Source: a virus
Length of the DNA: 64,000 nt
Virus record (IMG/VR): IMGVR_UViG_3300014913_000009
Span: 25,971 to 89,970 of that record
Strand: one strand, 5' to 3'
In this document: one piece after another, positions 1-64,000 of the stretch
Layout of the letters: each line of letters starts with the position of its first letter
Numbering within the stretch: the stretch's first letter is position 1
The notes under the pieces: generated by a model
Seen by the model: the letters and a program-made list of their open reading frames with translations, nothing else
Told to the model about the DNA's origin: nothing
The model's database searches: none
Program-made: the position numbers and the translations under genes

Positions 1-1
1 A

Positions 2-655
2 GTGATGGAGGGTAAGCCATATATTCTTGTTGTTAATGGAGATGCTCTAGATGGAGTTCATCATAATTCAACCCATCAGATTTCGCATGATTTAGATGAT
101 CAGCAGGACTTGGCGTATAAGATTCTTAAGCCGGTTGTTGATAGGGCGAGGAAATATTATCACATTCGAGGTACGTCAGCACATGTTGGGGAGGCGGGTG
201 TTTATGAAGAGATGTTGGCTAGACGATTGGGTGCAATTCCGAATGATTTACATCAATATGCTAGACATGATTTGTGGCTTGAGATTGGTGATTCATTAGC
301 ACATATTATGCATACAATAGGAACTACTGGGAGTGTGGCATACGAAAGCACTGCGGTGCATAAAGAGCTTGTAGAAGCACTTAATGAATCGGCACGCTAT
401 AATGAAAGACCGCCCGATGCTATCGTCAGAAGCCATCGTCATCGTTACTTTGAGACTAAGTGGGCATCAGCACAAGGTCGGCAATTTTCAGTAGTTACTG
501 CCGGGTGGCAGGGAAAAACGCCTTTCGTATATAAGATTGCAGGAGGAAGGAATTCTAGGCCGCAATTTGGTGGAATTATATTGAAATGGAATCCTGGCGA
601 AGGATTATATTCAAGGGCACTTGTTGAAACGATAGGAAGATCAAAAACAGAATAA
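2..655 (+). CDS. Calcineurin-like metallophosphoesterase (probably 5'-truncated by the window)
   Basis: Motifs VVNGDALDG, IRGTSAH, HIMH, RSHRH in metallophosphoesterase order. Confidence 0.75.
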   Translation: MMEGKPYILVVNGDALDGVHHNSTHQISHDLDDQQDLAYKILKPVVDRARKYYHIRGTSAHVGEAGVYEEMLARRLGAIPNDLHQYARHDLWLEIGDSLAHIMHTIGTTGSVAYESTAVHKELVEALNESARYNERPPDAIVRSHRHRYFETKWASAQGRQFSVVTAGWQGKTPFVYKIAGGRNSRPQFGGIILKWNPGEGLYSRALVETIGRSKTE

Positions 656-690
656 CATTTTATTAATCATGAAAAATAGGAGTATTAACT

Positions 691-990
691 ATGAAAAAGA
701 AAACAAGGAAATCAAGCGTAAAAAAAAGTGCTACTTTGACAAAAAAGAAAAAAGGTAGTATGATAGATATGGATATATGGTTGGAGGCACTAAATGGCAA
801 CCATAAGGTTGAACATAGTGATGATTTTAGATCCTCTTCAGAATATGCCGAATTATGGGGTTGTGGCGAAGCGCGTGCAAGAAAAAGATTGATCGTTTTC
901 AAGAAGGCCGACAGACTTAAAATGTCATTCAGGCCATCAGTATCATTATCAGGCAAGAGAACCCAAACCCCAATTTACAAAATAGTATAA
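691..990 (+). CDS. Small basic hypothetical protein, possibly DNA-binding
   Basis: AGGAG SD upstream; Lys-rich N-terminus; HTH-like SSSEYAELWGCGEARARKRL. Confidence 0.55.
   Translation: MKKKTRKSSVKKSATLTKKKKGSMIDMDIWLEALNGNHKVEHSDDFRSSSEYAELWGCGEARARKRLIVFKKADRLKMSFRPSVSLSGKRTQTPIYKIV
736..764 (+). promoter_or_regulatory. Sigma70-type promoter upstream of the tRNA and glycosylation cluster
   Basis: TTGACA (736-741), 17 bp spacer, TATGAT (759-764). Confidence 0.6.
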
Positions 991-999
991 TTTTTAGGT

Positions 1000-1073
1000 T
1001 GCAAGATAGAGTAGAGGTCACTCGACGGTCTCATAAGCCGTATACCCTGGTTCGATTCCAGGTCTTGCAACCA
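1000..1073 (+). tRNA. tRNA-Met (CAT), initiator-like
   Basis: Cloverleaf: acceptor TGCAAGA/TCTTGCA, D stem GAGT/ACTC, anticodon stem ACGGT/GCCGT with loop CTCATAA, T arm CCTGG-TTCGATT-CCAGG, encoded ACCA end. Confidence 0.93.
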
Positions 1074-1090
1074 TTTTTTTTTTTTTTTTT
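1074..1090 (+). terminator. T17 tract directly after the tRNA CCA (possible terminator/attenuator)
   Basis: 17 consecutive T after a structured RNA; run length may be a homopolymer artefact. Confidence 0.35.
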
Positions 1091-1100
1091 AATATCAGTT

Positions 1101-1754
1101 ATGACTAAAACAAAAATGAAAATAGTTGCATTCATGCCTATCAAGTTGAATAGTCAGCGTTTGCCATGTAAAAATATCAAACCATTGAATGGCAGGCCTA
1201 TGTTAAACTATGCCATTGATACTGTAAATAGTCTTAATAGTATAGACAATTACATATTCTGCTCAGATCCAAAAGTAATGGATTATGTGGAGAGTAGTAA
1301 TGTTGAATTCCTACAAAGAGATACATCATTAGATAGTGATAATACTTTGGGTAGCGAAATTTATGACGCTTTCATCAAGCAGATAGATGCAGATGCTTAC
1401 ATCTTATATCATGCCACTTCCCCCCTCCTTGAAAAAAAGTATTATGAACAAGGAATACATTCCATAAATATGGGAATGTCTTCTGCATTTACAGTTTTTA
1501 GGCACCAGACATTTGCATGGTATAGGCGAATGCCACTCAACTTCGATATCGAAATACATCCACGTACCCAGGATTTGAATCCGATTATGACAGAAACGTC
1601 CGGCTTCTATATGTTTAGAAAAGAAATATGGGATTGGCATAAGCGGAGAATAGGCCCTAGTCCCGATTTGGTCGAAGTAGATTTCTGGTCTTCTGTTGAT
1701 ATAGATTATCAATGGCAGTTCGACTTATGTGAAAGGAAACTTAAAAATGTCTAA
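1101..1754 (+). CDS. NeuA-family acylneuraminate/nonulosonate cytidylyltransferase
   Basis: KIVAFMPIKLNSQRLPCKNIKPLNGRPML, HATSPLL, PRTQDL, ETSGFY, VDIDY; start moved to ATG 1101 (or 1116) because the 999 start lies in the tRNA. Confidence 0.88.
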   Translation: MTKTKMKIVAFMPIKLNSQRLPCKNIKPLNGRPMLNYAIDTVNSLNSIDNYIFCSDPKVMDYVESSNVEFLQRDTSLDSDNTLGSEIYDAFIKQIDADAYILYHATSPLLEKKYYEQGIHSINMGMSSAFTVFRHQTFAWYRRMPLNFDIEIHPRTQDLNPIMTETSGFYMFRKEIWDWHKRRIGPSPDLVEVDFWSSVDIDYQWQFDLCERKLKNV

Positions 1755-2358
1755 TATAAAACCACTTGCGATATTGTCAAAATGCAAAGGTCGAGTTACA
1801 ATACTTGGAAGCGGACCATCCTCAAACAACTATAGCATTACAACAGATACTGTTATCATTCCCAACCGATCTATTTGTGCTTCCGCGATTAAAGGCAAGC
1901 AAGTAATCTGGGTCTTGGGTTCGGGGACGTTCAAAAAACAAATTGTTGAATTGCATAAGGACTTTCTTCTTAGGAAGGCAGAAGATCCACAAATAATTGT
2001 TTTAAGGTGTGCTGGCAATTTGGATAAGTATCAAGAGATATATAACCTTCTTAAATCTGAAACAAATGCAACGATTGTATACATTCCGGTAGCGACTGTT
2101 ATATCGACTGGAGCGGAATGTGTTAAAATTGCACTACTTCTTGGTTATGATAACTTGCAAGTTGCCGGTATTGAGATGGGTGTTGATACGACGTATTCCC
2201 AAGATATTCTTAATAATAATTTGGGACTCGACTCGGGTAAAAGGCATCTGAATGAAGATAAAGCATATTTTAATACGATGGACACAAAAGAAAAGCGTTT
2301 GATTCATCCGGTTGAAAATTCAGGTTTGTATACTTTTTTAGGGTATCCGAATGCTTGA
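1747..2358 (+). CDS. Sialyltransferase/Maf-like (GT29/GT42/DUF115-type fold) glycosyltransferase 1
   Basis: VTILGSGPS ... ISTG ... ALLLGYDNLQVAGIEM ... H, resembling sialyl-motif L/S architecture; adjacent to NeuA-like gene. Confidence 0.6.
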   Translation: MSNIKPLAILSKCKGRVTILGSGPSSNNYSITTDTVIIPNRSICASAIKGKQVIWVLGSGTFKKQIVELHKDFLLRKAEDPQIIVLRCAGNLDKYQEIYNLLKSETNATIVYIPVATVISTGAECVKIALLLGYDNLQVAGIEMGVDTTYSQDILNNNLGLDSGKRHLNEDKAYFNTMDTKEKRLIHPVENSGLYTFLGYPNA

Positions 2359-3574
2359 CATTCTTCCTATAAAACAAATTCGCAAATTGCAAATTCAGCA
2401 AATTCAACAACAGATAAACCTACTACACAATGCGGCTTCTGACAAAACCTGTTATATATTAACATGCGGTCCATCACTACAAAAAGTATGGACAGATGAA
2501 ATGAAAGATTTATTAAAAGATAAATTTGTAATTACAGTTAAACAGGCATCGAGATTGGCTGGCGACATATCCGATATACATATTGCTAATGAGCATAATG
2601 CAGAATCATACTCCGTTAATCAAAATACTTTAAAAATTTCTACACTAAGTAAAGATATTAAAAATAATTATAATGCTGATATATGCTTTATTCCCAAATA
2701 TTTTAATTACCGTTTTCAGATATTCAAAGATCGCAAAGTAGAGAATCATGCTCTGAGTAAAACGCTTATACGCCCATTCCCGGGAATGATGACGGAGATT
2801 GGGATGTATTTGCCAGAACATCTTGGGTGTACTAAAACGATCATAATCGGATGGGATTTAAATCCACATGACTTGAGGCATTTTTATAGCAATGATAAAG
2901 TCCATGAAGTCGAGGAGTACAAAAAAATCATTGATCTTTCTCCACGCATTGTAGAATGGTATGAGAGTGTTGGCAAGGAAATTTATCTTTATTCTCCATT
3001 ATCCGCACTAAAAATACCACAAATTTCAGAAGAAGAATTTTACAAAGAGCACAGAACAATGTATAATACTAATAGTGACCGTTTTTTTAATAACCCTATT
3101 CACAATAAGGGAGTTGTAATGTCAAGTATTGAAATTAAAACAAAAAGTGTTACTCAGATTGAGAAAAGTAAGGTGAAAGTCATCTTTTCCATTACTAATT
3201 CGGGGGATGCAATATCAACCTCCGAAAAACATTCGCTACATTTTCGTCCGCATGACAATCTTAAGAACATAGCAGGGCAAGTGATGGATATTAATAGAAT
3301 CGACAAAGGGCAGACTATTGAAGTAGAGCAAATTTGTCCAATTGATAAAATTGGCGATGCTCGCTTTGGACTTGTCATAGAAGGAAAAAAATGGCTTGTC
3401 AAAGGCGTTGAGATAGATGGTGAAATTATCCCGTTGCCTAAGCCAAAAGAAAAAGTAGTAATAAAGACACAGGAGGAGCAAGAAGAGGGGAAGTCAGTAC
3501 ACTCATCCCCCAAGAAGGGAAGCAAAAGGAAAAGGAAAAAGCGAAAATACACACGCAAGAGCAACGAATCCTAA
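2351..3574 (+). CDS. Maf/DUF115-like glycosyltransferase with C-terminal Ig-like domain and basic tail
   Basis: CYILTCGPSL, LGCTKTIIIGWDL, HFY; C-terminal VKVIFSITNSG...GLVIEGKKWL beta-sandwich; KKGSKRKRKKRK tail. Confidence 0.62.
   Translation: MLDILPIKQIRKLQIQQIQQQINLLHNAASDKTCYILTCGPSLQKVWTDEMKDLLKDKFVITVKQASRLAGDISDIHIANEHNAESYSVNQNTLKISTLSKDIKNNYNADICFIPKYFNYRFQIFKDRKVENHALSKTLIRPFPGMMTEIGMYLPEHLGCTKTIIIGWDLNPHDLRHFYSNDKVHEVEEYKKIIDLSPRIVEWYESVGKEIYLYSPLSALKIPQISEEEFYKEHRTMYNTNSDRFFNNPIHNKGVVMSSIEIKTKSVTQIEKSKVKVIFSITNSGDAISTSEKHSLHFRPHDNLKNIAGQVMDINRIDKGQTIEVEQICPIDKIGDARFGLVIEGKKWLVKGVEIDGEIIPLPKPKEKVVIKTQEEQEEGKSVHSSPKKGSKRKRKKRKYTRKSNES
3039..3067 (+). promoter_or_regulatory. Intragenic sigma70-type promoter
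   Basis: TTTACA (3039-3044), 17 bp, TATAAT (3062-3067); followed by SD AAGGGAG and in-frame ATG 3119. Confidence 0.5.
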
Positions 3575-3600
3575 TTGCTTGGGCTGCTACTGATAAAGTC

Positions 3601-4209
3601 TTGTCTAGATTTGTAAAATGCAATGCTATGCAGGATAAGAAATCTTATTGGAAAAAGTTTGACAAACTTATTGTGACAAATCATACGAGTAAGTTTGATG
3701 TAAATATATTTGCCGACTTCGACATAAAGAGAATAGATACTCATTCTCAAGTTCCGGGTCAAAAAAACCGAAAAGACTTTAATTTATCTAAGGTGAGAAA
3801 TGCTAGCCTTGACTATGCTGCTGAAAATAACTATGACTTTTTAGTTGTAGTAGATGTTGATTGTATAGTATATTCATATCCGTCCAACCTTGACGACAAA
3901 AGAATTGGAGGTGTGAAGTTCCGATGCAAGTCAGGAGAAGAGATTTTCGACAGTAGATCTAATTGCCGCACGGGAACAGCGTCATGGTTTATTATACCCA
4001 AATCCCTTTTTCACCTTAGATGGCACGAAGGTTTTGTGGGCTATGGATGGGAAGATATGGATTGGGCGATGAATGTAGTAGGAAAACGGGGATACAAGAC
4101 ATATGGAAGTAATATGGAGTGTGCACACATTTCACACAAAGAGGAGTTTCCCGATGGCAAAATACTGAAGAATAATTCTGCATTATTCGAAAGAAGAAAA
4201 AGCATTTAA
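3601..4209 (+). CDS. GT-A glycosyltransferase (GT2/GT7-C-like); start uncertain
   Basis: FNLSKVRN, DxD motif VVVDVDC, WHEGFVGYGWEDMDW, HISH. Confidence 0.8.
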   Translation: MSRFVKCNAMQDKKSYWKKFDKLIVTNHTSKFDVNIFADFDIKRIDTHSQVPGQKNRKDFNLSKVRNASLDYAAENNYDFLVVVDVDCIVYSYPSNLDDKRIGGVKFRCKSGEEIFDSRSNCRTGTASWFIIPKSLFHLRWHEGFVGYGWEDMDWAMNVVGKRGYKTYGSNMECAHISHKEEFPDGKILKNNSALFERRKSI

Positions 4210-4228
4210 ATAGAACTCAGATTAAAAG

Positions 4229-4834
4229 ATGAAGAAAAGCAACATGATTACCATTCTCGGAAGTGGAATTAGTGCTCATAATTATGAGATAAAAACTTCG
4301 TCAGTTATAGTTTCCAATGGATCATTATTATCTCCATCAATAAAAGGAAAAAGTATCACATGGATTACCGGAGGAGATACTGGACAAAGAGTCGATCATT
4401 ATAAAAATATTGTAGATAATGCCGCAAAGATCCCGACCTCTATAGTGATACAATACAATGAGATACAGCATATTAATGATATTCTCAAATTTGCTCAATA
4501 TGCGAAAAAAGCATTTGAAATAGACCCTATATTTATACCATCATACAGACCAATTGAATGCGAGCAATTTACAAAAAATGTTATATCAACTGGAATGAGA
4601 TGTATTGAAATAGCATTAAAGTATTATAACGAAATTTTTGTTGCAGGTATCGAGATGGGAATTAACACAAATTACGACGATACACTAATCAAGAAAAATG
4701 CACATGGATATTCTGCTACTTTACATCTTGAAAAGGATAAAACATTTCTTAAAAGTTTGAATAAAAATAATCTAAATAAAATCAAACCTTGCGATAAGTC
4801 GGGATTGAAAAAATTTATGGATGCCTTAATATGA
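4229..4834 (+). CDS. Sialyltransferase/Maf-like glycosyltransferase 2 (paralog of 1747..2358)
   Basis: ITILGSGISAHNY, ISTGMRCIEIAL, VAGIEMG, HLEKDK align with the 1747 protein. Confidence 0.6.
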   Translation: MKKSNMITILGSGISAHNYEIKTSSVIVSNGSLLSPSIKGKSITWITGGDTGQRVDHYKNIVDNAAKIPTSIVIQYNEIQHINDILKFAQYAKKAFEIDPIFIPSYRPIECEQFTKNVISTGMRCIEIALKYYNEIFVAGIEMGINTNYDDTLIKKNAHGYSATLHLEKDKTFLKSLNKNNLNKIKPCDKSGLKKFMDALI

Positions 4835-5673
4835 ATATCGACAATATAAAACCACCCCCGGACGGAAAAAACCAGATTACAAGATCGCGAAATAGCGACA
4901 TTGAAAAAAACGATGTAATTACATTTATTTCCGGCGAAGAAGATATGGCATTTCCATTAGTATCAAATCTTCTTGTGAATGAATATCCCGAAGGCGAACG
5001 CGTAACAATCTCCAAAAAGAAAGTAAAAGAACTCGAGGATTGGTATAAGGGACGTATTTCCGGATACCACATGTCTCTCGTAATGACTTGCGCAGAGCAA
5101 TGCCCATATATAAAACAATGTCCAATAAAAAGAATGGGAATTGATATTCCTGAAGGACATCCATGTGCTTGGGAGTCTGGATTATTTAAGGCTCGTGTTG
5201 CCGGATTGTGTGCAGAATTAAATGTAGATCCACAAGACAAAAACCAATATGTCGATTACAATACTATAAGAGAAATCTCATCCGTCGAAATGTTACTCGA
5301 GAGAGTCTCCATGGAAATTAGCACAAAACCAAGAAGTGTCATTCCTCAGGCAGTCGGCATTGATGGTGATGGACATGCAATATTTCAGGACATGATAAAT
5401 AAAAGATACGAATGGCTCAATCAATTGACGCGCAAAAAGGTTGGACTTCTGGAAAGTTTGTCAGCTACTAGACGTGAGAGAATAAAGGCGGGTGTTGCTA
5501 CAGGACAAGATCCAGCGAGCTATGTGACAGATTTAATGAATCGTAAAATGCGCCTAATTGACATGAGGGTCGGAGACGAAACAATAACAACACGAGATCA
5601 TCCTGAGATTCCAGAGCCGGACGACGACGGGATGATCTCATTTGAAATTGACGAGGATGAATTAGGTGCCTGA
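4831..5673 (+). CDS. Cys-cluster hypothetical protein, candidate terminase small subunit
   Basis: CxxxCPxxxxCP...PCxWE then helical region and acidic tail; first gene of the morphogenesis block. Confidence 0.35.
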   Translation: MNIDNIKPPPDGKNQITRSRNSDIEKNDVITFISGEEDMAFPLVSNLLVNEYPEGERVTISKKKVKELEDWYKGRISGYHMSLVMTCAEQCPYIKQCPIKRMGIDIPEGHPCAWESGLFKARVAGLCAELNVDPQDKNQYVDYNTIREISSVEMLLERVSMEISTKPRSVIPQAVGIDGDGHAIFQDMINKRYEWLNQLTRKKVGLLESLSATRRERIKAGVATGQDPASYVTDLMNRKMRLIDMRVGDETITTRDHPEIPEPDDDGMISFEIDEDELGA

Positions 5674-8467
5674 TCCAAGAGATCCAAGTAGCATCCCCGG
5701 AAAATCCGCCAGACAGGCAGTAATCAATCCCGCCTCTCGAATACAGCATGTCGATGATATACTCGGCTTCAATCAAATCCCTACCGCCTCGTCCAAACAA
5801 AGAGCCCTCCTCGCTGCCCGCCAGTATTCCCCATCGGGCATTCGCCCACAAGGACCATTTACTCAGGGGCAGGGTAATGGTCTTTGGTTTATGGACATTG
5901 AAACACTCGGATTAGATAGCGCGTCTCCCGTTACCATGGGAAGTGTGATGTCTCGAAGTGGCATTGAATCTTTGAGCGGAAATCTTCAGGAGAAGATGAT
6001 TAGGTCAGGACAATTCGACGAATCAATACTTCCTGGGTTTGGAAGTGCTGGAGGAAAGATTAAAGGATTACATAATCTCGCAGAATCCGAATGGGACGAT
6101 CTTGTGAGAAGTATAGATAATGCAACCGATTCCGCAGGAAATAATAAACTTAAGGACATTATGGCGGGGCAGTCAAGCAGAGCAATACTCGACGAAGCCA
6201 AGCAAACTGGGAGACACCCTGCTGATGTCCTCTTATCTAAAATGCGGGAAACGAGAAAGGCAGAGGATTTTGGTGCATTATTCAATGCAAAGAAAACAAA
6301 CAAACGTGCGGGAGATTGGTTTGCCAAGAAGATAAAGATGATTAGCGATCATGGTGGGGGCACATTGGTCGTCCATAATCTGCCATTTGAATCACGCATA
6401 ATGAGTACGAGATTTACAGACAAAGGATATAAGACCCAGGTTGAGCCTTATTTATATGCATCGTCAATACAAAAGTCCGGCAAAATTGACAAAAGGATGT
6501 ACTCCACTTCAAAAGAAGTTAGTCGATTGTCCGATATGCTCCATATTAAAACTCGTGCCGGAGTTGGGGTTGGAGATACTGGAAAGCAATTATTTCAAGC
6601 CGTCAAATCTCATATATCTACTCCTGCCGACGGATACGTAAAACTTCTTGATAGCCGCGATATTATGCGTTCTGTTAATGCAATGGCAGAAGAGCAGGGG
6701 TTCTTGAGTTCAATTGGAGTTACTCGTGGGTCATCCGTTGATGATTTTTTGCAAGCATTAGATCCCAATCTTAAAGAGTTTCATTTACCATCAGCCGATG
6801 ATGTTGCCACAGAAGCATTGCTATCACATCAAATGCAAGCCGGAGAATTACTTGCAAAAGGTGATAAAGAAGCCAAGAAGCAACTTCAGTCCAAATTCGG
6901 CGATTACTTCAAGAGGCTGGACATCATCAGAACGGATAGTCGGCGAGCCGAAAAATATCTCGTTGAAAGATTATCAAATCAAATAGCCAATACACTTGCC
7001 GGCAAAGATGTGCGATTGATGGAAGGGAATACTATTAATGGCGTTTTTGTTCCCACGGTAAATGCTTATGAAGGAACTCGCTCAGTATATGATCCAAATG
7101 TTGGCAAAAAGGTTGCCGAAACATATTCAGTACATCGTCCAAAATATTCATCATCACAAAGAACGATAGATGAATTATTTGAATACAATTGGAACGCAAC
7201 GTCAAAATATCACAGAAAAAATATTTCCAGAAAAAGATATGATGCTATAAGAGATTCTTTGAAACCCATACTTGAAAAAGGCGAAGCCCTTGATGATGCT
7301 GGACTATTATTGCAGAAAGAAATACAAACGTTAATCAGCAAGGGCGATGATGTCTCAATAAAAGGGATTGAGGCGATCATTGCAAAGCAATCGACCAAAG
7401 CAATGGGAAGTGCAACAAAAGCCGCCGAGGCCGCTTCACGCTTCTCTAAAGCGAAGTGGTTGGGAGTTGGCGTTGGAATTGGACTTGCCGCGACAATGCT
7501 ATGGGAAGGTAATCCTGAAAGAAATACAGAAAGGATGACTTCCATAAATCGCGGTGGTAGTGGATCTCCTACTGGAAGTGCTGCGATTGGCGGTGGATTA
7601 GCAGTTGCGGGAATTGCAGGTGCATTAAAAGCGGGGAAAGGATCCCCCGCGTCTTATGGTGCAGTATTGGCCGGCGGATATGCATTGGCAAGTGGAGTTC
7701 ATGATGTCCTTAATGACAACAAATCGTCAGATTGGGGTGGGTCGTTAGGTGCTGGGATTACTGCCGCAGCATTTGGGGGCGTTGCTTATGCAGGGGCCGG
7801 AGGGCTGGGGAAGTTAGGACGACCGGAGTTTTTAAGCAAGGTGGATGATATGTGGAAGGGGCTAGGCGGGCAAAGAATGGGATTTGCTGCTGCCGGAATT
7901 ATTGGTGCGGGATTAATAGCATCTTATATGTTGGATGATAATCCCGAAGTTTCCAATCCAATGAGTGAGGCAAGTCATCGCACGCATTCAGATTTTGGCT
8001 CACCATACAAAGGGAGGCGAGTATCTGCTGCTATTGGCGGCTTATTCGAAGATGTTGTCGAAGGAACAAATAAATATATAGGAAAAGTAAGAGGGGGGAT
8101 GAAGGGTATAGTCAAAACAACGTCGTTGAAAAAACCGGGTAGTGGACTTATAGTTCATAATGCGACATACTCTGGAAAACAATCAGTCGCAAAAATATCA
8201 CTATTGGAATCGGCTATGGAGCAAACGGCAAGCAGACCCGAAATACTTGGAAGAACATCAAGATTGATGCCAAGTGTTGATGATGTCGTTCCATTCAAAA
8301 GAATTGCCCAAAAAGGAGGCTTGCCCGAAATGCCATCCAAGGGTAAAATAGAATTGCCTTTACCACCGCGTGTAGGTATTCCTCGCGTACAAGGAAGTAA
8401 AACCAATACGCCATTTAATGTTGGTAGCAATGGAAAGAGTCGGGCAAATGCTAGTTGTATGTATTAA
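5666..8467 (+). CDS. DEDD(h) 3'-5' exonuclease-like domain fused to Gly/Ala-rich hydrophobic segments
   Basis: ExoI FMDIETLGL, ExoII VHNLPFE, LLDSRD, ExoIII HLPSADD; about five hydrophobic Gly-rich helices in the C-terminal third. Confidence 0.6.
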   Translation: MPDPRDPSSIPGKSARQAVINPASRIQHVDDILGFNQIPTASSKQRALLAARQYSPSGIRPQGPFTQGQGNGLWFMDIETLGLDSASPVTMGSVMSRSGIESLSGNLQEKMIRSGQFDESILPGFGSAGGKIKGLHNLAESEWDDLVRSIDNATDSAGNNKLKDIMAGQSSRAILDEAKQTGRHPADVLLSKMRETRKAEDFGALFNAKKTNKRAGDWFAKKIKMISDHGGGTLVVHNLPFESRIMSTRFTDKGYKTQVEPYLYASSIQKSGKIDKRMYSTSKEVSRLSDMLHIKTRAGVGVGDTGKQLFQAVKSHISTPADGYVKLLDSRDIMRSVNAMAEEQGFLSSIGVTRGSSVDDFLQALDPNLKEFHLPSADDVATEALLSHQMQAGELLAKGDKEAKKQLQSKFGDYFKRLDIIRTDSRRAEKYLVERLSNQIANTLAGKDVRLMEGNTINGVFVPTVNAYEGTRSVYDPNVGKKVAETYSVHRPKYSSSQRTIDELFEYNWNATSKYHRKNISRKRYDAIRDSLKPILEKGEALDDAGLLLQKEIQTLISKGDDVSIKGIEAIIAKQSTKAMGSATKAAEAASRFSKAKWLGVGVGIGLAATMLWEGNPERNTERMTSINRGGSGSPTGSAAIGGGLAVAGIAGALKAGKGSPASYGAVLAGGYALASGVHDVLNDNKSSDWGGSLGAGITAAAFGGVAYAGAGGLGKLGRPEFLSKVDDMWKGLGGQRMGFAAAGIIGAGLIASYMLDDNPEVSNPMSEASHRTHSDFGSPYKGRRVSAAIGGLFEDVVEGTNKYIGKVRGGMKGIVKTTSLKKPGSGLIVHNATYSGKQSVAKISLLESAMEQTASRPEILGRTSRLMPSVDDVVPFKRIAQKGGLPEMPSKGKIELPLPPRVGIPRVQGSKTNTPFNVGSNGKSRANASCMY

Positions 8468-8477
8468 GGAGATATAA

Positions 8478-9023
8478 ATGCCATTAATAGGAACATCTTA
8501 CGGATCGTCATCTCATATGCAGGGTGGCTACGAGGGATTTATTAAGACCGGATTCTCTGGAAGTATGGCGCTTGATATGACTGCGTTTGGGGCGATTGAC
8601 ACGATGGTAAAAGGGAGTGCAGTTAAAGCAAATCCAATAACTGGAAGATTACCTGGATTCAAGCATCTGTATAGTTTCCTTGATAAAAACAAAGTCACGT
8701 CCGCAGCACTTCAGCGAATGAGTAAAAGTGTGTTCATGGGGAAATTGGGAGCAATAACGAATGTGTGGATGAGTGGACTAATGGGTGGTATGGCTGGAAC
8801 TATGAGCACGATGGCTATCGGAGCATTGGGCGATTATGGATTGCAGCAAGGAGCGGAAAAACGACGCAAAAAATTTACGGGAAATGTAGAAATGTACGGG
8901 GAAGGATTTCGCGACACCAAAAATGCACAAACAATGAGACAAACAGCATTATCTATGGTGCAGCAATCCCAACTGGGTGTTAGGAGTGCATTAGGCAGAG
9001 AAGCATTTCACATGCATAGGTAG
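8478..9023 (+). CDS. Gly/Met-rich hypothetical virion protein
   Basis: Strong SD TAAGGAG; hydrophobic GLMGGMAG segment. Confidence 0.6.
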   Translation: MPLIGTSYGSSSHMQGGYEGFIKTGFSGSMALDMTAFGAIDTMVKGSAVKANPITGRLPGFKHLYSFLDKNKVTSAALQRMSKSVFMGKLGAITNVWMSGLMGGMAGTMSTMAIGALGDYGLQQGAEKRRKKFTGNVEMYGEGFRDTKNAQTMRQTALSMVQQSQLGVRSALGREAFHMHR

Positions 9024-9029
9024 GGGAAT

Positions 9030-9935
9030 ATGGGATACGGCAAACGAATCGGGCAAAAAATTAGAAGTTTTGCCAAAAAAGGAATCAAAGCCGTAACTAT
9101 GCGGGGTGGCGCAAATAGGGTTGCAAAAGGGGTAAAAAAGGTCTCGAAGATAGGACGAGGTGGAGCGCAGGTAAAGGTTGCTCCCAATAATTTTTCGGCA
9201 ATAAAAAGACCACCGAGCGACCCACTAAAAGGATTGACTGTAAAACCTGACGGGATGGTTGATGTTCCGTTGGGAGGAGGGTGGGTTAAACCTACGCCAT
9301 CAAAAGATATTATAGCACAACACGCTAAGGAGTCCCGCATAAGAGGGTATAAGGCAGAAGATCTTATACAACGCGAACTTGACGAAGAAATAATAAGGAG
9401 AGGAGTTAATCCACTTAACATTGGAAGAAACGAAACTTTCATGGATGAGTATGTAAGGAAAAGTGCAGAAGATGCAATCAGAAATCCAAATGCGACGTGG
9501 AATAGAGGCATAGCAGGAAGACAGGCAAAGGCGAGAGGAGGTGCCGATAAAGGTGGAATGAATTGGTTTCAAAGAATGAAACTCAAAATGAAATTGGGAC
9601 CACTAAAAAATATGGATGAATCTATACCAGGAGTTACTCCCGAAATAAATAGAAGAAGAGCACTTAAATGGGGATCACTGGCAGATGAAATTACAGGACA
9701 AAAAGTTGACCTTGAATCAATCAGAGATAATCCAGGCAACTATATACGATCAATACAAAAAAAAGCAAAATACTATAGGGAACATGCTCCGCTGGGAGAT
9801 GATGTACAAGCATATTTTAAGAAGGACATTAATGGAGTTCAAAAACTGGTAGAAAATTTGCAAGACGCAAATGTTCCTCATAACAAAATCATAGATTATA
9901 GAAACCGGTTATTTAGATATCACAGAAACAGATAG
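9030..9935 (+). CDS. Basic hypothetical protein
   Basis: Lys/Arg/Gly-rich ORF with SD, co-oriented. Confidence 0.55.
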   Translation: MGYGKRIGQKIRSFAKKGIKAVTMRGGANRVAKGVKKVSKIGRGGAQVKVAPNNFSAIKRPPSDPLKGLTVKPDGMVDVPLGGGWVKPTPSKDIIAQHAKESRIRGYKAEDLIQRELDEEIIRRGVNPLNIGRNETFMDEYVRKSAEDAIRNPNATWNRGIAGRQAKARGGADKGGMNWFQRMKLKMKLGPLKNMDESIPGVTPEINRRRALKWGSLADEITGQKVDLESIRDNPGNYIRSIQKKAKYYREHAPLGDDVQAYFKKDINGVQKLVENLQDANVPHNKIIDYRNRLFRYHRNR

Positions 9936-9944
9936 GAGATATTT

Positions 9945-10592
9945 ATGACGTCGAGACTAAAAATGGCCGGCTCATTTGGATCGGAACAAACAGCAAAAGT
10001 AGGTTCAAATTTCGGGCGAAAAATGGTCGAACATGGAGGTGTCCGAAAATGGAGTACACACCTAAGAATGTATGGTAGTGGAAGTATGGCGATGAATTCG
10101 AGACCTGAATATGGGTTCCCTGCAGGCAGACGAAAAAAGAAGTATAGAGGCGGGGGAAGTAACACAAGGAAAAAATACAGAGGGAAGGGAGTGCCCAGTC
10201 GCCCCACAACTCCCATATCAAAAGTAAAAGCGACAATAGATAGGGGAAAACGTCCCGGACTGTCATGGAAGAATGGAGCACCTCAAATGAGGGGACCAAA
10301 ATCTCCATTGAAAATTTCTTATTTACGAAGAAAGGCGCACATGAGGGGGCTTCGTGGTATAGATAGGTCTGTCGGAAAATATTCCAAAATGGCAATGGGG
10401 GCAGGAGCAATGATGGGCATGTATGGAATTTACAAATTAGCAAAGACCGAAGGAGAGGAGGGGACTGGATCGCTTCTTTTTGGTGGTGCGATTGCAGCTG
10501 CTGGCGTGATGGGGAAAAAGCCATTAGCATCGGCAATGAAGGGCAATTATCTTAGAAAAATTGGAAGATTGGCAAAGAAGGTAATAAAATAA
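9945..10592 (+). CDS. Highly basic Gly-rich protein with two hydrophobic segments
   Basis: SD AGGAG; GRRKKKYRGGG; MAMGAGAMMGMYGIY and LLFGGAIAAAGVMG. Confidence 0.55.
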   Translation: MTSRLKMAGSFGSEQTAKVGSNFGRKMVEHGGVRKWSTHLRMYGSGSMAMNSRPEYGFPAGRRKKKYRGGGSNTRKKYRGKGVPSRPTTPISKVKATIDRGKRPGLSWKNGAPQMRGPKSPLKISYLRRKAHMRGLRGIDRSVGKYSKMAMGAGAMMGMYGIYKLAKTEGEEGTGSLLFGGAIAAAGVMGKKPLASAMKGNYLRKIGRLAKKVIK

Positions 10593-10605
10593 AGGTAGGC
10601 TAATT

Positions 10606-11037
10606 ATGGCAACAATGGCAACAATAGGGGGGATAACGGCAGCAAGTGTGGCAACAATGGGAGCGATTGGCGTGTCTCAATCAATGGATGCTGGTCCAAC
10701 TCCTCCAGATCCGTGGGAAATCTACCGATGGAAAAGAGCGGGTTTATATATGGGAGTTGGAGGAGTGGCGGGTGGTGGAGCCGGAATGCTCGCAGGAAGA
10801 AAACATCTGGGGAAAAGAGCCGGATGGGGAGCGCTCGCAGGTGCCGCCATAGGAATAATTGGTGGTGCAATTTTTGCCAAGTCTACTACCAACGCAGAAA
10901 AAAGAGGTGCATATATGGGAGGTCGTGTCGGACAAAATGAAGCGATGACCAGAGTCAGCGGAAGTGTTGGGCAAATTGCACAATTAAGAGCGGACATCGC
11001 AAGACTCCATAAACCTATTCGTGGTGGAGGATATTAA
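10606..11037 (+). CDS. Glycine-zipper membrane-type small protein
   Basis: GLYMGVGGVAGGGAGMLAG and GWGALAGAAIGIIGGAIF (GxxxG repeats). Confidence 0.55.
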   Translation: MATMATIGGITAASVATMGAIGVSQSMDAGPTPPDPWEIYRWKRAGLYMGVGGVAGGGAGMLAGRKHLGKRAGWGALAGAAIGIIGGAIFAKSTTNAEKRGAYMGGRVGQNEAMTRVSGSVGQIAQLRADIARLHKPIRGGGY

Positions 11038-12930
11038 TTGGCTAAAGTAAAGGTCCTGGAACATTTGGCAGAACATTTCCAACAAAGCGAAATGTGCAGA
11101 AAATGTATATTGTCTTACCACAAATTATATCAACAGGGCAAAACCAACAATCCCTTTCCTGTAAGTTGCAGGGGAGATTCCAGCGTACCTCCTCCTGGTA
11201 TCGAAAATAATAGAGAAGCACAACAAGCATTCTTATTGAGCGATCCATCAACATGGGCGGAATTTGAATTGGAGGATCCAAAAAATCCTGGTAAGTCGAT
11301 GGAGTATAGATCATATCAAAGTGAGATAGTGAGATGTACTGCGAAAAGATCTGTTGTGCGAATGGGTAGGCGTACTGGTAAAACATTTGGAATAATTACC
11401 AAAATGCTACATCGCATGTTTATCCAGAAAACCACCATCATTGTTTTGGTGCCTCACAATCCCGCCAATGTCGCCATATTCAGGGCAATAGACGATCTTA
11501 TGCGAGGATCAAAAATATTGCAACAATGTATTTCTAGAAGAGTAAAAAACCCGAGGATCATAGAGTTTAAGAATGGCTCCCGCATTGAAGGCTTTATTAT
11601 CAATTCTGGAACCGGAACAAATCCCGATAAAATACGAGGTCAGGGAGCAGATATTTTATATGTTGATGAAGCAGACTTCATCCCCCCTGAAGACTTTACC
11701 CCGGTTTGGGCTATACTTATGGACAATAAGGATGCCGAGTTCTGGATGACTTCAACGCCATCTGGACTAAAAGAAGTTTTTTATTTTAATTGCACCGAAA
11801 AAGATCGCGGTTGGCGAGAGCATTACCATTCATGTCTAGAACATCCCGATTGGGCTGAAATGGAAGCAGACATGAGGGAGCAATATAAATATAATAAAAT
11901 AGGATGGGATCATGAGGTTATGGCGCTTTTCGCCGAAGTTGAGGGTGGCGTATATTCTACTGTTGCACTTGAAAATTCTGTCGAGAAATATACTTACGAC
12001 GCAATGAGAAGGCAAGATGAATGTATTTATGCACTTGGTGTCGATTGGAACGGACATCCGATTGGAGATGTTGGTATCGTCGTTGAATATAATCCGCAAT
12101 CAAACAAATTTAAAGTTGTCGATAAATTTATATCGGCCGAAAAAGAATATACGCAATTAAAAGCCATACAAAAAATCATAGAAGTATCGCAAAAATGGAA
12201 AATAGATCAATTGTGGGTTGATTCCGGATATGGGAGCCCTCAGATTGAAATGCTAAAAAAATATGCGATAGAACGCCCCGAACTAAAGCTCATCCATAAA
12301 ATAAAAGGCATACAAATGGGCGGGAAGACAGAAGTCCGTGATCCATGGACTGGAGGTATGATAAAAAAGAGAAACAAATCCCTTATTGTATCAATTACCG
12401 CCGAAAAAATCGCCAGAGGGAACTGTATCTTCCCAAGTGCAGAAGAACCAAAGGGAGGTTTGGTTGATCAATTGAGAAGTCTTAGAATTAAACGGATGGG
12501 ACTTGATGGGGATCCAGTTTTTGAAGAATCGGAAGATCATGCAATGGTAGCATGGCAATGTGCAGTATATGCAATTATGATGAAATATTCCGACATCAAT
12601 TCGTCAATAGGAGTGTCCCATATAGATGTCGCTCCGACCATTATGAGGAACGGCAGGAAACTCATCCCATTACAAGATACAGGATCAATGAATATTGAGC
12701 CAGATCTCTTAAATTATATGCGCAAAGACATAATGAATAGAGACGATAGAAGTGTATTCCATAGCCCGCAACATGGAGCGTCAACACAACTATCACGCAA
12801 AATCGGTGGTATGCCCTTGAAGCAAAATGAAAACAAAAGAGGCAATTTTTCTAAAAGTCCATTTAGACGAACACAAAAAGATTTTGTATTTGGACAAGAA
12901 AAAAGGCCTACACGGAGGAGACGGCGTTGA
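11038..12930 (+). CDS. terL: Terminase large subunit
   Basis: Q-motif YRSYQ, Walker A MGRRTGKT, Walker B LYVDEAD, coupling MTSTP, RNase H-like LGVDWN and DHAM; TTG start with GGAGG SD. Confidence 0.95.
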   Translation: MAKVKVLEHLAEHFQQSEMCRKCILSYHKLYQQGKTNNPFPVSCRGDSSVPPPGIENNREAQQAFLLSDPSTWAEFELEDPKNPGKSMEYRSYQSEIVRCTAKRSVVRMGRRTGKTFGIITKMLHRMFIQKTTIIVLVPHNPANVAIFRAIDDLMRGSKILQQCISRRVKNPRIIEFKNGSRIEGFIINSGTGTNPDKIRGQGADILYVDEADFIPPEDFTPVWAILMDNKDAEFWMTSTPSGLKEVFYFNCTEKDRGWREHYHSCLEHPDWAEMEADMREQYKYNKIGWDHEVMALFAEVEGGVYSTVALENSVEKYTYDAMRRQDECIYALGVDWNGHPIGDVGIVVEYNPQSNKFKVVDKFISAEKEYTQLKAIQKIIEVSQKWKIDQLWVDSGYGSPQIEMLKKYAIERPELKLIHKIKGIQMGGKTEVRDPWTGGMIKKRNKSLIVSITAEKIARGNCIFPSAEEPKGGLVDQLRSLRIKRMGLDGDPVFEESEDHAMVAWQCAVYAIMMKYSDINSSIGVSHIDVAPTIMRNGRKLIPLQDTGSMNIEPDLLNYMRKDIMNRDDRSVFHSPQHGASTQLSRKIGGMPLKQNENKRGNFSKSPFRRTQKDFVFGQEKRPTRRRRR

Positions 12931-15776
12931 GCAAATTCCGAAAAAAGCCAAGCATAAAATTCGAGAGACCAAGATCCACATCGAAAAGCGGCATTAATTC
13001 TGCTGCTGGCAGAAAATATGGCGAAGCCAATATGAGGGATACTGGCGAAGGTGGATATGCTGATACCAAAATCCCAATCTTTGATATTGCATCGAAATCA
13101 AGTGCTGAGGAAGCCGACGAAGCATTCCTTCTTGTTTCTGGAGTAATGTCGAAACTTGAGCAGGCAATGAATATAGCAAGGGTTGCCCCAAAGGCAAGTT
13201 TTATTCCTGTTGATAGTGCGTCTCGTAACATAAGACAAGCAGTCATGAGGAGAGATAGGACCAATGCTCCTGAAGGAGACAAAATTCACTGGGACTTATT
13301 TGAGCGCATAATCAATCATGCTGTCAATCAATATGATTTTGTTAATTTCGAGTTTCTTGACAATCTGCAAAATGAACCATATTCAGATACTGTAAATTGG
13401 AATGCAAATCAGATTATAAATGATTTGATGCAAGATGGCAATGACATGTTTGCCAATGCGTCGGACACTGTTGGCGATGATGATTTAACGCCGGGACAAT
13501 ATACTGCCCAATTTATTAACAATGGATTACCGCAAGACAAATGGAGTTGGTTAAGAAAACTCTTATTATATTCCGCGCCATTAATATATCTATATTTCGA
13601 CTATAAATTAAAAGGTCCTCTAAAATCATTGGACGATGCCGGTGTTGCCGGTGGTAAAATGCCTGCAGGGACAGAGTATGGGACAATTATTGTCCAGATA
13701 TTAATCGGCATAGCCATTTATCTCCTTATCCAAGGACTTACGGCACAGCAAATGAAGGATATGCTTCGTGATGCGGGATTTGAAAAAGACATGAAGAAAA
13801 GAGGTATCCCAGCTGATCTCGACAATTTATGTATGCAAGCACAATCATTACTAAATGGTGATTCCATTACCCTCGATGGCTTTGGGGCTCCGGGTAAAAC
13901 TTATGCTTTGGGCGATTTACCATTAGGCGTTAGTGTCGAATTTTTGCACAATGCCACGGCATATATGGGGCAGGGCGATTGGGAAATAATGAGAGATTAT
14001 TGCGTTGGCTTCCTAATGAATCATTTGGTTGATGATGAATATTATCCATGGCATATGTATCTTGACTCCAGGATTGGATATGACGATCTTGAAGGAGTCA
14101 TAGAACAAGCTCCATCATATTCTCCGTTATTCAGGGTGCATGCAATAAATAATGATGTCACGATAAATAATGGCGGATCTTATAATACAAACGATCCTGA
14201 TTTTCCATTAACCGGAAATGATACCGAAGGATCGCGCGAAGCGAGAGCCCAAAGAAATAGTACTGATTATTCCAAAAAATTTGAAGCTCCATCGGCAATG
14301 GATGCTGTTGGCGATGCACTTGGCAATATTGGCGATGATTTGCTCGATACTGTTGGAGAAGGAATAGAATTCGGCAATGCGGTTGATGGTGGAGCAAGTA
14401 CTATCGACGATTATACAATGTGGAAAATGATGACTGTCGATGCTGGCCAGTATGGATATATTGACTGGAAGGGCGAAGAATTCAAATATACCGCAAATAA
14501 TCACAGAACGCCTGAACAGGCATCAAGAATGAATGCCGAAGCCGAAAAAGAACTCAGGGAAAGATATCAAAACAGATTTACTATGGCCAGGCATATTAGC
14601 GGGATTCAAGAAAAGATGAGTGGCGCAGTAAAAGGGGCTGGTGATTATCTAAAAATGGATCTCGATAAATTACATTGGACAAGAGAAATTGCATGGGTCT
14701 GGAACAAAATCGTAGAATCATTAGTTGCGAATCTGTCGTGGCAAGATTGGTATAAAGAATTTTTGTGTTGTTTCATTCGAGCTATCGCATATTATAATCC
14801 GGCATTTATATCAGTATTAAAAGAACTTCTCCGATGGGCAACAATGAATATGACCATCAATTATGGAGAAATGCTCAAAAAATTATACGACAAATTCTGG
14901 GTTAGTATGATAGAGGAATTCAAAAAAGCACTACATACAATGCTCGATGAAGCATGGCAGAATGTGCTTGATACTTATATCCTCCCATTCATTGAAACAA
15001 ATACACAGGGCGAAGAAAATGAATATTGCTATTTATGGAAAATGTTATTGGAAGCATTGCTCAATTCAATGAAGCAATTTAAAGCCGCCATAGATGCTAT
15101 TATCGACGATCTGTTTAAGCGCCTAATTATCAATTCTGATATATTTAATCAAAAACTAGTATTGAGAATGGGATGTAAATATCTCGATATGTTTGCAAAA
15201 TTATTGGATAAAATATTAGAATTCGCCGAAGAATGTGGATTACAAGAAACAGAAGAAGGGTTGGCACAACTTGAATCGTGGTTATCTGAACATGGACTAA
15301 GCACATTCAATCAGACCATTCCAAGCAATCTATCCCCAGACGCCATTAATGCGTTATACGGCAATAATAATGGCGAAATCCCCGATCCCTCAAGTGGTAT
15401 GGATGGAATCGCAGATATGGTTGGGGGAATTATTGGGGTGAGTGATGTAGACGATAATGGCAATCCAATATCGGAAACTCCAGTAGAACAAAGAACGTAT
15501 AATTCTATAACAGCATATGGACATAAAGTGGATATTCCTGTAAAATATCAAAAGGCAGCTCCCACGAACTCGTGGTGGTTTGGCGAACCCATTGACTACG
15601 ATGGACTAATTGTTATGCCAGTATCAGCATTGCTGGAGAAGAAATATAAAGACAAAGATTTTGCAGAAGAACAGAAACGAAGATGTAGAGACCAATTAAC
15701 TCCGGAGAGAATGAAACAAATGGTTAAGCGATTTCCGCGCAATATGATTGACCCTCGAATTAACAATAGGAATTAA
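12927..15776 (+). CDS. Large hypothetical protein between terminase and portal
   Basis: 949-aa ORF, TTGA overlap with terL stop, GGAGGAG SD. Confidence 0.7.
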   Translation: MSKFRKKPSIKFERPRSTSKSGINSAAGRKYGEANMRDTGEGGYADTKIPIFDIASKSSAEEADEAFLLVSGVMSKLEQAMNIARVAPKASFIPVDSASRNIRQAVMRRDRTNAPEGDKIHWDLFERIINHAVNQYDFVNFEFLDNLQNEPYSDTVNWNANQIINDLMQDGNDMFANASDTVGDDDLTPGQYTAQFINNGLPQDKWSWLRKLLLYSAPLIYLYFDYKLKGPLKSLDDAGVAGGKMPAGTEYGTIIVQILIGIAIYLLIQGLTAQQMKDMLRDAGFEKDMKKRGIPADLDNLCMQAQSLLNGDSITLDGFGAPGKTYALGDLPLGVSVEFLHNATAYMGQGDWEIMRDYCVGFLMNHLVDDEYYPWHMYLDSRIGYDDLEGVIEQAPSYSPLFRVHAINNDVTINNGGSYNTNDPDFPLTGNDTEGSREARAQRNSTDYSKKFEAPSAMDAVGDALGNIGDDLLDTVGEGIEFGNAVDGGASTIDDYTMWKMMTVDAGQYGYIDWKGEEFKYTANNHRTPEQASRMNAEAEKELRERYQNRFTMARHISGIQEKMSGAVKGAGDYLKMDLDKLHWTREIAWVWNKIVESLVANLSWQDWYKEFLCCFIRAIAYYNPAFISVLKELLRWATMNMTINYGEMLKKLYDKFWVSMIEEFKKALHTMLDEAWQNVLDTYILPFIETNTQGEENEYCYLWKMLLEALLNSMKQFKAAIDAIIDDLFKRLIINSDIFNQKLVLRMGCKYLDMFAKLLDKILEFAEECGLQETEEGLAQLESWLSEHGLSTFNQTIPSNLSPDAINALYGNNNGEIPDPSSGMDGIADMVGGIIGVSDVDDNGNPISETPVEQRTYNSITAYGHKVDIPVKYQKAAPTNSWWFGEPIDYDGLIVMPVSALLEKKYKDKDFAEEQKRRCRDQLTPERMKQMVKRFPRNMIDPRINNRN

Positions 15777-15777
15777 A

Positions 15778-17757
15778 ATGCCAAGAACACACAGAATACA
15801 ATCTCCAGCACATGACAGAATAGCCCCTTCATCCATGATGTCTAAAAGCAATCCAAGCGCGATTAGCCACGAGATTATAGAACGGAAGGAAATATTGCCT
15901 CCATTAGTGACATTCGCGCCAAAACTCCCGAGGAACATCCATCGACAAAGATCTAATTTTGAGGAAATCCCATATGATTTAACGGAAATTGTTCGCGCGG
16001 AAGATACCGATTCCTATGTAGCAAAGTCATTTAACGAACATACGCAACTCATTATGAGAGAGGGATTCGCAATAAAAAGTCAGGATGAGGAGACAGAAAG
16101 ATATTGTAATATAAGAATGAAAGAAATACAAATACTTACCGGTATTTCTCCAACAGCGCTTTTAAGGAAAATAGCCCGATCAGTAGTTAGATATTGCAAT
16201 GCATATGTAGTCAAGTCTAGAGTTCCCGCACCATGCATCGGAAAAACATACAGAATGAACAATAGGGATCTCGATCCTATTGTTGGATTATTCGTCGCAG
16301 ATCCACTTACAATAAGTATTCTGCGAGATCATAGGGGTCGCCCCAAAATGTATAAGCAATTTGTTCCAGAAACAAATGGGGTGCGATTTTGGAGCCCCGA
16401 AGATGTAATTCATATTTCCTACAATCATCGTGCGGGCTTTCCCTATGGAACGCCATGGATTATCCCGTCATTAGATGATGTTCGCTTTTTAAGGCGATTT
16501 GAGGAGCATGCAGATATTTTGGGAGGCAATTTCGCACAACCATTTATTGTGTGGAAAATTGGCACCGATGCAATGCCTACAATGGTTAATCCGGAAACAG
16601 GGGAGTCCGAAACAGCATTGGTAAAAAGAGAAATCCAAAGGTTAGCACAAGAAGGTATCGCCATCGTTGGACACAGGCATAATCCAGAAGCACTTAACAC
16701 ATCTGATAGCGGAGTGAATCTTGTCCCATATCTCGAATACCTCAAAGATCGTGTAGTATCCGGCGTTGGATTAAGTTCAATTAGTCTTGGACAAGGAGGC
16801 ACGGCAAACAGAGCGACAGCAACGCACTTAATGCAAGTTGCCATAAATAGATGCAAAGATATACAAGAGGTAATCGCCGATAAAATATCATCAACATTAC
16901 TTTTTGAGTTACAGCTTGATAGCGGAAAATCATTCTCAGTCGCCAATGAAGCATATTTTGAATTTGCGGAGATTGATGTCGAAGCACAGCAATCAAGAGA
17001 AAACCATGCCACAGCATTATTCCAGGCCGGAGCGATGACTCATACAGAATTAAGACGCGAAATGAATCTTAATCCATTCTCAGAAGAAGATAAGAATGAC
17101 GACTTTATTGCATGGGGAGATAGAAAGAATCGTGCAGATTTAGAAGCTCAAAAAGAACTGTCATTAGAGCCACAATTAGAAATGCAAGAGAAAACAGCCA
17201 AAATGAGTGCTGCGACAGGTCTTGCTAAATCAAAATCCTCCCCATCTTCTTCCGGCAATGGATCGAAAAAATCAATTGCCAACAAAAACCAACCTTCTAA
17301 TCAATATGGAACAAAGAAGACAAAAACAAAGGTAACAAAGAATGATGCTATTAAAAATGTGAACTTGGAACAATCCATACTTATCAATTCATTGTTAAAC
17401 AAGGACAACTTGAAAAATAATCAGAAAATTATTTCAAAAACCTTCGATAAATACCTTGACAAAATAACACTTATGGTTGATGATTTAACCAGGGATATAA
17501 TTACTTCCTTCTGTACAAGGGAGACAATAGAGTATCCAGATGACGAGATTATAGTGGGTATTATTGAAAAAGTATGGAATAGAGGGTTTGACGAATCCTT
17601 GAAAAATACTCAAAAATATTTAATATCAGATGAAAATAAAGATAAAATAATCGAGAATGTCAAAAAAGAGGGAACAAAAATACAAACCCTCATTCATATA
17701 GTGACTGAACAATTGGAAAACGATCTTAAAAAGTTATTGCACGAGGACACAAAATGA
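15778..17757 (+). CDS. Portal protein
   Basis: Position; EDVIHISYN..GFPYGTPWI.P.LDD, ANRATA, ELRREMNLNP motifs; start set at ATG 15778. Confidence 0.88.
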   Translation: MPRTHRIQSPAHDRIAPSSMMSKSNPSAISHEIIERKEILPPLVTFAPKLPRNIHRQRSNFEEIPYDLTEIVRAEDTDSYVAKSFNEHTQLIMREGFAIKSQDEETERYCNIRMKEIQILTGISPTALLRKIARSVVRYCNAYVVKSRVPAPCIGKTYRMNNRDLDPIVGLFVADPLTISILRDHRGRPKMYKQFVPETNGVRFWSPEDVIHISYNHRAGFPYGTPWIIPSLDDVRFLRRFEEHADILGGNFAQPFIVWKIGTDAMPTMVNPETGESETALVKREIQRLAQEGIAIVGHRHNPEALNTSDSGVNLVPYLEYLKDRVVSGVGLSSISLGQGGTANRATATHLMQVAINRCKDIQEVIADKISSTLLFELQLDSGKSFSVANEAYFEFAEIDVEAQQSRENHATALFQAGAMTHTELRREMNLNPFSEEDKNDDFIAWGDRKNRADLEAQKELSLEPQLEMQEKTAKMSAATGLAKSKSSPSSSGNGSKKSIANKNQPSNQYGTKKTKTKVTKNDAIKNVNLEQSILINSLLNKDNLKNNQKIISKTFDKYLDKITLMVDDLTRDIITSFCTRETIEYPDDEIIVGIIEKVWNRGFDESLKNTQKYLISDENKDKIIENVKKEGTKIQTLIHIVTEQLENDLKKLLHEDTK

Positions 17758-19328
17758 CAAAAGATATTGCCGCAATAGATCTTTATCAATTCGATTCTTC
17801 CGCCATAGATATTAATAAGGTGGATAGATTTTTTGACAATCAAAAGAAATCAATCAAGGCTAGCGGCAAATCGAAAGAAGAAGTATCTACTATTCTTCGC
17901 CCGACTATTGATGCTACTCGAAGCGATTCGATAGTAAATGCCCGTTGTTATGCTGGCTATAGAGTCAATCAAGCAATCCCAACATGGACTAAACCCTATG
18001 CAAAGCCAGTCTTACCACATCATAGATCAAGTGATTCCTCTGGTTTTTTTGGAGGAGGGTCAAAGGCAGAGGATGCACTAGGAAGAGTCCATAAGGCAAC
18101 ATTCCGTCCATTTCCTGGAGCAGACCTCAGAAATGGATTTGTATCGGCAACAAAAGGAGGGGCAGGATCAGGACAAGTATTATTGGAAGTCGATATTACT
18201 AATAGTGATGCACAGGAAAAAATACTGGATAGAAGATACTTGACAGTATCGACAAGCCAAGGGACGACGGATGCGACTTGTAGTATTTGCGGATCATCCC
18301 TTGTCTCGGGAGGCTGCTCGCATCGACCCGGGAGAAAATACCCATTAGAAGAAACATCTCCATTATACAAATTCTTATCCGGCGATGCAAAAAAGAAAAA
18401 GAAAATTTATGCAGATTGTTTTTCAATCTGGGATCAAAAAATAAACTTTAGAGAAGTAAGTTTCGTTAATATTCCAGCACAGCAATATGCGGGAGTATTA
18501 TCAACCAAATGGGTTGATGTGCAAGATGACGAAAGCTTAGATTTAGATATTTCACAAATAGATATTTACGACGGCACATCAGATCATGTCGGCGTAATAA
18601 GTATGACTGCAACCAATGGTTTGGTCACACAGGAACTATTTGCTGATGACTGGTTTCAATCTCCAAGTGGTCTTTACGTGAGCGCGCCAGCACACGATTA
18701 CGAGGAGGACGAGATAAATAATATGGATATGGGGAACAGGAATCCTCCGGCTACACAGCCAAAAAAGGGCAAGGAGCCCGAACATGTAGATAATCATTCT
18801 TTTCAATCTAATGTAGGAGAAGATACAGTGGAAATCAAAGAATTAGAAAAAAAGCTTGAAGTCGAGACGAAGAAAGTATCTGATGCGGAAGCGAAGATAA
18901 AAGAATTGTCCGCCGAGCGCGATTCCCTGAAGGAAGAGATAGGAAAGATCACTGAAGCAAAAGACGAGGCGGAAAAACGCTTTGTTGATTCACAATCCAA
19001 GCGCCTGTTTGATATGTATCAGACTTGTGGTATTTATGACAAAGAAATGTCAGAAGAAGATACCAAGGAGGCTTTGGACGAATTAGCAAAACGCTCTCTC
19101 GAATCCCTCAGTGGCTCTATAGAAGATCTTAGCCCGAAATACAATTCAATTGTAGAATCGCAAACAAAACAGAATGAAGATGAGGATGATAGTCAGGACA
19201 AAGATGATGAACCTGATGTTGCAGACGATACGAAAAAGGCAGCCGGAACTGTAGAAGATCCTACGGTCAAAAAATCGGAACCTGTAGAGTATGTAAAACC
19301 AACTATGGCTTCAGCTCTTGGATTCTAG
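17754..19328 (+). CDS. Prohead maturation protease fused to C-terminal coiled-coil scaffold
   Basis: KPVLPHH, YLTVSTS, CSICG..CSHRPG, REVSFVNIPA; acidic coiled-coil C-terminus. Confidence 0.82.
   Translation: MTKDIAAIDLYQFDSSAIDINKVDRFFDNQKKSIKASGKSKEEVSTILRPTIDATRSDSIVNARCYAGYRVNQAIPTWTKPYAKPVLPHHRSSDSSGFFGGGSKAEDALGRVHKATFRPFPGADLRNGFVSATKGGAGSGQVLLEVDITNSDAQEKILDRRYLTVSTSQGTTDATCSICGSSLVSGGCSHRPGRKYPLEETSPLYKFLSGDAKKKKKIYADCFSIWDQKINFREVSFVNIPAQQYAGVLSTKWVDVQDDESLDLDISQIDIYDGTSDHVGVISMTATNGLVTQELFADDWFQSPSGLYVSAPAHDYEEDEINNMDMGNRNPPATQPKKGKEPEHVDNHSFQSNVGEDTVEIKELEKKLEVETKKVSDAEAKIKELSAERDSLKEEIGKITEAKDEAEKRFVDSQSKRLFDMYQTCGIYDKEMSEEDTKEALDELAKRSLESLSGSIEDLSPKYNSIVESQTKQNEDEDDSQDKDDEPDVADDTKKAAGTVEDPTVKKSEPVEYVKPTMASALGF
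18828..19328 (+). CDS. Probable nested in-frame scaffold protein
   Basis: AGGAG at 18815-18819, 8 nt before in-frame GTG that begins the coiled coil. Confidence 0.5.
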   Translation: MEIKELEKKLEVETKKVSDAEAKIKELSAERDSLKEEIGKITEAKDEAEKRFVDSQSKRLFDMYQTCGIYDKEMSEEDTKEALDELAKRSLESLSGSIEDLSPKYNSIVESQTKQNEDEDDSQDKDDEPDVADDTKKAAGTVEDPTVKKSEPVEYVKPTMASALGF

Positions 19329-19379
19329 TGACAATCATCAATTATTTTTTTGGAAACCTATTAACGGAGATTTATAACT

Positions 19380-20213
19380 ATGGCAGTTAAAACACCTTAT
19401 GGTTATGGTCGTCAATCCAAGGACATCTTAGAACTTTCTGAGGGCGTATCGCCAACAGGTAGTATCAGACTTGCTCCGTGGATTCCCATAACAGAAAGAA
19501 ATCAAGCGTCAGAATTTGATATCGCCATCAAAGCAGGCAATGTAATCGCCATCGAATACATTACTACGGCTGTCGGCAGTATCGCGACTGGCCCATATTA
19601 TGTTCCGGCAAACGGTGGTAAGGCGACAACTTTAGCCTATACATCACTCGATGTTGGATTAACCCTTAACAAAAATACTGGAGCGGTTGTAACAGCAGCA
19701 GAAGTTGCCGCAGCCTCTACAGCTACACATCCTGCAAATAATCCCGTAGGATACAACTTCTTCGACTTTTATCATGATCAGGAAAATGCATACAACAATA
19801 TGCAGATTCAGACTTATGAAAAGGCGATTGTAACACGCTACTTTATCGAAGTCCCTGTCAAATACGAATATCAGCTGGGTTCTCCAGGCGAATTGATTAT
19901 GGCAGATTGGGCTGTACCAGGCTCATGGCGACCGGTGGATGCAAACTATCATACGACTGTTGGCTCCTTCACTCGCTATACTGCTGGCTCCGGAGTTGTA
20001 ACTGTAGATGAGCAGACAAACAAAGAGACTCAAATCATTGGACGTCTGTTATTTGTTCAGCCAATTACTGATATTGACAATCTAAGTATGGTAACAACTA
20101 TGCCTGGTCTGTCTTTGACTGGTAGTGGCTCAAACGGCGTACCTACTCACTTGCGGAATGCGGCGACAATTTCCGGTGTTGAGTATCGGGCGCGAATTTT
20201 AGTAAACGCATAA
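19380..20213 (+). CDS. Head decoration / minor capsid protein
   Basis: Position between scaffold and capsid gene; Thr/Ala/Gly-rich beta-type sequence. Confidence 0.6.
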   Translation: MAVKTPYGYGRQSKDILELSEGVSPTGSIRLAPWIPITERNQASEFDIAIKAGNVIAIEYITTAVGSIATGPYYVPANGGKATTLAYTSLDVGLTLNKNTGAVVTAAEVAAASTATHPANNPVGYNFFDFYHDQENAYNNMQIQTYEKAIVTRYFIEVPVKYEYQLGSPGELIMADWAVPGSWRPVDANYHTTVGSFTRYTAGSGVVTVDEQTNKETQIIGRLLFVQPITDIDNLSMVTTMPGLSLTGSGSNGVPTHLRNAATISGVEYRARILVNA

Positions 20214-20230
20214 TTAGGAGCTTAAATTAA

Positions 20231-21631
20231 ATGAACGAACAAGCAAAAATAAACGAGTTCACCCAGCTCTTTAGCACCATGATGGAAACGAAAGTCGCGG
20301 ACGTCATGAGTGAAATGGGTTACAAGCCAGGTGAGGTTCCTAATAGGAAAACATCGCCGGAAATCGCCCTTTTCAATAAGCGCGATAATGCAGTCAACCA
20401 GATTGCACGCGTCTGGACAAATGATGGGATTGACCCAAAAACTGGTGTTAATTTTAATTTCGAAGATATGCTCAGAGTTGTTAAAACTCAAGAGAGAAAA
20501 CTCGTATCGGAATACCAGAAGACTGTCGGTGAAGATGCTGCGGCATCTCCCGACATCATGCTCATCATGCCAAAAGTGGTAAGTAAGATTATACGTGAGC
20601 CAATTCATTATACGGAAAATCTGACGCCATTGCTTCGGAAAGTACGTGTAAAAGGTGGGCAAATCAACATATCTTATCCCGCAGTTGGAGCGATGGGTGG
20701 ACAGCCGTTGGATATGGCGGAAGGACAGGAATACCCGGAAGGTACTCTCGACATGGCTGGATTAAGCAATGTCAAGATAGGAAAATCCGGTATTGCCGTT
20801 CGCTGGACACAGGAAATGCAGCGCTACTCACAGTTTGACTTTATGGCCATGCTGTTGCGTGAAGCTGCACGAGCACTCGCTCGGTGGAAAGACAAGAAAA
20901 TTGCTGACCACATCCTTGCACTCGGTGTAACTGCATTTGACAACGATGTAGGTGGAATTGATGGTACGACCGGACGCGATATCGCTGGAGATTATAATGG
21001 CACATTAGCTGTTGACGATCTCTTTGTCGCTTATGCTGACATGGTAAATCAGGGATTCACACCAGACACATTGCTCGTCAATCCTCTTGCATGGCTTATC
21101 TTTGCAAGAGATCCGCAGATGCGTCATCTGGCATATTGGGATGGCGGAGCTTACTTCGGCACATCGCAGGGCAAACTTCCGTATGCTGGTGAATTTGAAA
21201 CCGGCACAGGAGGCGCTCAAGGTGCATGGAATGGTAGTCTCGGAATGGGTGGCGAATCCGCCATCGCCGGAATGTATCATCCTGTATATAAGAGTTTCCC
21301 TGTCCCGTTGAAAATTGTTGTTAGCCCTTCTCTCCCCGTGACTGCTGCATCTGGTAGCACTCCGGCGAAAACAACTATGGTTATGTGCGACTCAAAAGAA
21401 TTGGGCGTACTCTTTGTTGATGAAGAGCCAACAAGCGACCAGTGGGATGATCCTTCTCGGGACATCTATAAAGTCAAGATTCGGGAACGCTATGCAATTG
21501 GCATCCTAAATGCAGGGCAAGCAGTAAGATCGTTTAAAAACGTGAATATTGCGAAGTCTTATGATTACGATGAACGTATCACGTGGGACGCTGCAACAGC
21601 CTCACTGCCGTCAGGTGGATACACCCCGTAG
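20231..21631 (+). CDS. Major capsid protein (HK97 fold)
   Basis: MAEGQEYPE, KIGKSGIAVRWTQEM, PDTLLVNPLAW, VKIRERYAIGIL; strong SD; followed by terminator. Confidence 0.9.
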   Translation: MNEQAKINEFTQLFSTMMETKVADVMSEMGYKPGEVPNRKTSPEIALFNKRDNAVNQIARVWTNDGIDPKTGVNFNFEDMLRVVKTQERKLVSEYQKTVGEDAAASPDIMLIMPKVVSKIIREPIHYTENLTPLLRKVRVKGGQINISYPAVGAMGGQPLDMAEGQEYPEGTLDMAGLSNVKIGKSGIAVRWTQEMQRYSQFDFMAMLLREAARALARWKDKKIADHILALGVTAFDNDVGGIDGTTGRDIAGDYNGTLAVDDLFVAYADMVNQGFTPDTLLVNPLAWLIFARDPQMRHLAYWDGGAYFGTSQGKLPYAGEFETGTGGAQGAWNGSLGMGGESAIAGMYHPVYKSFPVPLKIVVSPSLPVTAASGSTPAKTTMVMCDSKELGVLFVDEEPTSDQWDDPSRDIYKVKIRERYAIGILNAGQAVRSFKNVNIAKSYDYDERITWDAATASLPSGGYTP

Positions 21632-21662
21632 TTTTTGGACAGGTAGAAGTGAAAAAATAACG

Positions 21663-21702
21663 AAAGGTCTGTCTGGGCCGACCTGGACAGACCTTTTCTT
21701 TT
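21663..21702 (+). terminator. Intrinsic terminator after the capsid gene
   Basis: AAAGGTCTGTC ... GACAGACCTTT hairpin followed by TCTTTT. Confidence 0.85.
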
Positions 21703-21729
21703 ATATCGTTTTTACAAAGGAAAATAATT

Positions 21730-22029
21730 ATGAAAAAAGATCTACTTGACGACGCGCTAAAAAACCTCAGAAATACAGACTCCAACAACATTCGCAAAAT
21801 TAATACCCGTCCCGATATCGAAGAAAGGGAAGGTAGAATTAATAAGGCTATAAATAAGTCTATCAGGACATCGAAAAAGCCATGGGAGATTTCAGATAAA
21901 AGTCTGGCTCAGTATATTGGAGAAATTGAAGACGAGAGTACTGACGATGAAGTTGATGTCGAATCATATAATAAGAAGGTGAATACAATAACAGACCATA
22001 ATAAAATCGCCAAACTTTTAGGATTCTAA
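21730..22029 (+). CDS. Small hypothetical head-associated protein
   Basis: AAGG SD; C-terminus IAKLLGF resembles the scaffold C-terminus. Confidence 0.55.
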   Translation: MKKDLLDDALKNLRNTDSNNIRKINTRPDIEEREGRINKAINKSIRTSKKPWEISDKSLAQYIGEIEDESTDDEVDVESYNKKVNTITDHNKIAKLLGF

Positions 22030-22032
22030 TAT

Positions 22033-23535
22033 ATGGTAGCCCCAATACTCCTTACAAGCACTCCGGCAAATGGCGCTGATGCCGTTCCAACAAATCTTGA
22101 ATTACAATTAGAATTCAATACGCCAATTGACCCAACAACAGTTGACGGCGCAATTCAAGTTAAGGATGTCGAAACTGGCGTAATATATAATGTTGATTTT
22201 GATGTAACTTCAAATGTTATAACAATATATACTGGTAGGACTTTAGAGGATTATACCCGATTTGAAATACGGGTATATGGAAATGATTTATCGTCAATAG
22301 TTGATCCAATCAAATCTGCCGATGGAGATCCATTGGCTGCAAGTTTTTGGATATCATTCATGACATCTAAGCCCGTCAGCACGGGAGTAAGTTCGGACGA
22401 CGATTCGTATTACGAAACCTCAATTGATGGTTCTGGAAGCGTTGTCGTTGAATCTTTTGATAAATTCGCATTTACCAGCAGTTTTCCAGACGACGAAACC
22501 TTATATTTGGACCCAGGATATTTTAATGCTGATAGCTCTGGCAATCCAAACAATCCAATAACAATAACATTTAATCTCGATGTCGATCCTGTCAGCACTT
22601 CCGGCAACATAACAATCCAACAGCGAGCATTTGTTGATACAAGATTCGCCGTACCATCACTCCCCGAAATAGAGGGGTTGTTCGATACGGGATTTAGTTC
22701 GCCTTCAGGCAATGTATATTGCCCTACGCAGAAATCGGATTATGAATACCCCGATTTCTCGGTATCTGTTTCTAACGGCGTGCTTTCGCTCACAATAGAC
22801 AATGAGGACGGGCTTCGATGGAATTCACAAATAAGGATTCATGTCTCGTCCGACCTTCTTTCAACAGAGGCAACTGGAGGGCAGGCATTAGGTACTCCCG
22901 TCGATATATTATTTACGACCGGTATGTATCCATGGTTTGCTGAGATAGAGCAATTAAGACTCGAACTAGGCACAGAGAATACAGAGTATTCAGACTTTCT
23001 GTTGGCTCGATTTATTTTAAGAGCATCTATCAGAGCGTGGAGATTGTCATGTTTCACATTTGATTTATGCAATCCTCCGTATTTTGTCAATGATTATGTT
23101 TTGAACAGAGCCATATATGACATATATACTGGACCAAAGGGCATCGCGAAATCAACTGGCAAATCAAAATCATTAGGAGACTTCTCGGTAAGATACGGAT
23201 CGTCCGACACTGGGATAGCATTTAAGCAAAAACTCAACGACTTAACAAAGATCGTCAAAGAATTCGAAATGTGGCTTAAATGGAGATGCTCCGGTCAAGG
23301 TGGGTATGGTGGTATGGCAACGGCCGTCAGAGGTGGAAGTAGAAGTGATTATCCTATCAAAAGATTCAGAGAAAGACATTGGCATAGGGAGTCACATGGA
23401 GATGCCTCCTATCATGGGCTTGAAAATACAGCATCGGATCGCGCATTTAAATTGCCGCGAATTAATGAAGAATACTTGCCAGTATATAGTAGGTGGGGAT
23501 ACTCCTCGTATTATGCTTGGCGCAATGGAGAATAA
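22033..23535 (+). CDS. Head-tail adaptor-like protein with N-terminal Ig-like (Big_5/SbsA-type) domains
   Basis: TSTPANGADAVPTNLELQLEFNTPIDPTT Ig start; second repeat ITITFNLDVDP; C-terminal KSKSLGDFSVRY connector-like motif. Confidence 0.65.
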   Translation: MVAPILLTSTPANGADAVPTNLELQLEFNTPIDPTTVDGAIQVKDVETGVIYNVDFDVTSNVITIYTGRTLEDYTRFEIRVYGNDLSSIVDPIKSADGDPLAASFWISFMTSKPVSTGVSSDDDSYYETSIDGSGSVVVESFDKFAFTSSFPDDETLYLDPGYFNADSSGNPNNPITITFNLDVDPVSTSGNITIQQRAFVDTRFAVPSLPEIEGLFDTGFSSPSGNVYCPTQKSDYEYPDFSVSVSNGVLSLTIDNEDGLRWNSQIRIHVSSDLLSTEATGGQALGTPVDILFTTGMYPWFAEIEQLRLELGTENTEYSDFLLARFILRASIRAWRLSCFTFDLCNPPYFVNDYVLNRAIYDIYTGPKGIAKSTGKSKSLGDFSVRYGSSDTGIAFKQKLNDLTKIVKEFEMWLKWRCSGQGGYGGMATAVRGGSRSDYPIKRFRERHWHRESHGDASYHGLENTASDRAFKLPRINEEYLPVYSRWGYSSYYAWRNGE

Positions 23536-23538
23536 CAA

Positions 23539-23889
23539 ATGAAAAAAAGATGGAAAATGGCAAAGGAATATCGAACGTCCGACATTAAATTGGCGTCATA
23601 TTTACTTACAATTGGACAAACATTAATTGATTTTAATTATGCGCCGATTAATCAGAATCATAAGCATCAAAAACAAAGAACGAAAGTTTTGTTTGTTTTT
23701 GAATTAAATGACGAAATAAACGATTGTATTATCGACTATAATGCAAGGCGAGACAGAGTGAGCGCCAGCCTATTATTGGATAACTTTAACAACCTGAAGG
23801 CAATGGTGGCCAATAGTAATTACCTTACATTGGAAGAAATTACCGAATCGGTCGAAAAAGATAGCAAACAAATCGAAAATGGCGAATGA
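23539..23889 (+). CDS. DUF5659-like small phage protein
   Basis: YRTSDIKLASYLL ... KVLFVFE pattern. Confidence 0.5.
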   Translation: MKKRWKMAKEYRTSDIKLASYLLTIGQTLIDFNYAPINQNHKHQKQRTKVLFVFELNDEINDCIIDYNARRDRVSASLLLDNFNNLKAMVANSNYLTLEEITESVEKDSKQIENGE

Positions 23890-24863
23890 ATTATTTTGAT
23901 GAATTACTAACGAATGGTCCCGTTGAAAAAAACAAACGGAGAATGCCAGACTCAATGGTTCCTCTTATGCAGAGGCCATTGTTTCGCCCCAACGACTACA
24001 ATCTTACCGAAGACGATGCTCCGGCAAGATCAATGTTACCAGGATACGAAAGTATCGTCGATGCAATTGATATAATGCTTAAGCATTTACAGCATTATGT
24101 AAAGCCGTATGATACCAATCCAATGCGAGTATGGTTTCCATTTGAATATATGCCCCTTAAAGAAGGGGATAAGATATTTGACGCTCAAACACCAACAAAT
24201 GTTTATACAATAAAAGACCTTGACAATAAATATCAGGGCGTGTATAATTTAGAGGGTAATGGATCTGCACCAACAAAGCAATCCATACTTTATGTGAGTC
24301 CCGAGGATAGAATCAGATTTATGGTTGGCTATCCAGCATCAGAAGATAATGATACTTATGCCGAAACAGAAGGATGGGAATCGTTAAAAAGTGGCACTCA
24401 CAATCCTACAATTACTTACAGGTTTATTAGAGTTGAACCTGCTGGACACAAAGACTACTTTTCGGGAACCAGAGATATAGGTTCTAGATTTGTCGGGTCT
24501 TTTGAATATGAAGACGGTACAGTTGCTACCGTAAATTCGCAGAGATTTGACGTGGAACTCCAATTTTCCTGTTGGATGTCCACAAACGTTGGCGCGGTCA
24601 ATCTTACGCGATGGTTTAGGGAAGCAATGAGTATTATAATCCCCGTCCTGCGTGGGCATGGATTAGAACATGGACATTTCTACAAACAGGAACAAGATGT
24701 CCACCTCACGCGATGGCGCAATGATATTATTGCCCGAAGCATTGTCTACCGATTTAGAATCGGCGAGGCAAAAGCAATGAAGGCATATATCTTAAAGAGT
24801 CTGACGGTCAGAACGACAGTCAGCGATGACGGGGAAATAGGTATGGAAATACCGCTATATTAA
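23886..24863 (+). CDS. Neck / tail-completion protein
   Basis: Immediately upstream of sheath; ITYRFIRVEP, FDVELQFSCW, RSIVYRFR strands typical of tail terminators. Confidence 0.55.
   Translation: MNYFDELLTNGPVEKNKRRMPDSMVPLMQRPLFRPNDYNLTEDDAPARSMLPGYESIVDAIDIMLKHLQHYVKPYDTNPMRVWFPFEYMPLKEGDKIFDAQTPTNVYTIKDLDNKYQGVYNLEGNGSAPTKQSILYVSPEDRIRFMVGYPASEDNDTYAETEGWESLKSGTHNPTITYRFIRVEPAGHKDYFSGTRDIGSRFVGSFEYEDGTVATVNSQRFDVELQFSCWMSTNVGAVNLTRWFREAMSIIIPVLRGHGLEHGHFYKQEQDVHLTRWRNDIIARSIVYRFRIGEAKAMKAYILKSLTVRTTVSDDGEIGMEIPLY
24220..24248 (+). promoter_or_regulatory. Perfect sigma70 consensus promoter inside the neck gene, upstream of sheath/tube
   Basis: TTGACA (24220-24225), 17 bp, TATAAT (24243-24248). 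Confidence 0.65.
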
Positions 24864-24910
24864 TGAATAAGGTAAAACAATTACGGCAATTTAAATAAGG
24901 ACAACTTATT

Positions 24911-26365
24911 ATGACAGACGTTTTTTCAAACGTGCCGGGTGTACGCCTTACTTTCAAAGATGGTGGATTAGCAGTTAATCCTCCAGCTCCAGGAACTAAG
25001 GTTACTGTCCTGGCTGTAACAACCTCTTCCTCACTTGATGTGAATGAACCTGTTGTCACTGCTAAACAATCCGATGCACTCGCACTAAGTTATCATGCAG
25101 ATGGCAGTCCGTCAGAAATGACGCATGCTATTTCCGAAGCTTATGCTGGTGGTGCGCGAATTGTTGAATTAGTCAAAATCTGTCGGGAAGACGCTAGTGG
25201 AAATCCGCTCGCTTCTGGTGAAGTCGCTACCGAATCTGGTGGTACTTATACCAAATCTGACGATATGACAGCAGACCAAAGATATGATTTACTCGAAGAT
25301 GCTTATGCACAATTACTCGATCATGATGTTGATATTGTGGTCCCGTATAATGTATTTATTGATAATCCAGGTACTGCTTCTGGCTCATTGCCGAGGCGGG
25401 AATTTGGATGGCAATTAGCACATTTTTGCTATGAAAGCACTCGAGGGAATAATACGGCAATAGGCGTAATAGCACATAGAAGTGAATTGGAGGTCGCGGA
25501 TCAAGAGCATAGCGAAACAGTTGATGTTATGCACGGAACTCCGACTCTCGCTCAACTCAGTCGTTGGGCAACTGAACTCAAGAATCATACTTATGATTCG
25601 TGGTATGATGGCGACGGCGTAAATGGAACCGATGGAAATCATAGACCAACCAGTTATGCATATTTCTTAAATGCAAGTGATTCGACCCTCCCTGGTACGA
25701 TTTCATCTGCTGAGACAGATGCTAACGGATGGCCAATAGATCTTGGTAAATATATCAGCGTAGTTGCTGGTAATGTCAGGCATCCAAATTTCATTGCTCA
25801 AGTCAATTATCCCGAGTTTGGATATTATAATGGCAACAAAGCATGTTATTATGCGGGAATGCTCACAAGGTTACCTTCTGAGATAAGTCCAACTAATAAG
25901 GCGCTTTCTGGAATAAGTGTGGCAAGAAAATTAAGTATTACACAACTCAACAACTGTATTGGTGCTCGATATATTGTACCTCGAATCAAGGCTGGTAGGG
26001 GACTTCTTGTCGCCGATGCCATGACTGGTGCGTGGAATGTATCGCGGTACTACAGAAGTGATTATACACGTATCACAACTGTACAGATTTCACATGAAGT
26101 TGGGGATATAATTCGCAATACTATTGACCCACTTATAGGCAATCCGCCAAATCCCAACACTACGGCATCAATTCAGGCTATGCTGGACAATCTTTTGCAG
26201 GACATGATTGAGGATGGCAAGTTACTTGCCGGCTCATCTGCTGTATTTAGCCAGACTCCTGAAGAGCGTGCCCTAAACGAAGGGACTGTTAACGCATCAC
26301 TCCAAGTACCTGGAGAGTTGCGTATTGTTACTGGTGTTATTGGCTTATCGAAAGCCACAGCATAG
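24911..26365 (+). CDS. Contractile tail sheath protein
   Basis: N-terminal VPGV, YYAGML...SPTNKAL, SDYTRITTVQI, PLIGNP, C-terminal VPGELRIV. Confidence 0.88.
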   Translation: MTDVFSNVPGVRLTFKDGGLAVNPPAPGTKVTVLAVTTSSSLDVNEPVVTAKQSDALALSYHADGSPSEMTHAISEAYAGGARIVELVKICREDASGNPLASGEVATESGGTYTKSDDMTADQRYDLLEDAYAQLLDHDVDIVVPYNVFIDNPGTASGSLPRREFGWQLAHFCYESTRGNNTAIGVIAHRSELEVADQEHSETVDVMHGTPTLAQLSRWATELKNHTYDSWYDGDGVNGTDGNHRPTSYAYFLNASDSTLPGTISSAETDANGWPIDLGKYISVVAGNVRHPNFIAQVNYPEFGYYNGNKACYYAGMLTRLPSEISPTNKALSGISVARKLSITQLNNCIGARYIVPRIKAGRGLLVADAMTGAWNVSRYYRSDYTRITTVQISHEVGDIIRNTIDPLIGNPPNPNTTASIQAMLDNLLQDMIEDGKLLAGSSAVFSQTPEERALNEGTVNASLQVPGELRIVTGVIGLSKATA

Positions 26366-26378
26366 GAGGAACTAAATT

Positions 26379-27017
26379 ATGGCTATGAGCACAAATGATT
26401 ATGGTAAAACATACACATCTTTCTCCGGTGCTGACATTCTCATCTCTGTTGGTGGGAAAATTATGGGTGAATTGCAAGGAATATCCTACAGCATTACCCG
26501 TGAAAAAGCACCATTATATACACTAGGGTCACCGGACCCCCGCTCATTCTCTCGTGGCAAACGAGGAATTAGTGGAAGTTTAATTTTCTTAGTATTTAAT
26601 AAAAGTCCGCTTCCCGGAAGCATGCCAGAGGAAAGGGTTGAGTTTATAGGGGATTCAAAAGAGGGTCAAATTTCTACATCTATGTATAATAATAATCTCT
26701 TTCAAGAGCCAACTGCCCCACTACAAACCATAGCCGCAGGCACATTCGGCAGCGAAAATCCAATAAAATCATATTATGCAGATCAGATCCCCCCGTTTGA
26801 TGCCCTGATAAGAGCGTCAAATGAATATGGACATACGGCATTCATGGAAATTATTGGTATCGAAATACTTAATACCGGCTCTGGAATGTCTGTTGACGAC
26901 ATTACAATTGATGAATCTCACACTTATGTTGCGAGACGTATCAAAAAATGGTACAATCAGCAGAGGTTTGCCGGCAGCAGATGGGCCGAGGACGATTATC
27001 TTGGTGCCTCATACTAG
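26379..27017 (+). CDS. Tail tube protein
   Basis: Follows sheath; YTSFSGADI, GELQGISYSITREKAPLYTLGS, RGKRGISGSL; strong AGGAGG SD. Confidence 0.85.
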   Translation: MAMSTNDYGKTYTSFSGADILISVGGKIMGELQGISYSITREKAPLYTLGSPDPRSFSRGKRGISGSLIFLVFNKSPLPGSMPEERVEFIGDSKEGQISTSMYNNNLFQEPTAPLQTIAAGTFGSENPIKSYYADQIPPFDALIRASNEYGHTAFMEIIGIEILNTGSGMSVDDITIDESHTYVARRIKKWYNQQRFAGSRWAEDDYLGASY

Positions 27018-27064
27018 TGCATGATAAGACGAAACAATGAAAAATTTAGATGATTAAGGAAATG

Positions 27065-27098
27065 GCCTGGCAGCCGTCATGGCTGCCAGGCTCTTTTT
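27065..27098 (+). terminator. Intrinsic terminator after the tube gene
   Basis: GCCTGGCAGCC-gtcat-GGCTGCCAGGC followed by TCTTTTT. Confidence 0.88.
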
Positions 27099-27101
27099 AT
27101 T

Positions 27102-27764
27102 ATGACTACTGACCCAAAAAAAGGATTTCCCGATTATCGCTACTCTTTCACAGGAAGCGATTACCGTGTAACCTACATCTCAAAAAATACCGAAGGACTC
27201 AATCGGGTATTAACCGGATTGCAGACTCTTTCATTCTCTACCCATTCGGACTTATTCCCAGGCAGACGGCTTGGCGAAAAAGGTGTTCATGGATATGCAG
27301 TTGGCACAAAAACAGTCGCCGGAACAATGATATTCTTATTCAGAGGAAATGACCCTTTCCTTGAAGAAATTGCCATCTCTGAAAAAGAAGTAAAAGGCAA
27401 TACTCCATACGAAACAAGACCTTGTCATTTGGAGGCTATTCCTGAATTCGATCTGATTATACAGGCAACTTCAGAAGTACCCTTATATGATGCTCAGGGA
27501 AAACTCAAAATACACAATACAAAAATGTTTCTCGGCGGAATAAAATTATCCGAGACTGGCGGCACATTATCTATACATGATGTATATACAGAAATAATGT
27601 ACACATTTGTTGCAAGAGAGCAGATTCCTTTTGCATCATCCATCCCCGATGATACAATAAGTAGAATCACGCAAAATAAAAATCAGTCGTCATCTATTCA
27701 ATCTCTACTTAACCAATACAACGATCAATTAGATGAGTTTAGAATAAGAAGGGGAAAAAGTTAA
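27102..27764 (+). CDS. Tube-like baseplate/tube initiator protein 1
   Basis: YSFTGSD, LQTLSFS, GTKTVAGTMIF, FDLIIQA, YTFVAR align with the tube protein. Confidence 0.7.
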   Translation: MTTDPKKGFPDYRYSFTGSDYRVTYISKNTEGLNRVLTGLQTLSFSTHSDLFPGRRLGEKGVHGYAVGTKTVAGTMIFLFRGNDPFLEEIAISEKEVKGNTPYETRPCHLEAIPEFDLIIQATSEVPLYDAQGKLKIHNTKMFLGGIKLSETGGTLSIHDVYTEIMYTFVAREQIPFASSIPDDTISRITQNKNQSSSIQSLLNQYNDQLDEFRIRRGKS

Positions 27765-28858
27765 TGGCAATACTTAATAATAATATGCCGCATAAATATT
27801 TCTCCTCCTCTGATTGTAGAATTCTCATTACTAATGGACAAGGAAAAGAAAGTTGGATAGACGAAGCATTCTCGATAGAGTGGATTGTCAATGCGCCAAT
27901 TAATCCGTTGTATGGATATAAGGATAGAGAAATTCGGGCATGGACACCAGGGCGAAAAATAGTTCAGGGTTCACTTATAATGAATTTCAAAAGGCGGAAT
28001 AGTATTACATTGGCAATGACCAACAGTATTGAAAATCTTCTTTACAAAGACATTACGGTAAAATCTGAAAGTAAATTGCTAGAAACAGAGCAAGAGATAA
28101 AAGTAAGGCTTATTAGTTATGCCGAATTTATCAATTCCTATTTCTACAAATTGCCGACAGGGATGAGATTCCAGGATTTGGGACTTCCTTCTGTAAATCT
28201 GGAAGAACCACAGAATACACAAAGAGCCAACGCATTGGCAAATATCCCAATACAAGGAAAAGAAATCAAGATATGCAATCTTCAACATCATGCAAAAAAC
28301 TGGGAAACAGACGAAACCGTCCTACATTCACAGCAATCAAATCCACGCAGTCTTGCCGATGGGTATTCAACAAGAAGAGGTGTTTTTATAGGGGATGGTT
28401 ATAATGAATCTCTGCTCGACGAATTGGATGAATTGATTATAGAAGAACCAAAACATGATGGCAATATTATTTCTCTTAATAATAACAATCCATATAATGC
28501 AGTCGATACTGTATTGCCGAAATTCCTATCCGGATACAGAGATAGTCTTGCCCTGAAAAATGCGCAAAATCCCAATAGTCGAGAACGTCTTAAAAATATA
28601 TATTGGGGCGACGAAAGTAAGGGCGCTTATAATTTACCAGCACCTTATGATAGCGCGGAATCATTATCGCGACAAAATGATTTCGTGATACTTATTGGAC
28701 AGAAAGATCCGATTGATGATTCATTTGAAGATTTTAATCCAGTCGATAGAATACGAATAGAAGATGTTAAATTCCAAGGAGAACAACAAAGAATATCACA
28801 TGCAGAGAAGGATGTGCTTCGTGTAGCATATCCGTTTTTGGCCAAAACGGTCGATTAA
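27764..28858 (+). CDS. Tube-like baseplate/tube initiator protein 2
   Basis: YFSSSDCRI, PLYGY, GRKIVQGSLIMNF, YPFLAK align with the tube fold plus a central insertion. Confidence 0.65.
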   Translation: MAILNNNMPHKYFSSSDCRILITNGQGKESWIDEAFSIEWIVNAPINPLYGYKDREIRAWTPGRKIVQGSLIMNFKRRNSITLAMTNSIENLLYKDITVKSESKLLETEQEIKVRLISYAEFINSYFYKLPTGMRFQDLGLPSVNLEEPQNTQRANALANIPIQGKEIKICNLQHHAKNWETDETVLHSQQSNPRSLADGYSTRRGVFIGDGYNESLLDELDELIIEEPKHDGNIISLNNNNPYNAVDTVLPKFLSGYRDSLALKNAQNPNSRERLKNIYWGDESKGAYNLPAPYDSAESLSRQNDFVILIGQKDPIDDSFEDFNPVDRIRIEDVKFQGEQQRISHAEKDVLRVAYPFLAKTVD

Positions 28859-28889
28859 TATTAATACTTTTTTTAAGGATGAAAAACAC

Positions 28890-29540
28890 ATGTCAAATTT
28901 ACCTCCAGGACAATTCGAAGTACCACTTAACGAAGACGAAGTTCCATTGCAAGAAGGTGCAGATGGCTTTCCCGTTGGATTTGGACCTAACTCAGGACGA
29001 GACAATAAGTCCGAACCCAAAAAACCAACAGTACATCAAGTCCCCATGCCACCTCAAGCACAATCTCCCGAAGTATCCACATACTTCAGCCAGAATCGTC
29101 AGTTAGAAGGACAACCATCTCCTCCACCAGGATTCCATTATGACGGATTATTAAATGATATCCCATCCGAATTTCTACAAGCATTGGAAGAGAATCCCGA
29201 AGCCGATTTGGCAAACAATTCCTTATATCCGCCAGGATTAAGACAAGAAATGATTGACAAATGGAAAGAACGATTTGGCAAATCAAATGTTTATCTTGTT
29301 ACAATCGTCGATCATGTTTATGTATTTCGTGCAATTTCAAGACAAGAATGGGCCTGGATAAAACAACAGGGATTCGACCAGGAGACGTTTGAAAACCAGA
29401 TGGTTTGGACAACCCTATTATTCCCCAAGGTGAGTGCCGAAGTCATGCAAGCATGGCCAGCAGGAATTCCCAGTAGTATTACTGAATATGTGATGCGATT
29501 CTCCGGATTCTCCGCAACCGCAACGCCCATAAGACTTTGA
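28890..29540 (+). CDS. Tail assembly chaperone 1
   Basis: Position before tape measure; WKERFG..VY, VFRAISRQEW, PAGIPSSITEYVMRFSGF. Confidence 0.65.
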   Translation: MSNLPPGQFEVPLNEDEVPLQEGADGFPVGFGPNSGRDNKSEPKKPTVHQVPMPPQAQSPEVSTYFSQNRQLEGQPSPPPGFHYDGLLNDIPSEFLQALEENPEADLANNSLYPPGLRQEMIDKWKERFGKSNVYLVTIVDHVYVFRAISRQEWAWIKQQGFDQETFENQMVWTTLLFPKVSAEVMQAWPAGIPSSITEYVMRFSGFSATATPIRL

Positions 29541-29543
29541 GCC

Positions 29544-30215
29544 ATGGAAATATCTGATCCGAGGATAGCCTTTGACCTCGACAGACGATGGGCATTGCCA
29601 GATACGACACAATGGACAAGGTCTCAATGGTCGCCACATATAATTGCGGCGATCATTGACGCTAAAGAGCAATATCCAACGGTCTTTATGGTGGAAGTCA
29701 CTACCCCAAAAACATATAATCATAATGGAGATGATTTTCTCTTTATTGTTCGCCCATTATCAAGAAGGGAATTCAATATTGTTGGCTCTGTAAATGCCGC
29801 GGGAATGTTCTTCGATAGAGAAGTATTATATCGGCGATCATTATTATGGCCGGATGAAGATTTTCTCGACGACTTACCAGCAGGTGTTATAGAGACTGTA
29901 TATGATACTGTCGAAATGATATCCGGCTGGGGAGATGTTAGGACACTCCAGGAGTTACAAGCAATTTCGCGCGAACAAATAGGTGTGGATAATGATGTGG
30001 GGTCGGTTGAGTCAAAACTCGACATGACGTTAGGAACAGTTTTCAAATCATTGTCGCCGCTTGACATCAAAGATATGGATGCCTATGAAAGTATGCATCT
30101 TATTTCTATGGTGGAAGGAATTCTTTCCGAACAAGGATTTAAGTTTGACCTTTCTTTCGAAGACAGAAAAGCAGAAGAGGAGATAAGACGAAAAAGATTC
30201 GTTGTTAATAGATGA
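29544..30215 (+). CDS. Tail assembly chaperone 2 (paralog)
   Basis: IVRPLSRREF, PAGVIETVYDTVEMISGW parallel chaperone 1; ATGA overlap with next gene. Confidence 0.6.
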   Translation: MEISDPRIAFDLDRRWALPDTTQWTRSQWSPHIIAAIIDAKEQYPTVFMVEVTTPKTYNHNGDDFLFIVRPLSRREFNIVGSVNAAGMFFDREVLYRRSLLWPDEDFLDDLPAGVIETVYDTVEMISGWGDVRTLQELQAISREQIGVDNDVGSVESKLDMTLGTVFKSLSPLDIKDMDAYESMHLISMVEGILSEQGFKFDLSFEDRKAEEEIRRKRFVVNR

Positions 30216-33200
30216 CCGATTATAGAGATGAATCAAGTACTTGGGAATCAACCCTAAAATGGGGAATGATTGGCATTGGTGCCGTTATGGGTGCTCGTGC
30301 TGCTTATCGTTATTCCCCTGCATTTCGTAAAGCCGCAATCGAAACTGCCGCGACTGCAGGTGATTTGTATCGATCGGCTGGAGTCCAAGCCAGAAAATAT
30401 GCATCCAGATGGTCAACAAGCGCAAGTCCCGCAAAACAAGCGAGTGCGTCAGCCCTTGAATACTTTGCTGGCATAAAACAGGGAGGTATGCCGGCAGCAT
30501 CAACAGTCCTCGAATCTGAAATGATTGAGTCCCTATCTCGTATTGATGTAATCCAATATAGCGACGATGCAATCGGCGATCTTAGATCTGCACTTGGCAG
30601 AAAATACGGGCAACCGATAGTAGGAGCGCCTAAAGGATATCGTCATATGACGGTACAAGACATCCTCACCAATGCACAAAAAGCCAAAAAGGGACATTAT
30701 GCAATCGGCGAGGGCGGCAGGATGATGACGGCAAAAGGTTATGAAAACCTTAGGAGCGCCGTACAATCCGGTGCCGTTGACACTGAATGGATATTCAATC
30801 AAGACATATTTCTTCGCGAAATGGATAATGGAAAATTCCTAATAAGAGATGCTCGATTAGTTAATCCTGCAAAAACAGTATCTCAGGCACTTCAAAGATC
30901 GCAAAAATTCCGCATATTGGGTATGAGCCCAGCCGACCCGTTAGTTCCAAGTTCATGGACAACAAAAACTGCATCGGATTTAATGAGTCCAGATATTCCG
31001 ATAAATCTTCGTGGCAGAGGGCCAACAAAAGTTGGTGGTGATTCTGTAATGCAAATTGGGGATAATGTATATAGCGTCCAAGGCAATCAAATGAAACGCG
31101 TAGGCAAAACCGACGCTCGTATATATACTAGCCCGAGATTGGTTAAGGAGCGTGCTGGACAAGCCGGTATGGGCGGTCAGTATTATGGACCAAAAGACAC
31201 CCAAAGAGCAGTTACCGCAAAAGAAAGAATTGCACAAGATCCCAATCGCTACAAAGGACCGATTGGGAAAGTCCGGAAATGGGCCGAATCCGGAAAAGGA
31301 TACAGAGGATTTGGAATCGGCGAAGGATATAATATTGGACCGCAATATAAACATGGGCAATCCATATTCGGTTTCGCCAGAGATTGGATGAATAAACTCC
31401 TCAATTACAAAACGGCAATCAATCTTAAAACGGGAGCAAGGGGCGCAAAAGCATTTGCCGAAGAGAGCGTAATTGACAAGGTTAAGGGTTTCTTCAAAAT
31501 CACTCCGGATAAAATGAAGAAAAATATGTATTGGGCATCCGAAGAAGAACTCGGAAACCTCACCCTCAAACAAATGAAGGATGCCGCGAATCTTCATGCA
31601 AGCACCCACACAACCATAGAGTCCGTCTCAACGCCGACAATGAGACTTCAGGGTAAATATCATACTGAAGTTAGGGATGTCGCTATGACGCCAGGTGAGG
31701 CTGTGGGGGCCTTTGGCAGAAAGTTCACAACATCCGCAACAAGGGTGTTTGAATGGGCAACGGGAATGGGAGTTAAGCCCGGCACCGCAGGACAAACAAT
31801 GCTTAGATTGGTGGCGAAGGGGGTCATCCCGACATGGCTATTGGTTGAAGCATTTAAGTATGGCGATTTTATGTCGGAAGAAATAACAGGCGTAAGTCCA
31901 ATAAAAATGGGGGCTTATGGCTATGCGGGGGCGCAAACTGCAAAGCAGGGAATGCTTAATCTATCCGGATTTTCAACACTTTCAAATGCCGCGGATGAAG
32001 CTACAGGTGGTTTTTGGTCATCGACCGGAGGGACAATATTAAGAACTGCCGGTATTTTTGGAGCAAGTCTGGCAATCGGCGCTCATCCAGCCGCGAGTAA
32101 AGCGACAAAAAAATGGGCTCCAAGATTAGGGCTCGGATTAGCAGCGTTGCAACTTACGGGATCTCCCGGTAAATCGGCATTTGATCAATGGGATGAATAC
32201 ACCGGAAATAAAATGGTGCCGATAAGAAGGGGAAGGGGTTGGCTCACTGGACCACAACCTTACGAAGGTGGAGAAGTTCAATATTATAGGAAGCATGCAG
32301 TAGCACAAATATTGGATGATAGCCAATATGAAAAGTTTGGCGGGAAACAAGCATATTTTGAAGACTTATCTTTATTGCCAACACCTCATAATTGGATGGG
32401 CGCGAAAAGAATATTGGATCCTTATGCATGGGAAAAGCGCACATATTACGATCAGCCGTACCCACTTAACAAAGGAATGTTTTCTGAAGTTCCAATAGCA
32501 GGACCACTCCTTGATCTTACTGCTGGCCGCATTCTTAAGCCAAGAGTAATGATGCATCAACAGGAAATCCAGAGGTGGCTCGATACGCCACAAATTCCGA
32601 GAGACCCCAAAATGACAATGATTGCAGATCAACTCAATATGCAATTACCCGTTACCGGAAGAGCCATTCCTAAATTCGGCGTAGCACAAGAAATCGGAAC
32701 GGCAATAAAGGGTGCAACAGATTTTATTGGTATGCCCGGATTTATGCTGAATGCACTTAAAGAAAAGGCAACAGGAAGTTCCGAATGGTTCCATGATGGC
32801 CCAGTATGGCAAACGCCAGACTATCAGGTATCTCAAGTAAGAAATTTCTTTGAGATGGAATGGGGCGGAATGCTTGGGGGATCAGAATTGTTCCGGCGTA
32901 TGTGGTCAAAAGATTCTCACGAAGTATCATTCGTTAATCCAATCCCCAATACAATGCCGGATTATATGCCCGGAAGTAGATCAATGTATGGAGATACTAA
33001 TTTCATCAATTTCTCCGAAGGTGATCCATTTTCAAAAATAAGAGCTCCTGGTGCTCGCAATCTCCACATGGCACTCAATCCTCATACGAGTAATTTTGAC
33101 AAATGGAGAATGCTCAAAGGGGTCGCCCCATTCTCAAGAGCTGCGAAATCATTCGAAGCGGGAGTTATTGGAGCTGGAGAAAATCAAGTATTCAATGATG

Positions 33201-34321
33201 CACAGCAATCCCAATTCGAAGATGTCCAGAGTCGTATGAATATGTATGATCCTTCGACCGCATGGGCAGGGGAAGAAGGTGGAAGTTCCGGATTCCAATC
33301 ATCATTACCTCATATTCCGTGGGTCAGCACAAAATTTATGGGCGCTCCATCACCAGAGGAACATTATAGAAAAATGGTAAGATATGGTTCTGATTACTGG
33401 GACTGGAAAAATCCTTATGATCAAATGCTGGATCCATACCTATCATACATGAGCACCCAAAACCCGGTATCTGCAGCTGGTAGTGGTGCATTACTAGGAT
33501 CAATCGCCGGATCAAGAGGCGCTGTTGTAGGAGCCGCTTATGGGGCGGTGTCTTCAATCTTTTCTGATGATAGTATTTCCAATAAAGAATCTCGCAGGGA
33601 ATTTACAGAAGATTATTTTGACAAAATGCAATATACCAAATTGCGCATGATGGAAGAACGCGCACTGGATATGAATAGAAGTGACCTTGTCAAAAAAATC
33701 CAAAATATGCAATCAAGCACAATGGTCGGATTGGATTATAGTCTGGACTCGGAAGAATTTGCATTAGCAGCCAAAAAAGCATTGCCATCAAAAGACAGGG
33801 GTTATCTAATGGCGCTTGCAAATTCGGGTATGGATACTTCGGAAATGCCAGAATATATGCATCCGATAATTGACAAGCTTCGTGGTCAGGGTAATCCTAA
33901 AATGAGTTATGCATCCAGAGATAGGATGGTCTCTGATTGGGTTGGAGAGAATGGCGGGATTCCCGGTGGAGAATGGGCTGGATGGGCTCCTGGCGTAGAT
34001 ATGCAAAAACTCAAAGCGGTTTCTGTTGCTGCTGATGGCGATAATATGCATGACTATGGATCTTATGAACCCGATGTAGAAATGGATGCCTATAGTTCTC
34101 CCTACTTAGATGCCATACAAAACTACGGGACAATTAGCAATCCAGACTTGCAAAATATGAGTAGGATGGTGTATAATAATATGGCTCATCTCCGCAAGTT
34201 GGGGATTGACAATGGGGGGGTTATGATTACCCCTTCATTTGGCAGTGGGCGGAGTCAATGGAATATTAATAGAGGGCGCGTAAATAGTGCCCGGCAATGG
34301 CGACAAAGAGGGATTTGGTAA
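30212..34321 (+). CDS. Tape-measure-like protein
   Basis: Follows chaperones; 1369 aa, Ala/Gly-rich, Cys-free, several Gly-rich hydrophobic segments. Confidence 0.7.
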   Translation: MTDYRDESSTWESTLKWGMIGIGAVMGARAAYRYSPAFRKAAIETAATAGDLYRSAGVQARKYASRWSTSASPAKQASASALEYFAGIKQGGMPAASTVLESEMIESLSRIDVIQYSDDAIGDLRSALGRKYGQPIVGAPKGYRHMTVQDILTNAQKAKKGHYAIGEGGRMMTAKGYENLRSAVQSGAVDTEWIFNQDIFLREMDNGKFLIRDARLVNPAKTVSQALQRSQKFRILGMSPADPLVPSSWTTKTASDLMSPDIPINLRGRGPTKVGGDSVMQIGDNVYSVQGNQMKRVGKTDARIYTSPRLVKERAGQAGMGGQYYGPKDTQRAVTAKERIAQDPNRYKGPIGKVRKWAESGKGYRGFGIGEGYNIGPQYKHGQSIFGFARDWMNKLLNYKTAINLKTGARGAKAFAEESVIDKVKGFFKITPDKMKKNMYWASEEELGNLTLKQMKDAANLHASTHTTIESVSTPTMRLQGKYHTEVRDVAMTPGEAVGAFGRKFTTSATRVFEWATGMGVKPGTAGQTMLRLVAKGVIPTWLLVEAFKYGDFMSEEITGVSPIKMGAYGYAGAQTAKQGMLNLSGFSTLSNAADEATGGFWSSTGGTILRTAGIFGASLAIGAHPAASKATKKWAPRLGLGLAALQLTGSPGKSAFDQWDEYTGNKMVPIRRGRGWLTGPQPYEGGEVQYYRKHAVAQILDDSQYEKFGGKQAYFEDLSLLPTPHNWMGAKRILDPYAWEKRTYYDQPYPLNKGMFSEVPIAGPLLDLTAGRILKPRVMMHQQEIQRWLDTPQIPRDPKMTMIADQLNMQLPVTGRAIPKFGVAQEIGTAIKGATDFIGMPGFMLNALKEKATGSSEWFHDGPVWQTPDYQVSQVRNFFEMEWGGMLGGSELFRRMWSKDSHEVSFVNPIPNTMPDYMPGSRSMYGDTNFINFSEGDPFSKIRAPGARNLHMALNPHTSNFDKWRMLKGVAPFSRAAKSFEAGVIGAGENQVFNDAQQSQFEDVQSRMNMYDPSTAWAGEEGGSSGFQSSLPHIPWVSTKFMGAPSPEEHYRKMVRYGSDYWDWKNPYDQMLDPYLSYMSTQNPVSAAGSGALLGSIAGSRGAVVGAAYGAVSSIFSDDSISNKESRREFTEDYFDKMQYTKLRMMEERALDMNRSDLVKKIQNMQSSTMVGLDYSLDSEEFALAAKKALPSKDRGYLMALANSGMDTSEMPEYMHPIIDKLRGQGNPKMSYASRDRMVSDWVGENGGIPGGEWAGWAPGVDMQKLKAVSVAADGDNMHDYGSYEPDVEMDAYSSPYLDAIQNYGTISNPDLQNMSRMVYNNMAHLRKLGIDNGGVMITPSFGSGRSQWNINRGRVNSARQWRQRGIW
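34148..34177 (+). promoter_or_regulatory. Possible sigma70-type promoter upstream of the RNAP-like gene
   Basis: TTGCAA (34148-34153), 18 bp, TATAAT (34172-34177). Confidence 0.3.
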
Positions 34322-37300
34322 ATGCCCAGAAGAAAGAAAAAAGGAATTGTCAAACCATTGTTGGGAGCAGCTGCATTAGGCGGTGCTGGATACGGGTTTT
34401 ATTATAGTCTTAAAAATCCAATCAAAAGTGCTGCGGGAGAAGTAGCCGCAACAAAACCTAGTCAAGCATATTCGGGAAAAGGTCCGATAGATAGAACCCC
34501 TGAATACAAAGGAAAGCCAATAATGATTGGTGAAAATCCAATCCCGCCAGGCGGACTTAATTTACGAACCGAATCAGAATTTGCAAAATTGTCCGCGGAA
34601 CATCTACAAAAAGTCGACGATGCAACACTACGAATGCTAAAGCAAAATACAGGACAATCCAATAGTTATGGTGGCATCTTTTCTGCTGCAGAACAACAAG
34701 GATTGGGAGTAGATATTACCAGGACTGGCGGAACAATCAACGTAGAAATACAAGGACTAAAAGGTCCAACACAAGTAGTGCAACTTCCAGCCCAACCAAG
34801 AGGAGGCGGAAAAGCAACCTTCGGTCTGCGCAGATATAATGCACCAACCTTTATTGTTGGCGAAAGAGGTGCGGAAAGAATAGGGCATGTTCAGGATGCA
34901 ATTGAAGAAAGTATTTTTAATGCAATAAAAGACAAGAAAAATCTTACTCCAACCCAATTCGCCGATGTGATACAAAACGCAAGACAGGAAGTATTTGATA
35001 TATTGCCGGCCAGCACCAATACGGATTATCGCGGATTTGGGCAAACAATCGAAAGTACCAGAATGTCCAATCGTATTGTTGGAACGAGACTTCAAAGGGA
35101 ATTAAGTACACTTGACAAAATCCACGGAACCGGAGTGCAGGCAGAAGCGGCTAGACGCGGATTCAGAGGAATTAAAACACGAGCAGATTTATATGGTGCG
35201 GTTATCTCTGATTATTGGCAGGGAATGTCTGATGACGTATTAAAGAATGTGGGAATATCGACCAATAGAACTTCGCCTGAATTTTACAGACAAGTAATGT
35301 CGATGTATGACAATACTAAAGGTGGAAATATGATTAAGGGGATTGGACATAGATCGGTCATGGGTAAGTCCGCAATTGTTGGAACCCCACTTGACAAAGT
35401 ATTACATGAAGGTGGACGTATTTTAAGAAGTGGAAATCTTGTCAATCCAGAAAGTGGACAAATTGCAAAAACATGGAATGGAATTAAAGATGGAATGATA
35501 TCCAACTTCCCTGCTGGACCAGAGGGAATACGAGCATTAAATACCGGAGCCAATAATAGGCTGATTGGAACAACCAGCCGTGCAGCATTTATCGTTGATC
35601 CGAAAGCAGCGGCAGTACTTGGTTTTGATCCGTTCGAATCCGGCGGATCATTTAGAGTTTCCAAAATGCAAAAAGACGTTCTTACACAAGGTATTCATAC
35701 AAGGTATAATCTTGATGTTCGACCAGGATCTCCAGGTGCTCCAAAAGGAATTGATCTCGCCATAAAAAAACAAAAGATTGTCAGGTCGGGAAACAGAGGG
35801 AAATATGACAAGTGGATTGGCGGGCTTTCGCAGAAGGAACAACGTATTGTTGGCGGATTCGATGATCCTTTGATGACATTTGGTAAAGGACAACTCGTTG
35901 GATCGGGGTCAATTGAATTCATCGAAGATGGGGCGACAAGATCAGTCTCAAGCCGCAATATAAGGACAAGAGGTACTTATGATGTTACAAACATAGGATA
36001 CAATGCCATTGATGATACTCTTTCAATACAAGGGCATATGCGTGCCTCAACGGCGGCATTAACGATAGGAGGAAGTCATGCAAGTATGAATCCGCATACA
36101 TTTTCAGCAAGCAAGCTAGGCGATGCTATGAGCGGAGGGAATGTACATATACTTGGATCGTGGACAGATCTTAAAAAATGGGATCAAATGGGAGTGCTTT
36201 TTGATGACCTTGCAGTACAGATCGAACAAGGGGGAGGAAATGCCGTGAAAGCATTTTCAGACCTCAAAACAATGAATCTAAAAACATACAACCAGACTGT
36301 TAAAAAATTTGGGCTTGAAAGCAAAATAGATTATATATCCAAAAAAGGAGAGATAAGACTCAAGACGACAACAAGAGATGCGAAAGAAATCGCATTAGCT
36401 GCTGGTTATACGGAGGCTCAAGCGGCTGGAATAACAGGGCAAATAGAAATGGCAAATCTTGCATCTAAGGTTACGATTGGAGGAGAGGCATCATTCTATT
36501 CTTCGAAGGGAGTGTGGTCAAATGCATATCAAGAAGGTACATCATTGGCACATAGGCGGCTTGGAAAACTCAATGAAATTCAGAGTGTATTACAAAGAGG
36601 TGATGTCGAAGAAGCCAAGCGAATGATTAGAAATATTGGAGGAGATAAAGGAAAAGATATATTCGCATCCGAAAGAAAAGGATATGGCGAAGCATTTGGC
36701 AAACTTGGACAAAAAAATATAGACGACAGATCAATACTGCTCAATAGAACAAGAGGACTTATTCAAAGTGCAGAAAAAGATATTAATGTTGGACTTAGCA
36801 AAATGAATACTATTTCAAATCTTAAAATGGGATTTGATGAATCTATCATGCTTGGACTTACAGCAAACAAATCATACAAGACATTAAGTAAAATCATACA
36901 AGGAGAAATGGTCAAACAATCAGGTTCTGCTGGCAGAGAATTAAGAGCATACATGGGGCAGATGGGAATGGGGACTCAAGGCAATTGGGGTATCGCCAAT
37001 GTCGGAGCGCTTCAAACAAAAAGCGGGCCATTGACGAGGGTGAAAATTGGAAGTAGCGAACTCAAAGAACTTGGCAGTATTGCAAGAAATTTAGAAAAAC
37101 AATTATCCGATGGCAGTCCAATCACACAAGAAATGTTCGACAGTGTAAATAAAAAATTTAATGATGCTCTTGGAAGGGTTGGTGTTGCTCCAGGAGAATC
37201 AATGGGTGGATTTCTACTTGAAACAAATGGGATGGAATTACCAGTTGCCATTGGAAGTAATCCGGTAAAAGTCGGAGGACAACAAGGGCAAATATATATA

Positions 37301-39391
37301 CCAGGCATTAATGAGGCGGTTCCTCAAAACCAAATGTTCCAACCCGGTGGATATTCAAAAAACAAAATACTTTTAAGAAAACTCAAACTTTATCAGCACC
37401 TTGGCATGTATCCAAATGAAGCAATAGTTGGGAAAAGAGCAATGCCGGGGCTTGCCGAAAATTGGAGATTGGGAACTGGCAAAGCAATGGGGGATTTATA
37501 TGATGAGTTGAATGTAATGTCCACTTCAAAAAAGGGTGGGGGCAGAAGAATAATGGGGCAAGAATGGAGAGCAGAAGCATCAATTTATTCTCAGGCAATT
37601 GGACAAGGACAAATTGATATACAGGATAGAATGATGGCATTAAGCGGATCAGAGAGACAGCGAATACAGGGACTAAAGGGGACGCAGCAAATAGAAGCAC
37701 TTGACGACGCATTAGCAAATACAATATTCATATCCAAAGAGCAGGCAAAACTTATGCCCGATGATATTTATCAAGCCATCAAATCCGGCAAAGGATACGG
37801 AATCACAGGACGATGGCCAATAGTATCTCCTGGTGGCATTGGAGTTACGCGTTTTGCTATCGCTGAAAGTTTGCATGGAAATGTCGCAGGAGTTAGTTCT
37901 GCTGGACTAATGAGATTTGCCGGTGATGTAGATATGGATAAAGTCGCAGCATTTGTTGGTCGATTTGAAGGAAATGCAGAAGCACAAAAAGCATTAGAAG
38001 AAGCATATAGTTATACACTCAAACAGAATCAGATGGTCGGCAAATATATTAATAATCGTATAAACGATATGAATATCGACGATATTTCAAATGAATTTCT
38101 TGCCGATTTACAGAAGTCATATAAAAAAGATTTTGGGACACAGTGGGATGACCTTATAAAAGAAACAGGAAGTGCTGAAGGAGCACTAAGAAAAGCATTA
38201 TCATCGCGCGCTGCTACACAAACAATGACTGGTGGAATTACGAATAAACTTAGACAGCAATTTATGTTTCTTGCGGAAGGTGGAGCAGATGATCTTGTTG
38301 CCCAAACTGCTGCAGATGTTATGGGATTGTCAATAATAGAATCACCTATTATGGCAAGAAAGTCAGGAACAGGATCTCTTGTTGGAGAAGAATTAATACA
38401 AATGATGGAGGCTGGAGATTCCGATGCTCTTGCGAGAAAAATCAGAGATGTTGGAGTTGCCAAAAACCTGACTGGAGAACAATTATCTCAATTAACTGGA
38501 GAGCAATCTGCATATTATCAAAATCTAGCCAAGCAGACAAAAGTTGGTGCAGCACAAGAAGGATTCGCCTGGGGTGAAGTTGCAAGACAAGAAGGTGATG
38601 ACTTTTTGGCAATGGCACAAAAGGGGAGTGGGGCAAAAGTTGGGCAAGGATATCAAGATGTGGCAGAACTTCTTGTTCGGACTAGCAAAGAATCGCAGGA
38701 AATATTCAGAGGATCAGAGAAATTTATCAACAAAGTCAGACTATCCTTGGACACTCTTGATCCAGAAGAATTCCCCGTATTCCTTCAACAAATTGCCAGC
38801 GATGCAGAAAAAACATCCCCTCTACAAAGACAAATGGCTGCGGCGATGATATCTCAAGATGATGAAATGATTAAAGCCCTCTCTGGCTATGAGCAAGGAA
38901 TGACAAAAGTCGTTGATACAATATCACCTTCAATGGACGATATGTTGGAATCCGCGACAAGAGCGGGAGTTGGGAAAGATGCTGAATCAATGCTCAATAA
39001 GATTGCACAAACAAAGGTGGGAGAAGCAATCCAAAAAGCAATCCAAAATCATCCGGGAAAAATGGTTGCTGCTGGAGCAGCCGCAGTTGTCGGGTTGTAT
39101 GCTTTGTCTCATATGTTTGGCTCGTCACCGCCAGCACCACCATCATACGAAGATGGTCAGCCAGGCGGCCGCAGTGGCACTGGCGATAGGCCGGCATATT
39201 TAAGGGGCGACACTCAACAACAAGGGCGTAATTTTGGATATAATACAATTATCGAAGGCAATACAGAAAGCACCCAGCATATAAGGTCATTCGCCCAGAA
39301 GGGACAAATGTCAATCAGGGACAATTCGATGTCCGACATGCAATTTCGGCATGCTATGGGACAAGCATCTACTAGTAAGTTTGGATACTAA
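34322..39391 (+). CDS. Putative virion single-chain two-barrel RNA polymerase-like protein with terminal hydrophobic anchors
   Basis: Ordered beta-like segments (IGTTSRAAF, FESGGSFRVSK, LKMGFDE) then beta'-like segments (KKGGGRRIMG, IFISKEQAKLM, GRWP, FAGDVDMD, TGGITNKL). Confidence 0.72.
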   Translation: MPRRKKKGIVKPLLGAAALGGAGYGFYYSLKNPIKSAAGEVAATKPSQAYSGKGPIDRTPEYKGKPIMIGENPIPPGGLNLRTESEFAKLSAEHLQKVDDATLRMLKQNTGQSNSYGGIFSAAEQQGLGVDITRTGGTINVEIQGLKGPTQVVQLPAQPRGGGKATFGLRRYNAPTFIVGERGAERIGHVQDAIEESIFNAIKDKKNLTPTQFADVIQNARQEVFDILPASTNTDYRGFGQTIESTRMSNRIVGTRLQRELSTLDKIHGTGVQAEAARRGFRGIKTRADLYGAVISDYWQGMSDDVLKNVGISTNRTSPEFYRQVMSMYDNTKGGNMIKGIGHRSVMGKSAIVGTPLDKVLHEGGRILRSGNLVNPESGQIAKTWNGIKDGMISNFPAGPEGIRALNTGANNRLIGTTSRAAFIVDPKAAAVLGFDPFESGGSFRVSKMQKDVLTQGIHTRYNLDVRPGSPGAPKGIDLAIKKQKIVRSGNRGKYDKWIGGLSQKEQRIVGGFDDPLMTFGKGQLVGSGSIEFIEDGATRSVSSRNIRTRGTYDVTNIGYNAIDDTLSIQGHMRASTAALTIGGSHASMNPHTFSASKLGDAMSGGNVHILGSWTDLKKWDQMGVLFDDLAVQIEQGGGNAVKAFSDLKTMNLKTYNQTVKKFGLESKIDYISKKGEIRLKTTTRDAKEIALAAGYTEAQAAGITGQIEMANLASKVTIGGEASFYSSKGVWSNAYQEGTSLAHRRLGKLNEIQSVLQRGDVEEAKRMIRNIGGDKGKDIFASERKGYGEAFGKLGQKNIDDRSILLNRTRGLIQSAEKDINVGLSKMNTISNLKMGFDESIMLGLTANKSYKTLSKIIQGEMVKQSGSAGRELRAYMGQMGMGTQGNWGIANVGALQTKSGPLTRVKIGSSELKELGSIARNLEKQLSDGSPITQEMFDSVNKKFNDALGRVGVAPGESMGGFLLETNGMELPVAIGSNPVKVGGQQGQIYIPGINEAVPQNQMFQPGGYSKNKILLRKLKLYQHLGMYPNEAIVGKRAMPGLAENWRLGTGKAMGDLYDELNVMSTSKKGGGRRIMGQEWRAEASIYSQAIGQGQIDIQDRMMALSGSERQRIQGLKGTQQIEALDDALANTIFISKEQAKLMPDDIYQAIKSGKGYGITGRWPIVSPGGIGVTRFAIAESLHGNVAGVSSAGLMRFAGDVDMDKVAAFVGRFEGNAEAQKALEEAYSYTLKQNQMVGKYINNRINDMNIDDISNEFLADLQKSYKKDFGTQWDDLIKETGSAEGALRKALSSRAATQTMTGGITNKLRQQFMFLAEGGADDLVAQTAADVMGLSIIESPIMARKSGTGSLVGEELIQMMEAGDSDALARKIRDVGVAKNLTGEQLSQLTGEQSAYYQNLAKQTKVGAAQEGFAWGEVARQEGDDFLAMAQKGSGAKVGQGYQDVAELLVRTSKESQEIFRGSEKFINKVRLSLDTLDPEEFPVFLQQIASDAEKTSPLQRQMAAAMISQDDEMIKALSGYEQGMTKVVDTISPSMDDMLESATRAGVGKDAESMLNKIAQTKVGEAIQKAIQNHPGKMVAAGAAAVVGLYALSHMFGSSPPAPPSYEDGQPGGRSGTGDRPAYLRGDTQQQGRNFGYNTIIEGNTESTQHIRSFAQKGQMSIRDNSMSDMQFRHAMGQASTSKFGY

Positions 39392-42300
39392 TGAAAAAAA
39401 ATATAAAAATCGGACATATCCCATTGACTGTTGATCCTCAAAATATCAACATTACCAATACATCGTATAATTCTGCCGCTGTCGGATTAAGGTCCAATAG
39501 TGCACAAGTTGTTCCAACGGGATATTCCGACTTCTCGGTGATGATAAATCTTATATTCCCCAGCATTGAAGATATTAATAATAAGTTACGTCCGATAATT
39601 GCCATAAGCAAAGCACTTCCTTTTGTTCCCGTCAGGTCGGAAGATATTGCCGATGCTTTAGTATTGGGAAGCGAACTTGAAGGAGAACAAACTCAAAAAG
39701 ACGATAGGCAATTATATGAAGATCAAGTTAAGGTAGCATTCTATCAATGGGCGGAAATAGTATATCGCTATTATATATTGCCGGCAGTGAGAATAAAGAT
39801 TCAGAATGAAGATAAAAATCCTATAGACATTCTAAAAAAAGCCATCAAAGTACAATACGAAGATAGATTTCTTCCCATAGATGAAGTTTTGTATAATGAC
39901 CGAAATTCCGGCACAATTATCGCGGATAATATTACTCAAAGAAAATGGTATTGGAATTATGTTCTCCTTGAGGGCGAAAATGCAATTGACAAAAATGTAA
40001 ATTACACAAAACCACAAGTTTATGAATTGCTGGGAGACGATACTGCTCCCGATATTGATATTCAGCAGCAGCCAAAATATACATTTATAGCGTCCATTTC
40101 CGGACCCGACAAAATTATTGACGGAGACACCATAACGGTAACCCCGAGTGGTCCGTTGGGACCCCATATTGTTCGCGTAACAAATTCCGAAGATGTCAAT
40201 ATTCGCATGGTTGGATATGATTCATTTGAAACTATATCAGCATTAGGCAAAAAGCCCGATGCGAATGTTCCGGAAGATGCATTATTATGGCGGAATGGAC
40301 AAGAAGCACATTCAACAACACATGTAGATAGTGCATCGGCCGTAGATTATGCTCTCGAGTGTAAAAAGAAATTAAAAGAATTTATATTCGGAACAGGAAC
40401 CTCCCCAATAAATGTAAGAGTCGATGTATTCGATACTGATGGCTTTGATCGAGTTGTTGCAATGATCACTCCGACAGAAGGTCCAAACTCAGGCAAATCG
40501 GCCAATCATGCAATGTTGAGACAGGGACTTGCCATTCCCTATGTGGTGCAAAAAGATGATGCGGCAATATCAGATTCGTCATTTTTACTTGCAGCAAAAG
40601 AAGCCGCTGATAGCAATGTCGGATTGTGGAATGATAATTTATGGCAAGGATATTATTTTAAAGTATCAAAAAGATATCCAGGTCAAAACTTTAAAAAGAT
40701 AACATCAAACGAACTCGACATCGTCACACCAAACAAAACCAGAGGAATTGTCACACCGCATGACTTCCGTAGATTTGGCAATGATGGACCGCAAAGAGCA
40801 CATATTGGACAGCGATTATATTCGAATATAGGAGATACATCAGGATCACCGGCAAATAGAAATACGGGTCCAGATGGATATATGAGAGATGGAGAATCAT
40901 CAGAATCATTTGATTTTACACCAGAGACATTCGAGAGTGTGGAAGCAATGGATAGTGGTGTATTGGGTGTGCGAAAAAATAATTATTATTGGGATTTCAT
41001 TCCAGGTGGATTGCCAAGACGATGGATGCCCAGCGAATTGCATCAAAAACTTGAAGAGGCAATAATAAGCGTTAAGAGAGAATCTGAAATTCGACTAAGA
41101 GGGCCAGCACACATTTTTGCATCAATGGCCGATTCACTGTACGATATGGCTATAGACTTATCGAAAGGTACAATCGAATCATATGGCAGAATCAGAAGTA
41201 AGCATTACCCAGGGGATTATGTGCCATTATCATTTATTGGCTATCAATTAAGAAGTGTCCCTGAATTACCAGATGCAATACAAGCAACTCTTCAATTTAG
41301 ATATTTTAATCATACCCCATATGTACCGATATTTGCATTCATGGGAACGAGTCTTAACGAAGACGATATATTGATGCCAAATCCATCTGTCGCAGAAATA
41401 GATATTGCGCGAAATGCGGCATTCCTAATATATCTGGAAGATAATTATTTAACAGATTCTATGGACAATCGACAATCCGGCAGATATGTAAGACCATACA
41501 CTCATGCAGAAGATATTTTGCTTGAATACCAAACTCCAACCTTAACTACAGAGGCAAAAGATAAGGAGACTGATGATGTCGCATCCGAAAGAACACTTAC
41601 AAGAGGATATGGTTTCTTCTCAAGCAAGGCAATCATAAAGGCTGGGAATATTACTGACGGCGACAAAGCATCATATCAAGTTGTCATTCCAAATACACTT
41701 CTTATCGGAGCATCAATAAGTCTGCAAAATAATATTCCGCAAATTCCACTGGAAGGACTGGAATATCCAACAGCACAATATACAGGAAGAGGACAGGGAA
41801 CAGCACAATTAGTACTGCAGACAAATGACAGATCCGCCATAAGAGCATTACATCATGTTCGCTCATTATCTCAGGAGAGTGCCAGATTGGCAGATAGTTA
41901 TGATTTGAGAAATGCCACAATATCATTCGTACATCCACTTCTCAATATTACAGGAATGCATACATTCGTTATTGATAATATTCAAGAAGATAACGATCCA
42001 AATAATCCCGGTTTATTTAATATTACAATCGACTTAATGGAATCCTCATCGCGATATTCAGTAAGAGAAAAACTCAATCTTGTGAAAATCGGAACAAGCG
42101 AAGATATTATGGAGGATGAATTGGTTGATCAGGTTATTGAGGAAATGTTAGTTGGCCCACCCGATGTAAAAGAAGGGTTAATAAAAGAATTTGTTGGAAA
42201 TGTAAAACGCAAGGAAGGAGATAATCCTTGGTTTTCTACAATAGGGACAAGAAGAGAATCGCTCGAAAGACAAACGAAGTATACAACACTTAAGTATGAC

Positions 42301-45300
42301 GGTTATAGCTATGACTCGATTGGATTAGACAGAGGCTGGATCAAAAAAGACATTGACAGCCAGTATCTCGATACTGGCCAATCAATATTGTTCGGATTAC
42401 TTCCATTCCTATTTGTGGAGGGTGATCCAATGACCCCCCATGATAGTTATTTGTCTCCAAACGGAGACAAATGGAAAGAAATGGGGATCCTTCTTCAAAA
42501 AGAGGGAAAGAGAGATACCAATGACAATAGAGGCAAGAAAGTAAATAAGAAGATTTATGATAAAATCGAAGACAAACTCATTTCGTTGGTAGGCATGAGA
42601 AGCAAGCAAGAAGAATTGATAATCCGGAATTGGCTAAAAGACAATTTGTGGAAAAGAGATACCTATCAAGAAATGCTATATACTACAACTACGGCAGACA
42701 TTGTCAAAAGTCAATTTAATCTTATTGGCGGAATTACATCGAGAGATGCTGCAGCCGGAAGTCTTGCTGCGACATCCGCTATCGCACTCGCACTTCAATA
42801 TGGAGTTCTTACATTTGGTGCTGCCGGAGCGGCAGTCTCATCTGGAGCTTTTGTGGTAATTATAGGAAGTGTTGTGTCAATATATAAATCTGTCGAAGGA
42901 GGATTTCAACTTATTGGCAAAAAGGATCGCATTGATTCTAAATTCACAACTGCTTACCCTAGTCGATATCCCGACGGCAGATTGTCTCATCTTGCTCCAC
43001 CTCGCTCTGGAAGTGATTGGTATTCTGCATTCTATAATGCAATGACTAATTATCAATATGGAGATTATTGTTCGAAGGTCGGACAAGACGTTGCAAGTTC
43101 TCAGTTGGCTCCGAAAAGAGAAATTGATACTGATACCGAAACATCATCAATAATTTATGGAAAAGACAAAATTACTATACATCCATATTGGGCAAGACAT
43201 GCGTGGGGAGCATTATCAACAGCACCCCAAATGATGGATAGTCAAATAACCGAATTGTGGAATCAAACCAAAAATTATACAAGCGTCGATATAAAATATG
43301 TCTTGCGATTTTTATTCAAATTATCCCTCAAATTTGAATCATTTAAAGCACATTTTCTTTCCGCGGCAACGAAACATCTTCCCCATCTCGCCAACAATCT
43401 TGATGGCAGTATTATGACTTCCGATGAACCGGATATGTATTACGATTTGAATTTGCCAACATATAATGAAATTTACGGTCAATTCCATGTGCCGAATATT
43501 GATGCTCGCAAAAGGCTATATAGGGGAGCAATAAGACTTGTAGAAATTGGCAGAGAAATAAACAAGAAGATGGGAGGATGGAAAAAACCATATCCAGATG
43601 CAACATATCCATTCAAAGCATTGTCAAGAATAGAAGTTACACCTCTTGAAAAAGACATAGATGTCCCAAATCCAATGGAATTAATCAATGGAATTACTGA
43701 AACATTTAATATGGTAGGCGATGTATGGGAAGTTGAAGAGCCATCAAAAATAGAAAATGTATTCAAAGATGGAGATAATGCCAAAAAATGGTATGATAAT
43801 ATTTTGTGGAGAGGACATGCAAATGCCGATAACGAACTTCAAGAAAAAATTGACAATTACAATGGTCCTCCAGCGAGAGATCAGGCAAGATTACAACTTG
43901 CATGGATGGGAATTATAGATGATATAAAACGCATCATGTCAAGTTATAATAAAGAAGAAAATACCCCCGAAGAATTATTGCCATCATTCCGCGATATGGG
44001 AATTCGTGGCCCACACGCATTTAATCAGATGGCTAAGTGCAGAGGGGGAAATGATACGGTAAATCCCGGATGGATGTACTATTCTCCGAAGGTTGATATT
44101 TGGGGACAAACAGAAACAACAATTGATGATATGCAAAAATTTGCATCAGAAATATCAAGCATTGGTCCAGACGCAGAAGACACGGGAAGCACTAAAGAAC
44201 TTCCTTTAAGAATCAATAGAGAATCTACGCTTACAAACGTATGGATGGGGAGGGGACCCGCTTCAAAAAAAACAAGCGATGTTGCGTCGCCAGACAGTCA
44301 TGTCGTCCAAAACAAAGCTGGAACGCCGGTATCACAATCTCGCGGCGACGCAGCAACAAAAAAAGGAGGGCATGGTCAAGTTGCGGAAAAAAATGCACAA
44401 TTAAAAAAATTAGCCAGAAATATGGGATATCAAGATGTCAATCTTAATCCTGATGTCCGTCACATCGCAAAAACTAACGTTGAAAATAATCCTCCAAACA
44501 AAGGCAACAAAGACAAACCTGCCCTGATATCAGATTCGAAAAAACTTGTCTCGCCAGGAATAGCATCATCGCCCGCATATCCTGGGGGCAATTTTGGGAC
44601 CCGCGGAGAACAAAAAAAACACATGAAAAGGGTATTTGAAGCACAACCAAAATATCCATTTAATATGCGATTTGCCTATCCTGCAGTAGCAATGTATTTT
44701 GTAGAAGAAGACAATGAGACCTGGGGATATTTCGATGATTACTATAGATACGATTCGATAGTCAGTGTGGAGGTGATCCGTGATAAACAAATCACCGATT
44801 TGGCGGTAATCACATTAACCAATATGACTGGCATATTATCCAACGCACTCAATGAAGATCGCGTGAATGGCAAGCCCGGCAAGGTAATTAAATCAGACGA
44901 TACAACAAGAGTCGAGGCATGGGACAATACTAACGACACATGGAAAAAAGGCAAGAAGGCAGAGTTTTGGGAAGATCAAGAAGATCAATTATTATCATTC
45001 CGAATTAAACAGGGAACACGCATTATTCTTAAAATGGGATATTCCACAAAAGGAATTGATTTGCCGACAATATTTACAGGGCAAGTCGCAGAAATAAGCG
45101 CTGGACCAATCACAACAATCATTTGTCAGGCATATGACTATCAATTGGCAGAGCCATTATATGAAGAATGGGGAAGAGCAGAACAAGAATTTCCCGGGAT
45201 CATTTGCGACATGCTGGCTAAAGTAAATTATTTCGGCGGCTATGCATTCTATCGCGATAGACTTGAAGGGCAAACACAAGGCAGGGGGGCAGATCAAGGC

Positions 45301-47730
45301 AATATAGATATATGCAACGGTCGAAATTGGCTCAACTCAACTCAAGGCGATAATCTCTATATAGAACATTATGATTATTGGGAAGCATTCAATTCACTGG
45401 GGACGGTCGGTGATGATTGGTATTGCGGCGGTCCAATGCTTGAAAACCTATATAGTATGCAACGATATAAGCCTCATGACGCGATGGCAGTATTGCCATA
45501 TGATGGTCGGTCCACATTATATTTTGGGCCGACTGACGGAGCGTATATGTGCACCTCAAGGGCTGCTAGCGTACTGAGGGTGTGGGCAACAAGAAGAGAG
45601 ATGTATTCTGAATTAAAATCGAGCGGAAAATGGATTGCATTTGATGGCGCATTAAAAAAAGAAGGAGATGCACAATCAGATTATGCCGAAGAAATATCCG
45701 ATGCATACGAAAGTGCTGAGCATACAACAAGAAAAAGAGGAATAAAAGAATTGCAACAGGATGTAGTGGATAAAGAAGAAGGGGTGTCATTATATGCGAT
45801 TCCAGATGAGGCACTTCCGATGTTTCCCGTTTCAGTTCAAGATGACAGTTCCCTCGCCATGACAACAGCGATAAATACGAAATATCTTGGAAGAGCAGAA
45901 ATAAACAAAAGTAAGTTCGACAAATTTTATGCCAATGAAAGAATAGATGAAATTATAGACCATATAAAGGAATGTCCTCCTGAAATATTACAAGCACTTC
46001 TTAATGACCTTATTTTATATGCCATAATTAATTACAAGTTACTTGAACCGGGAATGGATTATCCAAGCGTCGTAGCATTATCTCCAACCCGTTACAACAA
46101 TGAAATATCTAGCGGAATGACAGGAGATAATGCGACAGAAGAAATAACCTTATCTACTATTGCAGAGCGAAAAAATACTCAAGATGTAAAAATAGAATGG
46201 GTAACATCATCAATGTCTGCCGCAACGAAAAAGGCAAAGCAATTAACTGAAACGTCAGAACATGATTATGGAATTGTTAAAAACGATATATCTGATGTTT
46301 ATGTTTTTTATACATATAAAGAGGCAAGTCTGAAGGAAACAAATGATTCGGGAGAAAAGATTAAAAAATACCTCACAGAAGTAGTCAGGGCGATAAAAGA
46401 TGATAAGAAGAGTACTCCATCTCCAAACAAATTTATGAAAGAACAGGGATCTGTTGCACGACTTGCAAATGAAAGATGCAATAACTCGAATATGATTGTT
46501 AGCAGTCTTGTTGTAAGTATGGATGGGACTTGGGGCTGTCAATATTTTCCAGCGCAAGTAGATTTAAAATTATTGGGCTTTATTAATTATGAATCGGCAT
46601 CTGGTCGTGCGATACCATTGTGGAATCTTATTATAGGATCGCTTATTCCATATCTGGATATCCTTCCAACGTTCGTTGCCAACAATCCAGAAAGCGCGAT
46701 GGCAAGAACTTATAACGCACTACAATCATCCGATACATCGAACCTCCCCCCAAATATGATGCCATTCAGAGATCACCATCTCGCTAAAAGCGGATACAAT
46801 CTTGTTTCAAATCAGATAGTTGCATCGAGATCTCATATGGGAAATATTGCTGTAGTTGAATCACCCGGAGGAGAACCAGACATCGAAAGCAGTGATGGTG
46901 GAAAAACAATAGAGATTGGCAAAGCCAAATATATCATAAGGGCAAGCGTCACACACGAAGATGAATTGGTGTATCCCATCAGCCAATATTTCTATGATAT
47001 AAATGCATATCATCAGGGTGAGTCATGGCAAGTAGCAATGACTTGTCTCGGAGATGCTTTGCGCGAAATGTATCAGGGACAACTCGTAATATTGGGCGAT
47101 CCAAAAGTAAAGCCCCACGATATCGTCAATCTTATTGATAGCAAAAATATGATGAATGGTGCATTTGAGGTAAAAAGAGTTGTCCATCATTTTTCGCATG
47201 AAAGCGGATATTTAACAACGATTAATCCGCATATGATTGTACATGTTAATCGGGATACAGACTACTGGACCTCATTGGGTGTAAGCGCAGCAATGTTCGC
47301 TACAACAGTTGGTGTTACTGTAGGAGTGGGGCTCTTGACTGGAGGCGTAGGATCAGCCGCATTTGCTGCTGGAGCGATGGGCGGATTGGCTGGTATGTCC
47401 GGACTCCCAACCGGCAGTATTCTGGGCATCTCATTCCCATGGATAAGTGGGCAGGCCAAGATCGGACCGTCTCGACATAATCCTGTACGCATTTCCCCAT
47501 TAGTATATAAAGGAGAACCTTATACAGTAGGGCTTGAAGGATGGGAGAAATATGCGTATAATCCTAATAAGAGTGGCGGAAGTTATGCTGTAGAACAACT
47601 ACAGAAAAAAATTGATGCTGTCCCCGAAGGAATAGATGCAATTAACAAAAACATATCGCGATATTGGAATGCTTACAATTCATTTAGAATTGGCGATATG
47701 GATTACAATGAAGGGAATGTGGTAGAATGA
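39391..47730 (+). CDS. Giant baseplate hub protein with thermonuclease (SNase) domain
   Basis: SNase IIDGDT, IRMVGYDSFET, DGFDR, AMLRQGLA, VGLW (40111-40629); gp27/VgrG-like RIILKMGY..IFTGQV and YQGQLVILGDPKVKPHD..FEVKRVVHHFS. Confidence 0.8.
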   Translation: MKKNIKIGHIPLTVDPQNINITNTSYNSAAVGLRSNSAQVVPTGYSDFSVMINLIFPSIEDINNKLRPIIAISKALPFVPVRSEDIADALVLGSELEGEQTQKDDRQLYEDQVKVAFYQWAEIVYRYYILPAVRIKIQNEDKNPIDILKKAIKVQYEDRFLPIDEVLYNDRNSGTIIADNITQRKWYWNYVLLEGENAIDKNVNYTKPQVYELLGDDTAPDIDIQQQPKYTFIASISGPDKIIDGDTITVTPSGPLGPHIVRVTNSEDVNIRMVGYDSFETISALGKKPDANVPEDALLWRNGQEAHSTTHVDSASAVDYALECKKKLKEFIFGTGTSPINVRVDVFDTDGFDRVVAMITPTEGPNSGKSANHAMLRQGLAIPYVVQKDDAAISDSSFLLAAKEAADSNVGLWNDNLWQGYYFKVSKRYPGQNFKKITSNELDIVTPNKTRGIVTPHDFRRFGNDGPQRAHIGQRLYSNIGDTSGSPANRNTGPDGYMRDGESSESFDFTPETFESVEAMDSGVLGVRKNNYYWDFIPGGLPRRWMPSELHQKLEEAIISVKRESEIRLRGPAHIFASMADSLYDMAIDLSKGTIESYGRIRSKHYPGDYVPLSFIGYQLRSVPELPDAIQATLQFRYFNHTPYVPIFAFMGTSLNEDDILMPNPSVAEIDIARNAAFLIYLEDNYLTDSMDNRQSGRYVRPYTHAEDILLEYQTPTLTTEAKDKETDDVASERTLTRGYGFFSSKAIIKAGNITDGDKASYQVVIPNTLLIGASISLQNNIPQIPLEGLEYPTAQYTGRGQGTAQLVLQTNDRSAIRALHHVRSLSQESARLADSYDLRNATISFVHPLLNITGMHTFVIDNIQEDNDPNNPGLFNITIDLMESSSRYSVREKLNLVKIGTSEDIMEDELVDQVIEEMLVGPPDVKEGLIKEFVGNVKRKEGDNPWFSTIGTRRESLERQTKYTTLKYDGYSYDSIGLDRGWIKKDIDSQYLDTGQSILFGLLPFLFVEGDPMTPHDSYLSPNGDKWKEMGILLQKEGKRDTNDNRGKKVNKKIYDKIEDKLISLVGMRSKQEELIIRNWLKDNLWKRDTYQEMLYTTTTADIVKSQFNLIGGITSRDAAAGSLAATSAIALALQYGVLTFGAAGAAVSSGAFVVIIGSVVSIYKSVEGGFQLIGKKDRIDSKFTTAYPSRYPDGRLSHLAPPRSGSDWYSAFYNAMTNYQYGDYCSKVGQDVASSQLAPKREIDTDTETSSIIYGKDKITIHPYWARHAWGALSTAPQMMDSQITELWNQTKNYTSVDIKYVLRFLFKLSLKFESFKAHFLSAATKHLPHLANNLDGSIMTSDEPDMYYDLNLPTYNEIYGQFHVPNIDARKRLYRGAIRLVEIGREINKKMGGWKKPYPDATYPFKALSRIEVTPLEKDIDVPNPMELINGITETFNMVGDVWEVEEPSKIENVFKDGDNAKKWYDNILWRGHANADNELQEKIDNYNGPPARDQARLQLAWMGIIDDIKRIMSSYNKEENTPEELLPSFRDMGIRGPHAFNQMAKCRGGNDTVNPGWMYYSPKVDIWGQTETTIDDMQKFASEISSIGPDAEDTGSTKELPLRINRESTLTNVWMGRGPASKKTSDVASPDSHVVQNKAGTPVSQSRGDAATKKGGHGQVAEKNAQLKKLARNMGYQDVNLNPDVRHIAKTNVENNPPNKGNKDKPALISDSKKLVSPGIASSPAYPGGNFGTRGEQKKHMKRVFEAQPKYPFNMRFAYPAVAMYFVEEDNETWGYFDDYYRYDSIVSVEVIRDKQITDLAVITLTNMTGILSNALNEDRVNGKPGKVIKSDDTTRVEAWDNTNDTWKKGKKAEFWEDQEDQLLSFRIKQGTRIILKMGYSTKGIDLPTIFTGQVAEISAGPITTIICQAYDYQLAEPLYEEWGRAEQEFPGIICDMLAKVNYFGGYAFYRDRLEGQTQGRGADQGNIDICNGRNWLNSTQGDNLYIEHYDYWEAFNSLGTVGDDWYCGGPMLENLYSMQRYKPHDAMAVLPYDGRSTLYFGPTDGAYMCTSRAASVLRVWATRREMYSELKSSGKWIAFDGALKKEGDAQSDYAEEISDAYESAEHTTRKRGIKELQQDVVDKEEGVSLYAIPDEALPMFPVSVQDDSSLAMTTAINTKYLGRAEINKSKFDKFYANERIDEIIDHIKECPPEILQALLNDLILYAIINYKLLEPGMDYPSVVALSPTRYNNEISSGMTGDNATEEITLSTIAERKNTQDVKIEWVTSSMSAATKKAKQLTETSEHDYGIVKNDISDVYVFYTYKEASLKETNDSGEKIKKYLTEVVRAIKDDKKSTPSPNKFMKEQGSVARLANERCNNSNMIVSSLVVSMDGTWGCQYFPAQVDLKLLGFINYESASGRAIPLWNLIIGSLIPYLDILPTFVANNPESAMARTYNALQSSDTSNLPPNMMPFRDHHLAKSGYNLVSNQIVASRSHMGNIAVVESPGGEPDIESSDGGKTIEIGKAKYIIRASVTHEDELVYPISQYFYDINAYHQGESWQVAMTCLGDALREMYQGQLVILGDPKVKPHDIVNLIDSKNMMNGAFEVKRVVHHFSHESGYLTTINPHMIVHVNRDTDYWTSLGVSAAMFATTVGVTVGVGLLTGGVGSAAFAAGAMGGLAGMSGLPTGSILGISFPWISGQAKIGPSRHNPVRISPLVYKGEPYTVGLEGWEKYAYNPNKSGGSYAVEQLQKKIDAVPEGIDAINKNISRYWNAYNSFRIGDMDYNEGNVVE

Positions 47731-48506
47731 ACCAACCAACGCATACTCCATCTAAACTGCAACCAAACCAGACTCAACTTGCACCGATTACCGGCGTAAT
47801 ATTACAAGCTGGAAAACCTCCCATGATTGAGGTTATTTTAAATAATCAAAATGCAGTTATAATAATTGACCCGTCAGAACTCTCAAAACTCAATCCTGAC
47901 GACATAAATCCGAGTACTGATTTCGCTCTTGTTACAGGATCCAATGTTGGCGGAAAAACAAAAAGTCTTACGGCAACAATTGCACAAACCGCCGACGACA
48001 CATCGGCGAAACGTATTGCCTACAAGGTATCTGAACCAAAAGACAGGCCGATTCCAGGGGGCTCTACTGAACAATCGTCAAAAATGACTACTGCAGATGC
48101 TCAGAAAATATTTAATGGAATGACAAGTTCTCCCGAAAATAAAATCAATGAATTAAAACAAGGAAAGAAACCAAACAAATTGGTCGGTCTTGGAAAAGTA
48201 TTTATCGCAGGATCTAATCCTGACAATAAATTATCGATATCTGAAGATGGGGCTGAAATGGGATCGGGAGATACGACAGTCGCAACAGGAGGGATGGGAG
48301 TTCAGATGGGAGGAGCATCAATGAAAATGGCATGTCAGTCAGACCAAGTACAAAATGCGATGTCAAAACCCAACCCCCTTATGAGAACACTCGGACCAAG
48401 TACTACGATGAATCCATTCCCGCAATATTTAATAGCGGCTGGAGGAATGCTACTCGGTATTTATGCAATTACAAAAGCGATACAATCTTTCGGAGGCAGT
48501 GAATAA
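47727..48506 (+). CDS. Putative baseplate spike-associated protein
   Basis: Between hub and gp25-like gene; short beta repeats LSISEDGAEMGSG; function inferred from position only. Confidence 0.35.
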   Translation: MNQPTHTPSKLQPNQTQLAPITGVILQAGKPPMIEVILNNQNAVIIIDPSELSKLNPDDINPSTDFALVTGSNVGGKTKSLTATIAQTADDTSAKRIAYKVSEPKDRPIPGGSTEQSSKMTTADAQKIFNGMTSSPENKINELKQGKKPNKLVGLGKVFIAGSNPDNKLSISEDGAEMGSGDTTVATGGMGVQMGGASMKMACQSDQVQNAMSKPNPLMRTLGPSTTMNPFPQYLIAAGGMLLGIYAITKAIQSFGGSE

Positions 48507-48949
48507 TGTCAACTTTTACAGATTTGGATTTTGCCATAGATGATAATGGGAATTTGTCAACACGCAATGGGGATATTGCCAGGCATGGATCTCTTGACAG
48601 TATGGCGAAAACCATTGAATGGCGACTCAAAACATCCAGACAAGAATGGAGAGGAGTCAATCCTTTTATTGTCGCTGGACTGGATGAATTCAGAGGACAT
48701 CGAAACACAAAAGAAACAGGTGAGTCGATGAAAGTCCGAATAGAAAACGCTTTATCAGCGGATCTATTTATCCATCCAACAAGATTGCAAGTAGATGTGG
48801 TCCCAATTAACGCCGAAGAAGTTCGCGTATTTATCAAAATAAACAGATTCAGAGCACTGGATATTGATGGCTCGGTAGATATAGAATATTCATATCAATT
48901 TAATTTCAACGAAGGGGATATAATATCCCTTACTGGAGGCACAAGATAA
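48506..48949 (+). CDS. gp25/GPW-like baseplate wedge (sheath initiator)
   Basis: DLDFAIDDNGNL, IEWRLKT...EW, RIENALS, VDVVPI; directly before baseplate J. Confidence 0.75.
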   Translation: MSTFTDLDFAIDDNGNLSTRNGDIARHGSLDSMAKTIEWRLKTSRQEWRGVNPFIVAGLDEFRGHRNTKETGESMKVRIENALSADLFIHPTRLQVDVVPINAEEVRVFIKINRFRALDIDGSVDIEYSYQFNFNEGDIISLTGGTR

Positions 48950-50115
48950 TGACAACAAATGAACTTATAGATTTTGAGGGTTCTGATGTCATTCGAGAAC
49001 GAATGATAAAAAGAGCTATTTCGGCTAATTTACCGGGAATATCTGAAGGGCAAACATTAAGAAATTTATGTTCCTTATTTGCCAACGAATTGCAGAGTCA
49101 ACACAACAAGACTATGTATGCAATGGCAAATTCAACTCCGCTAAATGCTTCTGGGCCATATCTCGATATGATTGGAGAATCAATTTTCGGGATAGTAAGA
49201 CATGGGGCTATCTCGGCCAATACGACAGAGGCAGATAGAAACATAATATTTAGCGTTACCAATGGCCCTCTTTCCGATTACCTCACAACCTCGTCCAACG
49301 GAAGACCCTATATCCCTCAGGATACGGTCATCACAGATGGCAATGGAAACGATTACAAAATATCGTCCAACATCTATGTATCGCAAACAGCCACAGAAGT
49401 ATTTGTTCCGGCACGAGCAACAATAAGTGGGAGATCTCGTAACGTTCCTGCTAATGCACTGACAATGCATTCTATTGACACAAGAATCCAGTGTACCAAT
49501 CGCTATGATATTTCCAATGGGCAAGATGTAGAATCAGACCAGAATTATAGATATAGAGTAATGAATGCACACTTAGCATCCCAAAGCGGGAACAGGGCAA
49601 GCATTGAAAATGCAATTGCCGGAGTTCCGGGAATAAGTAGATTTACTGTTAATGAAAATTTTAACGGGCCAGGAACTGTCGAAATAATTTTGGTGCCAAT
49701 TGGGAATAAGCTTCCCCCATCGACAAAAAGAAGTGCACAAATTGCCGTACAAAGTGTATCCCCTGCATCGTCAATTATTATTGTTAGAGAACCATTATAT
49801 GTTGAATATGAAATGGCATTAACCATGAGTCGCCGAAACAAAATCAATAATACCGCAAGTATGATTCGGAACAATACGATTAGTGCATTGTCGACATATT
49901 TCAACGCAGTTCCAATGGGAGGGCAATTGGATACCAACTCCATGATAGCGACATTGCTTGGCGGGCTATCTCAATATGGTGTAGCGGATATAAAAATCAC
50001 CTGCTTCCTGTTAAATCAACAAGCAATCAAGCCGGGCATTGTCAAATTGGCAAAGAAAGATTTGCTAGTGCCATCTTCATTTGTCGCAGAACCGATTAAG
50101 GTATTAGTAGCATGA
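48949..50115 (+). CDS. Baseplate J-like protein
   Basis: ASGPYLDMIG, NGQDVESDQNYRYR, VPGI, GPGTVEI motifs. Confidence 0.88.
   Translation: MTTNELIDFEGSDVIRERMIKRAISANLPGISEGQTLRNLCSLFANELQSQHNKTMYAMANSTPLNASGPYLDMIGESIFGIVRHGAISANTTEADRNIIFSVTNGPLSDYLTTSSNGRPYIPQDTVITDGNGNDYKISSNIYVSQTATEVFVPARATISGRSRNVPANALTMHSIDTRIQCTNRYDISNGQDVESDQNYRYRVMNAHLASQSGNRASIENAIAGVPGISRFTVNENFNGPGTVEIILVPIGNKLPPSTKRSAQIAVQSVSPASSIIIVREPLYVEYEMALTMSRRNKINNTASMIRNNTISALSTYFNAVPMGGQLDTNSMIATLLGGLSQYGVADIKITCFLLNQQAIKPGIVKLAKKDLLVPSSFVAEPIKVLVA

Positions 50116-64000: not shown

Follow-up and report, generated by a model that had tools for sequence, protein, structure and literature searches.

A beta-prime-like polymerase module predicted in a tape-measure-slot protein of a contractile-tailed phage

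Injected two-barrel RNA polymerases have been established by experiment in the crAss-like podoviruses (phi14:2 gp66) and in one siphovirus group (P23-45 gp96; PMC10770324). The locus described here, a giant gene of an uncultured sediment phage coding for the protein P0001, raises the question of whether a phage with a contractile tail may carry such an enzyme, and of whether this enzyme is encoded beside the tape measure or occupies its place. The window is the whole stretch of viral DNA that was analysed, with a length of 64,000 nucleotides.

The gene, its tail operon and the tape-measure slot

The open reading frame of P0001 has exactly the coordinates reported by the first-pass annotation and, as also claimed there, belongs to a phage with a contractile tail, where it lies in the tail operon (Table 1). 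Its ATG comes immediately after the stop codon (TAA) of the giant P0002, and its TAA shares bases with the start codon (ATG) of the giant P0003; within the tail operon, the gene is translationally coupled. The order of the genes (sheath, two tube genes, two small ORFs at the chaperonin position, a gp145-like gene, P0001 and a hub-like giant) agrees with that of phages 0305phi8-36 and ME3. In the hub-like P0003 there is an SNase domain, as well as a match to an endolysin-annotated PHROG. The three tandem giant ORFs had suggested a crAss-like phage, which is ruled out by the sheath, tube and baseplate genes of a myovirus. The stretch is present in two sediment-metagenome DNA runs, one of them perhaps its source, and there is no RNA run among those listed.

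Table 1. Features of the P0001 gene and of its surroundings (positions in the window).
Feature	Coordinates (nt)	Strand	Basis or remark
Tail block, sheath to tail-chaperonin position	24911..30215	+	Gene order compared with 0305phi8-36
Tail sheath	24911-26365	+	Tail block
Two tube paralogues	26379-27017, 27102-27764	+	Tail block
364-aa ORF, between tube paralogues and small ORFs		+	Tail block
Two small ORFs, tail-chaperonin position	28890-29540, 29544-30215	+	
Upstream giant ORF P0002, 1369 aa	30212..34321	+	Positional counterpart of the virion structural proteins 0305phi8-36 gp145 and ME3_35
Whole ORF P0001, 1689 aa, putative tape-measure-slot protein with polymerase-like core	34322..39391	+	ORF and translation check
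N-terminal Gly/Ala-rich hydrophobic segment, residues ~12-30, then conserved K-N-P-I	34355..34411	+	Hydropathy, alignment
Candidate beta-like half, residues ~400-880, fold not established	35519..36961	+	Motifs, alignment
IGTTSRAAF, residue 415	35564 (start)	+	String check
FESGGSFRVSK, residue 438		+	String check
TQGIH, residue 455		+	String check
LKMGFDE, residue 834	36821 (start)	+	String check
Beta-prime-like module, residues ~884-1330	36971..38311	+	Structural alignments to RNA polymerase largest subunits begin here
KKGGGRRIMG, residues 1070-1079	37529..37558	+	Matches K-x-G-R-x-R-x-N-L-x-G, start of beta-prime barrel
IFISKEQAKLM, residue 1135 on		+	String check
R-W-P, residues 1164-1166	37811..37819	+	Counterpart of beta-prime N-R-A-P; string GRWP starts at 1163
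DVDMD, residues 1202-1206, candidate Mg-binding Asp triad	37925..37939	+	String FAGDVDMD starts at 1199
TGGITNKLRQQ, residues 1303-1313, bridge-helix-like motif	38228..38260	+	String and alignment
All-helical C-terminal region, residues ~1330-1575, most tape-measure-like part	38312..39046	+	Model (helical as far as it extends), alignment
C-terminal hydrophobic helix, residues 1581-1599	39062..39118	+	Hydropathy, alignment
Conserved C-terminal tail: PP-x-PP, G-Y-N-T-I-I-E-G, M-S-I-R-D-N-S-M-S-D	39119..39388	+	Alignment; outline common to gp146 and ME3_36
Downstream giant ORF P0003, 2779 aa, hub-like	39391..47730	+	Counterpart of gp147 and ME3_37

For 0305phi8-36, the tape-measure function was assigned to orf146, which is 'one gene removed' from the chaperonins (PMC2147016); gp146 is recorded as a virion protein found by mass spectrometry and as a hypothetical tape measure. 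P0001 is found in the corresponding slot, following the tail chaperonins and preceding a gp27-like hub, and ends in a membrane helix followed by a tail of ~90 residues. When the last 135 residues are aligned with MAFFT, at a low similarity that carries no E-value, the hydrophobic helix, the x-Y-(L/V) position and a G-Y-(N/E)-x-x-x-x-G motif coincide in gp146, P0001 and its homologues; the fit of ME3_36 is looser. Since the gene order matches that of gp146 and the C-terminal module is common to both, P0001 is better read as the tape-measure-slot protein of the 0305phi8-36 lineage, which would carry a polymerase module as P23-45 gp96 does. The earlier view of a polymerase encoded separately from the tape measure is thus probably wrong, and a neighbouring ORF as the tape measure, with P0001 as separate cargo, is rejected on the gene order, the published assignment (PMC2147016) and the C-terminal alignment. 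Hydrophobic Gly/Ala segments had been noted at both termini. The C-terminal helix was recovered; the N-terminal segment passes the hydropathy threshold in the homologues P0004 and P0005 and is weaker in P0001. The N-terminus of ME3_36 resembles the Gly/Ala-rich N-terminus of the P0001 family.

The beta-prime-like module and the candidate beta-like half

The AF2 model of P0001 predicts a beta-prime-type double-psi barrel at residues ~1074-1242, carrying the DxDxD loop, within the beta-prime-like module. In Foldseek-type searches of ~350,000 chains, 49/50 and 50/50 of the top matches belong to one protein family, RNA polymerase. The top matches are beta-prime subunits of the multisubunit type, N-terminal region included, and the best of them include the AR9 and phiKZ beta-prime N-terminal subunits. 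The alignments run past the barrel into the beta-prime N-terminal region, and the matched region is the best-predicted part of P0001 and among its best conserved. A non-polymerase barrel, the Pex1/Pex6 N-domain, appears at rank 35 in one of the lists.

Four collinear beta-prime motifs (K-x-G-G-x-R-x-I-x-G, R/S-x-P, DxDxD and G-Y-x-T-N-R-L) are conserved in the family at 26-39% identity. The residues K1070, G1072, G1073, I1077 and G1079 of the first are invariant, as is P1166 of the second, whose Arg is replaced by Ser in one homologue. D1202, D1204 and D1206 are also invariant while the residues between them vary freely (DVDMD, DLDGD, DVDGD and DTDLD in P0001 and its three homologues), a pattern typical of a functional metal site. 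Each of the four family proteins has exactly one DxDxD, always in the same alignment column, against a chance expectation of 0.24 in P0001 and 0.06-0.08 in the homologues. The K-x-G motif and R-x-P are separated by 93 residues in P0001 and 92 in RpoC, and R-x-P and the Asp triad by 36 and 33 residues, respectively. The bridge-helix-like motif reads T-G-Y-I-S-N or V-G-Y-N-T-N-R-L in the homologues; G1304, N1308 and Q1313 do not vary between P0001, P0004 and P0005, nor do the first two of them when P0007, the protein of locus L002, is added. This motif, located 100 residues past the Asp loop, is modelled as a helix, with pLDDT 36-53 there and the fold alignments stopping short of it.

The beta-prime-like strings proposed by the first-pass annotation all occur where it had placed them, and their E. 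coli counterparts are real, in the same order at RpoC positions 332, 366, 424, 457 and 793. Because of the RpoC-like spacing and of the single DxDxD in an invariant column against a low expectation, this motif set is above chance as judged from the sequences. The fold matches, the invariant Asp triad and the three further collinear conserved motifs therefore support the kinship of the central part of P0001 with the catalytic beta-prime (largest-subunit) module of two-barrel RNA polymerases, of which it would be a diverged relative.

The beta-like strings are likewise in place and have RpoB counterparts, in the same order at 796, 812, 829 and 1268. The region also includes a beta-rich stretch at 458-590, whose invariant R545 and R548 are candidates for the basic residues that a beta-type barrel gives to the active site; a long hairpin of helices follows at ~720-833, then LG-x-x-E-x-x-M at 834-843. 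On the other hand, profile and fold support did not follow: profile comparison with E. coli RpoB and with the phage's own beta gave no signal, fold searches on the model of residues 380-900 (pLDDT 40.7) returned helical hairpins only, and conservation of the counterparts of the RpoB acidic pair (FED) was not found among the homologues. This motif set cannot be told from chance on the sequence. Of the two double-psi barrels that had been expected, the beta-prime-type one is predicted and the second was not obtained. The single-chain two-barrel architecture is therefore proposed here rather than established.

Relatives, precedents and other polymerases of the genome

Three distant full-length homologues, at 26-39% identity, are all the sequence relatives of P0001 that were found. 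An exhaustive HMMER search of 1.84 billion representatives retrieved two relatives only, and IMG/VR one further locus. P0004 and P0005, encoded on contigs of 24 kb and 6 kb, are absent from IMG/VR. A word-indexed search, run twice, returned nothing beyond P0001 itself, the metagenome and GTDB genome scans contained no homologue of it, and the ESM Atlas, queried twice, was blank. Searches of the PDB with P0001 and with the family profile gave no similar solved chain, and tblastn of the whole P0001 and of residues 885-1420 against 50,697 phage records (E<=5) gave chance tape-measure matches only. Pfam and PHROGs, queried with P0001, a 200-aa fragment and all homologues, had no polymerase match even at E<=10, and curated two-barrel models (PF00623, PF00562, PF05183 and similar) were matched by neither P0001 nor any homologue. 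The published virion polymerases gp96 (PMC10770324) and gp66 also have no curated-model match; thus the missing Pfam and PHROG matches lower the certainty and still allow membership in the two-barrel class.

The precedents invoked for P0001, the virion two-barrel enzymes of phi14:2 and of the P23-45 tape measure, are real according to the literature (PMC10770324; PDB 6VR4). Thermus phage P23-45 gp96 is the closest. In both cases a giant tail protein at the tape-measure position has a polymerase module known mainly by its DxDxD loop, membrane segments and hardly any sequence similarity to known polymerases, and the phage encodes another polymerase elsewhere in its genome (PMC10770324). However, P23-45 is a non-contractile siphovirus whereas the P0001 phage has a sheath, and gp96 is a protein of 5,002 residues with an N-terminal polymerase of proven activity, DFDGD at 779 and a metallopeptidase (PMC10770324), whereas P0001 has 1,689 residues, DVDMD at 1202 and an activity that is predicted only. 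Cellulophaga phi14:2 gp66 (PDB 6VR4) is similarly a giant virion-type single chain with a DxDxD-type site, its gene lying among structural genes and next to other giant ones; it has 2,180 residues and is head or tail cargo of a podovirus-like crassvirus, in contrast with the tape-measure slot of P0001, and is not among the fold matches listed for the P0001 model. The YonO/RdRP-like single-subunit polymerases, including 0305phi8-36 gp99 (PF05183-like; PMC2147016, PMC7824862), are non-virion proteins encoded outside the tail module, and the multisubunit-type top matches also set P0001 apart from them. The phiKZ and AR9 phages encode beta and beta-prime relatives too, with a packaged enzyme followed by a non-virion one, but their virion enzymes are formed by 4-5 separate, head-packaged and Pfam-detectable polypeptides, whereas P0001 is a single chain, encoded in the tail operon and invisible to Pfam.

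Within the lineage itself, 0305phi8-36 gp146 and ME3_36 occupy the same slot, preceded by the sheath, tube, chaperonin and gp145-like genes and followed by a gp27-like hub, and end in the same helix and tail, but neither has significant sequence similarity to the P0001 family. The gp146 protein has an exonuclease-like DIETTG motif instead of DxDxD. ME3_36 of Acinetobacter phage ME3, annotated as hypothetical only, is similar in size and terminal architecture and contains R-E-P...DHDQD and S-K-G-G-V-R-E, motifs that MAFFT did not bring into register with the family. A BFVD structure search with the P0001 model matched a siphovirus 'minor tail protein' and ME3_36, the predicted structure of the latter at E 5.6e-4. 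The family profile found nothing in the whole ME3, MaMV-DC and 0305phi8-36 genomes. Descriptions of such a gene in myoviruses were not found in the literature searched, and ME3 and the Microcystis phages are not in the polymerase table of the P23-45 paper (PMC10770324).

The genome of P0001 also encodes small beta and beta-prime proteins, supported by Pfam, so that the phage carries out transcription of its own, for which a starter enzyme would be needed. A 1044-aa DFDGD protein is polymerase-like as well; usable homologues for a deeper alignment of it were not found. In hhalign and hmmsearch comparisons of the family with E. coli RpoB and RpoC, the genome's own beta and beta-prime, ME3_36 and MaMV-DC_65 there was no match; the sole one, weak, was to the RxP...DxDxD segment of the 1044-aa protein, the family's best local profile match to any protein tested. 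A Pfam search of ME3, MaMV-DC and 0305phi8-36 detected no non-virion beta or beta-prime, and a cascade of polymerases is therefore not general to the lineage.

Alternative readings and the proposed role

P0001 is probably a sequence-orphan variant of the tape-measure-fused virion RNA polymerase. The full explanation, to which we give somewhat better than an even chance, is that of a tape-measure-slot virion protein of the 0305phi8-36 lineage whose residues ~884-1330 are a diverged beta-prime homologue with an intact Asp triad, and which is injected as a single-chain polymerase. Because the core is predicted to fold like a catalytic beta-prime and lies within contractile-tail genes, the phage probably injects its own transcription enzyme. 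Its packaging in the particle has indirect support from the translational coupling in the tail operon and from the annotation of its positional counterpart gp146 as a virion protein. Residues ~400-880 would supply the beta-like half and complete a single-chain polymerase. P0001 would be built into the tail via its conserved C-terminal module and expelled by the contraction of the sheath, and the terminal hydrophobic segments may hold it at the membrane. There it would transcribe the first genes of the entering DNA, as P23-45 gp96 does, with targets that probably include the phage's own non-virion polymerase genes. More tentatively, at slightly less than an even chance, the slot proteins of 0305phi8-36-lineage phages, ME3 included, may form a sequence-orphan family of single-chain two-barrel polymerases that is fired through the tail tube, becomes membrane-anchored and starts a cascade of up to three enzymes (P0001, the 1044-aa DFDGD protein and the minimal beta/beta-prime pair).

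An unlikely alternative in which the polymerase ancestry is kept is a non-catalytic or incomplete tape-measure or pilot protein, with the beta-prime-like module as a DNA-binding or channel-lining domain, or with the second barrel coming from another protein. This would agree with the second barrel missing from model and profile tests, with the unconserved RpoB ED pair and with a slot content that differs widely across the lineage, as the absence of DxDxD from gp146 illustrates; it is opposed by the three Asp residues kept invariant at such low identity while their neighbours vary, and by the conservation of the K-G-G-R, R-x-P and bridge-helix-like motifs. That P0001 is an ordinary tape-measure or ejection protein, its likeness to polymerases being due to chance motifs and an over-read low-confidence model, is less likely again. 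The concentration of the fold matches in one family, their location in the best-predicted and well-conserved region, the RpoC-like spacing and the DxDxD count all argue against it.

Tape-measure and hub proteins often carry cell-wall hydrolases, and those enzymes have a double-psi barrel and conserved Asp residues. A MltA, RlpA or '3D-domain' lytic transglycosylase that cuts peptidoglycan during penetration would accordingly suit a tail protein, and the Pex1/Pex6 match can be counted in its favour. It is nevertheless very improbable, since the Pfam 3D, DPBB_1 and MltA families are unmatched, the fold alignments reach past the barrel into the beta-prime N-terminal region, a contiguous DxDxD, R-x-P and a bridge-helix-like motif are signatures of polymerases and the neighbouring P0003 already has the endolysin-annotated match; the top 50 fold matches listed include no enzyme of this kind, although a list of that length leaves room for the fold. 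An active two-barrel nucleotidyl transferase with another role, primase-like or PolD-like, that starts DNA replication is given an equally slight chance. Archaeal PolD is among the two-barrel enzymes, QDE-1 takes DNA and RNA templates (PMC10770324; PMC9508822), and the data on P0001 fix neither template nor product; yet every virion-borne two-barrel enzyme characterised so far is a DNA-dependent RNA polymerase that serves early genes, and PolD is absent among the fold matches listed.

If the injected polymerase is confirmed, a single-chain enzyme in the tape-measure slot would represent a third tail architecture in which this solution arose or was kept. To our knowledge, the known myovirus virion polymerases are of the multisubunit phiKZ/AR9 type. 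It would also explain how transcription starts in large phages of the old 0305phi8-36 lineage, and raise the question of how an enzyme of ~1,700 residues traverses a contractile tail tube and then refolds. Since Pfam, PHROGs and the published polymerase profiles all miss the family, such genes are now annotated as 'hypothetical' or 'tape measure'. P0001 would be a rather divergent member, with its DVDMD site, in an unusually polymerase-rich genome, and the look-alike in ME3 makes the idea testable in a cultured system.

Gene neighbourhood and the tape-measure slot

The protein under study (P0001) is encoded by one ORF, which exactly fills its coordinates in the window. The window belongs to an IMG/VR viral contig of 89,970 bp, estimated to be 47% complete, and is present in sediment-metagenome DNA runs. 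Its ATG lies immediately 3' of the TAA of a 1369-aa ORF and its TAA overlaps the ATG of a 2779-aa ORF, so that the three are read as one block. Three tandem giant ORFs suggested a crAss-like phage. This candidate is ruled out by the contractile-tail genes, since the sheath, tube and baseplate wedge genes indicate a contractile-tailed phage, as the first-pass annotation had proposed.

Features of the window and of the same contig outside it
Feature	Position	Strand	Location or remark
Cytidylyltransferase (PF02348) and MptE-like match	999-3574		directly upstream of morphogenesis genes
Terminase	11038		upstream of P0001
Portal	15748		upstream of P0001
Major capsid protein	20231		upstream of P0001
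Tail sheath	24911		upstream of P0001
Two tail-tube paralogues	26379, 27102		upstream of P0001
364-aa ORF and two small ORFs			upstream of P0001; small ORFs in tail-chaperonin position
P0001, 1689 aa	34322-39391	+
Hub-like protein, 2779 aa	39391-47730
Baseplate wedge	48949		downstream of P0001
Beta-like (580 aa, T-G-D-K-I-T-N-R-A-G-G-K-G-V) and beta-prime-like (521 aa) proteins, genes overlapping	genome 105-3321	-	outside window (L003)
1044-aa protein, R-S-P...DFDGD	genome 18449-21583 (L004:5449-8583)	-	outside window

Relatives of the sheath protein are known only from Bacillus phage 0305phi8-36, Moorella phage MTATph1 and a few Bacillus jumbo phages. The gene order of 0305phi8-36 (sheath gp139, tube gp140/141, gp142, chaperonins gp143/144, gp145, gp146 and gp147) matches the window one for one, placing P0001 opposite gp146, which is annotated in that record as a virion protein detected by mass spectrometry and as the hypothetical tape measure. 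The tape-measure role was assigned in 0305phi8-36 by tail length, and conservation in this slot is limited to the last ~60 residues (Hardies et al., PMC2147016). The last 135 residues of P0001, its relatives and gp146 align on a hydrophobic helix and the motif G-Y-(N/E)-x-x-x-x-G. From this synteny and C-terminal alignment, P0001 is best read as the tape-measure-slot protein itself, carrying a variable enzymatic payload; the earlier proposal that it is encoded separately from the tape measure is probably wrong. In gp146 the payload carries DIETTG, an exonuclease-like motif, and lacks DxDxD. In full, the gp146 motif (within L005:32244-39857) reads M-T-Y-L-D-I-E-T-T-G-L-S, which is typical of DnaQ-like 3'-5' exonucleases. 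The slot therefore seems to hold different nucleic-acid enzymes in different phages of this lineage.

The tube paralogues (26379-27764) match phrog_9206, labelled 'major head protein'. The label apparently goes back to the product name that RefSeq gives for 0305phi8-36 gp140/gp141, where the notes on these genes read 'tail tube', and looks like a propagated annotation error. Residues 317-415 of the hub-like protein form a staphylococcal-nuclease domain (PF00565, E 1.8e-6), unusual for a tail hub; residues 2457-2629 match an endolysin-annotated PHROG, and several hydrophobic helices are present. The MptE-like match is weak, below the Pfam cut-off; together with the cytidylyltransferase it is compatible with the sugar-modification cluster proposed earlier.

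Relatives of P0001 and the polymerase-like module

By sequence, P0001 is nearly an orphan. Pfam, PHROGs, a PDB sequence search and the ESM Atlas gave no match, nor did tblastn against 50,697 phage genomes. An exhaustive HMMER search of 1.84 billion cluster representatives recovered P0004 (1679 aa) and P0005 (1605 aa), both related over their full length, with E ~1e-36 and 27-28% identity. IMG/VR has one further locus (L002, IMGVR_UViG_3300035698_009244) with identical flanking gene order, where a single frameshift near an AAAGGG run (L002:12620-12660), immediately before an LG-W-Q-E-L-S-M motif, splits the homologue into ORFs of 906 and 874 aa. The homology resumes in the other frame, and the frameshift is therefore probably an assembly error, as was assumed for the equivalent gene of BtI1 (Hardies et al., PMC2147016); less probably, the gene is naturally divided at the presumed beta/beta-prime boundary. 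Common to all relatives are a hydrophobic Gly/Ala segment near the N-terminus and, at the C-terminal end, a hydrophobic helix and a conserved tail of ~90 residues.

The first-pass annotation had compared P0001 with E. coli polymerase motifs. All its P0001 strings are found where it placed them, and all its E. coli strings do occur in RpoB or RpoC, with their order preserved. The beta-prime-like set also agrees with RpoC in spacing: K-x-G to R-x-P spans 93 residues in P0001 versus 92, and R-x-P to the Asp triad 36 versus 33. The AlphaFold2 model of residues 300-1480, built from an alignment of five rows only, is poor (mean pLDDT 48.8), with residues ~900-1250 reaching 60-86; three fold searches concur on what this region resembles. 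Of the 50 best Foldseek matches in the PDB, all with weak E-values, 49 are beta-prime or largest-subunit chains of RNA polymerases, among them AR9 nvRNAP (7s00_d, E 5e-3, prob 0.90), phiKZ nvRNAP and the beta-prime subunits of E. coli and mycobacteria. VIA-align, independent of Foldseek, was run against 48,161 representative chains and listed at the top Pol I, IV, V, III, II, vaccinia, archaeal A', Mtb beta-prime and AR9, with QDE-1 lower and generic helical hairpins matching residues ~720-833 as the remainder. Counting back from the alignment ends, DVDMD falls within about 2-4 residues of the E. coli beta-prime catalytic loop (D460-D464) and KKGGGRRIMG on the K-x-G-R-x-R motif. Motifs and predicted fold together support homology between the central module of P0001 and the catalytic module of beta-prime. 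The longer alignments (rmsd >8 Å) share a start at residue ~884, near the largest-subunit N-terminus (residue ~10-25), an indication that the beta-prime-like part starts at this point.

Of the two barrels expected, the second was not obtained. A separate model of residues 380-900 is of low confidence (pLDDT 40.7) and both fold searches on it were uninformative; in profile comparisons the family matched neither E. coli RpoB nor the small beta subunit that this phage encodes. The beta-like strings are present, but equivalents of the essential RpoB acidic pair are unconserved in the relatives, leaving this set inseparable from chance. A beta-like half may be represented by the strings resembling RpoB (415-459), by a beta-rich stretch (458-590) in which R545 and R548 are invariant, and by LG-x-x-E-x-x-M (834-843). 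The last lies about 50 residues ahead of the beta-prime-like part, which fits the expected end of a fused beta; the layout would fit a beta-beta-prime fusion.

Proposed role and competing readings

The proposed mechanism starts from what the analysis shows: a central module homologous to that of beta-prime, a conserved Asp triad, the slot in which the gene lies, and hydrophobic segments at the termini. A beta-like half would precede the module. P0001 would be built into the tail via its C-terminal module, ejected on sheath contraction and anchored in the membrane, and it may transcribe the first genes. A phage relying on its own transcription enzymes requires an initial one upon entry, and a starter polymerase makes sense here, given that the small beta-like and beta-prime-like proteins exceed the Pfam cut-offs (PF00562, PF00623). 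In Thermus phage P23-45 this part is played by gp96, which is fused to the tape measure and transcribes a second polymerase's gene (PMC10770324). Virion two-barrel polymerases fused to the tape measure are thus of a known kind; new are the type of tail, the family to which the sequence belongs and the site, DVDMD. The literature searched gave no such account for myoviruses.

A polymerase-derived pilot protein, inactive or incomplete, is the rival to be taken most seriously, though improbable: the missing second barrel agrees with it, and on the other side the triad Asp are invariant while the residues between them vary (DLDGD, DVDGD, DTDLD). That the likeness is chance motifs and an over-read model is less probable still. 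One DxDxD in P0001 is unremarkable taken alone (0.24 expected by chance); on the other hand, all known relatives have exactly one each, in the same alignment column, for an expectation of 0.06-0.08. A barrel enzyme of a different class, for example a lytic transglycosylase, and a non-transcriptional nucleotidyl transferase are both very unlikely.

The best local match of the P0001 family profile among all proteins tested, a weak one, is the R-S-P...DFDGD segment of the 1044-aa protein. This candidate polymerase has no Pfam, PHROG or PDB match and no usable homologues; a Q-L-R-E-T-G...A-K-G stretch is reminiscent of RdRP/YonO-type enzymes.

Foldseek against predicted viral structures (BFVD) matched an unnamed giant protein (E 4e-9), a siphovirus 'minor tail protein' (E 2.6e-5), A0A172Q021 of Acinetobacter phage ME3 (E 5.6e-4) and A0A075BUT7 of Microcystis phage MaMV-DC (E 6e-4). 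ME3_36 (1603 aa, annotated hypothetical) occupies exactly the same slot, between gp145-like ME3_35 and hub ME3_37, and has a Gly/Ala N-terminus followed by N-P-I, then S-K-G-G-V-R-E, R-E-P...DHDQD (1178-1225) and a C-terminal helix and tail. The unannotated MaMV-DC_65 (1677 aa, L010:9224-14257, minus strand) has R-T-P...DADGD. Sequence methods gave no link of either to the P0001 family, and both phages are missing from the polymerase table of the P23-45 paper (PMC10770324); the two proteins are leads with partial support. A second giant unannotated MaMV-DC protein, MaMVDC_82 (3560 aa, KF356199 66652-77334, minus strand), carries a polymerase-like Asp loop, DFDGD, at ~2540.
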